Notes under the pieces: generated by a model
What the model was told of the DNA's origin: nothing
What the model saw: only the letters and a program-made list of their open reading frames with translations
The model's database searches: none
Shown here: positions 1-62,620 of the stretch, in pieces
Position numbering within the stretch: position 1 is the first letter of the stretch
How the letters are laid out: every line of letters starts with the position of its first letter
Translations under genes and position numbers: made by a program
Source of the DNA: Desulfuromonas sp.
GTDB lineage: Bacteria > Desulfobacterota > Desulfuromonadia > Desulfuromonadales > UBA2294
Length of the DNA stretch: 62,620 nt
Direction: 5' to 3'
NCBI GenBank assembly: GCA_002868925.1
Contig: PKTZ01000109.1
Span: 1 to 62,620, forward strand

Positions 1-719
1 TAAAATGCGAGTGTTACAGTCACACCACCGGTCGACTCGCCATCATCACCGATCGCCAGTTCTGCTTCATCACTGATCGCATCAGAATAGATGCCATATG
101 CGTCGACACTGATCTGGTCGGTTACGGCATAGCTCAAACCGGCGTTCAGTTCATAATTGTGAAATTCGCTGTATACGCCGACAAAGGGGCTCTCATCATT
201 GTAAGAAACCAGGGCGCCGAGCGAAAGACCGAGTTTTTCCATCAGTTCAATATCATGACCGAAGGACAACGTATAGAACAGACCGTCAAGATCAGCATCG
301 TTTGCTGCATCCCAATCATAATAAATGGTCAGTGCAGGGGCTGAGATCACATCGGCAGCCACACCGAGATAAAGTTCATGGGTATTCCCCGGAACGTTAA
401 AGTTATAGTAGATGTCGCCGACGCTCACCGAAAGAATTTCTGCAACATCAAAAGTGTAATCGAGTACGACATCAGTTTCGGTAATTTCATCATTACCAGC
501 ACCTGAGAGCTGAGTATTGGTCCAGTAGCTGAACGTAAACCCTTTTGCGCTAAGATCTGTACCCATCTGCAGAACAGGCTGGGAAGCACTCAGATTGAAA
601 CCGCGCCACATGTACTTGTCGGCAACACCGGCGTAAGCATCACCTTCAACTTCGATTGCTGCGAATGCGGGGGTGGCAAGCATTGCCAGGCCGACCAGGG
701 CCAGAACTAACTTATTCAT
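1..719 (-). CDS. Putative outer-membrane beta-barrel/porin protein (3' end cut by window edge)
   Basis: Minus-strand ORF absent from the supplied track because its stop codon is cut by the window edge (reading frame ends ...GVTVTLAF + TA). ATG at 719 is preceded by GGAGAA. The N-terminus MNKLVLALVGLAMLATPAFAAIEVEGDAYAGVADKYMWRGFNLS is a cleavable signal peptide followed by Y/G/D-rich beta-strand-like sequence. Position next to amtB is typical of small proteobacterial porin-like proteins. Confidence 0.55.
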   Translation of the reverse strand, partial: MNKLVLALVGLAMLATPAFAAIEVEGDAYAGVADKYMWRGFNLSASQPVLQMGTDLSAKGFTFSYWTNTQLSGAGNDEITETDVVLDYTFDVAEILSVSVGDIYYNFNVPGNTHELYLGVAADVISAPALTIYYDWDAANDADLDGLFYTLSFGHDIELMEKLGLSLGALVSYNDESPFVGVYSEFHNYELNAGLSYAVTDQISVDAYGIYSDAISDEAELAIGDDGESTGGVTVTLAF

Positions 720-755
720 CGTTGTTTCTCCTTAGAATAATGGAATTGAATAAAT

Positions 756-781
756 CCGGCGGGGCCACCCGGCCCCGCCGG
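756..781 (-). terminator. Hairpin terminator downstream of amtB
   Basis: CCGGCGGGGCC-ACCC-GGCCCCGCCGG, a perfect 11-bp GC stem 22 nt after the amtB stop. A moderately T-rich tail follows on the minus strand. Confidence 0.55.
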
Positions 782-802
782 TGTACAGGGTGATTTTATC
801 TA

Positions 803-2182
803 TCAGCTCTGGCTAACCGGTTTAGTCGATGCTGCCATTGAAGCTGCAGCAGCAGCCTTAGCACCGACACCGGTCCCACCAATATGGATTGACTGGAAGT
901 CAGGATAAGCTTCCATCCCGATCTCGCTCATGTCACATCCGATCATCTCTTCTTCTTCACTGACCCGGATGCCAACGGTGTACTTCAGTACCAGCCAGGC
1001 GATCGAGGTGGTTACTACAACGAAGACGCCGGTTGCCACGACACCGATCAACTGAACCTTGAAGCTGGCACCGCTATCGGTGATCGGAACTGCCATGGTT
1101 CCCCAGATACCGCAGACGAGATGGACCGACAGGGCACCGACAACATCATCGATCTTAAGCTTGTCGAAGAACGGAACAGCCAGGACAACCAGAACACCGC
1201 CGACGGCACCGATCAGGGCAGCAGCACCGAGGGACGGGGTCGCCGGACCGGCCGTGATCGAAACCAGACCAGCCAGGGCGCCGTTGAGGCCCATGGTGAC
1301 GTCAACCTTCTTGTAGAGAACCTGAACCATGATCATGGCAGCGATCATACCGCCGCAGGCAGCCATGTTGGTGTTGACCATAACGTTCGACATTTCGATA
1401 GCCGAAGCGGCATCGCCCAGAGCGAGAACCGAACCGCCATTAAATCCGTACCAACCCATCCAAAGGATGAAGGTACCGAGGGTTGCCAGCGGAATATTGG
1501 AACCCGGCATCGGGTTGACGCGACCGTCTTTACCGTACTTGCCTTTACGGGAGCCGAGGATAATGGCACCGGTCAGAGCAGCCCAGCCACCGACCGAGTG
1601 AACGATCGTCGAACCGGCGTAGTCAGAAAAACCCATTTCAGAGAGCCATCCGCCACCCCATCCCCAGGAACCCTGGATCGGGTAGATAAATCCACACAAG
1701 ACAACGCAAAATGCGAGAAACGACCAGAGTTTGATCCGTTCGGCAACACAACCGGAAACAACGGAACATGCGGCGCCGCAGAAGACCATCTGGAAGAACC
1801 AGTCGGAAGCTGCAGAGTAACCACCGGAATAGTCACCGGCGAGGGCGGCGGCGTCGTCAGCGGCCCAGAGCCCGAAACCACCCATGTAGCCGCCGTCAAC
1901 CCCGGCGTACATCAGGTTGTAACCGACAACGTAGAAGAGGATGCCGGCGATACCGAAGAGCGAGATGTTCTTCAGGCAGATCGTGGCGACGTTCTTGGAG
2001 CGAACCAGGCCCGACTCGAGCATGCCGAAGCCGGCGGCCATCCACATAACCAGGATGCCCATAATCAGGAATGAGAAGGTGTTCAGTACGTAGGAAAGTT
2101 CCGATACCGGAGCGTCTTCAGCCAGTGCAAGGGCCGGGACGACCAGCAGTCCACAAGTAATCAGTGCGATAAGCTTTTTCAT
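803..2182 (-). CDS. amtB: Ammonium transporter (Amt family)
   Basis: 459-aa polytopic membrane protein with an N-terminal signal sequence and typical Amt blocks (FQMVFCGAA..., STIVHSVGGWAAL, LHLVCGIWG). Lies directly downstream of a P-II gene. GGGAGG SD upstream of the ATG. Confidence 0.95.
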   Translation of the reverse strand: MKKLIALITCGLLVVPALALAEDAPVSELSYVLNTFSFLIMGILVMWMAAGFGMLESGLVRSKNVATICLKNISLFGIAGILFYVVGYNLMYAGVDGGYMGGFGLWAADDAAALAGDYSGGYSAASDWFFQMVFCGAACSVVSGCVAERIKLWSFLAFCVVLCGFIYPIQGSWGWGGGWLSEMGFSDYAGSTIVHSVGGWAALTGAIILGSRKGKYGKDGRVNPMPGSNIPLATLGTFILWMGWYGFNGGSVLALGDAASAIEMSNVMVNTNMAACGGMIAAMIMVQVLYKKVDVTMGLNGALAGLVSITAGPATPSLGAAALIGAVGGVLVVLAVPFFDKLKIDDVVGALSVHLVCGIWGTMAVPITDSGASFKVQLIGVVATGVFVVVTTSIAWLVLKYTVGIRVSEEEEMIGCDMSEIGMEAYPDFQSIHIGGTGVGAKAAAAASMAASTKPVSQS

Positions 2183-2217
2183 TTGTTCAATCCTCCCTAT
2201 TTTTGGATAGGTTTTGT

Positions 2218-2628
<411 letters not shown>

Positions 2629-2729
2629 TTAATCGACTGCGGTAACGTCTTTGTTCCCGAACTGTCGTTATGTGTTGAATCACTTGCTGGTCGGCGTCAT
2701 CGCCTGAACAACAATCGCGATTCAATTAA

Positions 2730-2745
2730 GCATATGCTGTGCCAA
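2730..2745 (-). promoter_or_regulatory. Candidate sigma-54 (-24/-12) promoter for glnK-amtB
   Basis: Minus strand TTGGCACAGCATATGC compared with the consensus TGGCAC-N5-TTGC. GG and GC are correctly spaced and the site sits upstream of nitrogen-regulated genes. Confidence 0.55.
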
Positions 2746-2831
2746 CTTTGTAAACATCAGGATTTTCGACTATTTCAAAAACGCATTCCAATTTTCTGCC
2801 TAAAAAAGATACAGGTTAAAAAAAGGACTGC

Positions 2832-4436
2832 TCAACTCGAGGGCAGCTGCTTAACCGGTAGTTTCAACCGAAATGTCGCTCCCGGTTCGAAATTATCATC
2901 GAGTTCGATGCTGCCGCAATGCTCTTCCAGGATGTTGCGGCAGATATAAAGGCCGAGCCCGGTGCCGACTCCTTCCTTCTTGGTCGAATAGAACGGCTCG
3001 AAAATCGAGTCCCGGATCTCTTCGGGCACACCTTCACCCTCATCGGCTATGATAATCTCGACCTGCTCTTCGTCCGGCATCCGGGTCTGAACGCGAACAG
3101 AACCTCCAGCCGGCATGGCGTGGACCGCGTTGAGCAAGAGGTTGATCAAAACCTGTTTCAACTTGTTCGGATCGGCCTTAACCGGGTTCAACTCTGCAAG
3201 GTCGAGGTCGAACTGGATCGAATTCTTCTCCAGTTCATATTTAATCAGCTTCAACACATCGTTGATGACCTTGTTGAGATCTACCTTCTGCCAGCGGGTC
3301 CCCTTACCCCGCGAGAAAGAGAGTAGTCCGCCGGTCAGAGTTTTCATCCGCTCCGCCTCGGTACCGACCCGCTCCAGCATCTCCTGCATGAAGGAATCGA
3401 CGTCCTCGCGCAACATCAACTCCGTGGCATAGATAATGACACCGAGCGGATTATTGATCTCGTGCGCCAGCGCGGCCGAGAGACGGCCGACCTCGGCCAG
3501 CTTTTCACTGTGAATGGTCTGATCGAGCAGGTTCTTGAACTCGGTAATATCCTCGACGATAACAACAACACCGCTGACGTCGTCACCATCCTTGAGCGGC
3601 GCCAGTCGCCTCTTCTGGAAACGGAGCTCCCCTTTCAGGGTCCGTTGTACCAGTTCAAGCTTCTCCGACTTGCCACTTTCAAGGACATTGAGCAAACGGG
3701 GGAGCACACCTTCGGCATCGAGCGCCGGGAATAATTCGGGAAGATTACTGCCGATCGCCTCCTGTTGCGTGATCCCGCTCATCTCGCTCATCCGTCGATT
3801 CCAGGAGGTAATCTTCAAATCGGTATCGATCGCATAAATACCGAGGTCGGTACTTTCGAGAATCCGGTAATTGAGCTGGTGCAGTTCACGGTTCTCTTCG
3901 GAAACATCCTTCAGACTCCGGTACAAACGAGCGTTATCGATAGCTATCGCCGCCTGTCCGGCCAGAGTCATCAACGGCTCGATATCGTTTTTATCGAACG
4001 CACCGGGCTGGGTACTCTCAACATTGATGACACCGATCACCTTGTTGCGGGCAACCAAGGGAACAGCCAGTTCGCAACGGGCCCCCATGATCCCCGGGAC
4101 ATAATCGGCTTCCTTCTCGATATCATCGACCAGAACCGGGGCACCACGCAGCGCAGCACGCCCCATAACCCCCTGTCCCAGTGTTATCTCCTGGCTGACC
4201 GCCTCATCGTCATATCCGTAGGAAGCAACCGCTTCGAGCACGCCGCGATTCATATCGACCAGCCGGATCAGTGCATTGTCGAAATGAAAAACCTTCTGCG
4301 ACGCAGTGAGGACACGATCGAGCAGGAGATCGAGATCAAGGGTCGAGGCCAGGTCCTGGCCGATCGATAACAACGCCTCGCAGAATTCTTCCCGGCCCTT
4401 TTTGGGCATATTTTTCACAATCTCAGCAGCTGACAT
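2832..4436 (-). CDS. Sensor histidine kinase (GAF-PAS-HisKA-HATPase_c), cytoplasmic
   Basis: 534 aa. N-terminal GAF-like region, central PAS (ESTDLGIYAIDTDLKITSWNRRMSEMSG), H-box LAHEINNPLG, and G-boxes DEGEGV and GTGLGL. No transmembrane segment is obvious. Confidence 0.85.
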   Translation of the reverse strand: MSAAEIVKNMPKKGREEFCEALLSIGQDLASTLDLDLLLDRVLTASQKVFHFDNALIRLVDMNRGVLEAVASYGYDDEAVSQEITLGQGVMGRAALRGAPVLVDDIEKEADYVPGIMGARCELAVPLVARNKVIGVINVESTQPGAFDKNDIEPLMTLAGQAAIAIDNARLYRSLKDVSEENRELHQLNYRILESTDLGIYAIDTDLKITSWNRRMSEMSGITQQEAIGSNLPELFPALDAEGVLPRLLNVLESGKSEKLELVQRTLKGELRFQKRRLAPLKDGDDVSGVVVIVEDITEFKNLLDQTIHSEKLAEVGRLSAALAHEINNPLGVIIYATELMLREDVDSFMQEMLERVGTEAERMKTLTGGLLSFSRGKGTRWQKVDLNKVINDVLKLIKYELEKNSIQFDLDLAELNPVKADPNKLKQVLINLLLNAVHAMPAGGSVRVQTRMPDEEQVEIIIADEGEGVPEEIRDSIFEPFYSTKKEGVGTGLGLYICRNILEEHCGSIELDDNFEPGATFRLKLPVKQLPSS

Positions 4437-4691
4437 TCCCTATTGCCCTTTTTTTGATCAAATTCGTTAATCGTGCTGGCAAAAAAATCTTCACAACTGC
4501 GAGTAATAATTGACAAACAAACACTTAATAAACCCCGGTACCACAACTTAAGCTATTGAAAATAAATAGATTTCAAAAGGACGAATGTTCCACACTCAAT
4601 AACTACCCTCCCCGAAAAGACCACCGTCCACTTAGACTATGTTTTCAATAGTGCATTAAAGGTGCCGAGTCGTTATGCACAATTAATTTCC

Positions 4692-4720
4692 TTGTCAGGG
4701 TCGGTCTATTTTCCTATACT
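4692..4720 (+). promoter_or_regulatory. Sigma-70 type promoter of the downstream sRNA
   Basis: TTGTCA (4692-4697), 17-nt spacer, TATACT (4715-4720). Confidence 0.6.
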
Positions 4721-4727
4721 GACACAA

Positions 4728-4918
4728 AGTCAGAGTTGCTCTCTGCCCTGTCCGTGAGGTTGCAACGCCCACGCGGAATAGTTTCAAATCGGGACGACTT
4801 CAGGAGCGTGGTGAGCAGGCCCGCCGGGCAGTGGGAAGCCTGAAGCGCTTACAAGTTGACCCACCTTATTGGCCGTCGACGTGAGGCCACGGACCCACGG
4901 CAGGATGGAGAGCTCGAT
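4728..4918 (+). ncRNA. ssrS: Candidate 6S RNA (SsrS-like)
   Basis: About 190 nt between a near-consensus promoter and a terminator, with no ORF. The 5' end GCTCTCTGCCCTGTCCGTG pairs with the 3' end CACGGCAGGATGGAGAGC to give a long interrupted closing stem. The apical segment GGTGAGCAGGCCCGCCGGGCAGTGGGAAGCCTGAAG resembles the E. coli 6S segment GGUGAGCAUGCUCGGUCCGUCCGAGAAGCCUUAA, which I recalled from memory. Confidence 0.55.
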
Positions 4919-4920
4919 AG

Positions 4921-4956
4921 CAAGGCGCCGGTTCGGTCGGCGCCTTGATGTTTTTT
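4921..4956 (+). terminator. Intrinsic terminator of the sRNA
   Basis: CAAGGCGCCG-GTTCGGT-CGGCGCCTTG followed by ATGTTTTTT. Confidence 0.8.
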
Positions 4957-4993
4957 AGCGGCCATATAAATTCACTTACCCGCAAGATATATT

Positions 4994-6160
4994 ATGACCT
5001 CTTCAGATATCCATCGCGTTCAGATTGACGATAAAGAAATCCTGTTGGTCGGAACCGCCCATGTTTCGCAGGAATCGATCGACACCGTCCGCCAGGTGAT
5101 CATCGACGAAGCGCCCGACACCGTCTGCGTTGAACTTGACAGCCAGCGCCTGCAGGCGCTTCAGGACAAGAATCACTGGGAGTCGCTCAACATCTTCCAG
5201 GTCGTCCGCAAAGGTCAAGCCGCCTTCCTGCTCGCCAATCTTGCCCTTGCCTCCTTTCAGAAGCGGATGGGTCTGCAGACCGGGGTCCGGCCCGGGGCCG
5301 AACTGGCCGCCGCGGTCGAGTGCGCCAAAGAGCATGAAGCACAGGTCGAGCTGGTCGACCGCAACATCCGGACCACCCTGTTACGGGCCTGGCGTAAGAC
5401 CGGTTTCTGGAAAAAGATGCATCTTCTGGCCGTACTGTTTGCCAGTATGTTCGAATCACATAAGGTCGATGAAGAGGAGTTGGCCCGGCTGCGCGAAACC
5501 GACACCCTGTCGGCGATGCTGGAGGAGATGGGAGAGATGCTCCCCTCGGTCAAGACGATCCTGGTCGATGAGCGCGACACCTACATGTCCCACTTTATCG
5601 GCAAGGCCGATGGTAAAAAGATCGTCGCCATCGTCGGTGCTGCTCACCTGCCGGGCATTCTAAAGAAATTAAAAAATGAGAGCTCCGCCGATGAGATCGC
5701 CGAGATCTCGACGATTCCGGAGAAACCGTTCATCTCGAAAATCATCCCGTGGCTGATCCCGGGAGTCGTAGTCGCCCTGTTTATCGCCGGCTTCTTCCTC
5801 GGTGACCGGGACCGCTTTACCGAAGCGGCGATCGCCTGGATCCTGGCCAACGGCATCCTCTCGGCGATCGGGACCATTCTCGCCCTCGGCCACCCGCTCA
5901 CCGTCGTGACCGCCTTTATCGCCGCCCCGATCACCTCGCTCAACCCGACCATCGGTGCCGGCATGGTCACCGCCCTGGTTCAGGCTTTCATTGCGGCTCC
6001 GACCGTCGGTGATCTGGAGAAGGTCGGAGATGATCTGGCAATCGTTAGCGGATGGTGGAAGAACCGGACGACCCGGGTTTTATTGGTATTCTTCTTCTCT
6101 TCGATCGGGTCGGCGATTGGGACCTTCGTTGCGTTTGGTTGGTTGAAGGATATTCTTTAG
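4994..6160 (+). CDS. TraB/PrgY-family protein with C-terminal membrane domain
   Basis: 388 aa. The N-terminal block ILLVGTAHVSQESIDTV is typical of the TraB family, and the C-terminal third is hydrophobic. Confidence 0.75.
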   Translation: MTSSDIHRVQIDDKEILLVGTAHVSQESIDTVRQVIIDEAPDTVCVELDSQRLQALQDKNHWESLNIFQVVRKGQAAFLLANLALASFQKRMGLQTGVRPGAELAAAVECAKEHEAQVELVDRNIRTTLLRAWRKTGFWKKMHLLAVLFASMFESHKVDEEELARLRETDTLSAMLEEMGEMLPSVKTILVDERDTYMSHFIGKADGKKIVAIVGAAHLPGILKKLKNESSADEIAEISTIPEKPFISKIIPWLIPGVVVALFIAGFFLGDRDRFTEAAIAWILANGILSAIGTILALGHPLTVVTAFIAAPITSLNPTIGAGMVTALVQAFIAAPTVGDLEKVGDDLAIVSGWWKNRTTRVLLVFFFSSIGSAIGTFVAFGWLKDIL

Positions 6161-6216
6161 ATTTCCGTTTGCATTGTTGTAGCTTTCCTACTTATTAAAT
6201 CAATTTACAATCAAAA

Positions 6217-6716
6217 CCGTCGGGTCCCGGCCCGACAACCGGCGTCATTTTCTTTGTCAGCGTGACAAAGAAAACGAAACAAAAGAAAGAACGCGCCTGG
6301 CGGCGGGCACTGCATTCGCGGTCGCTGCTGCCGCTTTTCACAGTAGCTGCCAGTCTCGATAGGTTTCGTCGCTGTGGCTCTCAAGCCAGTGGCGAGCTGC
6401 TATAATCAACAACGCCGATGCTTCCGGCGATGGTGTTTTGCTTTTCCCTAATAGCTCTTAAGGTGCAAGCGTGTCAGCCTTCCTCCTCAAATGTAGGCTG
6501 ATCTCGAAAACTACGAAGACGGGCTGTGATCGCCTCGAGGCGATCTCCAAACGACTGTCGTTCAAAAGTGGACAACCTGACCGCACAGAAAAGCCCCCCG
6601 CAGGGGAGCCGCTTCTTTGGTTCGTTTCGCTTCGGGGACACTTCCCGAAGTTCAGGGAAGTGTCCCCATTCGACAACCCGGAGTGTGGGGCCGGGTCCCC
6701 ACGACTTTATCTTTCC
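6217..6716. mobile_element. MITE-like repeat, copy A
   Basis: Imperfect terminal inverted repeats GTCGGGTCCCGGCCCGACA (left) and TGTGGGGCCGGGTCCCCACGAC (right). Internal hairpins TTTTCTTTGTCA-GCG-TGACAAAGAAAA, GATCGCCTCGAGGCGATC and GGGGACACTTCCC-N8-GGGAAGTGTCCCC. Flanked by a perfect 10-bp direct repeat ACAATCAAAA (6207-6216 and 6717-6726). Two more copies lie at 38.3-39.3 kb. Confidence 0.65.
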
Positions 6717-6820
6717 ACAATCAAAAAAAGAACCAACTCTTGCCGCCCCTGAAAATTTCTGCAATAGTAATAGACAGTTAACAACACCTTTCTCCAATCA
6801 CAACGGAACGAAGCCCCGAA

Positions 6821-7597
6821 ATGAACGAAGTTCAATGGCAATGGCGCATGATGCGCTGGAAACGCAACTGGCAGTCTTTCTGGCGCGGCAACCCGATCGA
6901 AGGGTTCTCCTTCACCCGGGGCCTGATTATCGTCAATATCGTACTTTTCGTTGCCATGGTCCTGCAGGGGGTACTGGCCGGTTACGGTATGTCGGTGCTG
7001 CTTTCCCCCGATCCCTACCTGCTGCTGCATGTAGGTGCCCAGTACTGGCCGCTGGTGATCTCTGAAAACGAGTGGTGGCGCTGCATCACCTACGCCTACA
7101 CCCACGGCGGAGCGATCCATCTCGCTTTCAACATGGTCGTTCTCTACCAGATCGGGCCACTGATCGAAAATGAGATCGGCCCTGCCCGTTTCTTTGTCCT
7201 CTACACCCTAGCGGCACTGGTCGCCACGACCGCCGGATATTTCTGGCACCCGCTCGCCCCGGTCGTCGGAGCTTCCGGTTCCCTGTTCGGCCTGATCGGG
7301 TTCGCCATCGCCTACTATCACCGGGTCGGTCCAGCCGCCCATGAACTGCGCAACCTGATGTTCCGCTGGGCGATCATCGCCCTGCTGTTCGGCCTGATGG
7401 TCGGCGCCGACAACGCGGCCCATCTCGGCGGACTCAGCTGTGGGGTCGTTGTCGGCTGGTTCCTTCCACTCGGCGTCCGTGGCCGACAAAAATTGGTTCC
7501 GCTGTTCAACCTTCTGGCCGGCCTGACGCTAGCCGCCACCGTAATCAGCATCCTGATCCTGATCGTCAGCTGGTTCCTCGCGGTACGGGGGCTATAA
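6821..7597 (+). CDS. Rhomboid-family intramembrane serine protease
   Basis: 258 aa, polytopic. Catalytic GASGSLFGL (GxSG) and downstream AAHLGGL His motif. Confidence 0.85.
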   Translation: MNEVQWQWRMMRWKRNWQSFWRGNPIEGFSFTRGLIIVNIVLFVAMVLQGVLAGYGMSVLLSPDPYLLLHVGAQYWPLVISENEWWRCITYAYTHGGAIHLAFNMVVLYQIGPLIENEIGPARFFVLYTLAALVATTAGYFWHPLAPVVGASGSLFGLIGFAIAYYHRVGPAAHELRNLMFRWAIIALLFGLMVGADNAAHLGGLSCGVVVGWFLPLGVRGRQKLVPLFNLLAGLTLAATVISILILIVSWFLAVRGL

Positions 7598-7598
7598 G

Positions 7599-8090
7599 AT
7601 GGCGAAAGAGAAGATACCGGTCACACCGGCAATCCGCATACTACGCCAGCACAAGATCGAATTCGGACCACACCTCTACAATTATGAAGAGAAGGGAGGG
7701 ACGGCAGTCTCTGCCCGTGAACTCGGCATCGAGGAACATATTGTCATCAAGACTTTGGTCATGGAAGATGAGAACAAGTCGCCCCTGATCATCCTGATGC
7801 ACGGCGACTGCGAGGTTTCGACCAAGAACCTAGCCCGCGCCATCGGCTGCAAACAGGTCCAGCCCTGCGACCCGAAAACGGCACAGAAGCAGACCGGGTA
7901 CCAGGTCGGCGGCACCTCCCCGTTCGGCACCCGCAACAAACTTCCGATCTGCGCCGAAGCAAGTATATTCGATCTCGAGCGGGTCTACATCAACGGTGGT
8001 CGACGCGGCCTGCTGGTCGATATCGTTCCGGCCGACCTTGAAAAAATATTGCCAGTACAACGCGTCAACGCAGCGATCAACCGCCAATAA
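7599..8090 (+). CDS. ybaK: Cys-tRNA(Pro)/Cys-tRNA(Cys) deacylase YbaK
   Basis: 163 aa. YbaK/EbsC-type sequence including TPAIRILRQHKIEF..., KTLVMEDE and GYQVGGTSPFG. Confidence 0.8.
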   Translation: MAKEKIPVTPAIRILRQHKIEFGPHLYNYEEKGGTAVSARELGIEEHIVIKTLVMEDENKSPLIILMHGDCEVSTKNLARAIGCKQVQPCDPKTAQKQTGYQVGGTSPFGTRNKLPICAEASIFDLERVYINGGRRGLLVDIVPADLEKILPVQRVNAAINRQ

Positions 8091-8113
8091 TCCTTACCCG
8101 GAGGAGAGCAGCG

Positions 8114-8935
8114 ATGGACAAAGCCGTTTTGCAACAAGCAGCCGATAAAATCCGCACGGCGCGGGCTTTGGTTATTACCAGCGGCGCCGGCATGGGGGTC
8201 GATTCCGGCCTTCCCGATTTCCGCGGCGACCAGGGTTTCTGGAATGCCTACCCGATGTACGAGCGGCTCGGCATCAACTTCATCGGCGCCGCCAACCCGG
8301 TCCACTTCAACAACGACCCGGAATTCGGCTGGGGATTCTACGGACACCGTACCAATCTCTATCGCGAGACTGACCCGCACGACGGGTTCTACATGCTGCA
8401 GGACTGGGCAGCCGACTACGATCTCGACAGCTTCGTTGTTACCTCCAACGTCGACGGACAGTTCCAAAAGGCCGGATTCTACGAGGACCAGATCCTCGAG
8501 GTGCACGGCTCGATCCACCACCTGCAATGCCTCTCCCCCTGCCACAACGACATCTGGAACAACAACGAAACCATCCCGATCGATTTCGAAACCATGCGCG
8601 CCGAGCACATCCCGCTCTGTCCGCGCTGTCACGGCACCGCCCGTCCCAACATCCTGATGTTCGGCGACTTCTCCTGGCTATCAAACCGTACCCACAACCA
8701 GGAGATGCGCTTCGACCTCTTTATCGATCAGCACCGCAACTCTCCCCTGGTCGTAATCGAGATGGGAGCCGGAACCGCCATCCCGACCATCCGCCACATC
8801 AGTGAACAGATCGGCAGCCTGCCGGAGGCCACGGTCATCCGGATAAACCCGCGCGAGGCGCACATCCGGGGCGGACATATTTCACTTTCCTGCGGAGCGC
8901 TCGAGGGGCTGCAGGCCATTGCCGACAACTTCTAA
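8114..8935 (+). CDS. SIR2-family NAD-dependent protein deacylase
   Basis: 273 aa. Rossmann/NAD motif TSGAGMGVDSGLPDFRG and a Zn-ribbon-like pair of Cys motifs (CLSPCH ... CPRCHG). Confidence 0.8.
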   Translation: MDKAVLQQAADKIRTARALVITSGAGMGVDSGLPDFRGDQGFWNAYPMYERLGINFIGAANPVHFNNDPEFGWGFYGHRTNLYRETDPHDGFYMLQDWAADYDLDSFVVTSNVDGQFQKAGFYEDQILEVHGSIHHLQCLSPCHNDIWNNNETIPIDFETMRAEHIPLCPRCHGTARPNILMFGDFSWLSNRTHNQEMRFDLFIDQHRNSPLVVIEMGAGTAIPTIRHISEQIGSLPEATVIRINPREAHIRGGHISLSCGALEGLQAIADNF

Positions 8936-9029
8936 ATGGTCGACAGAAGCAAACCTTTACAAGGTACGGTCAACGAAGGTAATATTTAGCGTCAACTAAC
9001 CAGGAACCGAAACTTCGCGACAATAAATT

Positions 9030-9413
9030 ATGGCGTACGCAGTAATGAAAAAATATGGCTGCTCCCTCTTCAGCGGCGGTTTCGAATGGAACGGGAAGAT
9101 CCTCAAGCCATACGGCAAGTCGAACAACGATGGTTGGGAATTCAACGGTTCCTATCTCAAACCGTACGGCCAGTCGGTCAGCAAAGGGTTTGAATGGAAT
9201 GGTAAGGTACTCAAACCGCACGGCCGCTCGACCTTCTCCGGCTACGACTGCTCCGGGTCGGTGATCAAACCTTACGGCAAAGCCAATGAAAAAGGTTGGG
9301 AAGTCAGGAACAACCGTTGCCAACCCTTCGGCAAATCGATCAACGAAGGCTGGGAACTGCAGGGGGAAATGCCGTTACCGCTGATCGCCCTGATCGTCTT
9401 CGACCTCGCCTGA
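9030..9413 (+). CDS. Hypothetical protein made of about six tandem 18-aa repeats
   Basis: 127 aa. Repeat G[WFY]E[WF]NG..LKP[YH]G.S..., for example GFEWNGKILKPYGKSNND, GWEFNGSYLKPYGQSVSK and GFEWNGKVLKPHGRSTFS. Hydrophobic C-terminal tail. Confidence 0.5.
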   Translation: MAYAVMKKYGCSLFSGGFEWNGKILKPYGKSNNDGWEFNGSYLKPYGQSVSKGFEWNGKVLKPHGRSTFSGYDCSGSVIKPYGKANEKGWEVRNNRCQPFGKSINEGWELQGEMPLPLIALIVFDLA

Positions 9414-9435
9414 ATCGCCTGATCAAATGGATGCA

Positions 9436-9471
9436 ACAAAAAAAAGCCTCCCGTTTCCGGGAGGCTTTTTA
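9436..9471. terminator. Bidirectional intrinsic terminator
   Basis: A-run, GCCTCCCG-TTTC-CGGGAGGC, T-run, located between convergent genes. Confidence 0.8.
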
Positions 9472-9496
9472 AGTATCGTGAATTTTTTTGATCATG

Positions 9497-9808
9497 TCAT
9501 TTTTTAGAAATTTGCGTCCCATCATGGCAACCGGTACAGTCCGTCGGTCCATTTTTCGCCTCATGGCAGGTCTGACAGTAATTATGTGCATATGATTGAC
9601 TGATTTTACCGCCATAGGTTTCCAAAGCAGCGTGACAATGAGAACACTCTTCCACCCTTCTCGTTGCATGAGCCTGGTGATTAAAAACCACCGGTCCGTA
9701 AGACGTTGGATACTTTTTCGTAAACGCGAAGCCGGTATCTGCTGCATAGACAAGAGTGCTGGAGAAAACCAATCCTATCATCGACAAAGTCATCACAATT
9801 TTTTGCAT
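9497..9808 (-). CDS. Periplasmic triheme cytochrome c7 (PpcA family)
   Basis: Three CxxCH motifs (CSHCH, CQTCH, CTGCH) in an approximately 80-aa mature domain with PpcA-like spacing (VVFNHQAH...C..CH...AH..C..CH...GPT.C..CH). Signal peptide MQKIVMTLSMIGLVFSSTLVYA. Start chosen at the internal ATG at 9808; the track ORF extends to 9847. Confidence 0.85.
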   Translation of the reverse strand: MQKIVMTLSMIGLVFSSTLVYAADTGFAFTKKYPTSYGPVVFNHQAHATRRVEECSHCHAALETYGGKISQSYAHNYCQTCHEAKNGPTDCTGCHDGTQISKK

Positions 9809-9868
9809 CGTTTTTCCGTTCATTATTTCGTCAAATATTCTATCCAACCGTGCTTACTGAAATATCGT

Positions 9869-10099
9869 TCAGGGCAACTGCTTGTAGACAAAAGAGACGG
9901 GCCGACCGGTCGGCATAATGTCGGGCGCCGAAAACTTCCCGGACTCCACCCTTTGCGAATAAACTTCACATAACGACTTCGAATGCCCGTTGCAGTACAT
10001 ACTGAAAATTGCCTTCCAGATATTGCTCTGCCTTTCCCCGAACTTTTTATAAAACTCACAATCCTCCAAAAACTCACAAACCTGCTTCTTTTTAACCAT
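9869..10099 (-). CDS. Small Cys-containing hypothetical protein (76 aa)
   Basis: Start at the internal ATG at 10099 preceded by GGGGAG. MVKKKQVCEFLEDCEFYKKFGERQ... No recognisable family. Confidence 0.4.
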   Translation of the reverse strand: MVKKKQVCEFLEDCEFYKKFGERQSNIWKAIFSMYCNGHSKSLCEVYSQRVESGKFSAPDIMPTGRPVSFVYKQLP

Positions 10100-10269
10100 T
10101 TTTACGGCTCCCCGATTACCTGGCTGCGACCTGAGATTAGATGTCATAACAATTAAATTGATCAATTGATGTATACGTATTTCACACAACAGGGATCGAT
10201 TCTCCAGTGAATTCCCGTCAACAAACAGACAACCTTATGTGAACTATCGCTTAACCTTCTGGAATGACT

Positions 10270-10310
10270 GAAAAATACAAAAGGGCCCTGCATATTCAAT
10301 GCAGGGCCCT
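10270..10310 (-). terminator. Intrinsic terminator downstream of tRNA-Arg
   Basis: AGGGCCCTGCAT-N5-ATGCAGGGCCCT (12-bp stem) followed on the minus strand by TTTTGTATTTTT. Confidence 0.8.
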
Positions 10311-10321
10311 GTAAAAAGAAA

Positions 10322-10398
10322 TGGCACGCCGCGGAGGATTCGAACCCCCGACACCCGGTTCCGAAGACCGATGCTCTATCCAGCTGAGCTAGCGGCGC
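10322..10398 (-). tRNA. tRNA-Arg (anticodon TCG)
   Basis: The reverse complement folds as a 77-nt cloverleaf: GCGCCGC-TA-GCTC-AGCTGGATA-GAGC-A-TCGGT-CTTCGGA-ACCGG-GTGTC-GGGGG-TTCGAAT-CCTCC-GCGGCGT-G-CCA. The anticodon loop is CT-TCG-GA. Confidence 0.9.
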
Positions 10399-10401
10399 AA
10401 T

Positions 10402-11592
10402 CTAAATGATGACCAGCTCCTCGTCAGCGAAGGTGATGTGTTTCAGACCGTCGGCACTAACCCAGAAGGTATTCTCGATACCGACCGCACCGACGCCCGG
10501 ATACACGACCTTCGGTTCGAAGGCGAAGACCATGTTCTCTTTAAGCTCGTAGTCGTGGAAACCGCGTGCGATGAAGGGGTACTCGTCGAGTTCGACCCCG
10601 ACGCCGTGACCGATGAAGGAGACCTGCCCCCCTTTCGCGCCCATGAAGTGATCGGCGTACCCCATCTCATCAGCCATTTCGATACAGGAATCGTACACCG
10701 CTCCCCAGCTGGCACCCGGCACGGCGATCTTCTTGGCGTGCTCCTGGATCGCCTTCATATCCTCGTACGCCTTGACCAGCTCATCCGACAACCCACCGAT
10801 ACAGAACATCCGGGTCTGGTCGACGATGTAACCGTCGAAGACGCCACCGAAGTCGATGGTGATCGGTTCGTTCGCCTTGATCGACTTGTAGCTCGCACCC
10901 TGCGGAAATGAGGGGTTGAGACCCATCCCGCCGAGCGGGGTATCGGAATAGGTCGGCACTGCGCTGTCGGGGCCGGAGAAGATGTGGGCGTAGAACAGCT
11001 CGTTGTTGAAACCGCGCATCCGGATCAATCCCTGGTGGCCGGCCTTGCGCGCTTCCAATTCGAGTTCGGCCGCGAGGTCGAGATCGGTCATCCCTTCGCG
11101 AATGACCTCCTTCGCCTTTTTATGGACGCGACCGACGATCAGCGCCGCATCCTTGAGGATGCCGAGCTCGTATTCCGACTTGACCGCGCGCACGGTCCGG
11201 ATCAGGTGTGAAGCGTCTATGACCTGACAATCACCGAGCACTTTGCTGAAGCGGTTGAAGACCGTTACCGGCAGTACGTCGAGTTCCATTCCGGCAACCG
11301 ACGGCATGCTGTGACCGTGCTCGTCCAGGATACCCGGGATATCCTTGGGGCTGCGGAATGGTACCACCTCTTTGAGTCCACACTCCATCCGGGCACGTCC
11401 GTGGTCACGCCGCACCATGTAGATCGCTTCTCCTTCGACCGGGATGAAAAGCATCCCCTGTTGAATCGAGCCGGTGAAATAAAACAGGTCGGCATTCTGG
11501 GTAATCAGAACGGCATCGAGTTTATTCTCCTTCATCTCCAATTGCAGGCGATGAATACGATCGTACAATTCGGTTGCAGGCGTTATTCTCAT
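10402..11592 (-). CDS. M24-family metallopeptidase (Xaa-Pro aminopeptidase/creatinase-like)
   Basis: 396 aa. Creatinase-type N-domain followed by the pita-bread fold, with metal-ligand blocks (IDFGGVFDGY..D, HGVGVELDE, FAFEP). Confidence 0.8.
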   Translation of the reverse strand: MRITPATELYDRIHRLQLEMKENKLDAVLITQNADLFYFTGSIQQGMLFIPVEGEAIYMVRRDHGRARMECGLKEVVPFRSPKDIPGILDEHGHSMPSVAGMELDVLPVTVFNRFSKVLGDCQVIDASHLIRTVRAVKSEYELGILKDAALIVGRVHKKAKEVIREGMTDLDLAAELELEARKAGHQGLIRMRGFNNELFYAHIFSGPDSAVPTYSDTPLGGMGLNPSFPQGASYKSIKANEPITIDFGGVFDGYIVDQTRMFCIGGLSDELVKAYEDMKAIQEHAKKIAVPGASWGAVYDSCIEMADEMGYADHFMGAKGGQVSFIGHGVGVELDEYPFIARGFHDYELKENMVFAFEPKVVYPGVGAVGIENTFWVSADGLKHITFADEELVII

Positions 11593-12024
11593 GAGGTGGC
11601 TCCCGTCATCTACCAGATGGGTTGAAATGTCACTAAAGTCTCATAACGTATTGTTTAATTTAGGTTATTCTTGATAGCACATAGGCTGTTCAATAGCAAA
11701 TATTTTCAGGAAAGAGCTATCGAAAAGTGTATACAGTATTCATTTTGACCTTCACTTTGCGCTGCCGAAATATGAGCCCGAAAGTCATGCTTTTTTTTTA
11801 GGCAAGACGTAAAAATACCACTGAACTTCAGGGTCGCTTGTCAATTCTGTGAAGTTTTCCACACCCCTTTACACAATTTTTGTGGAAACAATTATCCAAT
11901 TTTAGGCAACCATTATTCACTGCTGAGACGACAGGACACATCAGGATGCGATCGGAGCAAACCCGATGCTGAAATCATCAAAACGACTACAATGTCTATG
12001 AACCAGTAAATGGTATTTTGTCAC

Positions 12025-12185
12025 GAATGGCACGAGTTTAAGCCCTTTTGCCGTTGATGCGGAGTTCATCCGGGGCTGTCCTCTCGCTTTTCCGGGGACT
12101 GTCCCGGATGGTTCCGGGCCAGGAAACCGTGCCGCTTCGCGCCGCAAAAGTCCGGGACAGTCCCCGTGCGGGGACAGCCCCTTAT
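12025..12185. repeat. 161-bp nested-palindrome element flanked by a 10-bp direct repeat
   Basis: Flanked by ATTTTGTCAC at 12015-12024 and 12186-12195. Nested inverted repeats: GGGGCTGTCC...GGACAGCCCC and GGGGACTGTCCCGGA...TCCGGGACAGTCCCC. The GGGACAG motif recurs in the terminator at 39.3 kb. Confidence 0.55.
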
Positions 12186-12194
12186 ATTTTGTCA

Positions 12195-12229
12195 CAAAAA
12201 AGCCGGGCGGAAATTCCGCCCGGCTTTTA
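12195..12229. terminator. Intrinsic terminator downstream of the octaheme cytochrome gene
   Basis: AAAAAA-AGCCGGGCGG-AAATT-CCGCCCGGCT-TTTT. Confidence 0.85.
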
Positions 12230-12249
12230 TCGTTCACGACCGCAGAGTA

Positions 12250-13590
12250 TTACTTGACATCCTGCTGGTAGCGATCCTTGTAGTACTTTTTCATTTCTTC
12301 GACCCGCTTCGGATCGAAGCCCTTAACGAACCACTCGTGTTCCTTGCGACCTTCGATGTAGGTCTTCATGATCTCTTCACAAACTTCCTTCTTCCCGGCC
12401 TTCTCGCACGCTTCATCCGCAGCCGGCAGGAACTCGGTGTAGAAGTGCTTGGCGACATCATAGATACCGTGCCACCAGGCGTAGTCCGGACCGCTCATCG
12501 CTGCACCGTGGCGGGCGCGGCGACCTTCATGATGCCAGAGCTCCCAGTAAATCCAGTCGATTTCGTCGTTGAAATTACCGGCCGGGATGACCTCTTCCTT
12601 CAGAAGGATGTCGCGAATTTCCTTGGCCGGAACCGCGAACTTGTCGTTGTAGAGGCCAACGAAACTATCGAGTTGCTTGTAGAAGCCCTCGACAAACGGA
12701 GCACCGTGACAGGCCGAGCAGACATCCTGCATATCTCCCAGTTTCTTCTCCCAGTTCTCGGTCCGCTTGGAGACCGGCGCACGCAGGTTCCAGGAAACTC
12801 GGGTCCCGACGTCGTGGGTGGTCGGCTGGTTCGAGGTAGCACTCATATGGCAGGTGGCGCAGGTCGGTGCGTCGAAGTAATCCTCACCCGGAACCCACTT
12901 CGGGTGATCCATATTGAGCTCATCCTTGAATGCTTGATAGAGAATTCCGTGCTTCGACTCTTCGTAAACCTCTTTTTGCGGATGATCGGGGCCGAGGTGA
13001 CACTTGCCGCAGGTTTCAGGGCGCCTAGCCTGTTCCTTACTGAAACGGTGCCGGGTATGACAAGCCGAACAGGTCCCCTTGGAACCGTCCGGATTGACCC
13101 GACCGATGCCGGTGTTTGGCCAGGTGTTGGTATCGAGGCTGCCGTCTTTGTTAACCTTGACGATCGAGCCGTGACACTGGCGACAACCGACCGCAACCGC
13201 CGGCTCACCGCCGATAGTCTGACCGAGGATACCATCGGCCGTATTCAGAATATCACCCGCCTTGGCGTGATGGCTTGCTTCCTGTTCAGCAGACTCACGC
13301 GGGTGGCAGGTCGCGCAGTCTTTCGGGGAGACGATGATGGCGATGGTGTAACCGTTGTGCTTCATCGCATCGGCGTCCTTCTTGTTCGCCTTGTGGCATT
13401 CGTAGCAGCCGACACCGGCGTTCCAGTGGGCACTATCCTCCCACTGACTGACCAATCCCTTCATCTCGATGTGGCACTCGAGACACTCGGTGGTCTCTTT
13501 CGACAAACGCGGATCAGCCGACATGGCGCTGACCGGCAGGATCAGGAAACCGATCACTATTGCCGCCAGAACAAACAAACTTTTCCTCAT
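12250..13590 (-). CDS. Octaheme c-type cytochrome, hydroxylamine-oxidoreductase (HAO) family
   Basis: 446 aa. Signal/anchor MRKSLFVLAAIVIGFLILPVSA. Eight CxxCH motifs (CLECH, CYECH, CATCH, CRQCH, CSACH, CGKCH, CATCH, CSACH). HAO-like C-terminal helical block WELWHHEGRRARHGAAMSGPDYAWWHG. Confidence 0.75.
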   Translation of the reverse strand: MRKSLFVLAAIVIGFLILPVSAMSADPRLSKETTECLECHIEMKGLVSQWEDSAHWNAGVGCYECHKANKKDADAMKHNGYTIAIIVSPKDCATCHPRESAEQEASHHAKAGDILNTADGILGQTIGGEPAVAVGCRQCHGSIVKVNKDGSLDTNTWPNTGIGRVNPDGSKGTCSACHTRHRFSKEQARRPETCGKCHLGPDHPQKEVYEESKHGILYQAFKDELNMDHPKWVPGEDYFDAPTCATCHMSATSNQPTTHDVGTRVSWNLRAPVSKRTENWEKKLGDMQDVCSACHGAPFVEGFYKQLDSFVGLYNDKFAVPAKEIRDILLKEEVIPAGNFNDEIDWIYWELWHHEGRRARHGAAMSGPDYAWWHGIYDVAKHFYTEFLPAADEACEKAGKKEVCEEIMKTYIEGRKEHEWFVKGFDPKRVEEMKKYYKDRYQQDVK

Positions 13591-13741
13591 ACCTTCCTCC
13601 TCATACGGTTATGACCAAACTGGCCGTTTATTCCTCCGTCTTCCGAGACGGGTTCGAATGAATATTCAATTTTTCGAATAAAGAATAAAATTATTAAATG
13701 AAGATATTTTCAGATTTAAACAGAGATTCGGTGAGATTCAA

Positions 13742-13755
13742 TTGACGTAAGTCAA
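13742..13755. promoter_or_regulatory. CRP/FNR-family (FNR/DNR-like) palindrome upstream of the HAO-like gene
   Basis: TTGAC-GTAA-GTCAA, a perfect dyad about 155 nt upstream of the start codon in an AT-rich intergenic region. Confidence 0.4.
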
Positions 13756-13823
13756 TTTTGTCATTTCAGAAAAAAAGAAAAAAACTAAAGAGGAGACTTG
13801 ATTGAGTTACACATTGGAGAGAA

Positions 13824-14528
13824 TCAGGTAAAACGGACCTTCTGCACACCTTCCATTGCCATAAAATCCTTGATCATCTCGTTGCGATGAACGTCACTAC
13901 TCTGGGAGACGACGAAGGTAAAAGCGATCTCGCCGGCAGTCTTGTCCTTTTCGAAACCGAAATTGACCACCCGCAGCTTGCGCTCGGCGAGGAAGGACTC
14001 GAGCTTCGGCAGGACATCGTCATCATAAAGACAATGGATGCGCAGGGTCCGGTAACGCTCTTTCTTGAACAGTCGCTCGGTCCGCTTGAGGATGAGCAGG
14101 CTGAACAGCGCGATCGCCGTAACCAGCACCGCAGGGAAATAGAGCCCGGCGCCGATCGCCATACCGATGCCGGCCGACACCCAGAGGCAGGCGGCGGTGG
14201 TCAGGCCGCGTACGGCGAACCCTTCCTTGATGATCGCCCCGGCCCCGAGGAAACCGATGCCGGTAATGATCTGGGCGGCAACCCGCCCCGGATCGAGTCG
14301 GACCACCGAGTTATCGTCAAGGATTCCGTATTTGACGTAGAAGATCTCGGAGATGAGCATCATCAGGCAGGCGCCGGTGGTGACCAGCAGGTGGGTCCTG
14401 AATCCGGCAGGGCGGCCGTGCGTTTCGCGTTCGAAACCGATCAGACCGCCGAGGATCGCGGCCAGTACCAGACGGCAAGCGACGGTCAGGGCATCATAGT
14501 TGATATTGAACGAATCGAACCATTCCAT
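13824..14528 (-). CDS. MgtC/SapB-family membrane protein
   Basis: 234 aa. LAAILGGLIGFERE...GFRTHLLV...GAGAIIK blocks plus a C-terminal ACT-like soluble domain. Confidence 0.8.
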   Translation of the reverse strand: MEWFDSFNINYDALTVACRLVLAAILGGLIGFERETHGRPAGFRTHLLVTTGACLMMLISEIFYVKYGILDDNSVVRLDPGRVAAQIITGIGFLGAGAIIKEGFAVRGLTTAACLWVSAGIGMAIGAGLYFPAVLVTAIALFSLLILKRTERLFKKERYRTLRIHCLYDDDVLPKLESFLAERKLRVVNFGFEKDKTAGEIAFTFVVSQSSDVHRNEMIKDFMAMEGVQKVRFT

Positions 14529-14529
14529 G

Positions 14530-15018
14530 CTAGCCCCCGCAGTCGTGCGTATCCCCCCGGAGTGTCTTCAGCGCATGCGGCAGTGCCGGCAGGATCGCCT
14601 CGAGGCTCTCCCGGGCCGCCCGTTCGCTGCCGGGGAGGTTGACGATCAGGGTCTGGCCGCGGATGCCGGAGATGCCGCGTGACAGCATGGCGTGCGGAGT
14701 TTTCTCCATACCGGCGGCGCGCATCGCCTCGCTCAGACCGGGCGCCTGGCGTTCGATCACGATGCGGGTCGCTTCGGGGGTAACGTCGCGCGGCGCGAAG
14801 CCGGTGCCGCCGGTGGTCAGGATCAGGTCAAGCTGCAGGTCGCTCCACTGGCACAGAAACTCGCTGATCTGCGCCTGCTCGTCCGGAAGCACCTGGTACT
14901 CGATGACGTCGCCGATCGGTTCGACCAGTTCGCGAATCGCCGCGCCGCTGGTGTCGACCCGCTCTCCAATCGACCCTTTGTCGGAGAGGGTCAGGATACC
15001 GATACGAAAATGATTCAT
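14530..15018 (-). CDS. Molybdenum cofactor biosynthesis protein (MogA/MoaB family)
   Basis: 162 aa. ILTLSDKGS...LILTTGGTGFAPRDVTPEA signature. Confidence 0.85.
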   Translation of the reverse strand: MNHFRIGILTLSDKGSIGERVDTSGAAIRELVEPIGDVIEYQVLPDEQAQISEFLCQWSDLQLDLILTTGGTGFAPRDVTPEATRIVIERQAPGLSEAMRAAGMEKTPHAMLSRGISGIRGQTLIVNLPGSERAARESLEAILPALPHALKTLRGDTHDCGG

Positions 15019-15027
15019 ACTTATAGT

Positions 15028-15492
15028 CTACCCTGTAGTCGCTTCCTGTGCCATCAGCTCCACCCGGTCACCGGCGCTAACCTCTCCTTCGGCCAGAACG
15101 ATGGCAAAGATCCCCTCGCGCGGCATAACGCAATCGCCGGCCTGATAATAGATGGCACAGCGCTCGTGACAGACTTTGCCGATGCGGGTGATTTCGAGCT
15201 GAACCGCGTCGCCGACCTTCAGTTTCGTCCCGATCGGCAGCCCGCAGAGATCAAGCCCGTCGACCACAATGTTTTCGCCGAAGTCACCGGCACCGACGTC
15301 GAGACCGGCCGCCCGCATCTTGTCGATACTTGCCACCGATAGCAGCGAGATCTGGCGATCGCCCGGTCCGGCGTGGGCATCTCCGGCGATGCCGTGATTG
15401 AGCAGCAAACGGACCCGCTCGACCGGTTTCTTCTGCGTCCCCTTGCTCGCGCTGACACAAACGGCCGTAACAGTTCCCGTCGATGAAATCAT
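15028..15492 (-). CDS. MOSC domain-containing protein
   Basis: 154 aa. MOSC-like blocks (DAHAG...RQISLL, GDFGENIVVDGLDL). Adjacent to the Moco gene. Confidence 0.7.
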   Translation of the reverse strand: MISSTGTVTAVCVSASKGTQKKPVERVRLLLNHGIAGDAHAGPGDRQISLLSVASIDKMRAAGLDVGAGDFGENIVVDGLDLCGLPIGTKLKVGDAVQLEITRIGKVCHERCAIYYQAGDCVMPREGIFAIVLAEGEVSAGDRVELMAQEATTG

Positions 15493-15496
15493 TTCG

Positions 15497-16492
15497 TTAA
15501 CCGCCCTTCTTTTCCTTCATCATGATCATGCGCTTGGCATTGTTGACGATCGCCGCCGGCAACTCCTTGCTCTTGGCGATCGACTTGATGTCTTTTTCGT
15601 TGAAGACGCTCATCAACCGCATCGCCTTGTTGATCGGCGTGCGCGGGTGCAGGGCAATCGCTTTCTTCATCTCGTACGACTTCATCCAGTCCTTGTTGAG
15701 GGTGATGATCCGGATCAGTTCATCGCTGGTCGTTTTCAGTTTAGCCAAGGCGAGCACCTCGCCATCGGTGATGCGTGGGTTGTTGAGTGCCGCCGACGAA
15801 ACCAACTTGTTCGAGTCGCGCAAGAAGATCGAGCGCCACTCCTTGTCGCCGGTCAACGCCATCTTGATTTTCTCGGAGACGCCGAGCACCAGGGCATGCT
15901 GGTACTTGGAAAGGGTCTCCTCCTCGACTTCCTCGATCTCCCCCTTTTCGGCAGATTCCTCATCCTCATCGAGCAGGGCCGGCGCTTCTTCCTCGCTCCA
16001 ACCGAAGCGGAACTTGAGCGCCTTGTCAGAATGCGGGTTATCAAGAATGGCTTGCACAAGCTGCGGTGCCTGCTGCAGACGCTGCGCGTTGTTGGCGATC
16101 ATCGACAACAGCGGCTCGGCAACCCGGGATGCGCAAAAAACGAAGGTCTCATCGATCACGGCCGGGTTTTGCAACAACTCTTCCATGACCACGACATCCT
16201 TGTAGCGGGCCCGGGCGATAAGGTGAAGAAGGTGCGGGTGGGTTTCAGCGTTGGTCAGAACCGGCTTGAGAACAGGAACCGGAAGCTCACGCAAGGTAAC
16301 TGCCGCCAGCTTCTTCAGTTCCACGTCCTTGCTGTTGACGAAGAAGAAAAGAACGGTTATCAGGTCATGCGCAGCCAGAGGTAAAGCCCCCCTGGCTGCA
16401 GATAACTGCATGTCACGGGGGGCTTCCTTGCCGACAATACGTGCCGCCTGCGGAGAGACCTTAACACGCACCGTGGTCTTTGTACTGCTCAT
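15497..16492 (-). CDS. Hypothetical alpha-helical repeat protein
   Basis: 331 aa with codon usage like its neighbours, HEAT/ARM-like helical repeats and an acidic central stretch. No family recognised. Confidence 0.5.
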   Translation of the reverse strand: MSSTKTTVRVKVSPQAARIVGKEAPRDMQLSAARGALPLAAHDLITVLFFFVNSKDVELKKLAAVTLRELPVPVLKPVLTNAETHPHLLHLIARARYKDVVVMEELLQNPAVIDETFVFCASRVAEPLLSMIANNAQRLQQAPQLVQAILDNPHSDKALKFRFGWSEEEAPALLDEDEESAEKGEIEEVEEETLSKYQHALVLGVSEKIKMALTGDKEWRSIFLRDSNKLVSSAALNNPRITDGEVLALAKLKTTSDELIRIITLNKDWMKSYEMKKAIALHPRTPINKAMRLMSVFNEKDIKSIAKSKELPAAIVNNAKRMIMMKEKKGG

Positions 16493-16519
16493 AAAACTTT
16501 TCCGTAATTTACAAATTCA

Positions 16520-17491
16520 TCAGTTGCTGACAATTGTTGCCTTGACCCCCTTCGCCGCCGCCTCGTTTTTCACATCTGCTGCCGCTTCCTTGCTGGCAAA
16601 CGAACCGAAGGAGACCTGCTGCAGGGTCTGCTCAACCTGGACCGGCTCCTCCATCAGAATGATCCCCTGCTTGTACAGTTTGTCGGCATAGCGGCGGGCC
16701 GAGTCGAGGTTGACGAACGAACCGACGTAGAGGGTCACCTTATCGCCTTTGCGGATTCCGAAGATATCCGGGACGGTCGACTTCAGCTCGGCCTTCTTGG
16801 CCGCGGCTGCAGCCGGTGAAAAGGTGCCGAGCGCCAGCCGGGTCATCTTGACCTTCTGCTTAACCGGGGTCAGCACCGGCTCGTAACCGAGCGCCCGGAC
16901 CTGCTTCGAAGTCCTCTTGATGCTGGAATCGAGCAGGAAGGTGCCGGCAACCAGCGAGTAAGCTCCTCCGGTCGCCGGAGCGGGCGCAATCGTCTTGACG
17001 GCCGGCTCGAAAACCTCCTGTTTGACCGGGCTGTCCGGCATCGGCGTAGCAACCGGTTCGGCCTTGGCGACCTCTTTTGCCGGTGCGGGTACCGGGGCCG
17101 GGGCTGATGCAGGGGCCGCTGCTGGTTCGGGGGCCGGCTTGGCAGCAACCTGCTCCGCCGGTTTTTCAACCGGTGCCGGGGCCGCCGCCTCCTTCACCGG
17201 CTGCGGAACGGCCTTTTTCGGTGCGTCCGGCATGGCGATCTTTTTCTTTGGCGGAGCCTTGACTACGACCTTCGGCGGTGCGGCGGGACCGCTGTCGGCT
17301 CCGGGCATCACCATGAAATAGTAGTAGGCGCCACCGACGAGAACCAGTAGCAGAAGAAGCAGCAACTGCAGGCGGGTGCGTGAACTGCCACCACCGCCCC
17401 GTTTTTTCTTCTTCTTTTTCGGTTCCTCTTCGACCCACTCTTCCGAGTCGCTGCCCGGCTCGTCAAAGGAGAAATCGTCTTGATCAGCCAT
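16520..17491 (-). CDS. SPOR domain-containing membrane protein
   Basis: 323 aa. Acidic N-terminus, KKKKKRGGGG, one TM segment, an Ala/Pro-rich linker, and two C-terminal SPOR-like repeats (YSLVAGTFLLDSS...; VSFGSFASKEAAADV...). Confidence 0.7.
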   Translation of the reverse strand: MADQDDFSFDEPGSDSEEWVEEEPKKKKKKRGGGGSSRTRLQLLLLLLLVLVGGAYYYFMVMPGADSGPAAPPKVVVKAPPKKKIAMPDAPKKAVPQPVKEAAAPAPVEKPAEQVAAKPAPEPAAAPASAPAPVPAPAKEVAKAEPVATPMPDSPVKQEVFEPAVKTIAPAPATGGAYSLVAGTFLLDSSIKRTSKQVRALGYEPVLTPVKQKVKMTRLALGTFSPAAAAAKKAELKSTVPDIFGIRKGDKVTLYVGSFVNLDSARRYADKLYKQGIILMEEPVQVEQTLQQVSFGSFASKEAAADVKNEAAAKGVKATIVSN

Positions 17492-17519
17492 AGTTCACCT
17501 TAACCTTCCTCTTCTTGAA

Positions 17520-19604
17520 TCACTGGCCCTCTTCCTGAACTTTCAGTTCTGCCAGAATTTTATCCAACATATGCGAAGGGACTTCATCGTAATGATCGAA
17601 ACCCATAGTAAACATGCCACGGTCGGAAGTCATCGAACGGAGTTCCGGTGCATACTTGAGAACCTCGGACATCGGCACCTGCACATTGACCACCGTCGTA
17701 CTCCCCTGGGGATCCATGCCGAGGACCTTGCCACGACGCGAGTTCATATCACCGATCACGTCACCGACGCACTCGTCCGGCACCGAAACCTCCATGTGCA
17801 TGACCGGTTCAAGCAGAACCGGAGATGCCTGCTCCATCCCCCGCTTGAAACCCATCGAACCAGCAATCTTGAACGCCATCTCGTTCGAATCGACGGCGTG
17901 GTGCTGGCCGTCGTAGAGGGTAACGCGGACGTCCTGCACCGGGAAGCCGGCGAGAATCCCTTTTTGCATCGATTCCTGAACACCTTTATCGACGGCCGGG
18001 ATGAATCCACGCGGGACAACACCGCCGACAATCTTGTCGACGAACTCGTAGCCGGTACCACGCGGCATCGGTTCGATCTCGAGATGGACATCGGCAAATT
18101 GGCCCTTGCCACCCGACTGCTTCTTGTGGCGATAGTGCTGCTGGACCTTTTTCTTGAGCGCTTCACGGTACGGAACCTTCGGCTCCTTAAGGATAACCTC
18201 GACCCCGAACTTCTGCTGCAACTTGGCAACGGTGACCTCGACGTGAACCTGGCCCATACCGGAGATGATCATCTCCTTGGTCTCTTCGTCACGCACAACC
18301 TTCAGGCAGGGATCCTCTTCGATCAATCGTTTCAGGGAGCTGTGGATTTTGTCTTCATCCCCCTTGTTTTTCGGTTCGAGAGCAAAAGAGATAACCGGCT
18401 CCGGATTTTTCGGCATTTCGAAAATAATCGGCGCCGACGCCACACAGAGGGTGTCGCCGGTTTCGGTATATTTCAACTTGGCGACGGCGACGACATCGCC
18501 GACACTCGCTTCGCTGACCGGTTTCTGCTTCTTCCCTTCAAGCTTGAGAATCTGCCCGAACTTCTCGTTCTCCTCCTTGTTGGCGTTGTAGAAGCTGTCG
18601 CCTTTGAGGGTACCGGAGACGATCCGGAAAACAGTCAGCTTACCGGTGTAGGGATCGGCAATGGTCTTGAAAACAATCGCCGAAAACGGCTCATCGGGCA
18701 GCGGCTTGCGCTCAACCTCTTCACCGGTTTTCGGATTGGTGCCGACCTTGACCGGCCGCTCTACCGGTGACGGCAGACATGAGATAATGGTATCGAGCAA
18801 CAGGTGGGTGCCGCAATTGGCGGTGGCGCTGCCGCAGACAACCGGGGTAAAGATCCCCTCCTTGGTTCCCTGGTGGAGACCGTCGAAGATATCTTCATCG
18901 GTCAGGCTGTCTTCCTCGAGGTATTTTTCCATCAACTCGTCATTCGCCTCGGCAACCGCCTCGACCATTTCGAAGCGCATCTGCTCCGCTTCTTCCTTCA
19001 GCTCTTCAGGGATATCGGCTTCCTGGAAAGTCCCTTTGCCGTCGAAAGAGAAGAGACGTGCCTTCATCCGGACCAGATCAATAATCCCCTTGAAGTTCTC
19101 CTCACTGCCGATCGGCATGCTGAGAACCGCGACCCGGGTACCGAGAGACTCTTCCATACCGGCAATGGCCGCCTTGAAGTCGGCCCGCTCGCGATCCATC
19201 TTGTTGATAAAGGCGATCCGCGGAACCTGGAACTCTTCGGCCCACTTCCAGATCATCGACGACTGCGCCTTGACACCGTCTACTGCCGACACCACCAGGA
19301 CCGTGCCGCCCATGGCGCTCATGCTGCTGCGGGTATCGTGCAGAAAATTGGTATAACCGGGGGTATCGATCAGAGTAATACCATGATCCTTCCAGTCGGC
19401 ATGGTGCAGGCTGGAGTTGATCGTGATCTTACGTTTGATTTCAACTTCGTCGAAGTCGAAGTTGGAACTTCCGTCGTCAACCTTGCCGAGACGATCGGTC
19501 ATTCCGGAGGCGAAAAGAACAGCTTCAGCCAGGGACGTCTTGCCGGCATCGCCCTGGCCGACAAACCCAACATTCCGTAGTTTAGCAGCGTCGATCTTTC
19601 CCAT
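17520..19604 (-). CDS. Elongation factor G paralogue (EF-G2-like GTPase)
   Basis: Full five-domain EF-G architecture. The start is moved to the ATG at 19604, which has AAAGGAG 6 nt upstream. The P-loop reads GQGDAGKTS instead of the canonical AHIDAGKTT. Confidence 0.85.
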   Translation of the reverse strand: MGKIDAAKLRNVGFVGQGDAGKTSLAEAVLFASGMTDRLGKVDDGSSNFDFDEVEIKRKITINSSLHHADWKDHGITLIDTPGYTNFLHDTRSSMSAMGGTVLVVSAVDGVKAQSSMIWKWAEEFQVPRIAFINKMDRERADFKAAIAGMEESLGTRVAVLSMPIGSEENFKGIIDLVRMKARLFSFDGKGTFQEADIPEELKEEAEQMRFEMVEAVAEANDELMEKYLEEDSLTDEDIFDGLHQGTKEGIFTPVVCGSATANCGTHLLLDTIISCLPSPVERPVKVGTNPKTGEEVERKPLPDEPFSAIVFKTIADPYTGKLTVFRIVSGTLKGDSFYNANKEENEKFGQILKLEGKKQKPVSEASVGDVVAVAKLKYTETGDTLCVASAPIIFEMPKNPEPVISFALEPKNKGDEDKIHSSLKRLIEEDPCLKVVRDEETKEMIISGMGQVHVEVTVAKLQQKFGVEVILKEPKVPYREALKKKVQQHYRHKKQSGGKGQFADVHLEIEPMPRGTGYEFVDKIVGGVVPRGFIPAVDKGVQESMQKGILAGFPVQDVRVTLYDGQHHAVDSNEMAFKIAGSMGFKRGMEQASPVLLEPVMHMEVSVPDECVGDVIGDMNSRRGKVLGMDPQGSTTVVNVQVPMSEVLKYAPELRSMTSDRGMFTMGFDHYDEVPSHMLDKILAELKVQEEGQ

Positions 19605-19755
19605 TGTTACTCCTTTCGATTCCATCGGTATTTGATAGGTCGGTGCATATTCACCGACACATTGAAAACCAGACCAGCATCAAAAAGCGTACAACTACAA
19701 GATGTTACAACCACAGAAAAATGTTACGCATTTTAGCACCGACAGAATACACCTG

Positions 19756-20529
19756 TCAAAGCTCTGTCGCGTTTCTAGCGTGAATAATTCGCAATCCTTC
19801 CAGGGTCAGGTTCGGCTCGACCCGATCGATGGTCTCCGACACCCCGACCAGCACCGTCGCCAGCCCGCCGGTCGCCACCACCTGCGGCACCGACGACCCT
19901 TCTTTTTTCATCCGTCCGACGATGCCATCGACCAGCCCGACATAACCGTAAAAAAGACCGGACTGTATGCTGTTGGCCGTGTTCTTGGCGATGACCTGCG
20001 GCGGGCTGACCAGTTCGACCCGCGGCAGCTTGCTCGCCCGTTTGAACAGCGCCTCGGCCGAAATAGAGAGGCCAGGTGCGATCGCACCGCCGAGATACTC
20101 CCCCTTTTCCGAAACATAATCGAAGGTCGTTGCCGTTCCGAAATCGACCACGATCAGGCTCGACTTGATCATCTCGTAAGCGGCGACCGCATTGACGATC
20201 CGGTCGGCGCCGACTTCGCGCGGGTTGTCATAGACGATCGGCATGCCGGTCTTGATCCCGGGACCGACGATCATCGGCTGCTGCTTGAAATAGCTCTGGC
20301 AGAGCGAGCCGAGGGTGACCAGCATCGACGGCACCACGCAGGAGATGATGACGCTGTCGACATCGGTGAAATGAAATTGCGACAGGCCGAAAAGCTCATG
20401 AACGAGGATGGCATACTCGTCGACCGTCCGATCCTCGTCGGTGGTCAACCGCCAGTCCTTCAGTAGTTCCTCTCCCCGGTAGAGTCCGAAGACGGTATTG
20501 GTATTTCCGACATCGATGACAAGCAGCAT
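19756..20529 (-). CDS. coaX: Type III pantothenate kinase
   Basis: 257 aa. [17 protein letters not shown]... and the GADR and ATGG blocks. Confidence 0.9.
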
Positions 20530-20534
20530 ATCTT

Positions 20535-21524
20535 CTATTCCTCTTCGGCGAGCAGTCTCACGTCGCCGGCAAGCACTCTTTCGGTTTTGCCGCCGGGCAG
20601 TTCGAGCAGCAGGGCCCCGACTTCGTCGAGACCGCTGACCCTGCCGGTCAGGCGGTAATCCTGGTAATCGACCTCGACCCGCCGCCCGACCATGTGGCAG
20701 CGTTTTTCCCAGGCACTCAGAATCGGGGAAAACCCTTTTTCCATATAAAGCGCATACAGGCGATCGATCCGGCGTAGCAGCGTCCGCGTAAACGAGAGAC
20801 GGGAGACCGGCTCGCCCCTTTCCACCAGCAACGAGGTGGCGGGCGACCTGAGATCGGCCGGAAACTGCTCGGCCGGCATATTCAGGTTGACACCGATACC
20901 GAGCACCAGGAAATGGATCTGTTCAGTCTCGGCGTTGAGCTCGTTGAGCAGGCCGGCGACCTTTTTGCCACCAAGCAGGACATCGTTCGGCCACTTGAGT
21001 TGAGGTGAGAAATCGCCGCTCTCTTCTATCGCTTCGGCGACGGCAACGGCGGTCAGAAAGGTCAACTGGGTGGCATAGCGGAGCGGGACAACCGGCTTGA
21101 GAACAACGGAGAGATAAAGGTTGACCGCCGGCGGCGAAATCCAGAACCGACCCATCCGCCCCTTTCCGCTGCTCTGCTGGTCGGCGATGACGACCGTCCC
21201 CTCGACCGCGCCCTGCTCGGCCAGCATCCTCGCCTGGGTGTTGGTCGAATCGGTCCGGCCGAGACAAATAATATCGCGGCCGACGATGTCGGTTTCGAGT
21301 CCGGTCGAAATCGCCGCGGGGATCAGCGCATCGGGAGTCGAACGGAGAGCATAGCCTTTGGAGGGAACCGCCTCGATTTCGTAGCCGAGCTGCCGCAGCT
21401 GTCGGATCTGCTTCCAGACGGCGCTCCGCGAAATCCCGAGGTCACGACAGATCTCTTCACCCGAAAGGTAACGATCGGACTGCTGCTGGAAAAGCTCGAG
21501 TATCCGGTTGCGGCTCGTGGTCAT
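20535..21524 (-). CDS. birA: Bifunctional biotin-[acetyl-CoA-carboxylase] ligase / biotin operon repressor
   Basis: N-terminal wHTH ([18 protein letters not shown]), GRGRxGR-like [12 protein letters not shown], and a C-terminal SH3-like domain. Start taken at the ATG at 21524 (the track ORF begins at an upstream TTG), just after the nadC stop. Confidence 0.85.
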
Positions 21525-21531
21525 CGGCAGG

Positions 21532-22362
21532 TCATGACTTAAAAAGCATCGAGATATCAACGGCCCGGCAGGAGTGGGTCAGGGCGCCGACCGAGATCAG
21601 GTCGACCCCGGTTTCGGCGATGGCGCGAACAGTGTCCAGGTTTACACCACCGGAGGCCTCCGCCTTCGCCTTGCCGTCGATCATGGCGACTGCGTCTTCG
21701 AGCTGCTTCAGCCCCATATTGTCGAGCAGGATGATGTCGGCACCGGCGGCCAGCGCCTCTTCGACTTCGGACAGGGTCGTCGTTTCGACTTCGACCTTCA
21801 GGGTGTGCGGAATCCGTTTGCGTGCCCTTTCGATGGCGGTGGTAATGCCACCGGCGGCGGCAATATGGTTCTCCTTGATCAGGACGCCGTCATAAAGAGA
21901 GGTGCGGTGGTTGGTACCACCGCCGGCCCGGACCGAGAACTTGTCGAGGTAGCGCAGCCCCGGTACGGTCTTGCGGGTATCGACGATCGTGGCCCCGGTC
22001 CCTTCGACTTTGGTAACAAAGCGTGCGGTCATGGTCGCGATGCCGCTCGCCCGTTGCAACAGGTTGAGGGCGACACGCTCCCCCTGCAGCAGGATTGCGG
22101 CCGGCCCCTTGATCCAGGCGATAACATCCCCGCGCCGGACCGGTTGACCATCTTCGATCAGTGCTTCGAACGAAACTTCCGGGTCGAGGGTTCGGAAAAC
22201 CTGGGCCGCGAACTCGACGCCGGCCAGGACGAAGTCCTCCTTGGCGACCAGTTCCGCCTGGCCGGCGGTGGTCAAATCGACCGTCGCCTCGGTGGTTACA
22301 TCGCCGGTACCGATATCCTCGCGTAGAGCGGTTTCGATAATCCGCTGCATCTCGAAATTCAT
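21532..22362 (-). CDS. nadC: Nicotinate-nucleotide pyrophosphorylase (carboxylating)
   Basis: NadC-length 276 aa when started at the ATG at 22362 (GGGGAGG SD upstream). Blocks REDIGTGDVTT, TRKT.PGLR and KVEVE. Confidence 0.9.
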   Translation of the reverse strand: MNFEMQRIIETALREDIGTGDVTTEATVDLTTAGQAELVAKEDFVLAGVEFAAQVFRTLDPEVSFEALIEDGQPVRRGDVIAWIKGPAAILLQGERVALNLLQRASGIATMTARFVTKVEGTGATIVDTRKTVPGLRYLDKFSVRAGGGTNHRTSLYDGVLIKENHIAAAGGITTAIERARKRIPHTLKVEVETTTLSEVEEALAAGADIILLDNMGLKQLEDAVAMIDGKAKAEASGGVNLDTVRAIAETGVDLISVGALTHSCRAVDISMLFKS

Positions 22363-22567
22363 CTTTATCCTCCCCATAACATTAAATACGGAGTCAATTA
22401 ATATCATGAAATCGGCAACTTCAGCAACCTGAAACCCCTTGACAAAAACATTTACACCCTTCATTAATATTTCATTTAAACGAGTCATTTACGCCGGCGC
22501 AGCAGCAGTCCGGCCCTTCGATAAACAGTCAAACAACTCTTATGCATTGCGCCCAAAGGAGACAAAC

Positions 22568-23422
22568 GTGAAACAGCTCTATGTTTTGATCCCGATCCTG
22601 GCCCTGGTCCTAACCGGCTGTGTTGGCAAATCGACCTACGAAGAGAAGGTGATGGAAGCCGAGCAGCTCTCGACCGAACTACAATCACTGAAACAGAATC
22701 ATGCCGAACTTCAGGAAAAGTATTCGGCCCTGGTAACGAGCAACGCTGCCCTGCAGGAAGACTTCGACCGGGCGCAGAGCGACATCGAGCGGCTCGAGCA
22801 GGTCCTTTCCGAACGGAGCATCGAGGCCGGCGAAGCGATGACCGAGATGCGTAAAATGATCAGCCAGCTCAAGGAGGAGAACCGGGAGTTGCAGCTTGCG
22901 GTCGAAACGGAAAAAATCGCGCGCCAGGCGAGGGTTGCCCAGATCCAGAGCACCTACGATGAGCTGGTCGAAAAGATGGAAGAGGAGATCGAGCGGGGTG
23001 AAGTGACGATCTCCGAGCTGCAGGGGAAGCTGACCGTCAACATGGTTGACGAGATCCTGTTCCCGTCCGGCAGCGCCAACATCAAGACGGCCGGACGCAA
23101 GATCCTGCAGCGGGTCGCCGAAATCGTCAAGACAGTCGAGGGCAAAGACATTCAGGTCGAAGGCCACACCGACAACGTTCCGATCAGCAGCCGGCTCGAG
23201 GCGAAATTCCCGACCAACTGGGAGCTTTCGACGGCCCGGGCCGCGACCGTCGTCCGCGCCCTGCGCGACTTCGGCATCTCCGGCGAGCGGCTGGCTGCCG
23301 TCGGTTACGGCCCGTTCCAACCGGTCGCCAGCAACGACACGAAAGAGGGTAAAGCCAAGAACCGGCGCATCCAGATCGTCCTGGTCCCGGAGCAGAACCG
23401 CATCGAAGAGACACTCCAATAA
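22568..23422 (+). CDS. OmpA/MotB-family lipoprotein with coiled-coil region
   Basis: GTG start at 22568 with AAGGAG upstream. Lipobox LVLTGC. Long heptad-like region. C-terminal OmpA_C (VEGHTDNVPI...NWELSTARAATV...NRRIQIV). Confidence 0.8.
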   Translation: MKQLYVLIPILALVLTGCVGKSTYEEKVMEAEQLSTELQSLKQNHAELQEKYSALVTSNAALQEDFDRAQSDIERLEQVLSERSIEAGEAMTEMRKMISQLKEENRELQLAVETEKIARQARVAQIQSTYDELVEKMEEEIERGEVTISELQGKLTVNMVDEILFPSGSANIKTAGRKILQRVAEIVKTVEGKDIQVEGHTDNVPISSRLEAKFPTNWELSTARAATVVRALRDFGISGERLAAVGYGPFQPVASNDTKEGKAKNRRIQIVLVPEQNRIEETLQ

Positions 23423-23663
23423 ACCCACAAATCGTTTCATCTTATCAAGGGCGGTCCAGCATGGATCGCCTTTTTTATTGCCGCCATCCCCACCCCCACC
23501 CGAACCCTTTCGACAAAAAACAGAGAAACAGTAAAAACACACGGATTCACTTGCGAATCGGCAATTATGTGCCATAGTTTTTTACAGTGCTTTTTCCGTT
23601 TTTTCGGTTACAAGCTCCCCTTTGATTGTCATGTCATCCAGGCAAAATCGACAGGAGGAAAAA

Positions 23664-26600
23664 GTGCCATCCGGCATCCTGATAAGTTTTTTTTCAAAGC
23701 GCTCAGATGCGCGCCGAAGCATGTGGGAACTGGGAAAGCATGGATTCCGCCGAACGGCGGTCCTGCACCGGTTGCCAAATGGTGAAATTGAAACCACCGA
23801 TTTTTTCACCTGGACCCTCCTGTTTGGCAACATCCTCTCATCACTGATCTTTGCTCTGCTTGCCATCCTGATTGGCCTCAGCGGCGCTTTTCAACTTCTG
23901 ACCGACGGCACCCCCCCACTTTTTATTTTGGCAATCGCCGGCGCGGTGGTCGGCGTCGTCTCCGGGCTGGCCCTGATCAACCGGACCCGTTTCGGCATCG
24001 AACGGAGAATCCTCGATCGTTACGGACACTGCCTGATGCCGGGAGAGTCGGCCCTGATTTCACAAAGCCCGGTCGAAACGATGAAGCTGCCGATGGCACT
24101 GATCCGCGACAAGAGCGAGTCGCTGCCGACTATTTTCGTACTCCATGCCAGCCGCGAGCACCGGGAGACGACCCGCAGCCTCGAGGAGCCGATCAGCGAC
24201 GATCAGATCCTGGAGCGGGCGTGCAAGCAGGCCCGGGGGCACAAGGAGGGTCAGGCCAAGCGGGTCAAGCCGGAGTTGCTGATTCGCCTGAAGAAGGAAG
24301 GAGCCTGGTTCCAGGAGATATGTGTCGACCTGGCCGATGCCTGCCGCCTCGAGCAGGGTGTCTCGCCGGTCGCCGAATGGATCATCGACAACGAATTCCT
24401 GGTCGCGCGCAGCATCCGCGATGTCCTGGTCAACCTGCCGAAAGGCTACTACCGCGAACTGCCGGTCAGAGACCAGAGATACGGCAAGGACCTGCCCTGC
24501 ATCTACGAGCTTGCCAAAGAGCTCATCTTCACCCATGAAGCACGTATCACCGCCGAAAACATCGTCAACTTCGTCAACTCCTACCAGAAGGTCAACACCC
24601 TCTCCATCGCCGAGCTGTGGGCATTGCCGCAGATGCTGCGGGTCGCCCTGGTCGAATCGATCCTCGATCTGGCAATCCGGGTCCACAACGACATGCGTGA
24701 ACGGCAACTGGCGACCTTCTGGGCGAACCGATTCATCGCCGCCAACCGCCGCGACAGCGCCCTGGTCTTTTCGATCCTCGGCGAACTCGACGACCGATAC
24801 CCGGAGCCGACCCCCTACTTCTGTTCACAGCTGGTCAACCTGCTCTACGATCAGGATTCCATCCTCGCTCCTGTTGAAAACTGGATCGAACGCAAGCTCG
24901 GCAAAGCGACCAACGCCATCGAACTGCTGGAACAAAAACGACAGGCCCGCGACGAGATCCTGATCGAGAACAGTTTTTCGAGCATCCGCAAGTTGACCCA
25001 GCTCGACTGGCGGGAGCTGTTCGAACAGCTCGCTATCGTCGAAAAAATTCTAAGGACCGACCCGCAACAGGTCTACGCCGGGATGGACTTCGAAACCCGC
25101 GACCGCTACCGCCAGACTGTCAAGCGCTTCGCCGAACGCGCGAACAAAAGCGAGCACGATGTCGCCCAGCTGGCAATCGATCTCGCGGTCGAGCACGATT
25201 GCCATATCGGAGAGATACTTATCGGCAGCGGCAAGAAACGCTTCGAAAGTAAACTCGGCTGCATGGATCGACCCGGCATCCGCCTGCGCGAACGGCTCAA
25301 GGAGGCGCACAGTCTCGTCTATCTCGGCAGCCTGGCCGCGCTCTTTCTACCGATCGTCATTCTCACCTGTCGCTACGCCCAAAGCGGGAAGGCGACCTGC
25401 TTCGATGCGCTATTCATACTTTTACTGCTTATCCCGGCGAGTCAGCTCGCCATCGAAATCCTGAATTACCTGCTGACCCGACTGCTTTCACCCCTCCCCC
25501 TGCCGAAGATGGATTTCGAGAAATCGGGCATTCCCGATCGATTCCGGACCCTGGTCGTCATCCCGACCCTGCTCGCCAGCGAGAAAGCAATCCGGCACGA
25601 GGTTGAACAGCTCGAAATCCGGTTCATGGCCAACCGAGACGCCAACCTGCGCTACAGCCTGTTCACCGACTTTACCGATTCCGCCAAACAGGACCAGGAG
25701 GATGACGAGAAGTTGTTACAGCTTGCCGTCAACGGCATCAAGGAGCTGAACCGGCGCTACAACACCGACATCTTCTTCCTGTTCCACCGGGAGAGGAGTT
25801 GGTGCGACACCGAGCAGAAGTATATCGGCTGGGAGCGCAAACGGGGCAAACTCGAAGAGCTGAATCAACTGCTCGACGGCAGCTGCCCCGACAGCGCCGA
25901 CCGCCTGGTCTACGCCGGCAACCCTGAGCGGCTCGACGGTATCCGTTTCATCATCACCCTCGACAGCGACACCCAGCTGCCGCACGGCACCGCCCGACGG
26001 ATGATCGAAACCCTGTCCCATCCGCTGAACAGCCCGCAACTCGACGCCGAGGGGAGGATCAACGCCGGCACCTATTCCATCCTTCAGCCGCGGGTGACGC
26101 CGTCGCTGAAGAGTACGAGCAGCTCCCCGTTCAGCCAGCTCTTTGCCGATGCGGTCGGCGTCGACCCCTACACCAAGGTCGTCTCCGACGTCTACCAGGA
26201 TTTGACGGGCGAAGGGTCGTACCACGGCAAGGGGATTTACGATGTCAAGGCCTTCAGCAAGATTCTCTCCGGAAACTTCCCCGACGGCCTCATCCTCAGT
26301 CACGACCTGATCGAAGGGGCGCATGTCCGGACCGGTCTGGTCAGCGACATCGAGCTATTCGACGAATTCCCGCAGGATTATCTCGGCTACGTCACCCGGA
26401 TGCGTCGCTGGATCCGGGGCGACTGGCAAATCGCGGCGTGGGTTCTGCCCTGGGTACCGAAAAAGGGAGGCGGCTTCCGCAAGAACCCGATCTCGATCTT
26501 CAATCGCTGGAAGGTCTTCGACAACCTGCGCCGCAGCCTGCTGTCGACCGCCAACCTGGCGCTGCTGATCACCGCCTGGCTGAGTTCGCAGCAGGCGGCA

Positions 26601-29600
26601 GTGGCGGCGATGCTGCTGGTCGGTGTCGAAATCCTGTTCCACCCGCTTTCGCAGGTTTTCACCGCCCTGACCACCCGCAACGGCATCCGCAACTTCTCCT
26701 CGGCCATCCACCTCAACCACCTGCAACGGGCCCTGGCTGAGGTGGCAATGATGCCGCACCAGGCCTGGATCAGCATCAGCGCGATCATGCAGTCGTTCTA
26801 TCGCCTGTTCATCTCGAAGCGGAAGCTGCTGGAATGGACGACCGCTTACGTTGCGCACACCACGGCGATGCAGAAACGGAAGATCTTCACCTTTTCGCTC
26901 ATCCTCGCCAGCCTTTCGGCCGCCGCGATCTGGGCGAGCCTGGCCCGTTGGATGCCGGGCAACCTCCCCCTGTCGTACCCCTGGCTGCTGCTCTGGTTCG
27001 CTTCTCCCTTCTTCGGCTGGCTGCTCACCTCCCGGCCGATCGAGAAACCGCTGCAGGAGCTGCTGGCGAAACGTGACCTGCGCTACCTGCGTCAGGTCAA
27101 CCGGCTCACCTGGCGGTTCTTCGATGATTTCGTCAACGAGAACACCTCCTGGCTGCCGCCGGATAACTACCAGGTCTCTCACCAGAATCAGCTGGCGATG
27201 CGGACCAGCCCGACCAATATTGGCTTCTCAATGCTGAGCACCCTGGCCGCATCCGATTCGGGATACATCCCCCCCGACCAGACCATCGACCGGCTTGCGC
27301 ACACTGTCGACACCCTCGAGAAAGTCGAACGGTACGAGGGACATCTGCTCAACTGGTACGACATCGGCAATCTGCAACCGCTCGAACCGCGCTACGTCTC
27401 GGCGGTCGATAGCGGTAATTTTCTCGGCGCGCTCTGGGCCCTGCAACAGGGGCTGCACGAACAATACTCGGGAGAAGTCATCAGCGGCGAACTGTTTGAA
27501 GGGTTACGCGACAGCGCCGACATCTTGCACCAGACCATCAGCGCTGACCCCGAATTTGTCGAGGCGACGAAGGAGACGGAGCGGCTGCTCGCCAACCTGG
27601 ATCGGGTTCCGAAGAGAATCGTTGACCGACTGCAACTGCTGCGCCTTTGCGAGCACGACATCAACGGCATCGACGCGCTGATAAGCGCGATCGCCCCGGC
27701 CGACAGCGAACCGGCATACTGGTCGGACAAGGTGCTGCAGGAGGCCCGCCACTGGCGCGAAAACGCCGATCTCTACCTGGAATGGATCGAACTTCTCGGC
27801 CACCGCCAGGACGATGAGCTGGCAAGGACCGCGATCAGAAACATCGCCGAGATCGCGGACGATCTGACCTTTTCGCCTTCGCTGCACAACCTGTCACGCG
27901 GCGTCGCCGAATCGATCCCGATCCTGACCCTGCTCTCCGAGCATGCTTACGACGAAGCGGCGACCCTGTCCGAGTGGGCCAGTAAAGTTTTGGCCAGTTT
28001 CGCCAAGGCGCAACACAATGCCAGGATGTACCGGGTCCGGTATGAGCAACTGTTGTCGCGCCTGCGCAAGCTGGCCGGCGAGATCAACCTCCGCTTTCTC
28101 TTCGACAAGGAACGCAAGCTGTTCACCATCGGCTACAACGTCACCAGCGGCCATCGCGACAACTCCTACTACGACCTGCTCGCCAGCGAAGCGAGGTTCG
28201 GCGGCTTTGTCGCCATCGCCCGCGGCGATGTTCCGATGGAGCACTGGTTCACCATGGGGAGGCCGCACGCCCAGATCGGCCGCGACCGGGTCCTGCTGAG
28301 CTGGACCGGCACCATGTTCGAATACCTGATGCCGCAGCTCTTCCTCCGATCATATCGCTATTCGCTGCTCGACAAGGCGGCACGCGACGCCATCGACGTC
28401 CAGATCGACTACGGCCGCCGCAATAAGATCCCGTGGGGCATCTCCGAATCGGCTTTCGGCGATCTCGATTTTCACAAGACCTACCAGTACAAGGCGTTCG
28501 GTGTTCCGAAGCTCGGGCTCAAACGGATCCTCGAAGAGCAGCTGGTGGTCTCCCCCTACTCGACCCTGATGGCGGTCGGGATCGCGCCCCAGGAGACGGT
28601 CGACAACCTGCGTAATCTCGACCGGCTCGGCATGCTCAACCAGTACGGTTTCTACGAATCGATCGACTTCCGCCGAAAATCGAAACGGGGCGGCCGCAGC
28701 GGGGTCATGATCAAGGCCTACATGTCACACCACCAGGGGATGGGTTTCATCGCCCTCGCCAACTTCCTGCATAACAATCTCTTCCAGCGCCGCTTCCACG
28801 CTGACCCGCGGGTGCGCGCCTTCGAGCCGCTGCTGCAGGAGAAGATCCCGACCCTGCCACCGCTGCAGCTCACGGCGACCCGCGACCGGGCGCCGTCGTT
28901 GCAGGAGGCGAGCTCCGACATCCCGGCCTCAGGAATTTTCGAAACACCCAACACCTCGACCCCGAAGAGCCAGATGATCTGCAACGGCCGCTACGATCTG
29001 CTGGTCACCAATACCGGCGGCGGTTACAGCAAGTGGAATGGGCAGGAGATTACGCGCTGGCGCTCCGATCGGACCAATGACCAGTGGGGGACCTACTGCT
29101 ACCTGCACGATCTCGGCGAAAAGGATCTCTGGTCGTCCACCTTCCACCCGATCGACGCCGAAAGCGAGGATTACATTGCCGAGTTCGCCCTCGACCGGGC
29201 CATCTTCCGGCGGAGCGAAAACGGTGTCCAGGTCGAAACCGAGGTCATCGTCGCCCCGGAGGATGATATCGAGATCCGGAGGATGACCCTGACCAACCGG
29301 ACCAGCCGCCGCAAGCGAATCAACCTGACCAGTTACGTCGAGCTGTCGATGGCCGACCATGCAGCCGACCGCGCCCATCCGGCCTTCAACAAGCTGTTCA
29401 TCCAGACCGAGGCGATCGAAGAGGAAAGAACCCTGCTCGCCTATCGGCGCTTGCGCAGCGAGGATGCCGAGCCGCTCTTTGTCGCCCACAGTTTCGTCAA
29501 TGAAAAACCGGGCAAGGGGATGTGGCATTTCGAGACCGACCGCAGCCGCTTCATTGGACGGGGTCACACCCTGGCCGATGCCCGGGGTGCGACCGGGCGA

Positions 29601-32600
29601 CTCAGCAACAGCGCCGGTTTTGTCCTCGACCCGGTCCTCTGCCTGCGCGAGACCGTCACCCTGGAACCGTCGCAAAAGGTTTCGCTAGCGATGACCATCG
29701 CTGCCGACGATGACCGGGACAAGGTCCTGGAGACGATCACCAAGTACCGGGACATCCATGCGATCAACCGGGCAATGGACTTTGCCTGGCGTGCCGCGCA
29801 GATCGAGCTGCGCCAGCTCCATATCCTTCCGGACGAGGCACGCCGCTTCCAGCAACTGGCCGACCACCTGATCTTCCCCAACACCCTGCTGCGTGCCCCG
29901 GCCGAGACCCTCGAGGAGAACCACAAGGGGCAGCAGGGTCTCTGGCCTTACGCCATCTCGGGCGACCTGCCGATCCTGCTCGTCTCGATCGAGGAGGCCC
30001 GCGACATCGGCTTGATCCGGCAACTGCTGCAGGCCCAGGCCTACTGGCGACGGCATGGCTTCCTCGCCGACCTGGTGATCCTCAACGAAGAGGGAGAGAG
30101 CTACGAGCAACCGTTGCGCGAACGGTTGGTCCACCTGATCCAGGCCCACTCGATGTACGTCGGCCGTGACCAGCCGAGCGGTATCTACCTGCGCAGCTCC
30201 GGGCAGATGCCGGAAGAGGACCTGCGCCTGCTCAAGGCAGCCGCCAGCGTTTTCATGGTCGCCGCCCGCGGCTCCCTATCGCAGCAGCTCGGAACGCCGC
30301 GACGCACCCCCGATCTGCCGAAAACGTTCCAACCGACATTTACCTGGGAGTACCCGTCCGAGCCGTTGCCGGAGATCGAACTGGTCCATCATAACGGCTA
30401 CGGCGGCTTCACCCCCGACGGGCGCGAGTACGTGATCGAACTTCCAGCGGGCAAGCAGACCCCTGCCCCCTGGGTCAACGTTATGGCGAACCCCGACTTC
30501 GGGGCGATGACGAGCGAAACCGGCGCCGGTTTCTCCTGGTTCGGCAACAGCCAGCGCAACCGGATCAACGGCTGGTCGAACGACACCGTGATCGATCCGC
30601 CGTCGGAGGCGATCTACATCCGCGACGAGGTCAGCGGCCGGTTCTGGACCGCCACCTCCGCCCCGGTCCGCAACCAGGAGCCTTATCGTTGCCGGCACGG
30701 TGCCGGCTACTCGATCTTCGAACACAACCACAGCGGTATCGACGCCGAGCTGACCCTGTTCGTTCCGGTCGACGAAGTAAACAGCCCGGTCAAGCTGCAA
30801 CGGCTCAGACTGCGCAACACGACCTCGCGGCGTCGCGCCCTGACCATCTCCTGGTATACCGAGCTGACCCTCGGCGAAAACCGGGAGAGTTCGCAGATGC
30901 ACGGCATGACCCACTGGGACAGTGAAACCAGCATCCTGCTCGCCCATAACCACTACCACCCTGACTACGGCGGCAAAACCACCTTTTTCGCCATGAGCCC
31001 GAAACCGACCGGCTACTGCGGCGACCGCACCATTTTTATCGGCCGCAACCGGTCGCTGCGCAACCCGCAGGCGCTGCAACGGACCGAGCTCGCGCAACTG
31101 GTCGGCGCCGGACTCGACCCCTGCGCCGCCCTGCAGACCAAGATCGACCTGGCGCCGGGTGAAGTCGAGGAGATCGTCTGTATTGTCGGCCAGGCCGACT
31201 CGATCGAGCAGGCGCGCCTGCTCGCCCGCTCCTTCCGCGACCACAGCAATGTCGATGCCGCCCTCAAGGCGACCTGCCGCTATTGGGACGACCTGCTCGG
31301 AACGATCGAGGTCGAGACCCCGGACCCGAGGGTCGATATTTTGGTCAATCGCTGGCTGCTTTACCAGTCGCTCAGTTGCCGCATCTGGGGCCGTTCCGCC
31401 TTCTACCAGTCGGGAGGCGCCTTCGGCTTCCGTGACCAGTTGCAGGATGTACTCGCCTTCCTGCTCACCAAACCGGAGCTGGCGAAAGAGCAGATCCGGC
31501 TCGCCGCCAGCCGTCAATTCAAGGAAGGGGATGTCCAGCACTGGTGGCATCCACCCGGCGGTGCCGGCATCCGTTCACGCATCTCCGACGACCTGCTCTG
31601 GCTCCCCTATGTCACCATCTACTACGTGCGGGCAACCGGCGATCTCGATATCCTGTCGGATGACGTCCCGTTCCTGACTGCCCCGGAGTTGGCCGAGGAT
31701 GAACACGAAGTCTTCGCCGTTCCGGAGGAGACCTTCGAGCGGGGTACCATCTTCGAACATTGCCGCCGCGCCGTCCACAAGGGGTTGACCGCCGGACCCG
31801 ACGGTCTGCCGCTGATCGGAACCGGCGACTGGAACGATGGCATGAACCTGGTCGGCGCCAAGGGGCGGGGTGAGAGCGTCTGGCTCGCCTGGTTCCTGGT
31901 CGATATCCTGCACGGCATGGCCGAACTATCCGACCTGCTCGGCAAGCCTGAGCTCGAGCAGGAGTACCGACAAAAACGTGCAACGCTGATCCGCCAGATC
32001 GAAGAAAAGGCCTGGGACGGCGCCTGGTACCGCCGGGGAACATTCGACGACGGCTCACCGCTCGGCTCGCGCCATAGTGATGAAGCGAAGATCGACTCGC
32101 TGCCCCAGTCCTGGGCCTGGCTGACCGGCGCCGGCGACCGGCAACGGGCCGAGCAGGCACTCGAGTCGGCCTGGGATCGGCTCTTCCTCGAAGAGGAGAG
32201 ACTGGTCCTTCTGTTCGAACCGCCATTCAACAAGTCGGCCCAGAACCCGGGCTACATCAAGGGCTATCCGCCCGGAGTCCGGGAGAACGGCGGTCAGTAC
32301 ACCCACGCCGCGCTCTGGTTCGCGATGGCGATGGCCCGCAGGGGGGACGGCAACCGCGCCGTCAAGATGCTGCAGGTCATGAGCCCGATGGAGCACGCCC
32401 GTGACCGGGAGGCAGCCGACCTGTACGGGCTCGAACCGTACGCCATCGCCGCCGACATCTATCGACTGCCCGACCGGACCGGCAAAGGGGGGTGGTCGTG
32501 GTACACCGGTTCGGCAGCCTGGACCTACCGGGCCTGGGTCGAAGAGATTCTCGGCCTGCACATCGCCCGGGGCAAACTTCATATCCGGCCGGTGATCCCG

Positions 32601-32795
32601 GAAATATGGAAGGAGTTCACCATCCGTTACCGGCATGACGGGGCAACCTTTGTTATCCACGTCAGGAACCCGGACGGGGTCATGCAGGGGGTTAAAGAGA
32701 TCACCATGAACGGCAACAGTCTCCCCGACAAAACAATTCCCCTAACCCAGAAACAGGGCGAGCATCGGATCGACGTCCTGATGGGGAAAGGTTAG
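23664..32795 (+). CDS. Cyclic beta-1,2-glucan synthase-like giant protein (NdvB/Cgs type: GT84 + GH94-like domains)
   Basis: 3,043 aa from GTG 23664 (AGGAGG 5 nt upstream; the track ORF starts at 23622). Multiple TM segments. GT-A motifs FIITLDSDTQLP, LSHDLIEG and RRWIRGDWQ. C-terminal GH94 phosphorylase-like region with GTGDWNDGMN. Confidence 0.85.
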   Translation: MPSGILISFFSKRSDARRSMWELGKHGFRRTAVLHRLPNGEIETTDFFTWTLLFGNILSSLIFALLAILIGLSGAFQLLTDGTPPLFILAIAGAVVGVVSGLALINRTRFGIERRILDRYGHCLMPGESALISQSPVETMKLPMALIRDKSESLPTIFVLHASREHRETTRSLEEPISDDQILERACKQARGHKEGQAKRVKPELLIRLKKEGAWFQEICVDLADACRLEQGVSPVAEWIIDNEFLVARSIRDVLVNLPKGYYRELPVRDQRYGKDLPCIYELAKELIFTHEARITAENIVNFVNSYQKVNTLSIAELWALPQMLRVALVESILDLAIRVHNDMRERQLATFWANRFIAANRRDSALVFSILGELDDRYPEPTPYFCSQLVNLLYDQDSILAPVENWIERKLGKATNAIELLEQKRQARDEILIENSFSSIRKLTQLDWRELFEQLAIVEKILRTDPQQVYAGMDFETRDRYRQTVKRFAERANKSEHDVAQLAIDLAVEHDCHIGEILIGSGKKRFESKLGCMDRPGIRLRERLKEAHSLVYLGSLAALFLPIVILTCRYAQSGKATCFDALFILLLLIPASQLAIEILNYLLTRLLSPLPLPKMDFEKSGIPDRFRTLVVIPTLLASEKAIRHEVEQLEIRFMANRDANLRYSLFTDFTDSAKQDQEDDEKLLQLAVNGIKELNRRYNTDIFFLFHRERSWCDTEQKYIGWERKRGKLEELNQLLDGSCPDSADRLVYAGNPERLDGIRFIITLDSDTQLPHGTARRMIETLSHPLNSPQLDAEGRINAGTYSILQPRVTPSLKSTSSSPFSQLFADAVGVDPYTKVVSDVYQDLTGEGSYHGKGIYDVKAFSKILSGNFPDGLILSHDLIEGAHVRTGLVSDIELFDEFPQDYLGYVTRMRRWIRGDWQIAAWVLPWVPKKGGGFRKNPISIFNRWKVFDNLRRSLLSTANLALLITAWLSSQQAAVAAMLLVGVEILFHPLSQVFTALTTRNGIRNFSSAIHLNHLQRALAEVAMMPHQAWISISAIMQSFYRLFISKRKLLEWTTAYVAHTTAMQKRKIFTFSLILASLSAAAIWASLARWMPGNLPLSYPWLLLWFASPFFGWLLTSRPIEKPLQELLAKRDLRYLRQVNRLTWRFFDDFVNENTSWLPPDNYQVSHQNQLAMRTSPTNIGFSMLSTLAASDSGYIPPDQTIDRLAHTVDTLEKVERYEGHLLNWYDIGNLQPLEPRYVSAVDSGNFLGALWALQQGLHEQYSGEVISGELFEGLRDSADILHQTISADPEFVEATKETERLLANLDRVPKRIVDRLQLLRLCEHDINGIDALISAIAPADSEPAYWSDKVLQEARHWRENADLYLEWIELLGHRQDDELARTAIRNIAEIADDLTFSPSLHNLSRGVAESIPILTLLSEHAYDEAATLSEWASKVLASFAKAQHNARMYRVRYEQLLSRLRKLAGEINLRFLFDKERKLFTIGYNVTSGHRDNSYYDLLASEARFGGFVAIARGDVPMEHWFTMGRPHAQIGRDRVLLSWTGTMFEYLMPQLFLRSYRYSLLDKAARDAIDVQIDYGRRNKIPWGISESAFGDLDFHKTYQYKAFGVPKLGLKRILEEQLVVSPYSTLMAVGIAPQETVDNLRNLDRLGMLNQYGFYESIDFRRKSKRGGRSGVMIKAYMSHHQGMGFIALANFLHNNLFQRRFHADPRVRAFEPLLQEKIPTLPPLQLTATRDRAPSLQEASSDIPASGIFETPNTSTPKSQMICNGRYDLLVTNTGGGYSKWNGQEITRWRSDRTNDQWGTYCYLHDLGEKDLWSSTFHPIDAESEDYIAEFALDRAIFRRSENGVQVETEVIVAPEDDIEIRRMTLTNRTSRRKRINLTSYVELSMADHAADRAHPAFNKLFIQTEAIEEERTLLAYRRLRSEDAEPLFVAHSFVNEKPGKGMWHFETDRSRFIGRGHTLADARGATGRLSNSAGFVLDPVLCLRETVTLEPSQKVSLAMTIAADDDRDKVLETITKYRDIHAINRAMDFAWRAAQIELRQLHILPDEARRFQQLADHLIFPNTLLRAPAETLEENHKGQQGLWPYAISGDLPILLVSIEEARDIGLIRQLLQAQAYWRRHGFLADLVILNEEGESYEQPLRERLVHLIQAHSMYVGRDQPSGIYLRSSGQMPEEDLRLLKAAASVFMVAARGSLSQQLGTPRRTPDLPKTFQPTFTWEYPSEPLPEIELVHHNGYGGFTPDGREYVIELPAGKQTPAPWVNVMANPDFGAMTSETGAGFSWFGNSQRNRINGWSNDTVIDPPSEAIYIRDEVSGRFWTATSAPVRNQEPYRCRHGAGYSIFEHNHSGIDAELTLFVPVDEVNSPVKLQRLRLRNTTSRRRALTISWYTELTLGENRESSQMHGMTHWDSETSILLAHNHYHPDYGGKTTFFAMSPKPTGYCGDRTIFIGRNRSLRNPQALQRTELAQLVGAGLDPCAALQTKIDLAPGEVEEIVCIVGQADSIEQARLLARSFRDHSNVDAALKATCRYWDDLLGTIEVETPDPRVDILVNRWLLYQSLSCRIWGRSAFYQSGGAFGFRDQLQDVLAFLLTKPELAKEQIRLAASRQFKEGDVQHWWHPPGGAGIRSRISDDLLWLPYVTIYYVRATGDLDILSDDVPFLTAPELAEDEHEVFAVPEETFERGTIFEHCRRAVHKGLTAGPDGLPLIGTGDWNDGMNLVGAKGRGESVWLAWFLVDILHGMAELSDLLGKPELEQEYRQKRATLIRQIEEKAWDGAWYRRGTFDDGSPLGSRHSDEAKIDSLPQSWAWLTGAGDRQRAEQALESAWDRLFLEEERLVLLFEPPFNKSAQNPGYIKGYPPGVRENGGQYTHAALWFAMAMARRGDGNRAVKMLQVMSPMEHARDREAADLYGLEPYAIAADIYRLPDRTGKGGWSWYTGSAAWTYRAWVEEILGLHIARGKLHIRPVIPEIWKEFTIRYRHDGATFVIHVRNPDGVMQGVKEITMNGNSLPDKTIPLTQKQGEHRIDVLMGKG

Positions 32796-32798
32796 CCG

Positions 32799-34025
32799 AT
32801 GCCGAAGGGTACAGCGCGAAAACCTTTTCCGGGGCTGGCTCAAACCCGGGCCGATTACGAGAGGCAACTCCCCCTGTTCAAGGAGCGGCTGCACCACCTT
32901 GTGCAGGAGATCAGGCGGCAACTTGAAACGGCCGGGTTCACGCCGGCGATCAAGTACCGGGTCAAGCAGTTCGATGCCTATTTCGACAAGTTGCGCAAGA
33001 ATGACAACCAGGCGAAGGGGAGCAGGAGCCGGCCGATCGGAGACTTCTTCGCCCTGCGCATAATCTGTCCCTTCCTCGAGGATATCGACACCATCGAACG
33101 GCTGTTGACCACGAGTTTCCAGGTCGTCGAAACCGAACGTAAATCGAGTCATCACTCATTCCGGGAGTTCGGCTACGATTCGCTTCACCTGATGATCAAG
33201 CCGCCGCAGCGGTTGTACAGGTCCGCGCTGCCGGGAGTGCGCAACCTCTGCGAAGTGCAGCTCCGCACCATCCTCCAGGATGCCTGGGCCGAAGTCGAAC
33301 ATGAGCTGGTCTACAAATCGGACATCAACCTGCCGAAGGGATCGATCCGACGCAAGCTCGCTTCACTTAACGCCACGTTGACCCTCTCCGACCTCATCTT
33401 CCAGGAGATCCGCGATTACCAGAAAGAGCTGCGTCAGCACGGCCGCAAAAGACGTCAGTCGATCGCCGACCGCTCGCCCGAACTCGAACTGATCAACATC
33501 AGCGCTCCGCTCGACAACGGACCGAAACCGATCGCATCGACCCTGAAAAGCCGACTCGAGAAAACGATGCTTCGGGCCCTCGAGGCGCACAGCAACGACG
33601 ATCTGGAGACAGCGATCGAACTCTACGGGGTCATCCTCGGCATGAAACTCGAGAACAAGATGCGGGCGCTGATCTACAATCACCGCGGCATGGCTCATTT
33701 CGCCTGCAGCAACTTCAGGCAGGCGATGCACGACTTCAACCGCTCGATCCATTTCGACCCGGCCAGCGTGCGCAGCTACGCCAATCGCGGCCTCTGTCAC
33801 CGGGTCATGAAGCGCTTCAAGAAGGCGCTGGCCGACTTCGAAACGGCCATCGAAATCGAGCCGGGACGAACGGACCACTATTTCGGTCGGGCCCAGACCT
33901 ACTTCGACATGCAGCAGTTCGAGCAGGCGCAAATCGACTGCAACCGGATTCTGGAGCTGAGCCCCGGCGACCCTTCGGCGAAAGAGCTTCTGGCCAACAT
34001 CAAAACCAGGCTGGCGAAAATTTAA
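32799..34025 (+). CDS. RelA/SpoT-domain (small alarmone synthetase-like) protein fused to TPR repeats
   Basis: 408 aa. Synthetase motifs YRVKQFDAYFDKLRK, DFFALRI, GYDSLHLMI and EVQLRTILQDAWAEVEHELVYK. C-terminal approximately 130 aa are TPR-like (IYNHRGMAHFACSNFRQAMHDFNRSI..., YFGRAQTYFDMQQFEQA...). Starts 3 nt after the glucan synthase stop. Confidence 0.8.
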   Translation: MPKGTARKPFPGLAQTRADYERQLPLFKERLHHLVQEIRRQLETAGFTPAIKYRVKQFDAYFDKLRKNDNQAKGSRSRPIGDFFALRIICPFLEDIDTIERLLTTSFQVVETERKSSHHSFREFGYDSLHLMIKPPQRLYRSALPGVRNLCEVQLRTILQDAWAEVEHELVYKSDINLPKGSIRRKLASLNATLTLSDLIFQEIRDYQKELRQHGRKRRQSIADRSPELELINISAPLDNGPKPIASTLKSRLEKTMLRALEAHSNDDLETAIELYGVILGMKLENKMRALIYNHRGMAHFACSNFRQAMHDFNRSIHFDPASVRSYANRGLCHRVMKRFKKALADFETAIEIEPGRTDHYFGRAQTYFDMQQFEQAQIDCNRILELSPGDPSAKELLANIKTRLAKI

Positions 34026-34105
34026 TTTTTATCAGGCCACACCCTGATTGAATTCTGTTATCAATCCATGCCATAATAGAACGCTGTTTAATAACGAGGC
34101 GCTCT

Positions 34106-35542
34106 ATGTCGAAAAAAATCAGTATAGACCCGGTGACCCGGATTGAGGGGCACCTCGCCGTCGAAACCAAAATCGAGGCGGGCAAGGTGACGGACGCCCG
34201 GATCGCGGGCCAGATGTACCGGGGCTTTGAGAACCTGCTGCTCGGGCGCCACCCAATCGATGCCGCCCGCATCACTCAGCGAATCTGCGGCATCTGCCAC
34301 GAGGTTCACGGCATTGCCGCCAGCATGGCGCTCGAAAACCTCTACGGTCTGCAGCCGACCCAAAACGGGCTGATCCTGCGCGAGCTGATCCTCGGCCTGC
34401 ACCTCGTCACCGACCATATCTTCCATTTCTACCAGTTGACCCTCCCTGACTATGTCGACTTCGGCCGCCTGCAAAACTACCGGGGCGGTGACAGCCGGGT
34501 CAAAAAACTGGCCGGTATCTTCAACGGTTCAAACGTGTTCACATCCGGAATGATCACCGACAGCTTCGACGACACCGGCCTGACGGTCGAGATGGCGCTC
34601 GGTTACGCCGAGGCGATCAACATCCGCAAGCAGGCCGGCAGCGGCCTCGCCAGCCTCGGCGGCAAGGTCCCCTTCTGTCACACCATCCTGCCGGGCGGGC
34701 TCACCACCGACATCACCAGCGACCGGTTGATGAACTACGCCAACGCCTTAAGTGCTACGACCGACTTCATCCGCCGCTTCTATCTGCCGCAGGCGATCGA
34801 ACTGGCGCAACACTTCCGGCACTACTTCGAACTGGGGCAATCGCACGGCAACTTTTACGGCAACGGCGGCTTCAGCCTGAGCAAGAATCAGCTTTACAGT
34901 GGTGGCATCCTGCGGGCCGGAAAGCGTCCGGTGCGTACCCAGTTTGCCAAGATCAAGGAAACGGTCGAAGCGACTTACCTCGACCCGGACGGCACCCCAC
35001 GGGCGAAAAAAGAGGGCGCCTATTCCTGGGTCAAGGCGATGCATTACGACGGACTGCCGATGGAAGTCGGGCCGTTGGCCCGGCTGGCGGTCAACAACGA
35101 CCGCGAGTTCGCCGAGCTGCTCAAGCCGTTCAAACAGGAACCGACCCACTCCTCGGTCATGACCCGCATTCTCGCCCGGGCCCAGGAAGCCCTGAAAATC
35201 TGCTTCTACCTGCCGGAGCTCCTGCACCAGTACGACCTGCAGGGAGAGACCATCAACCCGCCGGACATGCTGGCCAAACCGACCGGCAACGGCCAGGGGA
35301 TGTCGCTCGCCGCCCGCGGCGCCCTTAATCATCAGGTCACCACCGAAAACGGGAAGGTGACCCGATACCGCCTCCAGGTCCCCTCGGCCTGGAATTTCGG
35401 CCCGACCGCCGGCGGGCATCGAGGGACGGTGGAGCAGGCTCTCATCGGAACCCCGGTCAATAAAAAAGATGGTGAGACGGCGATCGAAATTGGACGCATC
35501 GTGCGCAGCTTCGACCCCTGCCTCGCCTGCGCCATCCATTAA
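34106..35542 (+). CDS. [NiFe] hydrogenase large subunit (no C-terminal extension; group-2/sensory-like)
   Basis: 478 aa. N-terminal DPVTRIEGHL and RICGICHEVH, and C-terminal DPCLACAIH, which is immediately followed by the stop codon. Confidence 0.9.
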   Translation: MSKKISIDPVTRIEGHLAVETKIEAGKVTDARIAGQMYRGFENLLLGRHPIDAARITQRICGICHEVHGIAASMALENLYGLQPTQNGLILRELILGLHLVTDHIFHFYQLTLPDYVDFGRLQNYRGGDSRVKKLAGIFNGSNVFTSGMITDSFDDTGLTVEMALGYAEAINIRKQAGSGLASLGGKVPFCHTILPGGLTTDITSDRLMNYANALSATTDFIRRFYLPQAIELAQHFRHYFELGQSHGNFYGNGGFSLSKNQLYSGGILRAGKRPVRTQFAKIKETVEATYLDPDGTPRAKKEGAYSWVKAMHYDGLPMEVGPLARLAVNNDREFAELLKPFKQEPTHSSVMTRILARAQEALKICFYLPELLHQYDLQGETINPPDMLAKPTGNGQGMSLAARGALNHQVTTENGKVTRYRLQVPSAWNFGPTAGGHRGTVEQALIGTPVNKKDGETAIEIGRIVRSFDPCLACAIH

Positions 35543-35551
35543 AGGAACAAC

Positions 35552-36508
35552 ATGCTGACACGCCGTGAATTCATAAAACGTTGCCGCGACATATCACTGT
35601 TGATGTGCGGGCAGACACTGCTCACCAGGCAGCTGGCGCACGGCTTCCTGCAACTTGCCAAAGCGCCGCCGTCAATCGCCTTTGTCCATGCCCAGAACTG
35701 CATGGGCTGTACAACCTCGATGATGTACGGCAACGACTTCGACTTCCTCGACTTTCTCGGCTCCGTCGGCAACCTCGACATCCATCCCGCCCTCTCTTTC
35801 AACCAGGGGGGGGAATACCTGGCGCGGCTCGATGCCATCTGCAAGGAGGGGAACCACCTGCTGGTGGTCGAAGGGAGCATTCCCTCCGACCCACCGGAAG
35901 CCTGTCTGCTCGGCGACAGGCCGATCTATGACGTTCTTGCCGACTGCGCACAGAAGGCCAAAATGGTTATCTGTTCCGGCTCCTGTGCCAGCCACGGCGG
36001 CATCCCCGCTTCGGGCGGTAACCAGACCGGCGCCCTTTCGGTCGGCGCTTATCTCGAGCAGAAAAAAATCAAGGTCCCGCTGCTGCAGGTCCCGGGCTGC
36101 CCGGTCCACCCCGACCACCTGATGGGGAGTATCGCCTATATCACCGCCACCGGGAAGCTGCCGCCGCTGAAGAAGGAAACGCGCCTGCCGGAGGAATATT
36201 TCGGCGAGCTGCTGCACAACCGCTGCAGCCGCTACCAGCACTTCTCCCAGGACAAGTTCGTCAATAATTACGCCAAGGACAAGAATGACTGTCTGCTCAA
36301 AAAAGGATGCCGTGGCCCGGTAACCGCGAGCGACTGCCCGGTGCGGCGCTGGAACAAGAGGACCAGTGTCTGCGTCGAGAGCAACACTCCCTGTATCGGC
36401 TGCATGAACTCCCACTGGCCGTTCAAAAGCGACCTCTACCTGGAGACGGCGGAGGTCGAAGACCTCCCCTGGTCACAGATGAAGCAAAAGACCAACAGTC
36501 GGCGCTAA
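35552..36508 (+). CDS. [NiFe] hydrogenase small subunit with twin-arginine-like N-terminus
   Basis: 318 aa. MLTRREFIK... N-terminus. Proximal cluster ligands NCMGC, GSCASHGG and PGCPVHPDH. C-terminal Cys/His set for the medial and distal clusters (HNRC, DCLLKKGCRGP, DCP, VCVESNTPCIGC). Confidence 0.9.
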   Translation: MLTRREFIKRCRDISLLMCGQTLLTRQLAHGFLQLAKAPPSIAFVHAQNCMGCTTSMMYGNDFDFLDFLGSVGNLDIHPALSFNQGGEYLARLDAICKEGNHLLVVEGSIPSDPPEACLLGDRPIYDVLADCAQKAKMVICSGSCASHGGIPASGGNQTGALSVGAYLEQKKIKVPLLQVPGCPVHPDHLMGSIAYITATGKLPPLKKETRLPEEYFGELLHNRCSRYQHFSQDKFVNNYAKDKNDCLLKKGCRGPVTASDCPVRRWNKRTSVCVESNTPCIGCMNSHWPFKSDLYLETAEVEDLPWSQMKQKTNSRR

Positions 36509-36514
36509 GTTAAC

Positions 36515-38242
36515 ATGATGAAATTCTGGAAATACCGGACAGCCAAATATTTTTATATGGTGGCAGGCGCTATTCTGCTGCTGATGGTGATTTCCATCCT
36601 GACCGACGCACTGCAATCACGCCAGGTCAAAAAATCGTTTACCACCTACATGAACAACCTGCGCGACATGGTCTTCATGTCGACTTACGATTCCCTGAAA
36701 AAAGGGAATATGCGGGTCTTCAAGAACCACCTCGAGGAGATCGGCACCTTCAACGATGTCGAGGAGTTCTCTCTGATCGACACCAAGGGCTTTGTCCGCT
36801 ATTCCTCCGACCCGTTACTGGTCAAGCAGGCCGATCCCCGCGTCATCGACCTGACCGCACAACAGGAGTTGTCGGCCAACGGCTTTTCGACCTATTATTT
36901 CCCGGTCGAAACCACCAGCTACTGTTCTCGCTGCCACTTCGACTGGGAGATCGGCTCGATCAACTCCTACTACCGGTTGACCCTGAGCCGGCAGGCGCTC
37001 GACGCGGTTCAAAAGAGTACCCTCTACTACCACGCCTTCACCGTTATTGGCTGCGCTGTCCTGATCGCCTTCATCTACCTGCTGTTCATGATCTACGAAC
37101 GGAAGAAGAACGAAGAGCAGATGCTGCTCTCGGCCAGTGTCCGCAACTTCATGGATGCGACCGCCGAACCGTTTCTGATCATCGATGCCAACGGCACCTG
37201 TATCTTCTGCAACCAGGCCGGCCTGAACCAGCTGGGGCACGATACCACCAGCACCCTGCTCGGCAGGGATTTCTACAAAACCATCCAGCACTCCGATGAA
37301 GACGGCAGCCCCTTCCCGGAAGAGAAACGACTCGGCAGAAGCGCCCTGCAGCAAGGGGTTTCAGAAGTCGTCAACGAGGCGCTGCTCTGGCGGGCCGACG
37401 GCGGCAGTTTCGTCGCCGAGTGCCGAGTGCACCCGATCATCAAGAACGGCATCGTCTCCGGGGCAACGATCAACTTCTTCGACGTCACCGAAAAGAAAAA
37501 AGAAGAGCTGCGGACCATGCATATCTCGCATCTCGCCTCCCTCGGCGAACTGGCGGCCGGGGTCGCCCACGAGATCAACAATCCGATCAACGGCGTCATC
37601 AACTACGCCCAGATCTTCAAGAACCGCTTCAAACCGGAAGAAGAAGGTTCACAGATGCTCGATCGGATCATCAAGGAGGGGAACCGGATCGCCAAGATCG
37701 TGTTCAGCCTTCTGCACTACGCCCACCAGGGCGAAGAGAAGATGGGCGCCGTTAACTTCAGCCAGGTCATCAGCGAAACGATGAACCTGTTCCAGACTCA
37801 GCTCAACCGGGATGGGATTCACCTCGAACTCGACGTCGATGAAAAGGTACCGGTCGTTATCGGCCGTTTCCAGGACCTCGAGCAGATGCTGATGAACCTG
37901 ATCAGCAATGCCCGCTACGCTCTCAATAAGAAATTCCCCGAGACCGGAGATCCGGGCAAGCTGCTCTGCATCGGTTTGGAGAACTTCGAACATGATGAGT
38001 GGCCGCACATCCGTCTGACCGTCCTCGACAAGGGGACCGGTATCGAGAAGGAGATGCTGAACAAGGTTTTCAACCCATTCCTCACCACCAAACCGGCCGG
38101 TGACGGCACCGGGCTCGGCCTGCATGTCTGCTTCAGCATCATCAAGCAGCATGACGGAAAAATCGACATCGACAGTGAACCGGGCAACTTCACCCGGGTC
38201 ACTGTCGATTTTCCGATCGCCGACCGCGGTTCAAAACAGTAG
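36515..38242 (+). CDS. Membrane sensor histidine kinase with periplasmic CxxCH (c-heme) loop, cytoplasmic PAS, HisKA and HATPase_c
   Basis: 575 aa. TM1 at about aa 12-32 and TM2 at about aa 175-197. CSRCH sits in the loop between them. PAS (EPFLIIDANGTCIFCNQAG...), H-box VAHEINNPING, and G-boxes DKGTGI and GTGLGL. Confidence 0.85.
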   Translation: MMKFWKYRTAKYFYMVAGAILLLMVISILTDALQSRQVKKSFTTYMNNLRDMVFMSTYDSLKKGNMRVFKNHLEEIGTFNDVEEFSLIDTKGFVRYSSDPLLVKQADPRVIDLTAQQELSANGFSTYYFPVETTSYCSRCHFDWEIGSINSYYRLTLSRQALDAVQKSTLYYHAFTVIGCAVLIAFIYLLFMIYERKKNEEQMLLSASVRNFMDATAEPFLIIDANGTCIFCNQAGLNQLGHDTTSTLLGRDFYKTIQHSDEDGSPFPEEKRLGRSALQQGVSEVVNEALLWRADGGSFVAECRVHPIIKNGIVSGATINFFDVTEKKKEELRTMHISHLASLGELAAGVAHEINNPINGVINYAQIFKNRFKPEEEGSQMLDRIIKEGNRIAKIVFSLLHYAHQGEEKMGAVNFSQVISETMNLFQTQLNRDGIHLELDVDEKVPVVIGRFQDLEQMLMNLISNARYALNKKFPETGDPGKLLCIGLENFEHDEWPHIRLTVLDKGTGIEKEMLNKVFNPFLTTKPAGDGTGLGLHVCFSIIKQHDGKIDIDSEPGNFTRVTVDFPIADRGSKQ

Positions 38243-38287
38243 CTCTCTCGCATCATTGATTTGTTTTCTATAAGTTAAAGATCGAAA

Positions 38288-38754
38288 CCGTCGGGTCCCG
38301 ACCCGACAGCCGGCGTCATTTTCTTTGTCGGCGTGACAATGAAAACGAAGCAAAAGAAAACACGCGCCTGGCGGCGAGCACTGCATTCTCGGGTGACGCT
38401 GCCGTTTTTCAACGATACTACCAATCTCGTGTGTTGCGTCTTTGTGGCTCTCCAGCTTGAAGTGGGCTGCGTCGATCAACGATGTTAATGGTTTAGGCAG
38501 TATTGATTTTGATTTCGGTTTTGCTTTTCGCCCCGTGGCGGAGCGCCGAGAGAGCATGGATGAAAACCGAAACAGCAGCAAAAACTGTTTGAGGACATAA
38601 GAGCCACAGGCTCTGGAGGACGAGTTTTTTTGCTGCCGGTTTTCATCTGTGCGAACGAGGGAACAGCGCAGGGTCGGGGCGCAGCTCTTTTCTGCGTACT
38701 CTTTTGGAGCGTTGCCAAAAGAGTACGGCGGAGTGTGAGGCCGCGACCTCACGG
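38288..38754. mobile_element. MITE-like repeat, copy B (variant interior)
   Basis: The left approximately 190 bp aligns with copies A and C (CCGTCGGGTCCCGACCCGACAGCCGGCGTCATTTTCTTTGTCGGCGTGACAATGAAAACG...). The right end GTGTGAGGCCGCGACCTCACGG matches the right TIR. The interior differs but holds a hairpin at the equivalent place (GTACTCTTTTGG-N7-CCAAAAGAGTAC). Confidence 0.6.
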
Positions 38755-38798
38755 TTTTCCTTTTCTATCTCTCTAAAAATCCAAGATCAAGGACAGAA

Positions 38799-39287
38799 CC
38801 GTCGGGTCCCGGCCCGAAAGCCGGCGTCATTTTCTTTGTCAGCGTGACAAAAGAAAACGAAGCAAAAGAAAACACGCACCTGGCGGTGGGCACTGCATTC
38901 GCGGTTGACGTTGCCGCTTTTCAACGATAGTACAAATCTCGCAAGCAGCGTCTCCGTGGCTTTCGAACTTGAAACGGGCTACGAAGATCGACTGATCATC
39001 GTAACTCCAGCGTTATTGTTTCTGGTTTTCCACCTGAAGCTTTTAAGGTGCGTCTGTCAGCGCACTTCCTTGAACGCAGCGCGGCCGCGAAAACCACGAA
39101 GACGAACCCTAATCGCCTCAAGGCGATCTCCTACCCATCGAAATCACAAAAGAGGCAAATAGACCGAACAAAAAAGCCCCCTGCAAGGGAGCCATTTCTT
39201 TGGTTCGTTTTTCTTCGGGGACACTTCCCGAAGTTCAGGGAAGTGTCCCCATCTGAAACCCAGCGTGTGGAGCCGGGACCCCACGAC
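38799..39287. mobile_element. MITE-like repeat, copy C
   Basis: 489 bp between the outer ends of the TIRs, the same span as copy A (6217-6705). Both ends and the GGGGACACTTCCC-N8-GGGAAGTGTCCCC hairpin are conserved. Lies 44 bp from copy B. Confidence 0.65.
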
Positions 39288-39305
39288 TTTGTCTTGTTTA
39301 TTTAT

Positions 39306-39343
39306 AGATAATGACCGAAAAAAAAGGGACAGCCCCCGTTCGG
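39306..39343 (-). terminator. Intrinsic terminator downstream of the 39382..40086 gene
   Basis: Minus strand GGGACTGTCCCC-GAAC-GGGGGCTGTCCC followed by TTTTTTTT. Confidence 0.75.
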
Positions 39344-39381
39344 GGACAGTCCCTTTTACACTTAAACTTTGCTTATCCCAA

Positions 39382-40086
39382 TCAACGCAAAAGCTTCGCC
39401 AGATAGAGGAAGGTACCGCCGACCGAGAGGCCTGCCAGAAGGTTACCGATTTCCTTGCAATACATCGAGATCTGGTAACGACCGAGGTACTGCCCCTGTT
39501 CGGCCAGCACATCGAGGTTGTAAACGTTGATATAAAGCTCCGACCCCTTCCACAGGAAGATAAAGGCAAAAACGAAGATGAACGCGGCAAAACCCTTGCT
39601 GATCGGGCTGTCCTGGATGTTGACGTAAATCTTCCGGATCAGGTCGATATTGATCAGGGAGAGGAATACCCAGTTGGTATTCTCGACGATATTGATCACC
39701 TCGAGGGTCCGCTCATCCGGGGTGATATTAATCCAGATAAATGCGGCCGAGCAGAGGACAACCCCGAGCGTACCGAGGTAAACCAGCGTCTTGTTCCCCT
39801 CCAGCTCCAGGGTCCGGGAAAAAACGTAGTATTCCTGAAAGCCGTGGCTCATGACCAGGATCGCGATGGTTCCGACGATGGAGGTCATCGCCTGCACCTG
39901 CGGAATCTCGAGTCCGGGCAGGAAATCGATCGCGGTCGGCAAAATTTCGGCGACCAGGATCAGAAAGAAACCGACGGCGATACTGGTCCAGACCCGGGCA
40001 TTGCCGAGGCTGAAATAAAAAGAGACGATACCGGCCAGTACCCAGAGCGGCAGGGTGATCATTGTCCAGTCCATGCCCATACCCAT
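39382..40086 (-). CDS. Hypothetical polytopic membrane protein
   Basis: 234 aa with about 6-7 hydrophobic helices. Last gene of a same-strand cluster. No family recognised. Confidence 0.55.
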   Translation of the reverse strand: MGMGMDWTMITLPLWVLAGIVSFYFSLGNARVWTSIAVGFFLILVAEILPTAIDFLPGLEIPQVQAMTSIVGTIAILVMSHGFQEYYVFSRTLELEGNKTLVYLGTLGVVLCSAAFIWINITPDERTLEVINIVENTNWVFLSLINIDLIRKIYVNIQDSPISKGFAAFIFVFAFIFLWKGSELYINVYNLDVLAEQGQYLGRYQISMYCKEIGNLLAGLSVGGTFLYLAKLLR

Positions 40087-40122
40087 AACTAAACCTCCAA
40101 CAGAAAATTAATCAGATAAAAA

Positions 40123-41073
40123 TCAGGCAATCGCCTTGGCGGATTTCTGCATTTCCCCGAGCATAGCCTTGATCGCCTTCGGCCCGGCCACCATCTTCGC
40201 CGCCTTCGACAGGTCGGACAGCAGCTTGTCGAGCAGCGCTTCATTCCAGTCGGCCTCCTCGGGGATATGACGTTCCATCTCCTTGTCGACCAGCTGCACG
40301 CCGATACGGCCGATATGTTTCTCGGCCGTTGTGCGCAACATCGACTGCAACTGTATGCGCCGCTGCTTCTGGGCCATCTCGCGGTTGCGGCTTTCGACCT
40401 TCTGCTTGCTCTGCTTGTCCTTGACCAGCAGCTCCTGCGCTTTTTTCCAGAGCGCCGAGAGATCGGCCGAGGCCATCAGGTCGGCGAGCTCGATGTCATC
40501 GGCACCGCCGGAGCTGAGCACGTCGATCTTGGCGCCGGGCAGCTTGGCCACCGACATCGAGGCGTCGGCCGAGGTTTCGATATCGGTCGAGCCGTCATGG
40601 AAAAATCCGAGCGGGGTGCCGTCCTTGTAGAAAATCAGGGCGATCTTTTCGTCGGTATAAATTCGCAGGCAGCCGCTCATCTTGTCGGCCTTGAATTTGC
40701 CGAGCAGCGACTTGATATCGATCAGCTTCAGCTCCTGCCCCTTGTACAGGGTGTCACCGTGCAGCAGGGCATGAATACTCATCGCCAGTTCAGTCGAAAG
40801 CTTGTAGATATCAAGGGTCATCCGACCGGCGAGGGAGAGTTCGAAGATCCGGGCGATCGCGTCGTAGGCGATAAGTCGCTCGCTCCCCTCCTCGTAGAGG
40901 GCGCTGATCAGCTTGCCGGAGCTGAAAATAATAACCCCGGTGCCGTTGGCGGCTTCAAAGCGGAGGTACCCGGTAAAGCTCCCTTTTTGCAGCTTTCCCA
41001 ACGCCTCCGGCAGGTTGATTTTGCCGGGGTTCACCTTCTCCCGGACCGGGTTTCCACGTGGTAAAAGAATCAT
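40123..41073 (-). CDS. Hypothetical protein with two PATAN/DUF4388-like modules and a C-terminal coiled coil
   Basis: Two repeats of the pattern G.L.....G.I.F..G....A (GSFTGYLRFEAANGTGVIIFSSGKLISALYEE; MSGCLRIYTDEKIALIFYKDGTPLGFFHDG). The start is uncertain: ATG at 41073, or the TTG at 41127 used by the track. Confidence 0.45.
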   Translation of the reverse strand: MILLPRGNPVREKVNPGKINLPEALGKLQKGSFTGYLRFEAANGTGVIIFSSGKLISALYEEGSERLIAYDAIARIFELSLAGRMTLDIYKLSTELAMSIHALLHGDTLYKGQELKLIDIKSLLGKFKADKMSGCLRIYTDEKIALIFYKDGTPLGFFHDGSTDIETSADASMSVAKLPGAKIDVLSSGGADDIELADLMASADLSALWKKAQELLVKDKQSKQKVESRNREMAQKQRRIQLQSMLRTTAEKHIGRIGVQLVDKEMERHIPEEADWNEALLDKLLSDLSKAAKMVAGPKAIKAMLGEMQKSAKAIA

Positions 41074-41201
41074 GATTCCACTTCTTGTAAAACGGGGCAG
41101 TCTGCCCCGGAAAAGACATTTATTCAAACATGGGAGTTTTATATGAAACCCGGTGGCATGTCAATGTTCATATCTCATTTCCCGCACCGTTTTCGGCCCG
41201 A

Positions 41202-42194
41202 TCAGGGCTTGCGTCCATCGACGACCGCCGTGTCCGGGCTCACCCTGCGTACCGTGATATCGGTAAAGCCGGCGTCCGTCATCCAGCCGGCGATTTCGTC
41301 CTCGCTGTAGGCGCGTCCCCCTTCGGTCATGACCAGCATGTGCACGGCGAAAATCGCGGCAGTGGTCGGTGCCGTTTTGGTACCATCGAGCAGGAATTCG
41401 TGCACCAGCAGACGCCCTCCCGGGTTGAGCGCGGTAAAGCTGTTTTCGATCAGCTGCCGACAACCCGCCTCGTCCTGGGAGTGCAGTATCTGCGAAAGCC
41501 AGATCGCATCGTTGCCGGCCGGCAGTACGCGATCGTGGAAGCTGCCCGGGCAAAAGGCGACCCTGTCCGCCAACCCCCACGCTTCGAGGTTGGCCCGGCC
41601 GATCTCCAGCGCATCCGGCAGGTCGAACAGCCTGATCTCGTTGATATCGGGCCAGGCCCTTTGCACGGCGGCGGCGTAGGTGCCGGGGCCGCCGCCGAGA
41701 TCGAGCAGGGTCTCGACGTTACCCAACTCGAGCTGGGGCACGACCTGCGGCGCCAACTCCCTGGTCACATCGTTCATGCCGCGGATGAAGGCATCGGTCC
41801 AGTCATCGTCATCACCGAGCGCCTTATCCTCGGCAACGAAACTGTTCTTTCCGCTCTTGAGGATATCTCCAAGGTTGTTCCAGGCCGACCAGCAGTGATG
41901 GATGTGACGAAAGATGTGCCCGCGATACTGCTCCTCGTCACCGAGGGACTGATGCACCACCGGCAGGTTACTGAAACGATCCTCTTTTTTGACCAGGAGA
42001 CCGAGTGCGACCAGGGCGTTGAGCAGCAGTTCGAGTGCCCGCTGATCAACATCGAGCGCGGTCGCCAATTCATCGACGCTGTTGGAACCATCACCGATCT
42101 GCAGGAACAGGCCGAGATCGTTCGCCGTCAAGAAAATCTTGGCCGCCTGGAACCCTCCGGCCAGCCTCTGGATATCGCGGTATGTTTCAACCAT
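41202..42194 (-). CDS. Class I SAM-dependent O-methyltransferase (dimerisation domain + OMT family 2 fold)
   Basis: 330 aa. SAM motif LLDLGGGPGTYAAAV and an N-terminal wHTH-like dimerisation domain. Confidence 0.8.
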   Translation of the reverse strand: MVETYRDIQRLAGGFQAAKIFLTANDLGLFLQIGDGSNSVDELATALDVDQRALELLLNALVALGLLVKKEDRFSNLPVVHQSLGDEEQYRGHIFRHIHHCWSAWNNLGDILKSGKNSFVAEDKALGDDDDWTDAFIRGMNDVTRELAPQVVPQLELGNVETLLDLGGGPGTYAAAVQRAWPDINEIRLFDLPDALEIGRANLEAWGLADRVAFCPGSFHDRVLPAGNDAIWLSQILHSQDEAGCRQLIENSFTALNPGGRLLVHEFLLDGTKTAPTTAAIFAVHMLVMTEGGRAYSEDEIAGWMTDAGFTDITVRRVSPDTAVVDGRKP

Positions 42195-42212
42195 GTCGTT
42201 TCTCCCTTTCGA

Positions 42213-43520
42213 TCAGAGCTGTTCGCGCAACCGCAGGTCGGCGAGAACCTTTTTCCGCAACACCGAAAACCGGTGCGCGCCTTCATCCTCGAGAAAAAAG
42301 AGCGGCGGTTCCGGATCGAGCGCCACCAGGATCATCTCGCGAAACATTTCCGAGTCGTCCCGCCCGGTCGCCGCCCGCATCATCTCCATGATCCGGGCGG
42401 AGGTCTCCAGCGTTACGTTCTCGGTGACAATTTCATCGCCATCCTCGTCATAGAGCGAGAGTGAAACGTCACCCTCCTCCCCGATCAGACCGGTATCGGG
42501 GAGAGCGAAAAGGACCCCACCCCGTTCCGGCATCAGCATCTGCGCCTCGGCGTTGACCAGCAGCTGGTCAAGACAGCTGTTGTGAAAAAAACCGGTCTGA
42601 TGGTGGCGCAGATCCTGGTAGAAGAAACCGTCCTGGCCGGTGACCCTGAGGCCGCAACCGGGGCACTCACCGCTCAGGTGACTCGCCCGCCCGGGCGGCA
42701 TATCTTCGACCGCAGCCAGCAACCGGACCGGAGGCTTGCGGTCGGGTTGACGGCTCTTTGAATACTGGCTGTTGACGAAAGCGGCGAGGTCGCGCATCTG
42801 CCCATGCACCCGGGTGCCGCGGGCATGGGTCAGAACCGGGTAGATCCGGCTGCTGAAGTGGGTCGTCAGGCTCTCAACCTTCGGGCTCTTCGAGACCAAC
42901 GTGTCGACCACCTGGAAATCGCGTTCCCCGGCCGAATAGACGAGAAAATCATGAATACCGATATCCTTCTCCTTGAGCCGGGTCCGGCCGTCGATCAGGC
43001 TCGGCACCAGCCAGAGCCGCTCCGGGTCGTTGCCGTCATCGGCCATCGCCTGCTGCAGGGCGGCGACATTGACCAGCGAGGGCCGGTCCTTGACCGGGAC
43101 CAGCACCAGGTCGGCCGCGAGCAATGCGCTGCGGGTAAAATAGTCAAGAATCGGCCGGGTATCGATGACCAGGATACCGGAGAGATCGCCCCGCGCCAGA
43201 ACCCGGCCGAGATGGGCGATATTGTCATCCGGCGGTTCGAGGTTCCGCTCCGAGACCATAAACTGGACCCCGTACTCGCCCATCTGGACCAGCGCATCGA
43301 GGCTTTCGTCGGAAAAAATACGGCTGACCGACGCGCCCCGGTGGTTGCCGATGGCGAACATGTTGTCGACGCTGAAATGATTATCGAACGAAAAGATGGT
43401 GACCGGAAGGTCCTCGTTCAACGCCTTAAGGTAGACCGCCAGATTGGTGGCGATGGTGGTCTTGCCGACCCCGCCCTTCTCGCTGGCGACGGTGATAACG
43501 AACAGCCCGGTATCTTCCAT
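42213..43520 (-). CDS. ParA/MinD-like P-loop ATPase with a long C-terminal extension
   Basis: 435 aa. Deviant Walker A VASEKGGVGKTTIATNLA. The C-terminal approximately 170 aa are unrelated to ParA and contain CPGC. Confidence 0.7.
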   Translation of the reverse strand: MEDTGLFVITVASEKGGVGKTTIATNLAVYLKALNEDLPVTIFSFDNHFSVDNMFAIGNHRGASVSRIFSDESLDALVQMGEYGVQFMVSERNLEPPDDNIAHLGRVLARGDLSGILVIDTRPILDYFTRSALLAADLVLVPVKDRPSLVNVAALQQAMADDGNDPERLWLVPSLIDGRTRLKEKDIGIHDFLVYSAGERDFQVVDTLVSKSPKVESLTTHFSSRIYPVLTHARGTRVHGQMRDLAAFVNSQYSKSRQPDRKPPVRLLAAVEDMPPGRASHLSGECPGCGLRVTGQDGFFYQDLRHHQTGFFHNSCLDQLLVNAEAQMLMPERGGVLFALPDTGLIGEEGDVSLSLYDEDGDEIVTENVTLETSARIMEMMRAATGRDDSEMFREMILVALDPEPPLFFLEDEGAHRFSVLRKKVLADLRLREQL

Positions 43521-43582
43521 GACACCTCCCGTGTTCCGTTGATAAATGCTTTACAGCCGTGATGCGCGTTACGGCCGCGATC

Positions 43583-45505
<1,923 letters not shown>

Positions 45506-45786
45506 CGCCCTGTTATATCACAGCCGTTCCTCCCGGGGAACGAAGAATCAATTAAAAAGCTCCGTTATTCCGCACTCATAGACTGTTCAAAGCAATGATT
45601 TCCTGCTATAGTGGCTCTGGTAAAGCGGTTGTCTCCGCCATTTCGAATGAGCGTTGAGACCCAAACCGCCTGAAACGATTTCGCGCGGGGTGGAAATTTG
45701 ACTCCACCGCCGTTTGGCAGCAATCAGGCTGCCGGCATAATATTGAGGGACGGCGATCCGTTCGCGCCCGGAAAGTTTACAATCAA

Positions 45787-47898
45787 ATGAGCAAGAAAAT
45801 GTTGATTAATGCCACCCATCTCGAGGAGAGTCGGGTGGCCATCGTCGAGGACGGTTTATTGACCGAACTCGACATCGAAATCGCAGGTAGCGAACAGAAC
45901 AAGGGGAACATCTACAAGGCGACCGTGGTCCGCGTTGAACAGGGACTACAGGCCGCCTTTGTAGATTACGGGGCGAACCGTCTCGGCTTTCTGCAGATCG
46001 GCGAACTGCATCCGTCCCTCTTTCTAAAAAAGGAGGGAGACGGTGGCGGTCGCATGCGCATCAACGAGGTTCTGAAGCGTGGCCAGGAGTTGATGGTGCA
46101 GATCGTTCGCGAAGAGCGGGGGACGAAGGGGGCCGCCCTGACGACGAACCTCTCCCTCCCCGGCCGTTACATGGTCCTGATGCCGGACAGCACCACCAAG
46201 GGAGTCTCGCGCAAAGTCGAGGATGACGCCAGCCGGAAGAAACTAAAGGAAGCGATGGCCTCGCTCAAGATTCCGGAGAACATGGGGTACATTGTTCGCA
46301 CCGCCGGGATCGGCCAGAAGGTGACCGAGCTGCGGCGCGACTTCAAGTACCTGACCAGCATCTACAAAAAAATTCTACAGACAAGCAAGAAAGAAAAGGC
46401 ACCGGCCCTGCTCTACCAGGAGTCGAACGTCGTCATCCGCTCGATCCGCGAGTACTTCAGCCCCGACATGGACGAGGTCCTGATCGACGACCCGGAGGTA
46501 TTCAGCGAGGCCCAGGAATTTTTCAAGGCGATCATGCCGTCACAGGTCAAAATCCTCAAGCAGCACCAGGAGCGACGTCCCATCTTCTCCCGCTACCAGG
46601 TCGAGGACCAGATCGAAACCATTACCAGCAACAAGGTCCAGCTCCCGTCCGGCGGTTCGATCGTCATCGACCAGACCGAAGCGCTGGTCGCCATCGACGT
46701 CAACTCCGGTCGCCTCTCCTCCGAAAAGGGGATCGAGGCGACAGCCTTCAAGTCGAACATGGAAGCGGCAGCCGAAGTAGGTCGCCAGCTGAGGCTACGC
46801 GACCTCGGCGGACTGATCGTCATCGACTTTATCGACATGCGCGAACGCAAGAACAACCGCGAAGTCGAAAAGGCACTGAAAAACTCGCTCAAGAACGACA
46901 AGGCTCGGCTCACCGTCGGCAAGATCAGCCAGTTCGGCCTGCTCGAGATGAGTCGACAACGGATGCGACCGACCCTGGCCGAAGGGGCCTACCTGACTTG
47001 CCCCAACTGCCTCGGTAGTGGCCGGGTCAAGAGCGCCGAAGCCCAGGCGGTCGCCGCCCTGCGCCAGATTCACACCGCCTGCGCCAAGGGGCGGGTCGAT
47101 AAAGCTGAGTTGCACGTCCCGAGCGAGGTAGGAAACTACCTGCTCAACACCCGGCGCGAAGAACTGGTCGAGATGGAGAAACAGCTCAAGCTCTCGATCA
47201 CCATCAGCGGCCATTCCAGCTACACCGACGGCCAGACCGAGCTGAACATCATCCGTCGTGAGCACCGCGACGAGGACATGCAGGGCGACACCCCGGCGGC
47301 CGCTCCACAGAACGGGGTCGAAGAGAAGAAAGAACCGGCAAAGAAGAGATCACGACGCTCACGGCGCAAGCCGGAGAACAAGCCGTCCGAACAGGCGCAG
47401 CAAGAGCCGACACCGGACACTCCGGAAACAGAAGAGAACCAGCAGGCTGCGGCCACAACCGAATCGAACAACAAAGAAGAAGCCGACACGCCGAAACCGA
47501 AGCGCCGCCGCCGGCCGCGTCGTCGTTCATCGGCAAAACCGGCACCGCAACCGGACGAAGCACCAACTGTTGAAGCTGAGAAGTCGGCAGAGAAAATCAC
47601 CGAAACGGCCCCGGTAGAAAAGACGGAAGCAGCGGCAGCGACCGATCAAAAAACCGCTTCAGCCGAACCTGAAAAGAAAAAGGCGGAAGAGGAATCCAAA
47701 CCGGCTCCGAAAGGGAAGCGTCCACCCCGCCGGCGACCGGCGAAAAAGACCGAGGAGAAAAAGGAGACGCCGGAACCCGACAAGGGTGAAGAAAAGGCCA
47801 AGAGTGAAGAGAAACCAGCCGAAAAACCGCAACCCAAGCGATCCTTCGCCGAACCATTCATGGAACCGCTTAAATCGGGTGGCGACGATAACGAGTAG
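45787..47898 (+). CDS. rne: Ribonuclease E/G family endoribonuclease
   Basis: 703 aa. S1 domain plus catalytic core (ALVAIDVNSG, GLIVIDFIDM, CPNCLGSG Zn-link) and a low-complexity K/E/P/R-rich C-terminal tail. A long 5' UTR (about 280 nt) precedes it. Confidence 0.9.
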   Translation: MSKKMLINATHLEESRVAIVEDGLLTELDIEIAGSEQNKGNIYKATVVRVEQGLQAAFVDYGANRLGFLQIGELHPSLFLKKEGDGGGRMRINEVLKRGQELMVQIVREERGTKGAALTTNLSLPGRYMVLMPDSTTKGVSRKVEDDASRKKLKEAMASLKIPENMGYIVRTAGIGQKVTELRRDFKYLTSIYKKILQTSKKEKAPALLYQESNVVIRSIREYFSPDMDEVLIDDPEVFSEAQEFFKAIMPSQVKILKQHQERRPIFSRYQVEDQIETITSNKVQLPSGGSIVIDQTEALVAIDVNSGRLSSEKGIEATAFKSNMEAAAEVGRQLRLRDLGGLIVIDFIDMRERKNNREVEKALKNSLKNDKARLTVGKISQFGLLEMSRQRMRPTLAEGAYLTCPNCLGSGRVKSAEAQAVAALRQIHTACAKGRVDKAELHVPSEVGNYLLNTRREELVEMEKQLKLSITISGHSSYTDGQTELNIIRREHRDEDMQGDTPAAAPQNGVEEKKEPAKKRSRRSRRKPENKPSEQAQQEPTPDTPETEENQQAAATTESNNKEEADTPKPKRRRRPRRRSSAKPAPQPDEAPTVEAEKSAEKITETAPVEKTEAAAATDQKTASAEPEKKKAEEESKPAPKGKRPPRRRPAKKTEEKKETPEPDKGEEKAKSEEKPAEKPQPKRSFAEPFMEPLKSGGDDNE

Positions 47899-47907
47899 AA
47901 ACAGAGA

Positions 47908-47938
47908 AAGGGGCAGAATTCAATTCTGCCCCTTTTTA
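47908..47938 (+). terminator. Intrinsic terminator of rne
   Basis: GGGGCAGAATT-C-AATTCTGCCCC followed by TTTTT. Confidence 0.85.
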
Positions 47939-48087
47939 GTCTGGATCGTGCCTAAGGACTGTACCTTTCACTTCTCTTTCACCGCATACTAAAAATCCTT
48001 AGATAATATAAGAATGTGCTCTAAGTTGAACTGCCTCGGGAACGAGGCATTGCTCTCGCGCAAGAACCTCATCCAGAAGGTTGCGCC

Positions 48088-48552
48088 TCAGCTATATATT
48101 TTCAATTTCAGGGTTTGTAGCAACTCGCTTGGGAACTCCCATGACCAAACTGAGCTCATCGCGTCCGGCTCACTCCAGGCGGGGTCTGCCTCAAGTTTCT
48201 CCAAACTCCTGCAAAATGTTTTTATCATTTTTGAACCCTCACATTGATGTTGAAGCAAAGGCTCATTCTCTTCAGCAGATGCGACGACAAGATCTATTTC
48301 ATTATTGACGCTCTTAAAAGTCCATTCTACCCATGCGGGTTCAAGTGACCACGCTACAACACCCTCTATACTTCCTGCGAATAAATCCAACAGGACTTTG
48401 ACCAACTCATACAGTGAATTGCAAGGAACGTCCGAAACCTCAAGCTCAATGTCATACTCAGATGAAGACAGTTCTATTGCCAGCCAGCCATGATCTGGAG
48501 TGCCAAATTGAAGAGTTAAATCATCCATTTTCCCCATTGAGATGTTCTTCAT
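48088..48552 (-). CDS. Hypothetical acidic cytoplasmic protein
   Basis: 154 aa with AT-rich codon usage and no signal peptide. No family recognised. Confidence 0.45.
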   Translation of the reverse strand: MKNISMGKMDDLTLQFGTPDHGWLAIELSSSEYDIELEVSDVPCNSLYELVKVLLDLFAGSIEGVVAWSLEPAWVEWTFKSVNNEIDLVVASAEENEPLLQHQCEGSKMIKTFCRSLEKLEADPAWSEPDAMSSVWSWEFPSELLQTLKLKIYS

Positions 48553-48662
48553 TTATTGAGAATCTAACGTCTCTTGTGTTGTCCTATTTTATAACTTTCT
48601 TTATGCCCTAAGTTTTACCAAACCACCGACTAAACATTTCTGCGACCGGATTCTTTCAGTGA

Positions 48663-49433
48663 CTACTTGCCTTCAGGCTGGATATAAGGCTTATACATCA
48701 GCGCAATATAATATGACCTTCCCGGGCTGACGGTTTCGGCATAAACTTCAACATCGAGGGTCGGAAGAATCTCAAACAACCTGTTGATATCACAGTTTTG
48801 AAATGAGGACTGCCAGTTTGACTCGAACGTCTCATCCGAAGCCGAACTTCCCTTTAATTCTTGGTTTCGTTGAAGCGCTATGTGACAGTCTCCATCCCGG
48901 AAAATGAGATCACCCGACGAAACAGCTTCTAAAGTTGACCCAGTACCGGAACCGTGCATTATCTCAGTGAAAGTACCCTTAACTAGAAGCGACTTGCCAA
49001 AACGTTTTTTCCAGTAAGATTCGGTCACTTGCGGAGCTTCTTCTTCCGGATCGGAGATTGTTTCATCTATCATCTCCTGCCAGAACTTTCTAGCTGCTTC
49101 TTCCTGTCGGGCTGCGACCTCATCCTTAATAGAAGGAGATCCGACCGCTTCACTCTTATTTTGCCCCGCCTCCGGCTCACCGGAACTCATATAAACCGTT
49201 CCCTCACCATCTGCCATCCACCGCAAAGCATCGAAAACAGCCCTCGTACGGCCGTCTCCTATCCCGACAAATAGGTTCGTTTTATCGTCAGCGGCGAATC
49301 CCGAGCAAATCCAGTCCGGAGCCTGAACATCGGGAGCATCGGGAAAAACACATGTTTTACTGTCTGCTTCAGCAAAGGCAATTGAGCAAAGCAATAGGTA
49401 GCCACAAAAAAAACAATTCAGAAATTTGAACAT
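48663..49433 (-). CDS. Hypothetical secreted protein (first gene after GEMM-I riboswitch copy 1)
   Basis: Start moved to the ATG at 49433 (MFKFLNCFFCGYLLLCSIAFAEA, a signal peptide), because the upstream part of the track ORF overlaps the terminator hairpin. Confidence 0.6.
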   Translation of the reverse strand: MFKFLNCFFCGYLLLCSIAFAEADSKTCVFPDAPDVQAPDWICSGFAADDKTNLFVGIGDGRTRAVFDALRWMADGEGTVYMSSGEPEAGQNKSEAVGSPSIKDEVAARQEEAARKFWQEMIDETISDPEEEAPQVTESYWKKRFGKSLLVKGTFTEIMHGSGTGSTLEAVSSGDLIFRDGDCHIALQRNQELKGSSASDETFESNWQSSFQNCDINRLFEILPTLDVEVYAETVSPGRSYYIALMYKPYIQPEGK

Positions 49434-49449
49434 TTCAAAACCTTTCGTA

Positions 49450-49483
49450 TGAAAAAAGCCAACCATATAGACATGGATGGCTT
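49450..49483 (-). terminator. Expression-platform terminator of riboswitch copy 1
   Basis: Minus strand AAGCCATCCAT-GTCT-ATATGGTTGGCTT followed by TTTTTTC, about 20 nt after the aptamer. Confidence 0.75.
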
Positions 49484-49502
49484 TGAATTCTGTTTAGCTC
49501 CC

Positions 49503-49579
49503 TCCCCATGCAACCCGGCTGTCACAGTAAGACCATTGGCTTTGCGTCACTGAATTGCTTCAGTTTTGCTCTCTGGAAA
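49503..49579 (-). promoter_or_regulatory. GEMM-I cyclic-dinucleotide riboswitch aptamer, copy 1 (A at the specificity position)
   Basis: Minus strand TTTCCAGAGAGCAAAACTGAAGCAATTCAGTGACGCAAAGCCAATGGTCTTACTGTGACAGCCGGGTTGCATGGGGA. This shows P1 (TTTCCA/TGGGGA), the GCAAA block, a hairpin capped by the GNRA loop GCAA, GACGCAAAGCC, and the ...CAGCCGGGTTGC 3' block, the same order as in the V. cholerae Vc2 aptamer. Confidence 0.85.
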
Positions 49580-50038
49580 ATCAATGTAACACAAATATGC
49601 AAGATGACATATGTTCTTTTTGCCTGATATATTTCCTTAATAGCCACGGGTGATGGGGTTTTTAGGTTTTTACTAAAAGCCCTCCTCCAACTTTTAGGTG
49701 TTCAGTAATAGCCCGTTAAACACTTTCCCTAAAATAGACTGCAATTTGAGAATGGCGAAAGCCTCTCACCTGTCGTGATAAATAAAAAAACTATGTTATC
49801 GGAGGGGTAATCATGCAAGCATAAATCGCAATATCATTGTCAATTCAAGTTTTCGATGTTAATATCCACTCACTAATCAATATTTTTTGTTTTGTTGGTT
49901 GGAGGGGCCGACAAACAAAAGATATAAAGCAATAATGAATACCACTCCAAAGAATAATTGAGGGTGGTTTTTTATTGGCAAACTTCTACATACTCTCGAA
50001 TTAACCGCAACCTGCCATTACTAACTCAGGAGACTCAC

Positions 50039-50584
50039 ATGACCAGAACCGCTACGATTGTAATTTTTTTATTGTTCATTTCAATTTCATCTTTTGCAGA
50101 CAGCCCGCAGCTTCAACAAATGAAAGACATGATTAAGCAGATGGAAAAAAGCGGCAATGTCCCACCGAGTCTTTATAAGATGGTGAAAGACCTTGAAGAA
50201 CTTGAAAAAGAAAATGGGCCTGCTGACTTGAGTAGCCTTAAAGTTGAGGAGGAAGACTGCACCGACGATCTTCTTGCAGGGGTATGGTATGCAAACAATG
50301 GACTGACAAAGCTTGAGCTATTAGACGGTGGGCAGGCAGTCTTAAAAAATGACGATGTGACCGGACAATATGAAACGGATGCTCGATTCAAATGGAGCTC
50401 ATCTTCTGCAGGATTTACTGCAGATTATAGTAAATCAAAAGGTGGATATGTCAGAGTAATTGAAAAAAGAACGGGCAAAGCACCTGTAGGATCGAACGAA
50501 TATCGCTACCCTAAAACAGATACTGTCCGTTGTCGATATATGGGTAATATGCTCGATATTGGATACACAATATACAATCGATAA
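50039..50584 (+). CDS. Hypothetical secreted protein
   Basis: ATG at 50039 with AGGAG upstream. Signal peptide MTRTATIVIFLLFISISSFA. 181 aa. Confidence 0.55.
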   Translation: MTRTATIVIFLLFISISSFADSPQLQQMKDMIKQMEKSGNVPPSLYKMVKDLEELEKENGPADLSSLKVEEEDCTDDLLAGVWYANNGLTKLELLDGGQAVLKNDDVTGQYETDARFKWSSSSAGFTADYSKSKGGYVRVIEKRTGKAPVGSNEYRYPKTDTVRCRYMGNMLDIGYTIYNR

Positions 50585-50593
50585 TGTAAAACA

Positions 50594-50641
50594 TTGCTTC
50601 GGGAGCAAGGGGGCGAGGTTCAAATCCTCTCGTTCCGACCA
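50594..50641 (+). pseudogene. 3' fragment of a class-II-like tRNA (variable arm + T-arm + acceptor + CCA)
   Basis: TTGCT-TCGGG-AGCAA stem-loop, then GGGGG-CGAGG-TTCAAAT-CCTCT-CGTTCCG-A-CCA. No matching 5' acceptor strand, D-arm or anticodon arm lies upstream. A terminator follows immediately. Confidence 0.5.
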
Positions 50642-50650
50642 ATTATAAAA

Positions 50651-50680
50651 AGAGCGATCCTAATCAGGGTCGCTCTTTTC
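50651..50680 (+). terminator. Intrinsic terminator after the tRNA fragment
   Basis: AGAGCGATCC-TAATCA-GGGTCGCTCT followed by TTTT. Confidence 0.75.
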
Positions 50681-50771
50681 TTATATATCTACTATTGTTA
50701 ATCAGAGGTTGAATTGCCCCCTGTTTTGATGTTTCCTATAAATCCTGCAATTCAAAAGAGAATAAAGCCCC

Positions 50772-50987
50772 TCACCGAACAAGCCTTCCCTCCCGTCGTG
50801 CTTTTTTAATTTCCTCGGATGTGGCTAGCCGGCAGGAATACCCCTGACACAAACATGACTGACATGGATCACATCTAAATGAGATCATGCGACCAGTACA
50901 CTCACCACTGCAATATTGTTTAAATAATGAATCCTCTCCGTCGTCAACACCTTCTTTTGGTGCTGCACAAATCACAAACTCCCCCAT
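50772..50987 (-). CDS. Small Cys-rich hypothetical protein (71 aa)
   Basis: ORF with 10 Cys (CSGEC, CDPCQSCLCQGYSC). The coding status is uncertain. Confidence 0.3.
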   Translation of the reverse strand: MGEFVICAAPKEGVDDGEDSLFKQYCSGECTGRMISFRCDPCQSCLCQGYSCRLATSEEIKKARREGRLVR

Positions 50988-51058
50988 GATCCCTCCTTAT
51001 AAAATTAATCTTTCAATTTAAAATAGTGAAACGTCACTCGTCAGTCGTGATATTTAAG

Positions 51059-51379
51059 CTACATTTTTGAAAGTATAATAACTTCAAATATGATCTCCTC
51101 ATCTGGAATATTTCGCCCTTGATCAAAGTGACGATAAACTCGGATTTGGAATAAATCTCCTACCTCAACAGGGAGAAATTCCTCCGAGACACGAACCTGC
51201 TTATAAAAATTACCAGATTCAACGAGATCAACACTTTGCCCTGCTGTTTGTTGATGAACTTTTACAACTCTAGCTACTACATCGAGTTCGTTATAGCCGG
51301 GAATGTAAGTGCGACAGCCAACAGTGATGACTATTATAAAAGTAAGAACTAGACCACATAAATAAGAGCGCCAATTCAT
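51059..51379 (-). CDS. Hypothetical lipoprotein (106 aa)
   Basis: Internal ATG at 51379 with GGAGG upstream. Lipobox ITVGC. Confidence 0.5.
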   Translation of the reverse strand: MNWRSYLCGLVLTFIIVITVGCRTYIPGYNELDVVARVVKVHQQTAGQSVDLVESGNFYKQVRVSEEFLPVEVGDLFQIRVYRHFDQGRNIPDEEIIFEVIILSKM

Positions 51380-51473
51380 AAGTACATTCCTCCATTTATT
51401 CTGCAATTTGGGAGTGGATAACACCTCTCACCAATCGTGATTTATAAAAGCACCAACACTGTTTTCAACTTGT

Positions 51474-52331
51474 TCATTCTAACTTCTTAACTCCCAACAC
51501 ATTTGGGACAGGCCAAGCAGCTCCATTATGATCATGTTCGGTAAATCCCGTTTCATAGCTACCGAACTTCTCATATGTTTGACCGTCGATATTAACGAAC
51601 ATTTGCGCTTCCGGACCACCTTCCAGATGTTGAGCGGCAACTAAGTTGAGGTCAAGTGAAAGGAGTTTGTTGTTAAAGTCGTGCATGCTCATCGGCGCCC
51701 GGCAAAAAATAAACAGGATGCGCCCCATCGAATCCTCGCCGAGGGCGACCTCACTCCAGGCTTTTTCCTGCTGACTCCAACGATTTTGACCAGGCTTCTT
51801 GATCAGTCTCAAATTCTGAACAACAGAACTGTAATCTTGCAATATCGAATCAACGCTCACTCCCGGGACATCTAGATCAAACATACAAAAAGGTGGCAAA
51901 CCTTCTCGCCGTGGATCGAACGCGGCGACAGACTTATATGAATTGACATGACCACTAAGAACCTGGTCGCGCACCTGCATGAAACCGAGATGCGTACGAT
52001 GGTCCTGGCCAAACATCCCAGCATTAATTACAGCTGCTAACTTCCGATTCCAACTCCACTCACGCGCCGTCATTCCGCCCGAATCTGAAGCGAGCATGGG
52101 GGTGGCAATATCCAGACCCCACTTTTGCGGATCAACCCGCAACACTGTGATATCCGTGTCTGAAACAGGGACGGGCGAATTGACTTCAAACCGTGCGACC
52201 TGCATGCCGGGAGCAAGAATTTCCCAAGCAGTCTCAGCAATCGATACACAAGGCAAAAAAAGCTGTAGGCACACTCCGAATAATAGAAACAGCCAACTAA
52301 TAAATCTCATAAAAACCAGATTACTCACCAC
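51474..52331 (-). CDS. Phosphodiester glycosidase family protein (DUF2233-like)
   Basis: 285 aa with a signal peptide. Blocks AVINAGMFGQD..THLGF and LEGGPEAQM are typical of this family (recalled from memory). Confidence 0.55.
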   Translation of the reverse strand: MVSNLVFMRFISWLFLLFGVCLQLFLPCVSIAETAWEILAPGMQVARFEVNSPVPVSDTDITVLRVDPQKWGLDIATPMLASDSGGMTAREWSWNRKLAAVINAGMFGQDHRTHLGFMQVRDQVLSGHVNSYKSVAAFDPRREGLPPFCMFDLDVPGVSVDSILQDYSSVVQNLRLIKKPGQNRWSQQEKAWSEVALGEDSMGRILFIFCRAPMSMHDFNNKLLSLDLNLVAAQHLEGGPEAQMFVNIDGQTYEKFGSYETGFTEHDHNGAAWPVPNVLGVKKLE

Positions 52332-52337
52332 AAAATT

Positions 52338-52958
52338 CTAGAGAAGAAAAGGAACTGTCAATGCAACAACAAAAACGACAACAGGTAACGCATACAACAT
52401 AATCTTGCCAGGTCTACTTTGCGCTACCCTCTCAGGCCAGCTTGGCTGCATGAAACTGAAGACCACCCCTTTTCCCTCATACCATTCAAGACTCCACATC
52501 ATTCCAGCGCAAACATATATAACTGAAGACGCAAAGATGTTAGGCAGCCAGGTCATGGGATAGTAGCCGTCTTTCAAAAGCATATACAGATCGTATGACC
52601 AACTTACCGTGAACATCCAGACGCAGGCAGCGATATAGGTTTTAGTCCAGGACGTCTTGCCACGTAACTTCAGGAAGAGAGTGCCGATTGCCCAAGGTGC
52701 AGTGAGATATGCCAACACGCACATCATGGTTGAATCGTAATAGTCCCAAGTTGGATCTCCAGTGTAAGGTGCAATCACAGCCATGCCGATTGTCCCGACT
52801 ACGAACGTAACGACCTTCCAAGGCTGGAACAGTAGTTGCCAATAGTCTCTTTTGAAAAGTTCAAGAGACCTTCTTTTTTTATACAGGAGAACCCCAGCGA
52901 GTACGCAGGCCAGAAGGTAAAAGAGGATATAAGCTTTAAAAGGGAGTGTAAGAGTCAT
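52338..52958 (-). CDS. Hypothetical membrane protein
   Basis: 206 aa, about 6 TM helices, W/Y-rich. Its stop lies 6 nt upstream of the next gene's start. Confidence 0.5.
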   Translation of the reverse strand: MTLTLPFKAYILFYLLACVLAGVLLYKKRRSLELFKRDYWQLLFQPWKVVTFVVGTIGMAVIAPYTGDPTWDYYDSTMMCVLAYLTAPWAIGTLFLKLRGKTSWTKTYIAACVWMFTVSWSYDLYMLLKDGYYPMTWLPNIFASSVIYVCAGMMWSLEWYEGKGVVFSFMQPSWPERVAQSRPGKIMLYALPVVVFVVALTVPFLL

Positions 52959-53087
52959 ATAAGGGAATCTAGCACTGAGAATGCGTTGAGCAAATACCAG
53001 GGTTCATTTGACAATCTAACTTCTGGGAAAGTTGAATACACTTTCTAAAAAAAGTAATTTCCCAACACTCTCTTGTGCTGACAAAAC

Positions 53088-54122
53088 TCATTGCGTAACT
53101 ACCTCTCCTTTATTGTGCCAATTACCTGGAAGTTTCAACCCGAAAAAATCCAGCTTTTCAGTATTAAAATAAAGAATAGGTGACTCTGTAAAGCGGATTG
53201 GCATATCAGCCGGAGATTCATTTGAAAGAAGTATTTTTGAAGCCATCTCAGCAGATATACGTCCAAGTTCTTCATAATCAAAGCCAACTGAAAAAACAGC
53301 ACCATTAACTACAGAACTCTTATTGGAACTAAAAATAGGGACCTTATATTCTGTTGAAAGTTTGCTGATGGTAGAAAACGCTTGTTGGTCTACTGCATCC
53401 ATCGGCACGTAAAGCGCATCAACACGACCCGCAAGCCGAGAAAAAGCTTGTTCAACGTCATCTTGTTTAAACACGGGAACAGTTTTAAGCATCAACCTTC
53501 TGGCTCGGCATTCTCTCAAAATGCGATTAGAAATCTCCTTAGCGTTGTCTGTATTGGGATTAAAAATCATACCGACATGCCTTACCTTTGGGATCAACTC
53601 TATCAGGTAGTCAAGTTGAGCTCCAATCGGGCTAAGATCACTGGTACCCGTTATATTCCGTCCTAATCTTTTCCAGTTGGGGCCCGCAAGGTTTTTTCCA
53701 ACTTCGTTCCAGTCACTAAGTATTCCTGCAGAAACCGGATCAGTTGCCCCCAACACAATAGGAACCGACTTTGTTTCATTCGCTACAGATTGAGCTTGTT
53801 CAGCACCAACAACAAAAACCAGATCATAATCGTTATTGGCGAAAGATTGGGCCATTCGGTATGTTTTCATTGGGTTTTCTTCGGCAACCTGAAGGATGAA
53901 GGTTGCTTTCCCATTGAGCAGTTCAGAAAGTCTCAACTGGAATCGCGATATCATCTTGTCAAAAATGGGATGGTGGCTGCCTTGGAATACGCCTATCTTG
54001 AATTCTTTAGGAGTCGTAGATTCTTGTGCGCTTGCTTGCTGGGAATAATGAAAAACGCCTAAAACAATCAGCAAAACAAAAAAACATAATGGTTTTCTTT
54101 TCCAACAAAAACTCATTTCCAA
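53088..54122 (-). CDS. ABC-transporter-type periplasmic substrate-binding protein (ABC_sub_bind-like), orphan
   Basis: 344 aa with a signal peptide and a two-lobe SBP pattern (KIGVFQGSHHPIFD..., VFVVGAEQA, ALYVPMD). No permease or ATPase gene is adjacent. Confidence 0.55.
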   Translation of the reverse strand: MEMSFCWKRKPLCFFVLLIVLGVFHYSQQASAQESTTPKEFKIGVFQGSHHPIFDKMISRFQLRLSELLNGKATFILQVAEENPMKTYRMAQSFANNDYDLVFVVGAEQAQSVANETKSVPIVLGATDPVSAGILSDWNEVGKNLAGPNWKRLGRNITGTSDLSPIGAQLDYLIELIPKVRHVGMIFNPNTDNAKEISNRILRECRARRLMLKTVPVFKQDDVEQAFSRLAGRVDALYVPMDAVDQQAFSTISKLSTEYKVPIFSSNKSSVVNGAVFSVGFDYEELGRISAEMASKILLSNESPADMPIRFTESPILYFNTEKLDFFGLKLPGNWHNKGEVVTQ

Positions 54123-54359
54123 CTCCCATTTAGAATAGCCTTAATATTAAGCAATTAAACAACGACTCCCGTCGAGTCGGGAGGAAAGAAAAAGCGCCTT
54201 TTATGATTAACACTAGCCGCGGAGCGCAGAATACTTCAAACAATAAAGAAACTATTTTACTTGGCTACAGATCCCCGCAGATCCGGAATCCATTTCATTT
54301 GCAATACACCCAAATTGCAAAGAACAATCAAACAAATGACCGTTTCTTAAGTATGTAGT

Positions 54360-55091
54360 TTAAATGGCTTCGAAAGAATAATTACCATTTAGGACGACGA
54401 CATTCGGGGGCCTTTTGCTTTCCGAAAAAAAATCATAACCTTTCTTCAGGTTCTGCCAAAATGAAAACCATTTTGACTCCTCATGACGAGCCATATTCTC
54501 TTCCGTCATTCTGAAGGGAAAGATATGAACCCTGAAGAAAGGTTGTCCGTTTCGTAAAGCTGCATCGATAATCGTATAGATTTCTTCAATCTGCTCATCC
54601 GTCATCGCGTAACATCCGATTGAAACACAATCCCCGTGGACCATGATAGCGCTGCCGGTTCTTCCCTGGCTCCGATCGTATACATTTGGATAGCCGATAT
54701 TGAAAGATAAGTAAAAGGTACTGTAAGGATTAAGTTGGCGAGGTGTAACAAAATAAAACCCCTCAGGACTCTGATTGTCGCCTTCCCTGAGTTTTGGCCC
54801 GAGATCTCCAGAGTAATAACAAATCGGGTAAGTTTTGAATAACTTAAAAATATCGTTTTTTTCGACCCAGAGTTCCAACTCTGATGATTCTTTGAAAATC
54901 CGAATATAAACGGGCATCCCGAGAAGCAACCCTTGATTTTCTAATTCGGGAAAAATTCTTTGAGAAGCTTCTGCGATCGCTTTTTTTGATCTTGTGCTTG
55001 AAGGTATCTCCACAGCAAAAGAGCTCGCACTTGCCAAAATCCCTATTAGAAAAAATAAAATAATAATCTGTCTCAAAAAACTTCCCCTCAT
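54360..55091 (-). CDS. L,D-transpeptidase-fold protein (YkuD/YafK-like)
   Basis: 243 aa with a signal peptide. Catalytic block GSAIMVHGDCVSIGCYAM (H-G ... S-x-G-C). Confidence 0.75.
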   Translation of the reverse strand: MRGSFLRQIIILFFLIGILASASSFAVEIPSSTRSKKAIAEASQRIFPELENQGLLLGMPVYIRIFKESSELELWVEKNDIFKLFKTYPICYYSGDLGPKLREGDNQSPEGFYFVTPRQLNPYSTFYLSFNIGYPNVYDRSQGRTGSAIMVHGDCVSIGCYAMTDEQIEEIYTIIDAALRNGQPFFRVHIFPFRMTEENMARHEESKWFSFWQNLKKGYDFFSESKRPPNVVVLNGNYSFEAI

Positions 55092-55293
55092 GGATTCAAT
55101 AACAGCGCAGAGTTGCCGATATTAATTGCCTCATTTTGGATAAAAACACCTAATGTACAAAGTGATTTGAATATCCCCTGCTTATTTTCCAAGAACAGTA
55201 AATCCCTACACACCAAAATATTTACCCTCCCGGTACTTCCTGGCAGTTGTTCAATTGAAAAACAACTAAAGGCTCATGATATACATTCGTTTT

Positions 55294-55650
55294 TTATTCA
55301 ACCACAGCCTCAGAATGTTTTTTCAAAACGTCGGCACAGACCTTTTCCCACCGTGGCTCAATCACTCCAGGGCTTTCAATCAACGTGTCCATGAAAAGCT
55401 TCATCTCTGATTTAATCGACTCCATATCAGTGTAATTGTTTGCCGCCGAAAGCATTTCTATACCTTTTGTCTTGTACTCCACGGAAACCTCAGGCTCATC
55501 CTCTTCGAACATACTGGCACCGACAAGGTACAAACCCCCACAGCGTATCAACTGATCAGCGATTGGCACTTCCTCTGTTGAAGGATTTCCCAAAACCGGA
55601 GAGCCTGCCAGTAGCAGAACCATAATTGAAGTCAAAATTTTATATTTCAC
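55294..55650 (-). CDS. Hypothetical secreted protein (118 aa)
   Basis: Signal peptide MKYKILTSIMVLLLAGSPVLG. No family recognised. Confidence 0.5.
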   Translation of the reverse strand: MKYKILTSIMVLLLAGSPVLGNPSTEEVPIADQLIRCGGLYLVGASMFEEDEPEVSVEYKTKGIEMLSAANNYTDMESIKSEMKLFMDTLIESPGVIEPRWEKVCADVLKKHSEAVVE

Positions 55651-55685
55651 AGCTCACACCTCGGCCACGTAGATCAAATACTTCA

Positions 55686-56150
55686 TCACAATAGCCCCAA
55701 CGACTCGAATGTCGTGCCGTCTTCGCACGGATCAAGCGCTGTTAATGCGTTATCGTAGAATCGTTTAAACACATCAAGAGGAATTTCATTTTTGAAGGTG
55801 GTTAGGCTGACGGTATTATCCTCGTCACAACGGGAGATCACTGCGACGATATCGCCATCCGAGTTTAACAGCTCCAAATTCATCGTGTCCCGATCAATAT
55901 CTGATGCAAGCTGATAGCTCCAATTTTCTGTTTCAGGCGAAACCCTGCAGATCGCGACCAGACATTCTTTCTCAGACAGAAGGCGTTTCTGACAACGTAC
56001 CGTTTCCCCCGGCTTGAACTTCCAGTGTTCGCCCTCCGGGACAACGGTCTTCTGCGGAATCAAATACTGGTCTTCTCTAACATGATGTGATTGAACAGGT
56101 CGCCAGCTATTTGGCCCTTCGTACATAAGAAAGATATGTATTTCAGCCAT
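55686..56150 (-). CDS. Hypothetical cytoplasmic protein (154 aa)
   Basis: No signal peptide. Overlaps the upstream gene by 8 nt, which suggests translational coupling. Confidence 0.5.
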   Translation of the reverse strand: MAEIHIFLMYEGPNSWRPVQSHHVREDQYLIPQKTVVPEGEHWKFKPGETVRCQKRLLSEKECLVAICRVSPETENWSYQLASDIDRDTMNLELLNSDGDIVAVISRCDEDNTVSLTTFKNEIPLDVFKRFYDNALTALDPCEDGTTFESLGLL

Positions 56151-56388
56151 AAAGGTCTCTCTCCTTCAAAAACTCAACAACTTCCGCAATATCGTATTCC
56201 TCGAGAATAATAGCCAAACACTCTTTGCGGTCTTCATCCTCCTCTTTGAGAAACAGCTCTGTCAACCGTACAACTAACTCAGGGTGTTTCTGTAGAACCC
56301 TGTCAATCGCAGCATGTGTTTCACCCTGGTCACCTTCGGCAAAAATCTCTTCAAAATAATTCAAGACATTTTTGAATTGCTGTTCCAA
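56143..56388 (-). CDS. Hypothetical small acidic helical protein (81 aa)
   Basis: Acidic, all-helical sequence within a run of tightly spaced same-strand genes. Confidence 0.45.
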   Translation of the reverse strand: MEQQFKNVLNYFEEIFAEGDQGETHAAIDRVLQKHPELVVRLTELFLKEEDEDRKECLAIILEEYDIAEVVEFLKERDLYG

Positions 56389-56397
56389 TAGCCCCTC

Positions 56398-56964
56398 CTA
56401 CTCAAGCAACACCGGCTCACCGACCTGAGCCAGCTCGCCTGTTGCCGCATCGAGAGAATACGTTATGGAATAGGTTCTTATTTCGCCTGAAGCTACGTTG
56501 TCCACCGACAGCTCCTTATCCGTATTGAACAGCAGCTTGTCGCCCTGCCAGCGCATCTCCCAGAGACTTCCCGGATAAGGGTCGTAACCTGCCATGTAAC
56601 GGGGCTTCCTTCCCTGGCGGAGCTCCGCAAGGGTTATGATGGCAAGATACGGGTGCCCTTCTCCGCCATTTTCTTCGAGAGCAGCGTACATCTTGGATGG
56701 TGAGACCAGCATCGTGTTGATCTCTGAGCCATCCCCCATGCCGGCAACCTCTTGACGACGCCCCCCTTTTAAAAGATAGACCTCGTTTTCGTAGTAGTTC
56801 CCATATTCAACATAAGTGTACGCCCAACAAAATGAAGTCTCTTCTTCAAGACCAACCTCGACACAGTTCAGTTCATCGAGGGATATATGATTGTTTTGCC
56901 GTGCGCATGCACCGAGCAAGAGGAGTGCGGCGGCAAGATACGCAGCTGTGAGTATCTTCTTCAT
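56398..56964 (-). CDS. Hypothetical lipoprotein (188 aa)
   Basis: Lipobox LLLGAC. Overlaps the upstream OmpA-like gene by 4 nt. Confidence 0.55.
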   Translation of the reverse strand: MKKILTAAYLAAALLLLGACARQNNHISLDELNCVEVGLEEETSFCWAYTYVEYGNYYENEVYLLKGGRRQEVAGMGDGSEINTMLVSPSKMYAALEENGGEGHPYLAIITLAELRQGRKPRYMAGYDPYPGSLWEMRWQGDKLLFNTDKELSVDNVASGEIRTYSITYSLDAATGELAQVGEPVLLE

Positions 56965-57737
56965 TTCTTTACAACCTTAAATTCTACCCGCCGGTTTTTC
57001 GCCCAGGCCTCTTCAGTATGTCCGGCAGCAGCAGGAAATTCTTCACCGTAACTGATTGTCTTCAGCCTTTTATTCGGTAGACCTAATGCCAGCAGATAAT
57101 TTTTGACCATGTCCGCCATGCGTTCACCAAGCGAAAGATTATATTCTGCTGTCCCCCGCTCATCAGTATGGCCGGAAAGCTCTACCACCCAATCATTGTA
57201 CAGTTTTAAAATCTTGGCGTTTTCCTGGAGCTTTTCCCGTTCCTTGACACTCAGAGCAGCACTGTTGTAATCGAAATAGACGGTCTGCAAATCAGAAGGT
57301 TCGAGCAGCAAATAAGTCACATCATCGTCAAAACTAAATGACCCTGCCGAGGGGTAATAGACAGCTTTGTTTTTATTAAATATCAAGAACGCCGGGGAGG
57401 TAATCCCCTCCCTAAGAAGAGGGATCGGTCCCGGGCCGACCATTCCATCAGGATTGTTTTTTTGGCCATAGACTATTGTGATAACATCCCCTTCAGACAG
57501 GCCACTCGCAGTCCTTGCAATCGACATGACCTGAGCCTGCATTTCCACAAGCAAACCATCTTCAACATCTTCGCGGCTTGTTGATAGGACCTTAACCACA
57601 AGCTTTTCGGGAGAATCCTGCTGGGATTCTGCATAAGCGTATGGGGGCAACTCAGCAGTCGCTTGCGTTGCAAAAATGCTTACAATGAGAATGACAGACC
57701 AACATCCAATATTAGCAATGTGCTTTAAGCGGCTCAT
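56961..57737 (-). CDS. OmpA-family (Pal-like) peptidoglycan-binding protein
   Basis: Start at the ATG at 57737 (ATGA overlap with the upstream stop). Signal peptide. C-terminal OmpA_C (VELSGHTDERGTAEYNLSLGERMADMV...NRRVEF). Confidence 0.8.
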   Translation of the reverse strand: MSRLKHIANIGCWSVILIVSIFATQATAELPPYAYAESQQDSPEKLVVKVLSTSREDVEDGLLVEMQAQVMSIARTASGLSEGDVITIVYGQKNNPDGMVGPGPIPLLREGITSPAFLIFNKNKAVYYPSAGSFSFDDDVTYLLLEPSDLQTVYFDYNSAALSVKEREKLQENAKILKLYNDWVVELSGHTDERGTAEYNLSLGERMADMVKNYLLALGLPNKRLKTISYGEEFPAAAGHTEEAWAKNRRVEFKVVKK

Positions 57738-58048
57738 GGGAAATTCCTTGTATCGGCGATGATCATGAAAGCAGCCAGACATACTGTCATACCGACAAAC
57801 ACGACGTAAGAAATCACTTTTTCACTTTTGCTGTAATGATTCTGAAGAATCAGAGCAAGTATCCCCTGCCCTGCCCAGAGTGGTGACATCACCAATGCGG
57901 TCCCTACAAAAAAAGCGATGGCATAGCCAACGCTAAAAGGAAGAAGCAGAATTGCGCCACCGACTGCCACGACAACAAAAGCCATAGCTGTGGTATAAAG
58001 CCCCAGTCGGAATCGTCCCCAATCAATCAATTTAAAGGCACCCTTCAA
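57734..58048 (-). CDS. Hypothetical small membrane protein (104 aa, about 3 TM)
   Basis: Hydrophobic ORF that overlaps both neighbouring genes. Confidence 0.45.
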   Translation of the reverse strand: MKGAFKLIDWGRFRLGLYTTAMAFVVVAVGGAILLLPFSVGYAIAFFVGTALVMSPLWAGQGILALILQNHYSKSEKVISYVVFVGMTVCLAAFMIIADTRNFP

Positions 58049-58607
58049 TCAGGCTGACGGTGGAAGGTTTGCCGATACGAAAGCTCGAGATACGATAATC
58101 ATCAAATAAGATCTGACCATCGAGAGCTTCGATTCTTTTTTGTGCGTGTGTTTCAAACAGCAGCCGATTGCCGCCGTCGACCTTCACCGATACATAGTGA
58201 GCCCCTCTGCCGTAGGGATGTTCCCGAATGCGAACCTTCGGTTTGAATTTTGACTGGATCTCATCTTCTTTGGAACCGACGGACAGACCGGACAGAGTTT
58301 TTATCTCTTGATCACGCACATCAATGCGGACAATCTGCCCGTCCTGCACCATATATCCCATAGAAGAATAGTCGCCATTGGGATAAACGTAATAACAGCC
58401 ATCGTGCTCGACATTGTTATGACGCAGCAGGGGCATACCGATTAACTCAGATGCCTGCTGTGGTGTCATGCCGATTTTGACCGGGCCGAAGCCGTTGGCG
58501 TGGACATACAAAGGTGATGCTTCTCCCGCTATTGCAGTGCACCACATCATTAAAACCATCAAGAAAGCTAATAAATAGTTCGTTATCATTTCACAACTCA
58601 CATCCAA
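58032..58607 (-). CDS. Hypothetical secreted protein (191 aa)
   Basis: N-terminal hydrophobic signal (LLAFLMVLMMWCTAIAGEA). The start could be 58607 or 58589. Confidence 0.5.
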   Translation of the reverse strand: MDVSCEMITNYLLAFLMVLMMWCTAIAGEASPLYVHANGFGPVKIGMTPQQASELIGMPLLRHNNVEHDGCYYVYPNGDYSSMGYMVQDGQIVRIDVRDQEIKTLSGLSVGSKEDEIQSKFKPKVRIREHPYGRGAHYVSVKVDGGNRLLFETHAQKRIEALDGQILFDDYRISSFRIGKPSTVSLIEGCL

Positions 58608-58683
58608 AACCTGAGATATGTCTATTTTGACTATTTAATTACAAGAATTTATTGCATGCCTTACGGTCATCAAAAAGTCAATT

Positions 58684-59352
58684 TCAAGGGGTGCCAGAAA
58701 TTCCAACTATCTCCTGTTTTTTAAGATCTGCTCCCAAAATTGCCAGGTTAAGACCATCTCCATCCTTGAACAAAATTCGCAATTCATCTTCTTTTGCAAA
58801 TGAATCTATAATTTCAATAACATCAGCTGCGACCAATTCCATTCTGCTTCCATCAACCGTCATAACATACAGATTTTGACCTGAACCCATTTGGCCAGCT
58901 TCTCTTTCTTCTTCAACAATGGCCGCTACATATTGAGGGTCGTCAACCTGTGCTTGTTCTGATTTTCCGACATACCTGGCCGTGTTCCCGAGTTGGGGGA
59001 TCAAGCGATATGAGATGAGTTCTTTCTCCCCATCGGCAAACGGATTGATAAAGCTCTCTTTTGTATGGTTATAAAAAACAATTCCTTCTGAAGATTTACC
59101 CTGCTTTCTGGTTCTGACATAGACGATTGAAATGTCACCATCGACCTTACTTGAATGAAATGTGACACTTGTCGGTATGGCCGCACTTTTCTTTTTCACC
59201 ACACGCTTTACCGGAACCGGTTTTTTTATCTGATCTTTTTCATTGTCTGCATAAAATGCAATGGCCAATAAAAAACAGATGGCTATAGTCAAGGCAAAGA
59301 ACAATAGAGAGTTCGCGCGATTGATGAATCTGAAAAACTTATTTATTCTCAT
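58684..59352 (-). CDS. Hypothetical membrane-anchored protein (first gene after GEMM-I riboswitch copy 2)
   Basis: Start moved to the ATG at 59352 (AGGAG upstream; MRINKFFRFINRANSLLFFALTIAICFLLAIAFYA). The upstream part of the track ORF is the riboswitch terminator. Confidence 0.6.
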   Translation of the reverse strand: MRINKFFRFINRANSLLFFALTIAICFLLAIAFYADNEKDQIKKPVPVKRVVKKKSAAIPTSVTFHSSKVDGDISIVYVRTRKQGKSSEGIVFYNHTKESFINPFADGEKELISYRLIPQLGNTARYVGKSEQAQVDDPQYVAAIVEEEREAGQMGSGQNLYVMTVDGSRMELVAADVIEIIDSFAKEDELRILFKDGDGLNLAILGADLKKQEIVGISGTP

Positions 59353-59398
59353 GACCACTCCTGAATTAAATCGACACCATTTATTGCACTCACCATCC

Positions 59399-59435
59399 AA
59401 TACAAAAGCCACCCACGTCTCCACATGGATGGCTT
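59399..59435 (-). terminator. Expression-platform terminator of riboswitch copy 2
   Basis: Minus strand AAGCCATCCA-TGTGGAGACG-TGGGTGGCTT followed by TTGTATT. Confidence 0.65.
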
Positions 59436-59456
59436 GAAATCCTGCTCAATTATCCC

Positions 59457-59533
59457 CCTCCATGCAACCCGGCTATCTCAGTAAGACCCGTGGCTTTGCG
59501 TCACTGAATCACTTCAGCTTTGCTCTTTGGAAG
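59457..59533 (-). promoter_or_regulatory. GEMM-I cyclic-dinucleotide riboswitch aptamer, copy 2 (A at the specificity position)
   Basis: Minus strand CTTCCAAAGAGCAAAGCTGAAGTGATTCAGTGACGCAAAGCCACGGGTCTTACTGAGATAGCCGGGTTGCATGGAGG. Same 77-nt architecture as copy 1, with a GNRA loop GTGA and compensatory changes in P1 (CTTCCA/TGGAGG versus TTTCCA/TGGGGA). Confidence 0.85.
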
Positions 59534-59836
59534 ATCAATTTACCACAGGAATACTGAAAGACGAATATATTTATATTTCCCGCCCTCCCGGCATCTGGCG
59601 CGTTCCGGCCGCGAGTACCCGAATGCGCACCACCTCATCGGCACCCTGCTGGAACCCGGCATAGGCAATCGGCGACATTTCGGCGGCAACCGGATGCGCG
59701 GCCGAGAATATGAGGGCGAGAACTGCTGTCAGACAAACCGCGAGTCTACCGCATCGATGTATGAATCTTCTCTCCACTCGTCAATTCCTCAAAACACTGA
59801 AAATGAAGTCATCCCAAGCCTTATCGACCGGCCCGG

Positions 59837-60457
59837 TCAGGGCTGAAGCAGCCGAATCTCGAACCGACTCCGGGCCAGATCGAAAACCCCGACGCTCGGC
59901 GCCGTCCCCCGGAATTGATTACAGACCGAACCGGGGTTCAATATGTAGCGCCGTGCGGGGTCGAGAGCGAGCTGAGCAATCGCGCATTTTTCGACGTTTC
60001 CGTCGGCCCAGACGTACTGTTCCGCACGGTGAGTGTGCCCGACAACAAGTATCCGGACGACCGATTCTTCAAAAACCCGGCCCGCCGTATATTCATCGCG
60101 GATATAACCGCCGGCGGCGGTCAACCCCTCTCCCTTCTCCTTACTCAACGGATTGTCGTGAACGAGATAAAAATCGCCCCGAACGATCTGTCGCGGCAGC
60201 CCCTCCAGGTAAGACCGGAATCTCTGGTCGATGTGACTGCCGGTTGTCAGGGCAAGTTCATCGTGATAACCGACCACGCCTGTAATGTTGCGCCCGGTGA
60301 GCAATTCGAGTACCGCATTCGCCTCGGGATCATCTTCGATCAGGTCACCGAGATGGAAGATGCGATCGCAGTCTCGCAGCACGTCAAGCGCTCGGCACAA
60401 ACCGTCTAAATCATTGTGTACGTCGGCCAGGAAACCGATTTTCCGAAGCTTTGCCAC
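59837..60457 (-). CDS. Metallophosphoesterase (calcineurin-like, YfcE/MJ0936-like)
   Basis: 206 aa. Motifs FLADVHND, HLGDLI, GYHDE, VVGHTH and NPGSV. GC-rich like the core genome. Confidence 0.8.
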   Translation of the reverse strand: MAKLRKIGFLADVHNDLDGLCRALDVLRDCDRIFHLGDLIEDDPEANAVLELLTGRNITGVVGYHDELALTTGSHIDQRFRSYLEGLPRQIVRGDFYLVHDNPLSKEKGEGLTAAGGYIRDEYTAGRVFEESVVRILVVGHTHRAEQYVWADGNVEKCAIAQLALDPARRYILNPGSVCNQFRGTAPSVGVFDLARSRFEIRLLQP

Positions 60458-60490
60458 ACTCCTCCTGATATTAATTCTGTTTCGATACGA

Positions 60491-60518
60491 AAAGAGCGAT
60501 CGTAACGATCGCTCTTTT
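60491..60518. terminator. Hairpin terminator between the repeat protein gene and the metallophosphoesterase gene
   Basis: AAAGAGCGATCG-TAA-CGATCGCTCTTT with flanking A and T runs. Confidence 0.7.
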
Positions 60519-60542
60519 TAGTTCTTGCTGTCTTCTGGCAGT

Positions 60543-62620
60543 TTATTCAACCGACTCTTTTTTTGCACCCGGCTTCGCCTCCTGCTGAATCGCCTCGGTG
60601 TTCCTCTTCGCCCGTGCGATAATCTTCTCGACCATCTCCTCGAAGTCGGAATCGAGCTTACTGGTCAGGAACTTGCTGTCGAACATAGTATCGAGGTCAG
60701 CTCCGCGGGTTGCTTCGGTTTTCGGAACCGGAAGCGTATTCGCTTCCTTGAGGATCAAATCGATCTCCGCCAATAATTCATTGCGGATGAACTCCTTTTC
60801 GACCGTCTCATCAGTAATTCCCCGCGTCTTATCCTCTCCTGGCTTTTTCTCAGAATCAAGATAAGCAAACATAGTATCCCGAAGCTCTGAGAGCAGGGCG
60901 AATCGCTTGTTGAATGTCTCTATCTCCTTCTCAACGTCGGCCGTCGAAACCCGCTTCTCCTGTTTGCTGTAATATTTCGAGATTCCGGTATTAGCCTGGC
61001 TGAGCATTTTCTCGATTTCCTGATCAACCATGTTACCATTTTCAACCTCTTTATTGACTGGCTCCACCGGCTTGGCAGCGACCAGTTTCTCCATCTTCTT
61101 CTCGGCCTCTTTCAATAGCTCGGCGAGAATCCCCTTAGAACGCAGCTTCGCCGCTAACGCGTACTGTCCCCCCGGGAACGCCGCGATAAAACGCTGGAAG
61201 TCATAGAGATTGCTCGATTGCTTTAGTTTGCTCCAACTCTCTTTTTCGAGGGTAACCAGCTCGTCACCAATTCCTCGAAAGGTGTAATAATATGGTTTTC
61301 CGTTTTTCGTTGTACTCGTTATATAGGAAGGACGCAATGCATTGAAGTCAGGCTTCGCACCGGCATTCAGGCCGAAACTTTTAATAACACCATAATTACT
61401 CGAGCCACTGTCATACGTCTTCATCTTCGACAGGTCATTCTTGGTCATGCCGAAGTAGTCCATATAGGCCGGGGTAATGTTTTCTTTCCAGCTTTTCGGC
61501 ACAGAGTACTGGGAAGGGTTATCTTTCCACCATGGCGTAATATTCGCCTTCCAACTTCTGGTCACAAGGTATTGGTCAGAAAATCCTCTCATCCGAGATG
61601 AGTATGGCTTGTACTGCAATTCAACTCGCTTCCGCCCGAAGCAATCGTATTTGGGTTCCCACTTTATCTTTCCGCTATCGGATTTGGACATACTCTTTAC
61701 CTGCGGTGAAGCAACCTTAATACAGCTTCGAAACGATGGGGAGTAGTGTTGGACCAGCTTATACCCAGGCTCGCAGCTTCGCGGTCCGCTCCATGCGCTA
61801 CGGAGATGTTCTCCTTTCTCCAGTTGACCGATTCGCGATAGCGCTATCTCCGCCTTCCCCCCATCCGGGAATAACTCCAGGAAATCACGATAATCATCAA
61901 TACTCTCTGAATCCTCGATCAGTTCCCAAGCTGCGAGTTCACCTTCGGAGCTAACACCACGTCCTTGTCCCCAATTGATAATCGGTAGATTAGCATCGGA
62001 GAGGCTACGAGTCGTTCCTGACGACCCACCGGTATAGATCGAATACTGAAACATGAGATTATTACCCATACCATCAGCGCTCGTCACCTCAAAGCCATCC
62101 TCTTTCTGATACTTGTCGATCTGCTTCTCGGCGTCCGAGCGCTCCCTTGGGTTCGGGTCGTAACCGGGCGGCAGCCGGTCGGGTTCCCCCGGAGTGCCGA
62201 AAAGATTGTCAGACGGCGAACTCGGCGCCAGATCGGAGAGTTCGATATCGCCCCGCGCCGGCGCCTCCGCCCCATCTTCATCCTTGGCGGTCGTATCTGC
62301 GCCATCGACGCCCCGGTTGGGGATCGTCACCTGGATTCCTATTCCGCCGTTCGAAAACAGGGGAGAAACGGTCGTGTCCGCCGGGATATCGTCAATCCGC
62401 TTCTCGGCATCCGACCGTTCCCGCGGGTTCGGGTCGTAGCCTGGCGGCAACCGGTCAGGCTTCCCCGCGGTACCGAAAAGATTGTCAGACGGCGAACTCG
62501 GCGCCAGATCGGAGAGTTCGATATCGCCCCGGGTCGGCGCCTCCGCCCCATCTTCATCCTTGGCGGTCGTATCTGCGCCATCGACGCCCCGGTTGGGGAT
62601 CGTCACCTGGACTCCTATTC
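60543..62620 (-). CDS. Large hypothetical repeat protein, N-terminus outside the window
   Basis: The track start at 62606 is a GTG inside a repeat unit (QVTIPNRG...), and the last 14 nt of the window repeat the sequence at 62317-62330, so the ORF continues upstream. N-terminal acidic/Pro-rich tandem repeats are followed by a K/E-rich C-terminal part containing two W..(I/L)...S.....(Y/F)..F(L/I)..FP.G..A..A modules. Confidence 0.6.
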   Translation of the reverse strand, partial: IGVQVTIPNRGVDGADTTAKDEDGAEAPTRGDIELSDLAPSSPSDNLFGTAGKPDRLPPGYDPNPRERSDAEKRIDDIPADTTVSPLFSNGGIGIQVTIPNRGVDGADTTAKDEDGAEAPARGDIELSDLAPSSPSDNLFGTPGEPDRLPPGYDPNPRERSDAEKQIDKYQKEDGFEVTSADGMGNNLMFQYSIYTGGSSGTTRSLSDANLPIINWGQGRGVSSEGELAAWELIEDSESIDDYRDFLELFPDGGKAEIALSRIGQLEKGEHLRSAWSGPRSCEPGYKLVQHYSPSFRSCIKVASPQVKSMSKSDSGKIKWEPKYDCFGRKRVELQYKPYSSRMRGFSDQYLVTRSWKANITPWWKDNPSQYSVPKSWKENITPAYMDYFGMTKNDLSKMKTYDSGSSNYGVIKSFGLNAGAKPDFNALRPSYITSTTKNGKPYYYTFRGIGDELVTLEKESWSKLKQSSNLYDFQRFIAAFPGGQYALAAKLRSKGILAELLKEAEKKMEKLVAAKPVEPVNKEVENGNMVDQEIEKMLSQANTGISKYYSKQEKRVSTADVEKEIETFNKRFALLSELRDTMFAYLDSEKKPGEDKTRGITDETVEKEFIRNELLAEIDLILKEANTLPVPKTEATRGADLDTMFDSKFLTSKLDSDFEEMVEKIIARAKRNTEAIQQEAKPGAKKESVE
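62121..62620. repeat. In-frame tandem repeat (276-nt / 92-aa unit, at least 2.8 copies)
   Basis: VTIPNRGVDGADTTAKDEDGAEAP[TA]RGDIELSDLAPSSPSDNLFGT.G.PDRLPPGYDPNPRERSDAEK occurs twice in full, and a third copy starts at the window edge. Confidence 0.85.

What the first reader, a model, noticed from the sequence alone, without database searches (positions are those of the whole stretch)
34106..38242. Sensory-type [NiFe] hydrogenase (large subunit first, no maturation peptide, Tat-like small subunit) operonic with a kinase carrying a periplasmic c-heme motif
**Seen in sequence**
- The gene order is large subunit, small subunit, kinase, with 9- and 6-nt gaps. The usual order is small subunit then large subunit.
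- The large subunit is short (478 aa). It terminates exactly at the second Ni-binding motif, DPCLACAIH-stop. It therefore lacks the C-terminal peptide removed by the maturation endopeptidase.
- The small subunit begins MLTRREFIK, an exact twin-arginine consensus. The following segment (RCRDISLLMCGQTLLTRQLAHG) is only weakly hydrophobic, and there are about 45 residues before the first CxxC.
- The kinase has two TM helices bracketing an approximately 140-aa loop that contains CSRCH. A cytoplasmic PAS and the HisKA/HATPase core follow.
- No response regulator, hyp maturation genes, endopeptidase or cytochrome b partner lies nearby.

**Established knowledge**
- H2-sensing regulatory hydrogenases (HoxBC/HupUV) lack the C-terminal peptide, lack Tat signals and bind a cytoplasmic kinase (HoxJ/HupT).
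- Geobacter sensors such as GSU0582 and GSU0935 use periplasmic PAS-like domains with covalently bound c-heme.

**Inference**
- This locus may be an H2-sensing module of a different design. One possibility is a Tat-exported sensory hydrogenase that reduces the c-heme of the kinase in the periplasm. The other is a cytoplasmic sensor with a vestigial RR motif paired with an independent redox-sensing kinase.
- Either arrangement would differ from the characterised HoxBC-HoxJ paradigm.
Basis: partly seen in the sequence, partly recalled or inferred. Interest (0 to 1): 0.8.

Follow-up and report, generated by a model that had tools for sequence, protein, structure and literature searches.

The report
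Periplasmic hydrogen-sensing hydrogenase with heme receptor
This three-gene operon most likely encodes a hydrogenase exported to the periplasm that reports the presence of H2 by reducing a heme on a membrane sensor kinase; the same module is found in many bacterial phyla wired to chemotaxis receptors or c-di-GMP enzymes, and I found no description of it in the literature I could search.

Summary

- **The module.** It is large subunit (no C-terminal extension), then Tat-signal small subunit, then a membrane receptor. The receptor's periplasmic domain carries an invariant Met and CxxCH.
- **How widespread.** The receptor lies directly behind a hydrogenase pair in 27 of 29 close loci. It does so in 62 of 71 loci of a homologous wider family. 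These span Desulfuromonadales, Deferribacteres, Thermodesulfobacteria, Aquificota, Desulfobacterales, Verrucomicrobiota, Planctomycetota, Magnetococcales and others.
- **What varies.** Only the cytoplasmic output changes: histidine kinase (this window), chemotaxis receptor (most loci), GGDEF or GGDEF-EAL.
- **Large subunits.** All 82 sensor-linked large subunits checked end at the Ni-binding His. One basal relative, P0094, keeps a 6-residue tail.
- **Conventional neighbour.** The one conventional relative whose locus was examined has a C-terminal extension, small-then-large order and an adjacent endopeptidase.
- **Classification.** The enzyme groups with periplasmic group 1a/[NiFeSe]-type hydrogenases, not with HoxBC (group 2b).
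- **The sensor.** It is a divergent heme-c single-Cache domain like GSU0935.

The most likely mechanism is H2 oxidation in the periplasm, electron transfer to the receptor heme, a Met ligand switch and transmembrane signalling. All of this is inferred from sequence. The literature library I searched holds no description of it.

The parts
34048..34077 (+). Sigma-70-like promoter match (TTGAAT-18-CATAAT, with a TG extension) 29 nt upstream of the large-subunit start
   Evidence: Consensus scan only. It fits a self-contained three-gene operon, because flanking genes are not conserved in other loci. This is weak evidence.
34106..35542 (+). [NiFe] hydrogenase large subunit, 478 aa. L1 motif RICGICHEVH lies at 34280-34309 and L2 motif DPCLACAIH-stop at 35513-35542. 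There is no C-terminal maturation peptide.
   Evidence: Pfam NiFeSe_Hases matches at 3.5e-81. The best NCBIfam model is NiFeSe_hydrog at 410 bits, below its 600 cut-off. The best solved structure is the D. vulgaris [NiFeSe] hydrogenase. It falls in a monophyletic clade without extensions.
35552..36508 (+). [NiFe] hydrogenase small subunit, 318 aa. All 12 Fe-S ligands are present and the medial cluster has four Cys. There is no membrane anchor. A conserved C-terminal tail reads WPF..LYLE...EDLPWS.MK.
   Evidence: Pfam Oxidored_q6 and NiFe_hyd_SSU_C match. It aligns with 2wpn_A from residue 2. Motifs are and tails.
35552..35638 (+). Predicted twin-arginine signal peptide (MLTRREFIKRCRDISLLMCGQTLLTRQLA), with possible cleavage after LA
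   Evidence: It aligns with the signal peptide of the periplasmic D. vulgaris HysB. The RR motif is present in all clade members. RR-to-CxxC spacing is 46-48 aa, against 47 in HysB and 44 in HybO. Hydropathy is in the range of proven Tat signals, and HoxB has no such motif. The cleavage site is a guess.
36515..38242 (+). Membrane sensor histidine kinase, 575 aa: TM1, periplasmic heme sensor, TM2, PAS (37139-37492), HisKA (from 37541), HATPase_c (to about 38218)
   Evidence: Pfam domains and hydropathy with the positive-inside rule.
36614..37030 (+). Periplasmic sensor domain (residues 34-172), predicted single-Cache/PDC fold carrying c-type heme
   Evidence: AlphaFold2 model with pLDDT 76.6. 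Foldseek matches WalK, DctB, KinD, CitA and GSU0935/GSU0582 sensor domains. hhalign links it to the wider CxxCH sensor family at 99.8% probability.
36698..36712 (+). Invariant KKGNM motif. Met66 is the candidate distal heme ligand.
   Evidence: It is invariant in alignment A1. The Met is also kept in the wider family as RGEM. GSU0935 uses Met60 in this role (PMC8396549). The ligand role here is inferred.
36923..36937 (+). CSRCH heme-c attachment motif (Cys137, Cys140, His141)
   Evidence: CxxCH is present in all full sensor sequences of the close family and in nearly all of the best 150 database clusters. It lies between predicted strands 125-132 and 149-157, as in sCache_heme domains (PMC12889525).

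Best explanation
This is a dedicated periplasmic H2 sensor. Steps 1, 2 and 4 are supported by sequence comparison. Step 3 and the physical contact between hydrogenase and receptor are inferred.

1. **Assembly and export.** The large subunit receives its NiFe cofactor in the cytoplasm without the usual endopeptidase step. It pairs with the small subunit, and the dimer is exported by the Tat pathway through the small subunit's twin-arginine signal.
2. **Partner.** In the periplasm the soluble, anchor-less hydrogenase works with the receptor encoded immediately downstream. That receptor's periplasmic single-Cache domain carries a covalently bound c-type heme (Cys137, Cys140, His141).
3. **Signal.** When H2 is present, the enzyme oxidises it and passes electrons along its three Fe-S clusters to the receptor heme. 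Reduction lets the invariant Met66 bind the iron, as in the Geobacter sensor GSU0935. This shifts the helices that continue into the membrane.
4. **Output.** The change reaches the cytoplasmic output module.
   - Here that module is a PAS-histidine kinase that would phosphorylate an unlinked response regulator.
   - In most other lineages the same input is wired to a chemotaxis receptor, which would give H2 taxis.
   - In a few it is wired to c-di-GMP enzymes.
For: **Conserved triad**
- The large-small-receptor order is kept in all 5 closest loci.
- It is kept in 27 of 29 loci found by searching with the sensor domain alone.
- In the homologous wider family, 62 of 71 loci with enough upstream DNA have a small-subunit gene directly upstream of the receptor, and 61 of those also have the large subunit.
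- Flanking genes are not conserved.

**Same sensor, different outputs**
- HK occurs in Desulfuromonadales.
- HAMP-MCP occurs in Denitrovibrio, Seleniivibrio, Thermosulfurimonas, Aquificota and Desulfobulbus.
- PAS-GGDEF and PAS-GGDEF-EAL also occur.

**Large subunit**
- All 28 window-type and 54 wider-type large subunits stop at the Ni-binding His.
- The conventional relative P0113 has a 15-aa extension, small-then-large order and an adjacent HycI endopeptidase.

**Tat signal**
- The twin-arginine motif and its spacing are conserved in every clade small subunit.
- The signals are canonical in the wider family.
- The window's N-terminus aligns with the signal peptide of periplasmic HysB.

**Sensor**
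- Met and CxxCH are invariant.
- The predicted fold is Cache, with CxxCH between beta3 and beta4.
- GSU0935 has Met60/Cys140/Cys143/His144, binds Met on reduction and has Em -251 mV, which is reachable from H2.

**One hydrogenase per receptor**
- Genomes with two receptors have two complete triads. Their three proteins diverge in parallel at 42-57% identity.
- In the four Seleniivibrio and UBA6793 copies, all three proteins of each copy are closest to the orthologous triad in the other genome.
- In Denitrovibrio BM701 the nearest neighbours disagree between the three proteins.

**Catalytic residues and clusters**
- All catalytic motifs and Fe-S ligands are intact.
Against: - There is no experimental evidence of any kind: export, heme loading, complex formation and H2 response are all untested.
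- Nine of 71 wider-family receptors and two of 29 close-family receptors have no adjacent hydrogenase. The sensor domain may therefore also work alone as a general redox or gas sensor.
- The enzyme keeps a full catalytic and electron-transfer apparatus, so it could also feed the periplasmic cytochrome pool.
- No cognate response regulator is linked in this window.
- The window's signal peptide has Arg-Asp inside the h-region and Gln at position -3, both suboptimal.
- The trees are neighbour-joining only. The relation between the two sensor-linked clades is unresolved, at 33% support.
- No Tat predictor or complex model could be run.
Confidence: 0.65

Rival explanations
1. It is an ordinary energy-conserving periplasmic uptake hydrogenase (group 1a-like). 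It would reduce soluble periplasmic cytochromes for respiration. The neighbouring heme receptor would sense periplasmic redox state on its own and merely regulate or accompany it.
For: - The closest sequence and structure matches are respiratory [NiFeSe]/[NiFe] enzymes.
- Catalytic motifs and the full Fe-S chain are intact.
- Some sensor-domain proteins occur without a hydrogenase.
- GSU0582 and GSU0935 are proposed to be stand-alone redox sensors.
Against: - The extension and the endopeptidase gene are lost exactly in the sensor-linked clades, while the conventional relative examined keeps both.
- Every locus table examined for the sensor-linked operons shows only the three genes, with no cytochrome c3, Hmc or HybAB-type partner inside the operon.
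- The receptor is retained next to the enzyme across many phyla while its output domain changes.
- Each extra receptor comes with its own hydrogenase pair.
Confidence: 0.13
2. The primary signal is a gas ligand such as NO, CO or O2 bound at the receptor's ferrous heme. The hydrogenase would be an accessory reductase that uses H2 to keep or reset the heme in the ferrous, ligand-competent state. The output would then integrate H2 and the gas.
For: - sCache_heme domains from Pseudomonas bind NO (PMC12889525).
- GSU0582 and GSU0935 bind CO and NO, which displace the Met ligand.
- The heme pocket residues are strongly conserved.
Against: - A dedicated two-subunit metalloenzyme per receptor is costly for a housekeeping reductase. 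These bacteria have abundant periplasmic reductants.
- Most sCache_heme receptors described so far function without a hydrogenase.
- Nothing in the loci points to NO or CO metabolism.
Confidence: 0.12
3. It is a cytoplasmic regulatory hydrogenase of the HoxBC type with a vestigial twin-arginine motif. The kinase would be an independent periplasmic redox sensor.
For: - The large subunit lacks the extension, like HoxC.
- A kinase gene follows, as on pHG1.
- The window's h-region contains Arg-Asp.
Against: - The RR motif, h-region and 46-48-aa spacing are kept in all clade members across phyla, and are canonical with AxA sites in the wider family.
- HoxB has none of these and starts its first cluster near residue 27.
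- Identity to HoxC is 29.8%, against 38.3% to the periplasmic [NiFeSe] enzyme, and the trees place it with group 1.
- The conserved partner domain is periplasmic, and c-heme attachment is a periplasmic process.
Confidence: 0.04

Closest known systems
Regulatory H2-sensing [NiFe] hydrogenase HoxBC-HoxJ of Cupriavidus necator (HupUV-HupT; HydDB group 2b)
   Same: - A two-subunit [NiFe] hydrogenase serves as a sensor and is encoded next to a histidine kinase.
- The large subunit ends at the Ni-binding His with no extension.
- There is no adjacent endopeptidase.
   Different: - HoxB has no Tat signal and the complex is cytoplasmic.
- The gene order is small then large.
- HoxJ is a soluble kinase without a heme domain.
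- Only 29.8% of residues are identical, and it sits on a separate deep branch.
- The present family also couples to chemotaxis receptors and c-di-GMP enzymes.
Periplasmic [NiFeSe]/[NiFe] hydrogenases of sulfate reducers (D. vulgaris HysAB; HydDB group 1a)
   Same: - They are the best sequence and structure matches.
- The Tat signal is homologous.
- The dimer is soluble, with no anchor.
- The medial cluster has four Cys.
- The natural electron acceptor is a periplasmic c-type heme protein (established knowledge).
   Different: - Here Cys replaces Sec.
- The large subunit has no C-terminal extension and there is no endopeptidase.
- The large-subunit gene comes first.
- The downstream gene is a signalling receptor.
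- The scores fall below the NCBIfam family cut-offs: 410 against 600, and 188 against 470.
[quoted passage not shown]
   Same: - The domain lies between two TM helices.
- The predicted fold is Cache/PDC, with CxxCH between beta3 and beta4.
- A Met on the N-terminal helical part sits at nearly the same position: Met66/Cys137/Cys140/His141 here, against Met60/Cys140/Cys143/His144 in GSU0935.
- The domain is fused to MCP, HK or GGDEF/EAL outputs.
   Different: - There is no significant sequence match to the Pfam models or to 3B42/3B47. Only distant relatives touch PF21563, and below its cut-off.
- The papers read here (PMC8396549, PMC12889525) mention no hydrogenase partner for the known members, whereas this family is almost always encoded behind one.
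[FeFe] hydrogenase group C2, 'chemotactic (putative)', and [NiFe] group 2c, 'diguanylate cyclase-linked (putative)', in HydDB
   Same: The idea is the same: a hydrogenase linked to MCP or c-di-GMP signalling as a putative H2 sensor.
   Different: - Those are cytoplasmic enzymes of other lineages.
- The group 2c L2 motif is SFDxCLVCTVH, against SFDPCLACAIH here.
- None involves a periplasmic heme receptor.

Membership tests
HydDB group 2b regulatory hydrogenase (HoxBC/HupUV) | Large subunit lacks the C-terminal maturation peptide | tested here: met
   The window large subunit ends DPCLACAIH-stop. HoxC ends DPCMVCTVH.
HydDB group 2b regulatory hydrogenase (HoxBC/HupUV) | Small subunit without a Tat signal; cytoplasmic enzyme | tested here: not met
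   The window has MLTRREFIK plus an h-region, with its first cluster 46 aa downstream. HoxB has no RR motif.
HydDB group 2b regulatory hydrogenase (HoxBC/HupUV) | Phylogenetic affiliation with group 2 large subunits | tested here: not met
   Identity to HoxC is 29.8%, against 38.3% to the D. vulgaris [NiFeSe] enzyme. It groups with group 1 sequences in neighbour-joining trees. The group 2a Huc structure scores 131 bits, against 262 for [NiFeSe].
HydDB group 2b regulatory hydrogenase (HoxBC/HupUV) | Soluble PAS-kinase partner (HoxJ/HupT) bound in the cytoplasm | tested here: not met
   The partner here is a two-TM receptor with a periplasmic sensor domain.
HydDB group 1a periplasmic [NiFe]/[NiFeSe] hydrogenase | Closest sequence similarity of both subunits | tested here: met
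   NCBIfam NiFeSe_hydrog, HysA and NiFeSe small-subunit models are the top hits, all below their cut-offs. The top PDB hits are 5jsu_B and 2wpn_A. The HydDB classifier itself could not be run.
HydDB group 1a periplasmic [NiFe]/[NiFeSe] hydrogenase | Twin-arginine signal on the small subunit | tested here: met
   The motif, spacing and hydropathy are comparable to HysB, HybO, HyaA and HoxK. Export itself is not testable here.
HydDB group 1a periplasmic [NiFe]/[NiFeSe] hydrogenase | Large-subunit precursor with a C-terminal extension removed by a specific endopeptidase | tested here: not met
   No extension is present in 28 of 28 window-type and 54 of 54 wider-type large subunits. No endopeptidase gene lies near. 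The conventional relative P0113 has both.
HydDB group 1a periplasmic [NiFe]/[NiFeSe] hydrogenase | Respiratory role, donating electrons to the cytochrome c3 pool | not testable with these tools
   The locus tables show only the three genes in each sensor-linked operon, with no cytochrome gene inside. Function needs experiments.
sCache_heme (DUF3365/Tll0287/GSU0582-type heme-c sensor domain) | Extracytoplasmic domain flanked by two TM helices | tested here: met
   Hydrophobic segments lie at 9-35 and 169-196. The N-terminus carries four positive charges, and RKK follows TM2.
sCache_heme (DUF3365/Tll0287/GSU0582-type heme-c sensor domain) | Single Cache/PDC fold | tested here: met
   The AlphaFold2 model has pLDDT 76.6. 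Foldseek finds WalK, DctB, KinD and CitA at E 6e-6 to 1e-3, and 3b42 and 3b47 lower in the list. Model confidence is moderate.
sCache_heme (DUF3365/Tll0287/GSU0582-type heme-c sensor domain) | Conserved CXXCH on an insertion between beta3 and beta4 | tested here: met
   CSRCH at 137-141 lies between predicted strands 125-132 and 149-157. It is conserved family-wide. The family definition comes from PMC12889525.
sCache_heme (DUF3365/Tll0287/GSU0582-type heme-c sensor domain) | Significant match to the family's sequence models (PF11845, PF21563) | tested here: inconclusive
   The window domain does not hit them. A profile of the family finds no PDB member. The relatives P0199 and P0165 hit PF21563 at 24.3 and 16.7 bits, below the cut-off of 27.
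sCache_heme (DUF3365/Tll0287/GSU0582-type heme-c sensor domain) | Covalently bound c-type heme | not testable with these tools
   This needs a heme stain, spectroscopy or mass spectrometry of the expressed domain.
HydDB group 2c (diguanylate cyclase-linked, putative) | L2 motif SFDxCLVCTVH; cytosolic; hupS then hupL order | tested here: not met
   L2 here is SFDPCLACAIH, a Tat signal is present and the large subunit comes first.

The most novel reading that the evidence does not exclude
This may be a previously unclassified functional class of [NiFe] hydrogenase: periplasmic, Tat-exported, endopeptidase-independent sensory enzymes. Each would be paired with its own heme-c Cache receptor.

This class would give bacteria in at least eight phyla direct H2 chemotaxis, H2-responsive two-component signalling and H2-responsive c-di-GMP control. 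It would supply the first molecular H2 chemoreceptor. It would also be the first case of a redox enzyme handing electrons to a signalling heme as the sensing event.
Probability: 0.55. Interest if true: 0.9.

Novelty: new variant of a known kind. Interest (0 to 1): 0.85.

Why it matters
- **H2 sensing.** H2 is a central currency of anaerobic communities. The only characterised H2 sensor is the cytoplasmic HoxBC/HupUV-kinase system of aerobic H2 oxidisers.
- **H2 taxis.** Taxis towards H2 has been shown in Methanococcus (PMC3817446), and none of the papers retrieved here names a receptor for it. If this module works as proposed, it supplies a candidate receptor. It also shows that many anaerobes, among them sulfate and metal reducers, Deferribacteres, Verrucomicrobiota and Planctomycetota, read H2 in the periplasm.
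- **Genome surveys.** Hydrogenase surveys that file these genes as respiratory group 1a enzymes would overestimate H2-respiring capacity.
- **Maturation.** The family is a natural example of a Tat-exported [NiFe] hydrogenase matured without a C-terminal extension. This bears on the proposed checkpoint role of that peptide.
- **Testability.** The system can be tested in cultured strains such as Denitrovibrio acetiphilus DSM 12809 and Seleniivibrio woodruffii.

Tried and rejected
- **Sensor loop against Pfam and PDB by sequence.** A Pfam scan and a PDB sequence search of the sensor loop alone gave nothing useful. A family profile against PDB also found nothing. The link to known heme sensors therefore rests on fold, motif position and bridging relatives.
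- **Word-index protein searches with the sensor.** Two searches returned only 3 and 6 fragments. The exhaustive representatives search was needed instead.
- **HydDB group 2c.** Rejected on the L2 motif.
- **Pseudogene or truncation.** Rejected because the His-stop end and intact ORFs recur in 82 large subunits.
- **Apparent large-small subunit fusions.** Three cases in L053, L109 and L122 were an artefact of my ORF extension. Each has a stop right after the His.
- **Mirror-tree correlation.** It is high (r = 0.85-0.95) but is largely explained by shared species history. I rely only on the paralogue comparison.
- **Failed runs.**
  - The first bootstrap tree timed out and was redone with faster code.
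  - One locus search failed for lack of conserved columns and was repeated with closer sequences.
- **Conserved neighbours.** A search for a linked response regulator or an alarmone synthetase found none.
- **Literature.** Ten searches found no description of this module. The nearest items are a neighbourhood table listing MCP and EAL genes near [NiFe] large subunits without interpretation (PMC12727194) and the HydDB class list.

Full report
**1. The observation**

They are 34106-35542 (478 aa), 35552-36508 (318 aa) and 36515-38242 (575 aa), all on the + strand, separated by 9 and 6 nt.

- **First protein.** Pfam identifies a [NiFe] hydrogenase large subunit (NiFeSe_Hases, 3.5e-81).
- **Second protein.** It is a small subunit (Oxidored_q6 plus NiFe_hyd_SSU_C).
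- **Third protein.** It is a PAS-HisKA-HATPase_c kinase.
- **Large-subunit motifs.** It carries RIEGH, RICGICHEVH and ARGALNH, and ends DPCLACAIH-stop.
- **Small subunit.** It begins MLTRREFIK and its first CxxC is at residue 50.
- **Kinase topology.** It has two hydrophobic segments (about 9-35 and 169-196) around a loop of about 138 residues with CSRCH at 137-141. Four positive charges lie at the N-terminus and RKK follows the second segment, so the loop faces the periplasm.
- **Neighbourhood.** I found no hyp gene, endopeptidase, cytochrome b or receiver domain within +/-10 kb or among 20 further window ORFs.
- **Organism.** An EF-G-family protein encoded in the window is 91% identical to one from a Desulfuromonadales MAG. 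The window is part of a 169-kb metagenome contig.

**2. What the hydrogenase is related to**

- **Large subunit, family models.** The best NCBIfam models are the [NiFeSe]-type family (410 bits, cut-off 600) and HysA (330 bits). They score far above Hyd-2 (210) and Hyd-1 (157).
- **Large subunit, solved structures.** The best are the D. vulgaris and Desulfomicrobium [NiFeSe] enzymes (262 and 228 bits). The group 2a Huc enzyme scores 131 bits.
- **Small subunit.** It aligns with the D. vulgaris [NiFeSe] small subunit from residue 2, that is, through that protein's own Tat signal. All 12 cluster ligands are kept, including a fourth Cys at the medial cluster.
- **Direct comparison.** I fetched HoxB, HoxC and HoxG from pHG1 and HyaAB and HybOC from E. 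coli. The window large subunit is 29.8% identical to the regulatory HoxC and 38.3% identical to the [NiFeSe] enzyme.

This is therefore not a group 2b sensor. It is derived from periplasmic group 1a-like enzymes.

**3. The three genes travel together**

- **Closest relatives.** All five closest loci are Desulfuromonadales MAGs with 63-71% large-subunit identity. They keep the large-small-kinase order, the His-stop end, the MLTRRxF start and CxRCH in the kinase loop.
- **Same sensor on a different protein.** In Denitrovibrio acetiphilus DSM 12809 and Thermosulfurimonas sp. F29, the gene after the hydrogenase pair is not a kinase. It is a methyl-accepting chemotaxis protein with the same periplasmic domain.
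- **Invariant residues.** An alignment of eight such domains has invariant D..L.KGNM, EFSL, PV.T..YC.RCH..W..G.
- **Search with the domain alone.** It found 29 species-level genome loci. In 27 of them the large and small subunit genes lie directly upstream.
- **Outputs in these loci**:
  - PAS-HisKA-HATPase in Desulfuromonadales and Geobacteraceae;
  - HAMP-MCP in Deferribacteres, Thermodesulfobacteria, Aquificota and Desulfobulbus;
  - PAS-GGDEF and PAS-GGDEF-EAL in Denitrovibrio-like genomes.
- **Flanks.** The genes on either side of the triad are not shared between the window and any other locus.

**4. A much larger family**

- **Database size.** An exhaustive profile search found 588 protein clusters at E < 0.001. 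About 30 have the [KR]KGNM motif. A larger set has RGEM and CIRCH at position about 149.
- **Homology.** The two sets are clearly homologous: hhalign gives 99.8% probability and E 8e-29, with Met and CxxCH aligned.
- **Loci.** Searching genomes with the wider set returned 80 loci. They come from Desulfobacterales, other Thermodesulfobacteriota, Omnitrophota, Verrucomicrobiota, Planctomycetota, Magnetococcales and others.
- **Adjacency.** Of the 71 loci with at least 1.2 kb upstream, 62 have a small-subunit gene immediately upstream. Sixty-one of those also have the large subunit before it.
- **Outputs.** Seventy are chemotaxis receptors and four are kinases.
- **Large subunits.** All 54 complete ones end at DPCxACAVH-stop.
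- **Small subunits.** The three small-subunit N-termini I printed carry textbook Tat signals with AxA sites.

**5. The contrast with conventional relatives**

- **Extensions.** The next-nearest database relatives of the window enzyme (P0090, P0098, P0110, P0113; 38-39% identity) carry 14-15-residue C-terminal extensions.
- **Conventional locus.** The P0113 locus has the order small subunit, large subunit, HycI endopeptidase.
- **Trees.** In neighbour-joining trees the window-type clade is monophyletic (77% and 100% bootstrap in two data sets). The wider sensor-linked enzymes cluster with these conventional enzymes at 93%.
- **What the trees do not resolve.** Whether the sensor association arose once or twice is open, with 33% support at the deep node.
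- **Basal relative.** P0094, also followed by a sensor-MCP, keeps a 6-residue tail.

Loss of the extension, loss of the endopeptidase gene, large-subunit-first order and the downstream receptor therefore go together.

**6. Export**

- **Motif and spacing.** Every small subunit with an intact N-terminus in the window-type clade has RRxF. The distance to the first cluster Cys, scored in 23 of them, is 46-48 residues. It is 47 in HysB and 44 in HybO.
- **Hydropathy.** The best 12-residue hydropathy after the motif is 1.0-2.1, the same range as HoxK (1.02), HyaA (1.35), HybO (1.76) and HysB (1.35).
- **Cytoplasmic control.** HoxB has no RR motif.
- **Anchor.** The small subunits have no C-terminal membrane anchor, unlike HybO and HoxK. 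The window-type clade has a conserved tail, WPF..LYLE...EDLPWS.MK.
- **Limit.** I could not run a Tat predictor.

**7. The sensor domain**

- **Model.** An AlphaFold2 model (pLDDT 76.6) shows a long N-terminal helix, a second helix, a five-stranded sheet and the exit helix. CxxCH lies between strands 125-132 and 149-157.
- **Structural matches.** Foldseek finds extracytoplasmic Cache/PDC sensor domains first: WalK, DctB, KinD and CitA, at E 6e-6 to 1e-3. The Geobacter heme sensors 3B42 and 3B47 appear lower in the list.
- **Family definition.** A 2026 preprint defines the sCache_heme family (DUF3365/Tll0287/GSU0582) by exactly this feature, CXXCH on an insertion between beta3 and beta4. It does not mention hydrogenases (PMC12889525).
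- **GSU0935 as a model** (PMC8396549):
  - The heme is attached at Cys140 and Cys143 with His144.
  - Met60 binds on reduction and leaves on oxidation.
  - The midpoint potentials are -156 mV for GSU0582 and -251 mV for GSU0935.
- **Correspondence.** The window kinase has Met66, Cys137, Cys140 and His141.
- **Limit.** Sequence models do not connect the families directly. Distant relatives touch PF21563 below its cut-off.

**8. One hydrogenase per receptor**

Several genomes carry two triads: Seleniivibrio woodruffii, UBA6793 and Denitrovibrio BM701.

- **Divergence within a genome.** The copies are 42-51% (large subunit), 53-57% (small subunit) and 46-47% (sensor) identical.
- **Nearest neighbours.** In the four Seleniivibrio and UBA6793 copies, all three proteins of each copy are closest to the orthologous triad in the other genome. 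For the two BM701 copies the nearest neighbours differ between the three proteins.

In those two genomes the triad duplicated and diverged as a unit. This is expected for specific partners, not for a general periplasmic reductase.

**9. Mechanism and its status**

- **Shown by sequence comparison:** a catalytically complete group 1a-like [NiFe] hydrogenase; a conserved Tat signal; no extension and no endopeptidase; a conserved periplasmic Met/CxxCH Cache domain encoded next to it; interchangeable outputs.
- **Inferred:** Tat export; heme loading; direct electron transfer from the distal cluster to the receptor heme; a Met66 ligand switch; transmission to the kinase.
- **Unknown:** the response regulator and its regulon, and what re-oxidises the heme.
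- **Maturation is not an obstacle.** Work on the C. necator membrane-bound enzyme reports that the extension is not essential for cofactor insertion (PMC7294309; title and abstract seen).

**10. Comparison with what is known, and novelty**

HydDB lists these sensory classes: [NiFe] 2b (kinase-linked), [NiFe] 2c (diguanylate cyclase-linked, putative), and [FeFe] C1-C3, including a putative chemotactic class. It has no periplasmic group 1 sensory class. Ten literature searches found no description of this module. One paper tabulates MCP and EAL genes among the neighbours of [NiFe] large subunits without comment.

I rate this a new variant of a known kind. Sensory hydrogenases, group 1a enzymes and heme-Cache sensors are each known. 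Their combination, the compartment and the proposed sensing event are not.

**11. Verdict**

My confidence in the sensory-module explanation is 0.65. I score interest at 0.85 because the system is widespread, unclassified and directly testable in cultured strains.

Noticed in passing
window 38272-38480 and 38783-38992: A direct repeat of about 210 nt sits in the non-coding stretch just downstream of the kinase gene. It has two copies at 82-87% identity, spaced 511-512 nt apart. A sub-threshold Rfam Trp_leader hit at 39168-39257 on the minus strand is probably chance (31.6 bits against a gathering score of 41).
   Followed up: partly
window 48000-60000: G+C drops to 41-48%, against 52-64% in the rest of the window. 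This could be a foreign island. The ORFs there that I scanned gave few Pfam hits: NAGPA and an ABC substrate-binding protein.
   Followed up: partly
window 23622-32795 and 32799-34025: A 3057-aa GH94/glycoamylase protein (cyclic beta-1,2-glucan synthase-like) lies upstream. It is followed by a 408-aa RelA_SpoT small alarmone synthetase fused to TPR repeats, immediately upstream of the hydrogenase operon. Neither is conserved next to the triad elsewhere.
   Followed up: partly
L008 9477-10418; also L030 and L033 small subunits: In the Thermodesulfobacteria-type small subunits, the first proximal-cluster motif is C-x-G-D instead of C-x-x-C (GQACSGD). An Asp therefore stands where the second Cys ligand should be.
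   Followed up: no
L041 8001-12221 (P0094): This large-small-MCP triad has a large subunit with a 6-residue tail (VIEAKA) after the Ni-binding His. It branches near the base of the window-type clade and may be an intermediate in the loss of the extension.
   Followed up: partly
L018 5869-8547 and L032 3388-4146; also L049, L061, L062, L076, L089, L095, L101, L102 and L104: These sensor-domain proteins have no hydrogenase genes directly upstream, although enough upstream DNA is present to see one. L018 is a PAS-GGDEF-EAL protein in Denitrovibrio BM704 and L032 is a 252-aa HAMP-only protein. Nine wider-family receptors are in the same position. They may use a hydrogenase encoded elsewhere or sense redox state alone.
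   Followed up: partly
window 40123-41127 (-): A 334-aa protein with a weak DUF4388/PatA_N (PATAN) domain hit lies 1.9 kb downstream of the kinase. It has no receiver domain, so it is not an obvious partner for the kinase.
   Followed up: no
window 35552-36508, C-terminal 38 residues of the small subunit: The tail WPF..LYLE...EDLPWS.MK is conserved in the window-type clade. The wider family and conventional enzymes lack it. It may be a docking element for the receptor.
   Followed up: partly

Follow-up and report, generated by a model that had tools for sequence, protein, structure and literature searches.

A leader on the minus strand of the window (the whole 62,620-nt stretch of DNA analysed) is almost certainly a genuine cyclic-dinucleotide riboswitch with the GEMM-I fold. 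It adds a member to the already known GEMM-Ib-like class and is hereafter referred to as copy 2, a second such leader in the same window being copy 1. The host is an uncultured Desulfuromonadales-like bioreactor bacterium; the nearest genome is a Desulfuromonadales MAG. Taken as a whole, the explanation that we favor on balance is a GEMM-Ib-like OFF riboswitch that would act through a terminator on a composite envelope operon of eight genes, g1 to g8. All features described below lie on the minus strand.

The aptamer occupies positions 59457..59533. An Rfam search returned a match to RF01051 (c-di-GMP-I, GEMM-I) at 59460-59534 with a score of 57.7 bits (E 1e-8), 22 bits over the gathering score of 35 bits, so that covariance-model scoring bears out the aptamer proposed in the original prediction from the letters. 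Pocket nucleotides (G20, A47, C92) are numbered as in Vibrio cholerae Vc2, the structural reference. Both copy 2 (at 59524) and copy 1 have an A, as predicted, at model position 11 of the Rfam alignment, which corresponds to G20 of Vc2, the unpaired G preceding a paired GC. The C92-equivalent C at 59464 and the unpaired AA 3′ of GACGC are both present, and every pocket nucleotide of copy 2 is intact. P1 is formed by CUUCCA (59533-59528) and UGGAGG (59462-59457) and includes one G-U pair. P2 (59518-59503) carries a GUGA loop (59512-59509) where copy 1 has GCAA, the GNRA loop difference noted before, and P3 spans 59495-59466. A comparison of four related leaders gives 100% pairing in P2 and 95% in P3, and includes double changes; the copy 2 leader shows zero polymorphism in three independent assemblies. 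The compensatory change that had been claimed for P1 amounts to one double change (C-G to U-A; copy 1 has UUUCCA/UGGGGA) at the outermost pair, seen in two sequences only, and this pair may lie upstream of the transcription start. Copy 2 matches the same RF01051 model as Vc2 and has the same pocket positions; Vc2 differs in carrying G20, in its longer P3, which bears a GAAA tetraloop with its receptor, and in being selective for c-di-GMP.

The RF01051 match of copy 1 (49506-49580, 48.3 bits) is identical to that of copy 2 at 66/75 positions (88%). Over the stretch that begins with a −10-like motif and ends with the terminator 5′ arm, the two leaders share 103/128 positions (80%), and similarity drops to ~30% on either side. 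The earlier description "highly similar over about 110 nt" thus stands, while "near-identical" was generous. The products encoded behind the two copies have no similarity, as had been stated, and sequence comparison supports the view that the leaders are paralogous and the genes they precede differ. Duplication or recombination of the cassette within the island, which had been suggested, has no specific support, since the copy 2 aptamer core is equally similar (89%) to that of L114, a leader from an unrelated genome, and further leaders occur elsewhere. Among 43 extracted aptamer cores the closest are of Desulfuromonadales type (L114, 89%; L125, 81%). A Geobacteraceae MAG contains a homologous leader with G20, and additional paralogous leaders, part of them with G20, are present on other contigs from the same metagenomes; one of these extra leaders has a terminator closer to that of copy 2 than copy 1's is.

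A terminator scan located an intrinsic terminator at 59399..59435, in agreement with the original prediction. It consists of a 5′ arm AAGCCATCCATGT (59435-59423), a GGAG loop (59422-59419) and a 3′ arm ACGTGGGTGGCTT (59418-59406), forming 13 pairs (6 G-C), followed by a U-rich tail, TTGTATT, that runs to 59399. The hairpin starts 22 nt past P1 and has no nucleotides in common with it. The helix is kept in copy 1 and in the leaders L143 and L145, with 94% of cells paired and 2 pairs changed on both sides. Control of the genes is very probably exerted through this terminator. At the other end of the leader, a TGnTA(A/C)ATT motif is common to copy 2 (TGgTAAATT, 59537..59545), copy 1 (49591-49583), L143 and L145, and similarity decays upstream of it. 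This conservation marks it as a candidate extended −10 element or a conserved 5′ leader motif, the assignment being uncertain. Just 3 nt separate the 3′ end of the motif from the first base of P1; as a −10 element the motif would place the transcription start inside the proposed P1, which counts against the explanation that we favor.

All eight predicted ORFs exist where they had been placed, and the earlier descriptions of their products agree with sequence and Pfam/NCBIfam analysis. The 222-aa product of g1 (58684..59352, ATG with CAGGAG upstream) carries a membrane anchor at its N-terminus and has no match in Pfam or NCBIfam; a search of 5.8 billion clusters gave relatives from the same bioreactor metagenomes only. 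The g2 product (58032..58589, 185 aa; start supported by aligning three homologues) begins with a signal-peptide-like segment and contains a weak BamE-like stretch, which scores 23.7 bits against Pfam BamE (cut-off 23.2) over 33 residues only; PDB profile matches to BamE have an E of 0.4. Reading of the g3 sequence (57734..58048, 104 aa) suggests a small membrane protein with about three hydrophobic segments. Its TTG start includes an N-terminal extension that is conserved as protein in loci L135 and L131-133. The g5 gene (56398..56964) encodes a 188-aa lipoprotein with an LLGAC lipobox and an invariant GEGHPY motif, whose family has 233 representatives (E<=1e-3) among 1.84 billion proteins. 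Its AlphaFold2 model (pLDDT 78) predicts propeller-like β-sheet blades, with propeller domains of S9 peptidases and TolB as best Foldseek matches (E 9e-4 to 2e-2, TM 0.4-0.55). Two acidic proteins without signal peptides follow, g6 (56143..56388, 81 aa, TTG start with GGAGG upstream; 77-83% identity in L131-135) and g7 (55686..56150, 154 aa; 76% identity to a truncated ORF at the end of L135). The 118-aa g8 product (55294..55650, GTG start with GAGG upstream) has a signal-peptide-like N-terminus, and no homologues of it were found in the fetched loci. Neither g6, g7 nor g8 matched a Pfam or NCBIfam family. After a gap of 202 nt in which the scan found no terminator-like site, the same strand encodes a YkuD-type L,D-transpeptidase with a signal peptide (54360..55091; PF03734, 36.8 bits) that is possibly co-transcribed.

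The remaining gene, g4 (56961..57737), encodes a secreted 258-aa protein in which an orphan N-terminal domain of ~145 aa precedes a Pal-type OmpA_C peptidoglycan-binding domain (PF00691, 70 bits). All 2718/2718 database matches are limited to the C-terminal 43-62%, and the C-terminal 110 residues are 50-57% identical to Pal proteins. Unlike Pal, g4 lacks a lipobox, has the orphan 145-residue domain and scores below the equivalog cut-off (TIGR02802, 118.2 bits against 125.35). The g5 model resembles TolB propeller blades, but at 188 residues this lipoprotein is far too short for a full propeller. The g4 and g5 genes are adjacent and both products are predicted to be exported, as with Pal and TolB; unlike in Tol-Pal systems, there are no tolQRA genes nearby, and relatives of the module lack g4.

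A candidate antiterminator strand, GCAUGGAGG (59457..59465), was inferred from predicted folds and comprises the ligand-pairing C and the P1 3′ strand. In minimum-free-energy folds of transcripts ending at the 5′ arm it pairs with 59432-59423 in both copies (duplex energy −12.4 kcal/mol in copy 2). The complementarity stands out against random 14-mers of the window (p 0.005 for copy 2, 0.011 for copy 1) and is modest against composition-matched strand shuffles (p 0.03 and 0.08), since one strand is rich in G and the other in C. At 5′-arm length the two folds of copy 2 are nearly isoenergetic (−30.9 vs −31.2 kcal/mol), the values for copy 1 being −20.9 vs −23.5 kcal/mol. The antiterminator pairing is retained by a third paralogue that was seen as a loose end (GCAUGGGGGGG); L143 and L145, which are homologous leaders with G20, lack this particular pairing. 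The full-length fold predicted without ligand contains aptamer and terminator together (−46.7 kcal/mol), so antitermination would have to be purely kinetic, and given this fold the copy 2 terminator could be constitutive.

Complementarity between the 5′ arm of a separate terminator hairpin and the ligand-pairing C with the P1 3′ strand predicts ligand-induced termination. Without ligand, GCAUGGAGG would pair with the loop-proximal half of the 5′ arm, the terminator would not nucleate in time and RNA polymerase would read through. With ligand, C 59464 would pair with a ligand guanine and P1 would close, leaving the 5′ arm free to form the 13-bp terminator and stop transcription at ~59400. The P-A-T-H strand order (P1 5′, P1 3′, switching, terminator) is that of the OFF design of Cd1, the Clostridioides difficile c-di-GMP-I riboswitch, which also shares the aptamer fold and in which aptamer and terminator can coexist while the antiterminator competes with P1 (PMC9262584). 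Unlike copy 2, Cd1 has G20, senses c-di-GMP, controls flagellar genes in a Firmicute and has a longer expression platform; the polarity of copy 2 is a prediction, and from these models we lean only slightly towards the ligand switching the genes off.

In its aptamer copy 2 resembles the Geobacter GEMM-Ib switches Gs1761/pgcA and Gm0970/pilM: it has the GEMM-I fold with A replacing G20, a conserved C pairing with the ligand guanine, a short P3, a GNRA loop on P2, a Desulfuromonadales-type host, intrinsic-terminator control and extracytoplasmic or envelope targets. The G20-to-A change is the defining change of this cGAMP-sensing subclass and would give copy 2 the same recognition, as A at position 20 converts c-di-GMP recognition to cGAMP recognition (PMC6140456, PMC5888326). 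Judged by these letters, the ligand is most likely 3′,3′-cGAMP with possible cross-response to c-di-GMP, and a preference for cGAMP is probable. The nearest aptamers are of Desulfuromonadales type, a group in which 12/17 G. sulfurreducens GEMM-I representatives bind cGAMP (PMC8835794). No GGDEF gene was found in the window, which counts against the favored explanation. A response to c-di-GMP, alone or equal to that to cGAMP, is a less probable but serious reading: several natural A20 aptamers bind both ligands, adenine protonation makes c-di-GMP binding possible and P1 stability affects selectivity (PMC6140456). A-at-20 aptamers from many phyla are among the matches listed (>=120 stretches), and sister leaders of the same community and L143 have G20. 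Polarity is where the Geobacter parallel and our model part. The pilM terminator shares strands with the aptamer 3′ half and ligand means ON (PMC9262584, PMC6456294), whereas here the P1 3′ strand is a possible partner for the 5′ arm of a separate hairpin, which predicts the opposite. In G. sulfurreducens every GEMM-Ib-controlled gene measured goes down upon deletion of the cGAMP synthase (PMC6456294), so all are ON switches, as are all GEMM-Ib switches characterised so far, which counts against OFF here. An ordinary ON switch, in which ligand prevents termination and envelope genes are induced, like pgcA, pilM and the lipoprotein transpeptidase operon GSU0181-0183, would also suit the YkuD gene behind g8, the characterised regulon including uncharacterised lipoprotein transpeptidases (PMC6456294); otherwise the downstream genes have no counterpart in that regulon. 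Polarity read from sequence is moreover unreliable, and L013-type leaders carry U-runs behind two alternative hairpins. We nevertheless regard ON as rather unlikely: no structure was found in which the ligand-bound aptamer sequesters either terminator arm, the terminator lies 22 nt past P1 with zero shared nucleotides, and the 5′ arm has one strong alternative partner only, the strand locked away by ligand binding.

Presence of the terminator in the full-length minimum-free-energy fold irrespective of ligand, together with two non-standard P3 pairs and the lower score of copy 1, would also fit a decaying relic, in which a constitutive attenuator follows an aptamer that has lost its switching function. 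The high score and intact pocket of copy 2, its invariance between assemblies and the maintenance of a multi-copy leader family make this very improbable. How far the leader's influence extends depends on gene arrangement. With the starts best supported by homologues, g1 and g2 are separated by 94 nt; g2/g3, g3/g4 and g4/g5 overlap by 17, 4 and 4 nt, g5-g6 are 9 nt apart, g6/g7 overlap by 8 nt and g7-g8 are 35 nt apart. The tight packing originally described is there, except that the g1-g2 gap exceeds the maximum of 76 nt given, and it is from packing only that an eight-gene operon is proposed. In L135, L131-133 and L134 the module begins at g2 without g1 or a riboswitch (no GEMM aptamer at E<=0.1), so it must have its own promoter there, and the 94-nt gap, the widest of the cluster, could hold such a promoter here. 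The leader would then govern g1 only, or g1 strongly and the rest weakly. We consider this doubtful: the scan scored no promoter-like site there, promoter-like matches overall being at chance level, regions upstream of g2 are unconserved between loci, and no terminator was detected after g1.

On the favored explanation, a leader acting on transcription through its terminator would gate g1 together with the tightly spaced genes that follow. The core g2-3-5-6(-7) is found in contigs of three other lineages without g1 and without the Pal-domain g4, a gene that none of the related loci has between g3 and g5. We propose that this core represents a rare envelope module of a secreted BamE-like protein, a small membrane protein, a propeller-like lipoprotein and two acidic cytoplasmic proteins, which in the present lineage would have gained an anchored protein encoded upstream, a Pal-domain gene by insertion and a riboswitch.

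The GEMM-I aptamer predicted at 59457–59533 (−), here copy 2, was recovered by covariance-model search as a match to RF01051 at 59460–59534 (−), with 57.7 bits against a gathering score of 35 and all model positions 1–87 covered. It was one of four above-threshold Rfam matches in the whole window, the others being a full-length 6S RNA at 4737–4915 (+; 93 bits), a tRNA-Arg with anticodon TCG at 10322–10398 (−) and a sister aptamer, copy 1, which scored 48.3 bits against RF01051 at 49506–49580 (−). Copy 2 belongs to the c-di-GMP-I/GEMM-I family RF01051. The presence of the riboswitch is in itself no news, as any Rfam-based annotation would flag it.

In the RF01051 alignment copy 2 has the three-helix junction with P2 and its GNRA loop, P3 and the conserved segments GCAAA and GACGCAAAGCC; both the intercalating A and the C that pairs with the ligand (59464) are intact, and there are no non-standard pairs. 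The two helices also hold up across four related leaders, with 100% of P2 and 95% of P3 paired and with two-sided changes. The P2 loop reads GUGA in copy 2 and GCAA in copy 1, and both copies have A at the position equivalent to G20 of the Vc2 riboswitch (the unpaired base before the paired GC; model position 11, 59524 in copy 2), in agreement with the original prediction. The c-di-GMP-I-UAU variant (RF03168) was rejected for copy 2, which scored 57.2 bits against a gathering score of 65.9 and has A and C where the variant has U (G20, C92). Copy 1 scored 9 bits below copy 2 and has two non-standard pairs in lower P3 (AU opposite CG in the Rfam alignment); it may be weaker in binding or degenerating. 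An exact aptamer pattern had no match in the genome collection or in the JGI metagenomes, a set that seemingly leaves out the window's own metagenome, and the sole match of a looser metagenome pattern (L151) was a chance hit and not an aptamer.

An A for G at position 20 turns c-di-GMP recognition into cGAMP recognition (PMC5888326, PMC6140456), and natural A20 aptamers that are bispecific exist (PMC6140456). Copy 2 carries this defining nucleotide of GEMM-Ib, the cGAMP-sensing subclass (A14 of the reference riboswitch Gs1761), from which cGAMP selectivity is predicted. Judged by this base, 3′,3′-cGAMP is our best guess for the ligand, and a reasonably probable one. The aptamers nearest to copy 2 are of the Desulfuromonadales type. 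No GGDEF motif was found in any ORF of the window, and no cGAMP synthase gene is located there.

The terminator predicted behind copy 2 was confirmed by a consensus scan, which placed a hairpin of 13 bp and its U-rich tail at 59435–59399. Its 5′ arm begins 22 nt past P1, and no nucleotide is common to terminator and aptamer. Copy 2 is thus without the ON-type platform that is typical, albeit not strictly defining, of characterised GEMM-Ib riboswitches, namely a terminator sharing the 3′ half of the aptamer. Two designs are described in PMC9262584: the Geobacter pilM ON switch, with strands common to terminator and aptamer, and the Cd1 c-di-GMP OFF switch, whose P/A/T/H-type strand order is that of the copy 2 leader with its separate terminator. 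Desulfuromonadales leaders include two of the overlapping type (L013, L022) and one, in the unrelated isolate genome L114, with a separate terminator and complementarity of the same kind as in copy 2. The copy 1 terminator (49483–49452) contains one internal mismatch.

Transcripts of growing length were folded. At the length where the terminator 5′ arm had been made and the 3′ arm had not, the lowest-energy fold of both copies contained a pairing of GCAUGGAGG with CC-AUCCAUGU. In copy 2 the first of these strands (59465–59457, −) consists of the pocket C and the 3′ strand of P1, and its partner (59432–59423, −) is the loop-proximal half of the terminator 5′ arm. The P1 state and the alternative-pairing state had energies of −30.9 versus −31.2 kcal/mol in copy 2 and −20.9 versus −23.5 kcal/mol in copy 1, being nearly isoenergetic in both copies as modelled. 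The duplex energy was −12.4 kcal/mol in copy 2 and −10.8 kcal/mol in copy 1, better than 99.5% and 98.9%, respectively, of random window 14-mers; among shuffles of the same strand it surpassed 97% and 92%.

These folds suggest a route to ligand-dependent termination. Without ligand, the pairing of 59465–59457 with 59432–59423 would cover the half of the arm from which the hairpin has to nucleate; with ligand bound, P1 and the pocket C would be held fast and the 5′ arm set free, upon which the terminator would form, making copy 2 an OFF switch. Three points count against OFF polarity: the full-length fold holds aptamer and terminator together with no ligand term, homologous leaders on two other contigs (L143 and L145) lack this particular pairing, and the measured GEMM-Ib targets are all activated by cGAMP (PMC6456294). 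Sorting of about 30 aptamers into ON and OFF types with a crude terminator finder gave an outcome too mixed for use as a calibrated test. Taking the separate terminator, the Cd1-like strand order and the modelled competition together with these points, we lean slightly towards OFF polarity for copy 2, and regard ON polarity, in which the ligand would activate the downstream genes, as less probable.

The segments CUUCCA and UGGAGG (59533–59528 with 59462–59457) are able to pair as P1, a helix that lies outside the Rfam model and whose G-runs permit other registers. The original prediction had taken a compensatory change as support for this helix. One double change relative to copy 1 does exist, but it sits at the outermost pair, and its survival depends on where transcription starts. 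An extended −10-like motif, TGgTAAATT (59545–59537), recurs in each of the four related leaders, its end being 3 nt short of P1. A start 6–8 nt past this motif would cut P1 to 3–5 pairs, and the compensatory pair would also be lost. Either the promoter lies further upstream in the AT-rich stretch and the motif is part of the RNA, or the natural P1 is very short. In the JGI contig there is also a gene call for a 68-aa ORF (59571–59777, −) whose N-terminus resembles a signal peptide. It lies in the GC-rich flank, its end some 35 nt ahead of the aptamer, and could, if real, feed read-through transcription into the leader.

Eight minus-strand ORFs, g1 to g8, follow copy 2, their starts being picked by ribosome-binding sites and homologue alignments. 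They encode a 222-aa protein with an N-terminal membrane anchor (g1, 59352–58684), a 185-aa protein with a signal peptide and a borderline BamE-like stretch (g2, 58589–58032), a 104-aa protein with about three hydrophobic segments (g3, 58048–57734), a 258-aa protein with a signal peptide, an orphan N-terminal domain and an OmpA_C domain (g4, 57737–56961), a 188-aa protein with the lipobox LLGAC (g5, 56964–56398), two acidic proteins of 81 and 154 aa without signal peptides (g6, 56388–56143; g7, 56150–55686) and a 118-aa protein with a signal peptide (g8, 55650–55294). The eight-gene operon of the original prediction is a putative unit judged by packing, with g2 to g7 overlapping or at most 9 nt apart, 35 nt between g7 and g8 and 94 nt between g1 and g2. 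Since no terminator-like site was found between g8 and the following YkuD L,D-transpeptidase gene on the same strand (54360–55091), eight genes is a minimum set by packing. Past ykuD the next terminator-like sites are a weak one at 54183–54160 and a bidirectional hairpin at 50648–50679. The latter, a perfect 14-bp hairpin flanked by an A-run and a T-run between the convergent ORFs 49958–50584 (+) and 50772–50987 (−), is a likely 3′ end of any long minus-strand transcript from copy 2. Envelope control by this riboswitch class has a partial precedent in G. sulfurreducens, where the cGAMP regulon includes GSU0181–0183, described as uncharacterized lipoprotein transpeptidases (PMC6456294); the gene behind g8 is of the YkuD type.

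The g4 product has an OmpA_C domain (PF00691, 70 bits) that is 50–57% identical to Pal proteins. Against the Pal model TIGR02802 it scored 118.2 bits, below the cut-off of 125.35, and so falls short of an equivalog assignment. Pal consists of a lipobox, a short linker and OmpA_C only, whereas the g4 signal peptide has an ATA-E site with no lipobox after it and is followed by an extra 145-residue N-terminal domain, for which no homologues were found (database hits reach the C-terminal part only). The match of g2 to BamE/SmpA_OmlA (PF04355) reached 23.7 bits versus 23.2 and covered just 33 residues of the 71-position model, and a PDB profile search returned BamE chains at E 0.4. Sequence searches of the PDB with g2 and g5 gave insignificant matches only. 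Structure prediction of the products, which had been proposed as a check, was informative for g5, whose model (pLDDT 78) looks like a few propeller blades of the TolB or S9-peptidase kind, but the single-sequence model of g2 (pLDDT 41) was unusable.

Relatives of these genes are very rare. A search of 5.8 billion clusters found relatives of g1 in the same bioreactor community only. The g5 family comprised 6 clusters in an indexed search and 233 representatives (E ≤ 1e-3) in a set of 1.84 billion proteins, and had two distant matches among 185,579 species genomes. In the contigs of g5 relatives a core of g2, g3, g5 and g6 is conserved. One Logan contig (L135; 74–79% protein identity) has the core and is the only one to keep g7, a second contig set from the same bioreactor (L131–L133) shows 62–83% protein identity, and a MAG labelled Pseudomonadales (L134; 58–77%) is without g3. 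In L135 and L131–L133 g3 overlaps g5 directly, in the manner in which g3 overlaps g4 and g4 overlaps g5 in the window. Both g1 and g4 are missing from all of these contigs, and no GEMM aptamer was found in them at the gathering score or at E ≤ 0.1. A riboswitch ancestral to the module was therefore rejected. Because the relatives are without all three, the riboswitch, g1 and the Pal-domain gene are additions made in this lineage to an older module, which elsewhere has to be capable of transcription from a promoter of its own. To look for a promoter in the g1–g2 gap, the window was compared with the regions upstream of g2 in relatives, and nothing conserved was found.

Several further features were seen in related contigs. 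L131 (4875–6050) and L132 (4196–5371) encode, upstream of the core, a 391-aa protein whose N-terminal stretch is 34% identical to g6, and after the g6 homologue a 124-aa protein with a faint likeness to the product of 48088–48552, second of the genes behind copy 1 (E 0.002). In L130 (1.6 kb, 1.6× coverage) g1 and g2 are present and unrelated sequence (1–160) replaces terminator and aptamer; divergence sets in some 35 nt ahead of the g1 start, and there is a rearranged stretch inside g1. We take this contig for either a riboswitch-less strain variant or an assembly chimera, and gave it no weight in our conclusions.

The window is 99.9% identical to contigs of three assemblies from one bioreactor study, across which the leader shows no differences. 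A search of RNA sequencing runs turned up none containing the locus. The nearest species-level genome, reached via the RNase E/G gene, is a Desulfuromonadales MAG (L004; 65% protein identity). Synteny with it extends from 41 to 47.9 kb and ends where a low-GC stretch begins (about 48.0–59.6 kb; 41–47% GC versus 55–63% elsewhere) that is missing after the RNase E/G gene in L004. A strong 13-bp terminator hairpin at 47907–47935 (−) lies just past the last gene behind copy 1 and the convergent RNase E/G gene. Both aptamers are inside the low-GC stretch, copy 2 at its very edge; no further aptamers were found within it, nor an integrase or tRNA at its edges. Its genes include the YkuD transpeptidase, an ABC substrate-binding protein (PF04392), a NAGPA phosphodiester glycosidase and several orphan exported proteins. 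Elsewhere in the window, a 3057-aa ORF (23622–32795, +) contains two GH94 supersandwich domains, a GH94 catalytic domain and a glucoamylase-like domain; this architecture is that of cyclic β-1,2-glucan synthases, a predicted further envelope/periplasm function nearby. The region 32799–38242 (+) encodes a RelA/SpoT-type small alarmone synthetase domain fused to TPR repeats, NiFe hydrogenase large and small subunits and a PAS histidine kinase.

The original prediction described the two leaders as near-identical and duplicated or recombined within this island. The aptamers agree at 66 of 75 positions, and the leaders at 103 of 128 from the TGnTA(A/C)ATT motif to the end of the terminator 5′ arm, but identity drops to about 30% on either side. 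The products behind the two copies are dissimilar, as had been claimed, and a duplication carrying genes along was rejected, there being no mutual similarity among downstream products or any island products. The 61-nt core of the copy 2 aptamer is 89% identical to that of L114, equal to its identity with copy 1; similarity of the core is thus attributable to functional constraint, and specific common descent is argued for by the flanking motif, linker and terminator arm only. A homologous leader precedes a different gene in L143, a Geobacteraceae MAG (3957–4090, +), and in the near-identical contig L145 (1921–1790, −). It has the TGnTAAATT motif, G20, and, both as in copy 2, GCAUGG after the pocket C and the same terminator arms, GCCAUCC...GGGUGGCUU. 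The gene behind it in L143 encodes 238 aa (ORF 4121–4867, from TTG) with a hydrophobic, membrane-anchor-like end segment. L145 is labelled Gammaproteobacteria, yet it is about 92% identical to the Geobacteraceae contig, and mis-binning is therefore possible.

When assembled contigs of the bioreactor runs were aligned with the leader (59404–59527), further partial matches appeared on other contigs of similar depth: one shares the copy 2 linker and terminator (41 nt, 2 mismatches), and several others share the P2 region and carry G20. With L143 and L145, these place the leader in a multi-copy family with A20 and G20 members. Geobacter likewise has multi-copy leaders of both kinds, with 17 GEMM-I copies in G. 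sulfurreducens (PMC6456294). Since the depths are similar (21–28 versus 16–23), further copies probably reside in this genome too. With the L114 core equally close and the leader family multi-copy, duplication within the island is not specifically indicated.

The genes under predicted control of copy 2 belong to a very rare family, which the riboswitch would tie to cyclic-dinucleotide-controlled remodelling of the surface or envelope. The locus illustrates the growth of a regulon, in which a leader, an anchored protein and a Pal-domain gene were grafted onto a pre-existing module, and its value lies in this link and in a testable prediction of OFF control. A bolder and more doubtful proposal is that copy 2 is the first ligand-terminated GEMM-Ib riboswitch, with cGAMP shutting off the envelope module and, by analogy with Geobacter, turning on cytochromes and pili. 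If so, one messenger would swap envelope states in both directions via sister leaders of opposite polarity, and confirmation of OFF control would add a negative arm to the cGAMP regulon of metal-reducing bacteria.
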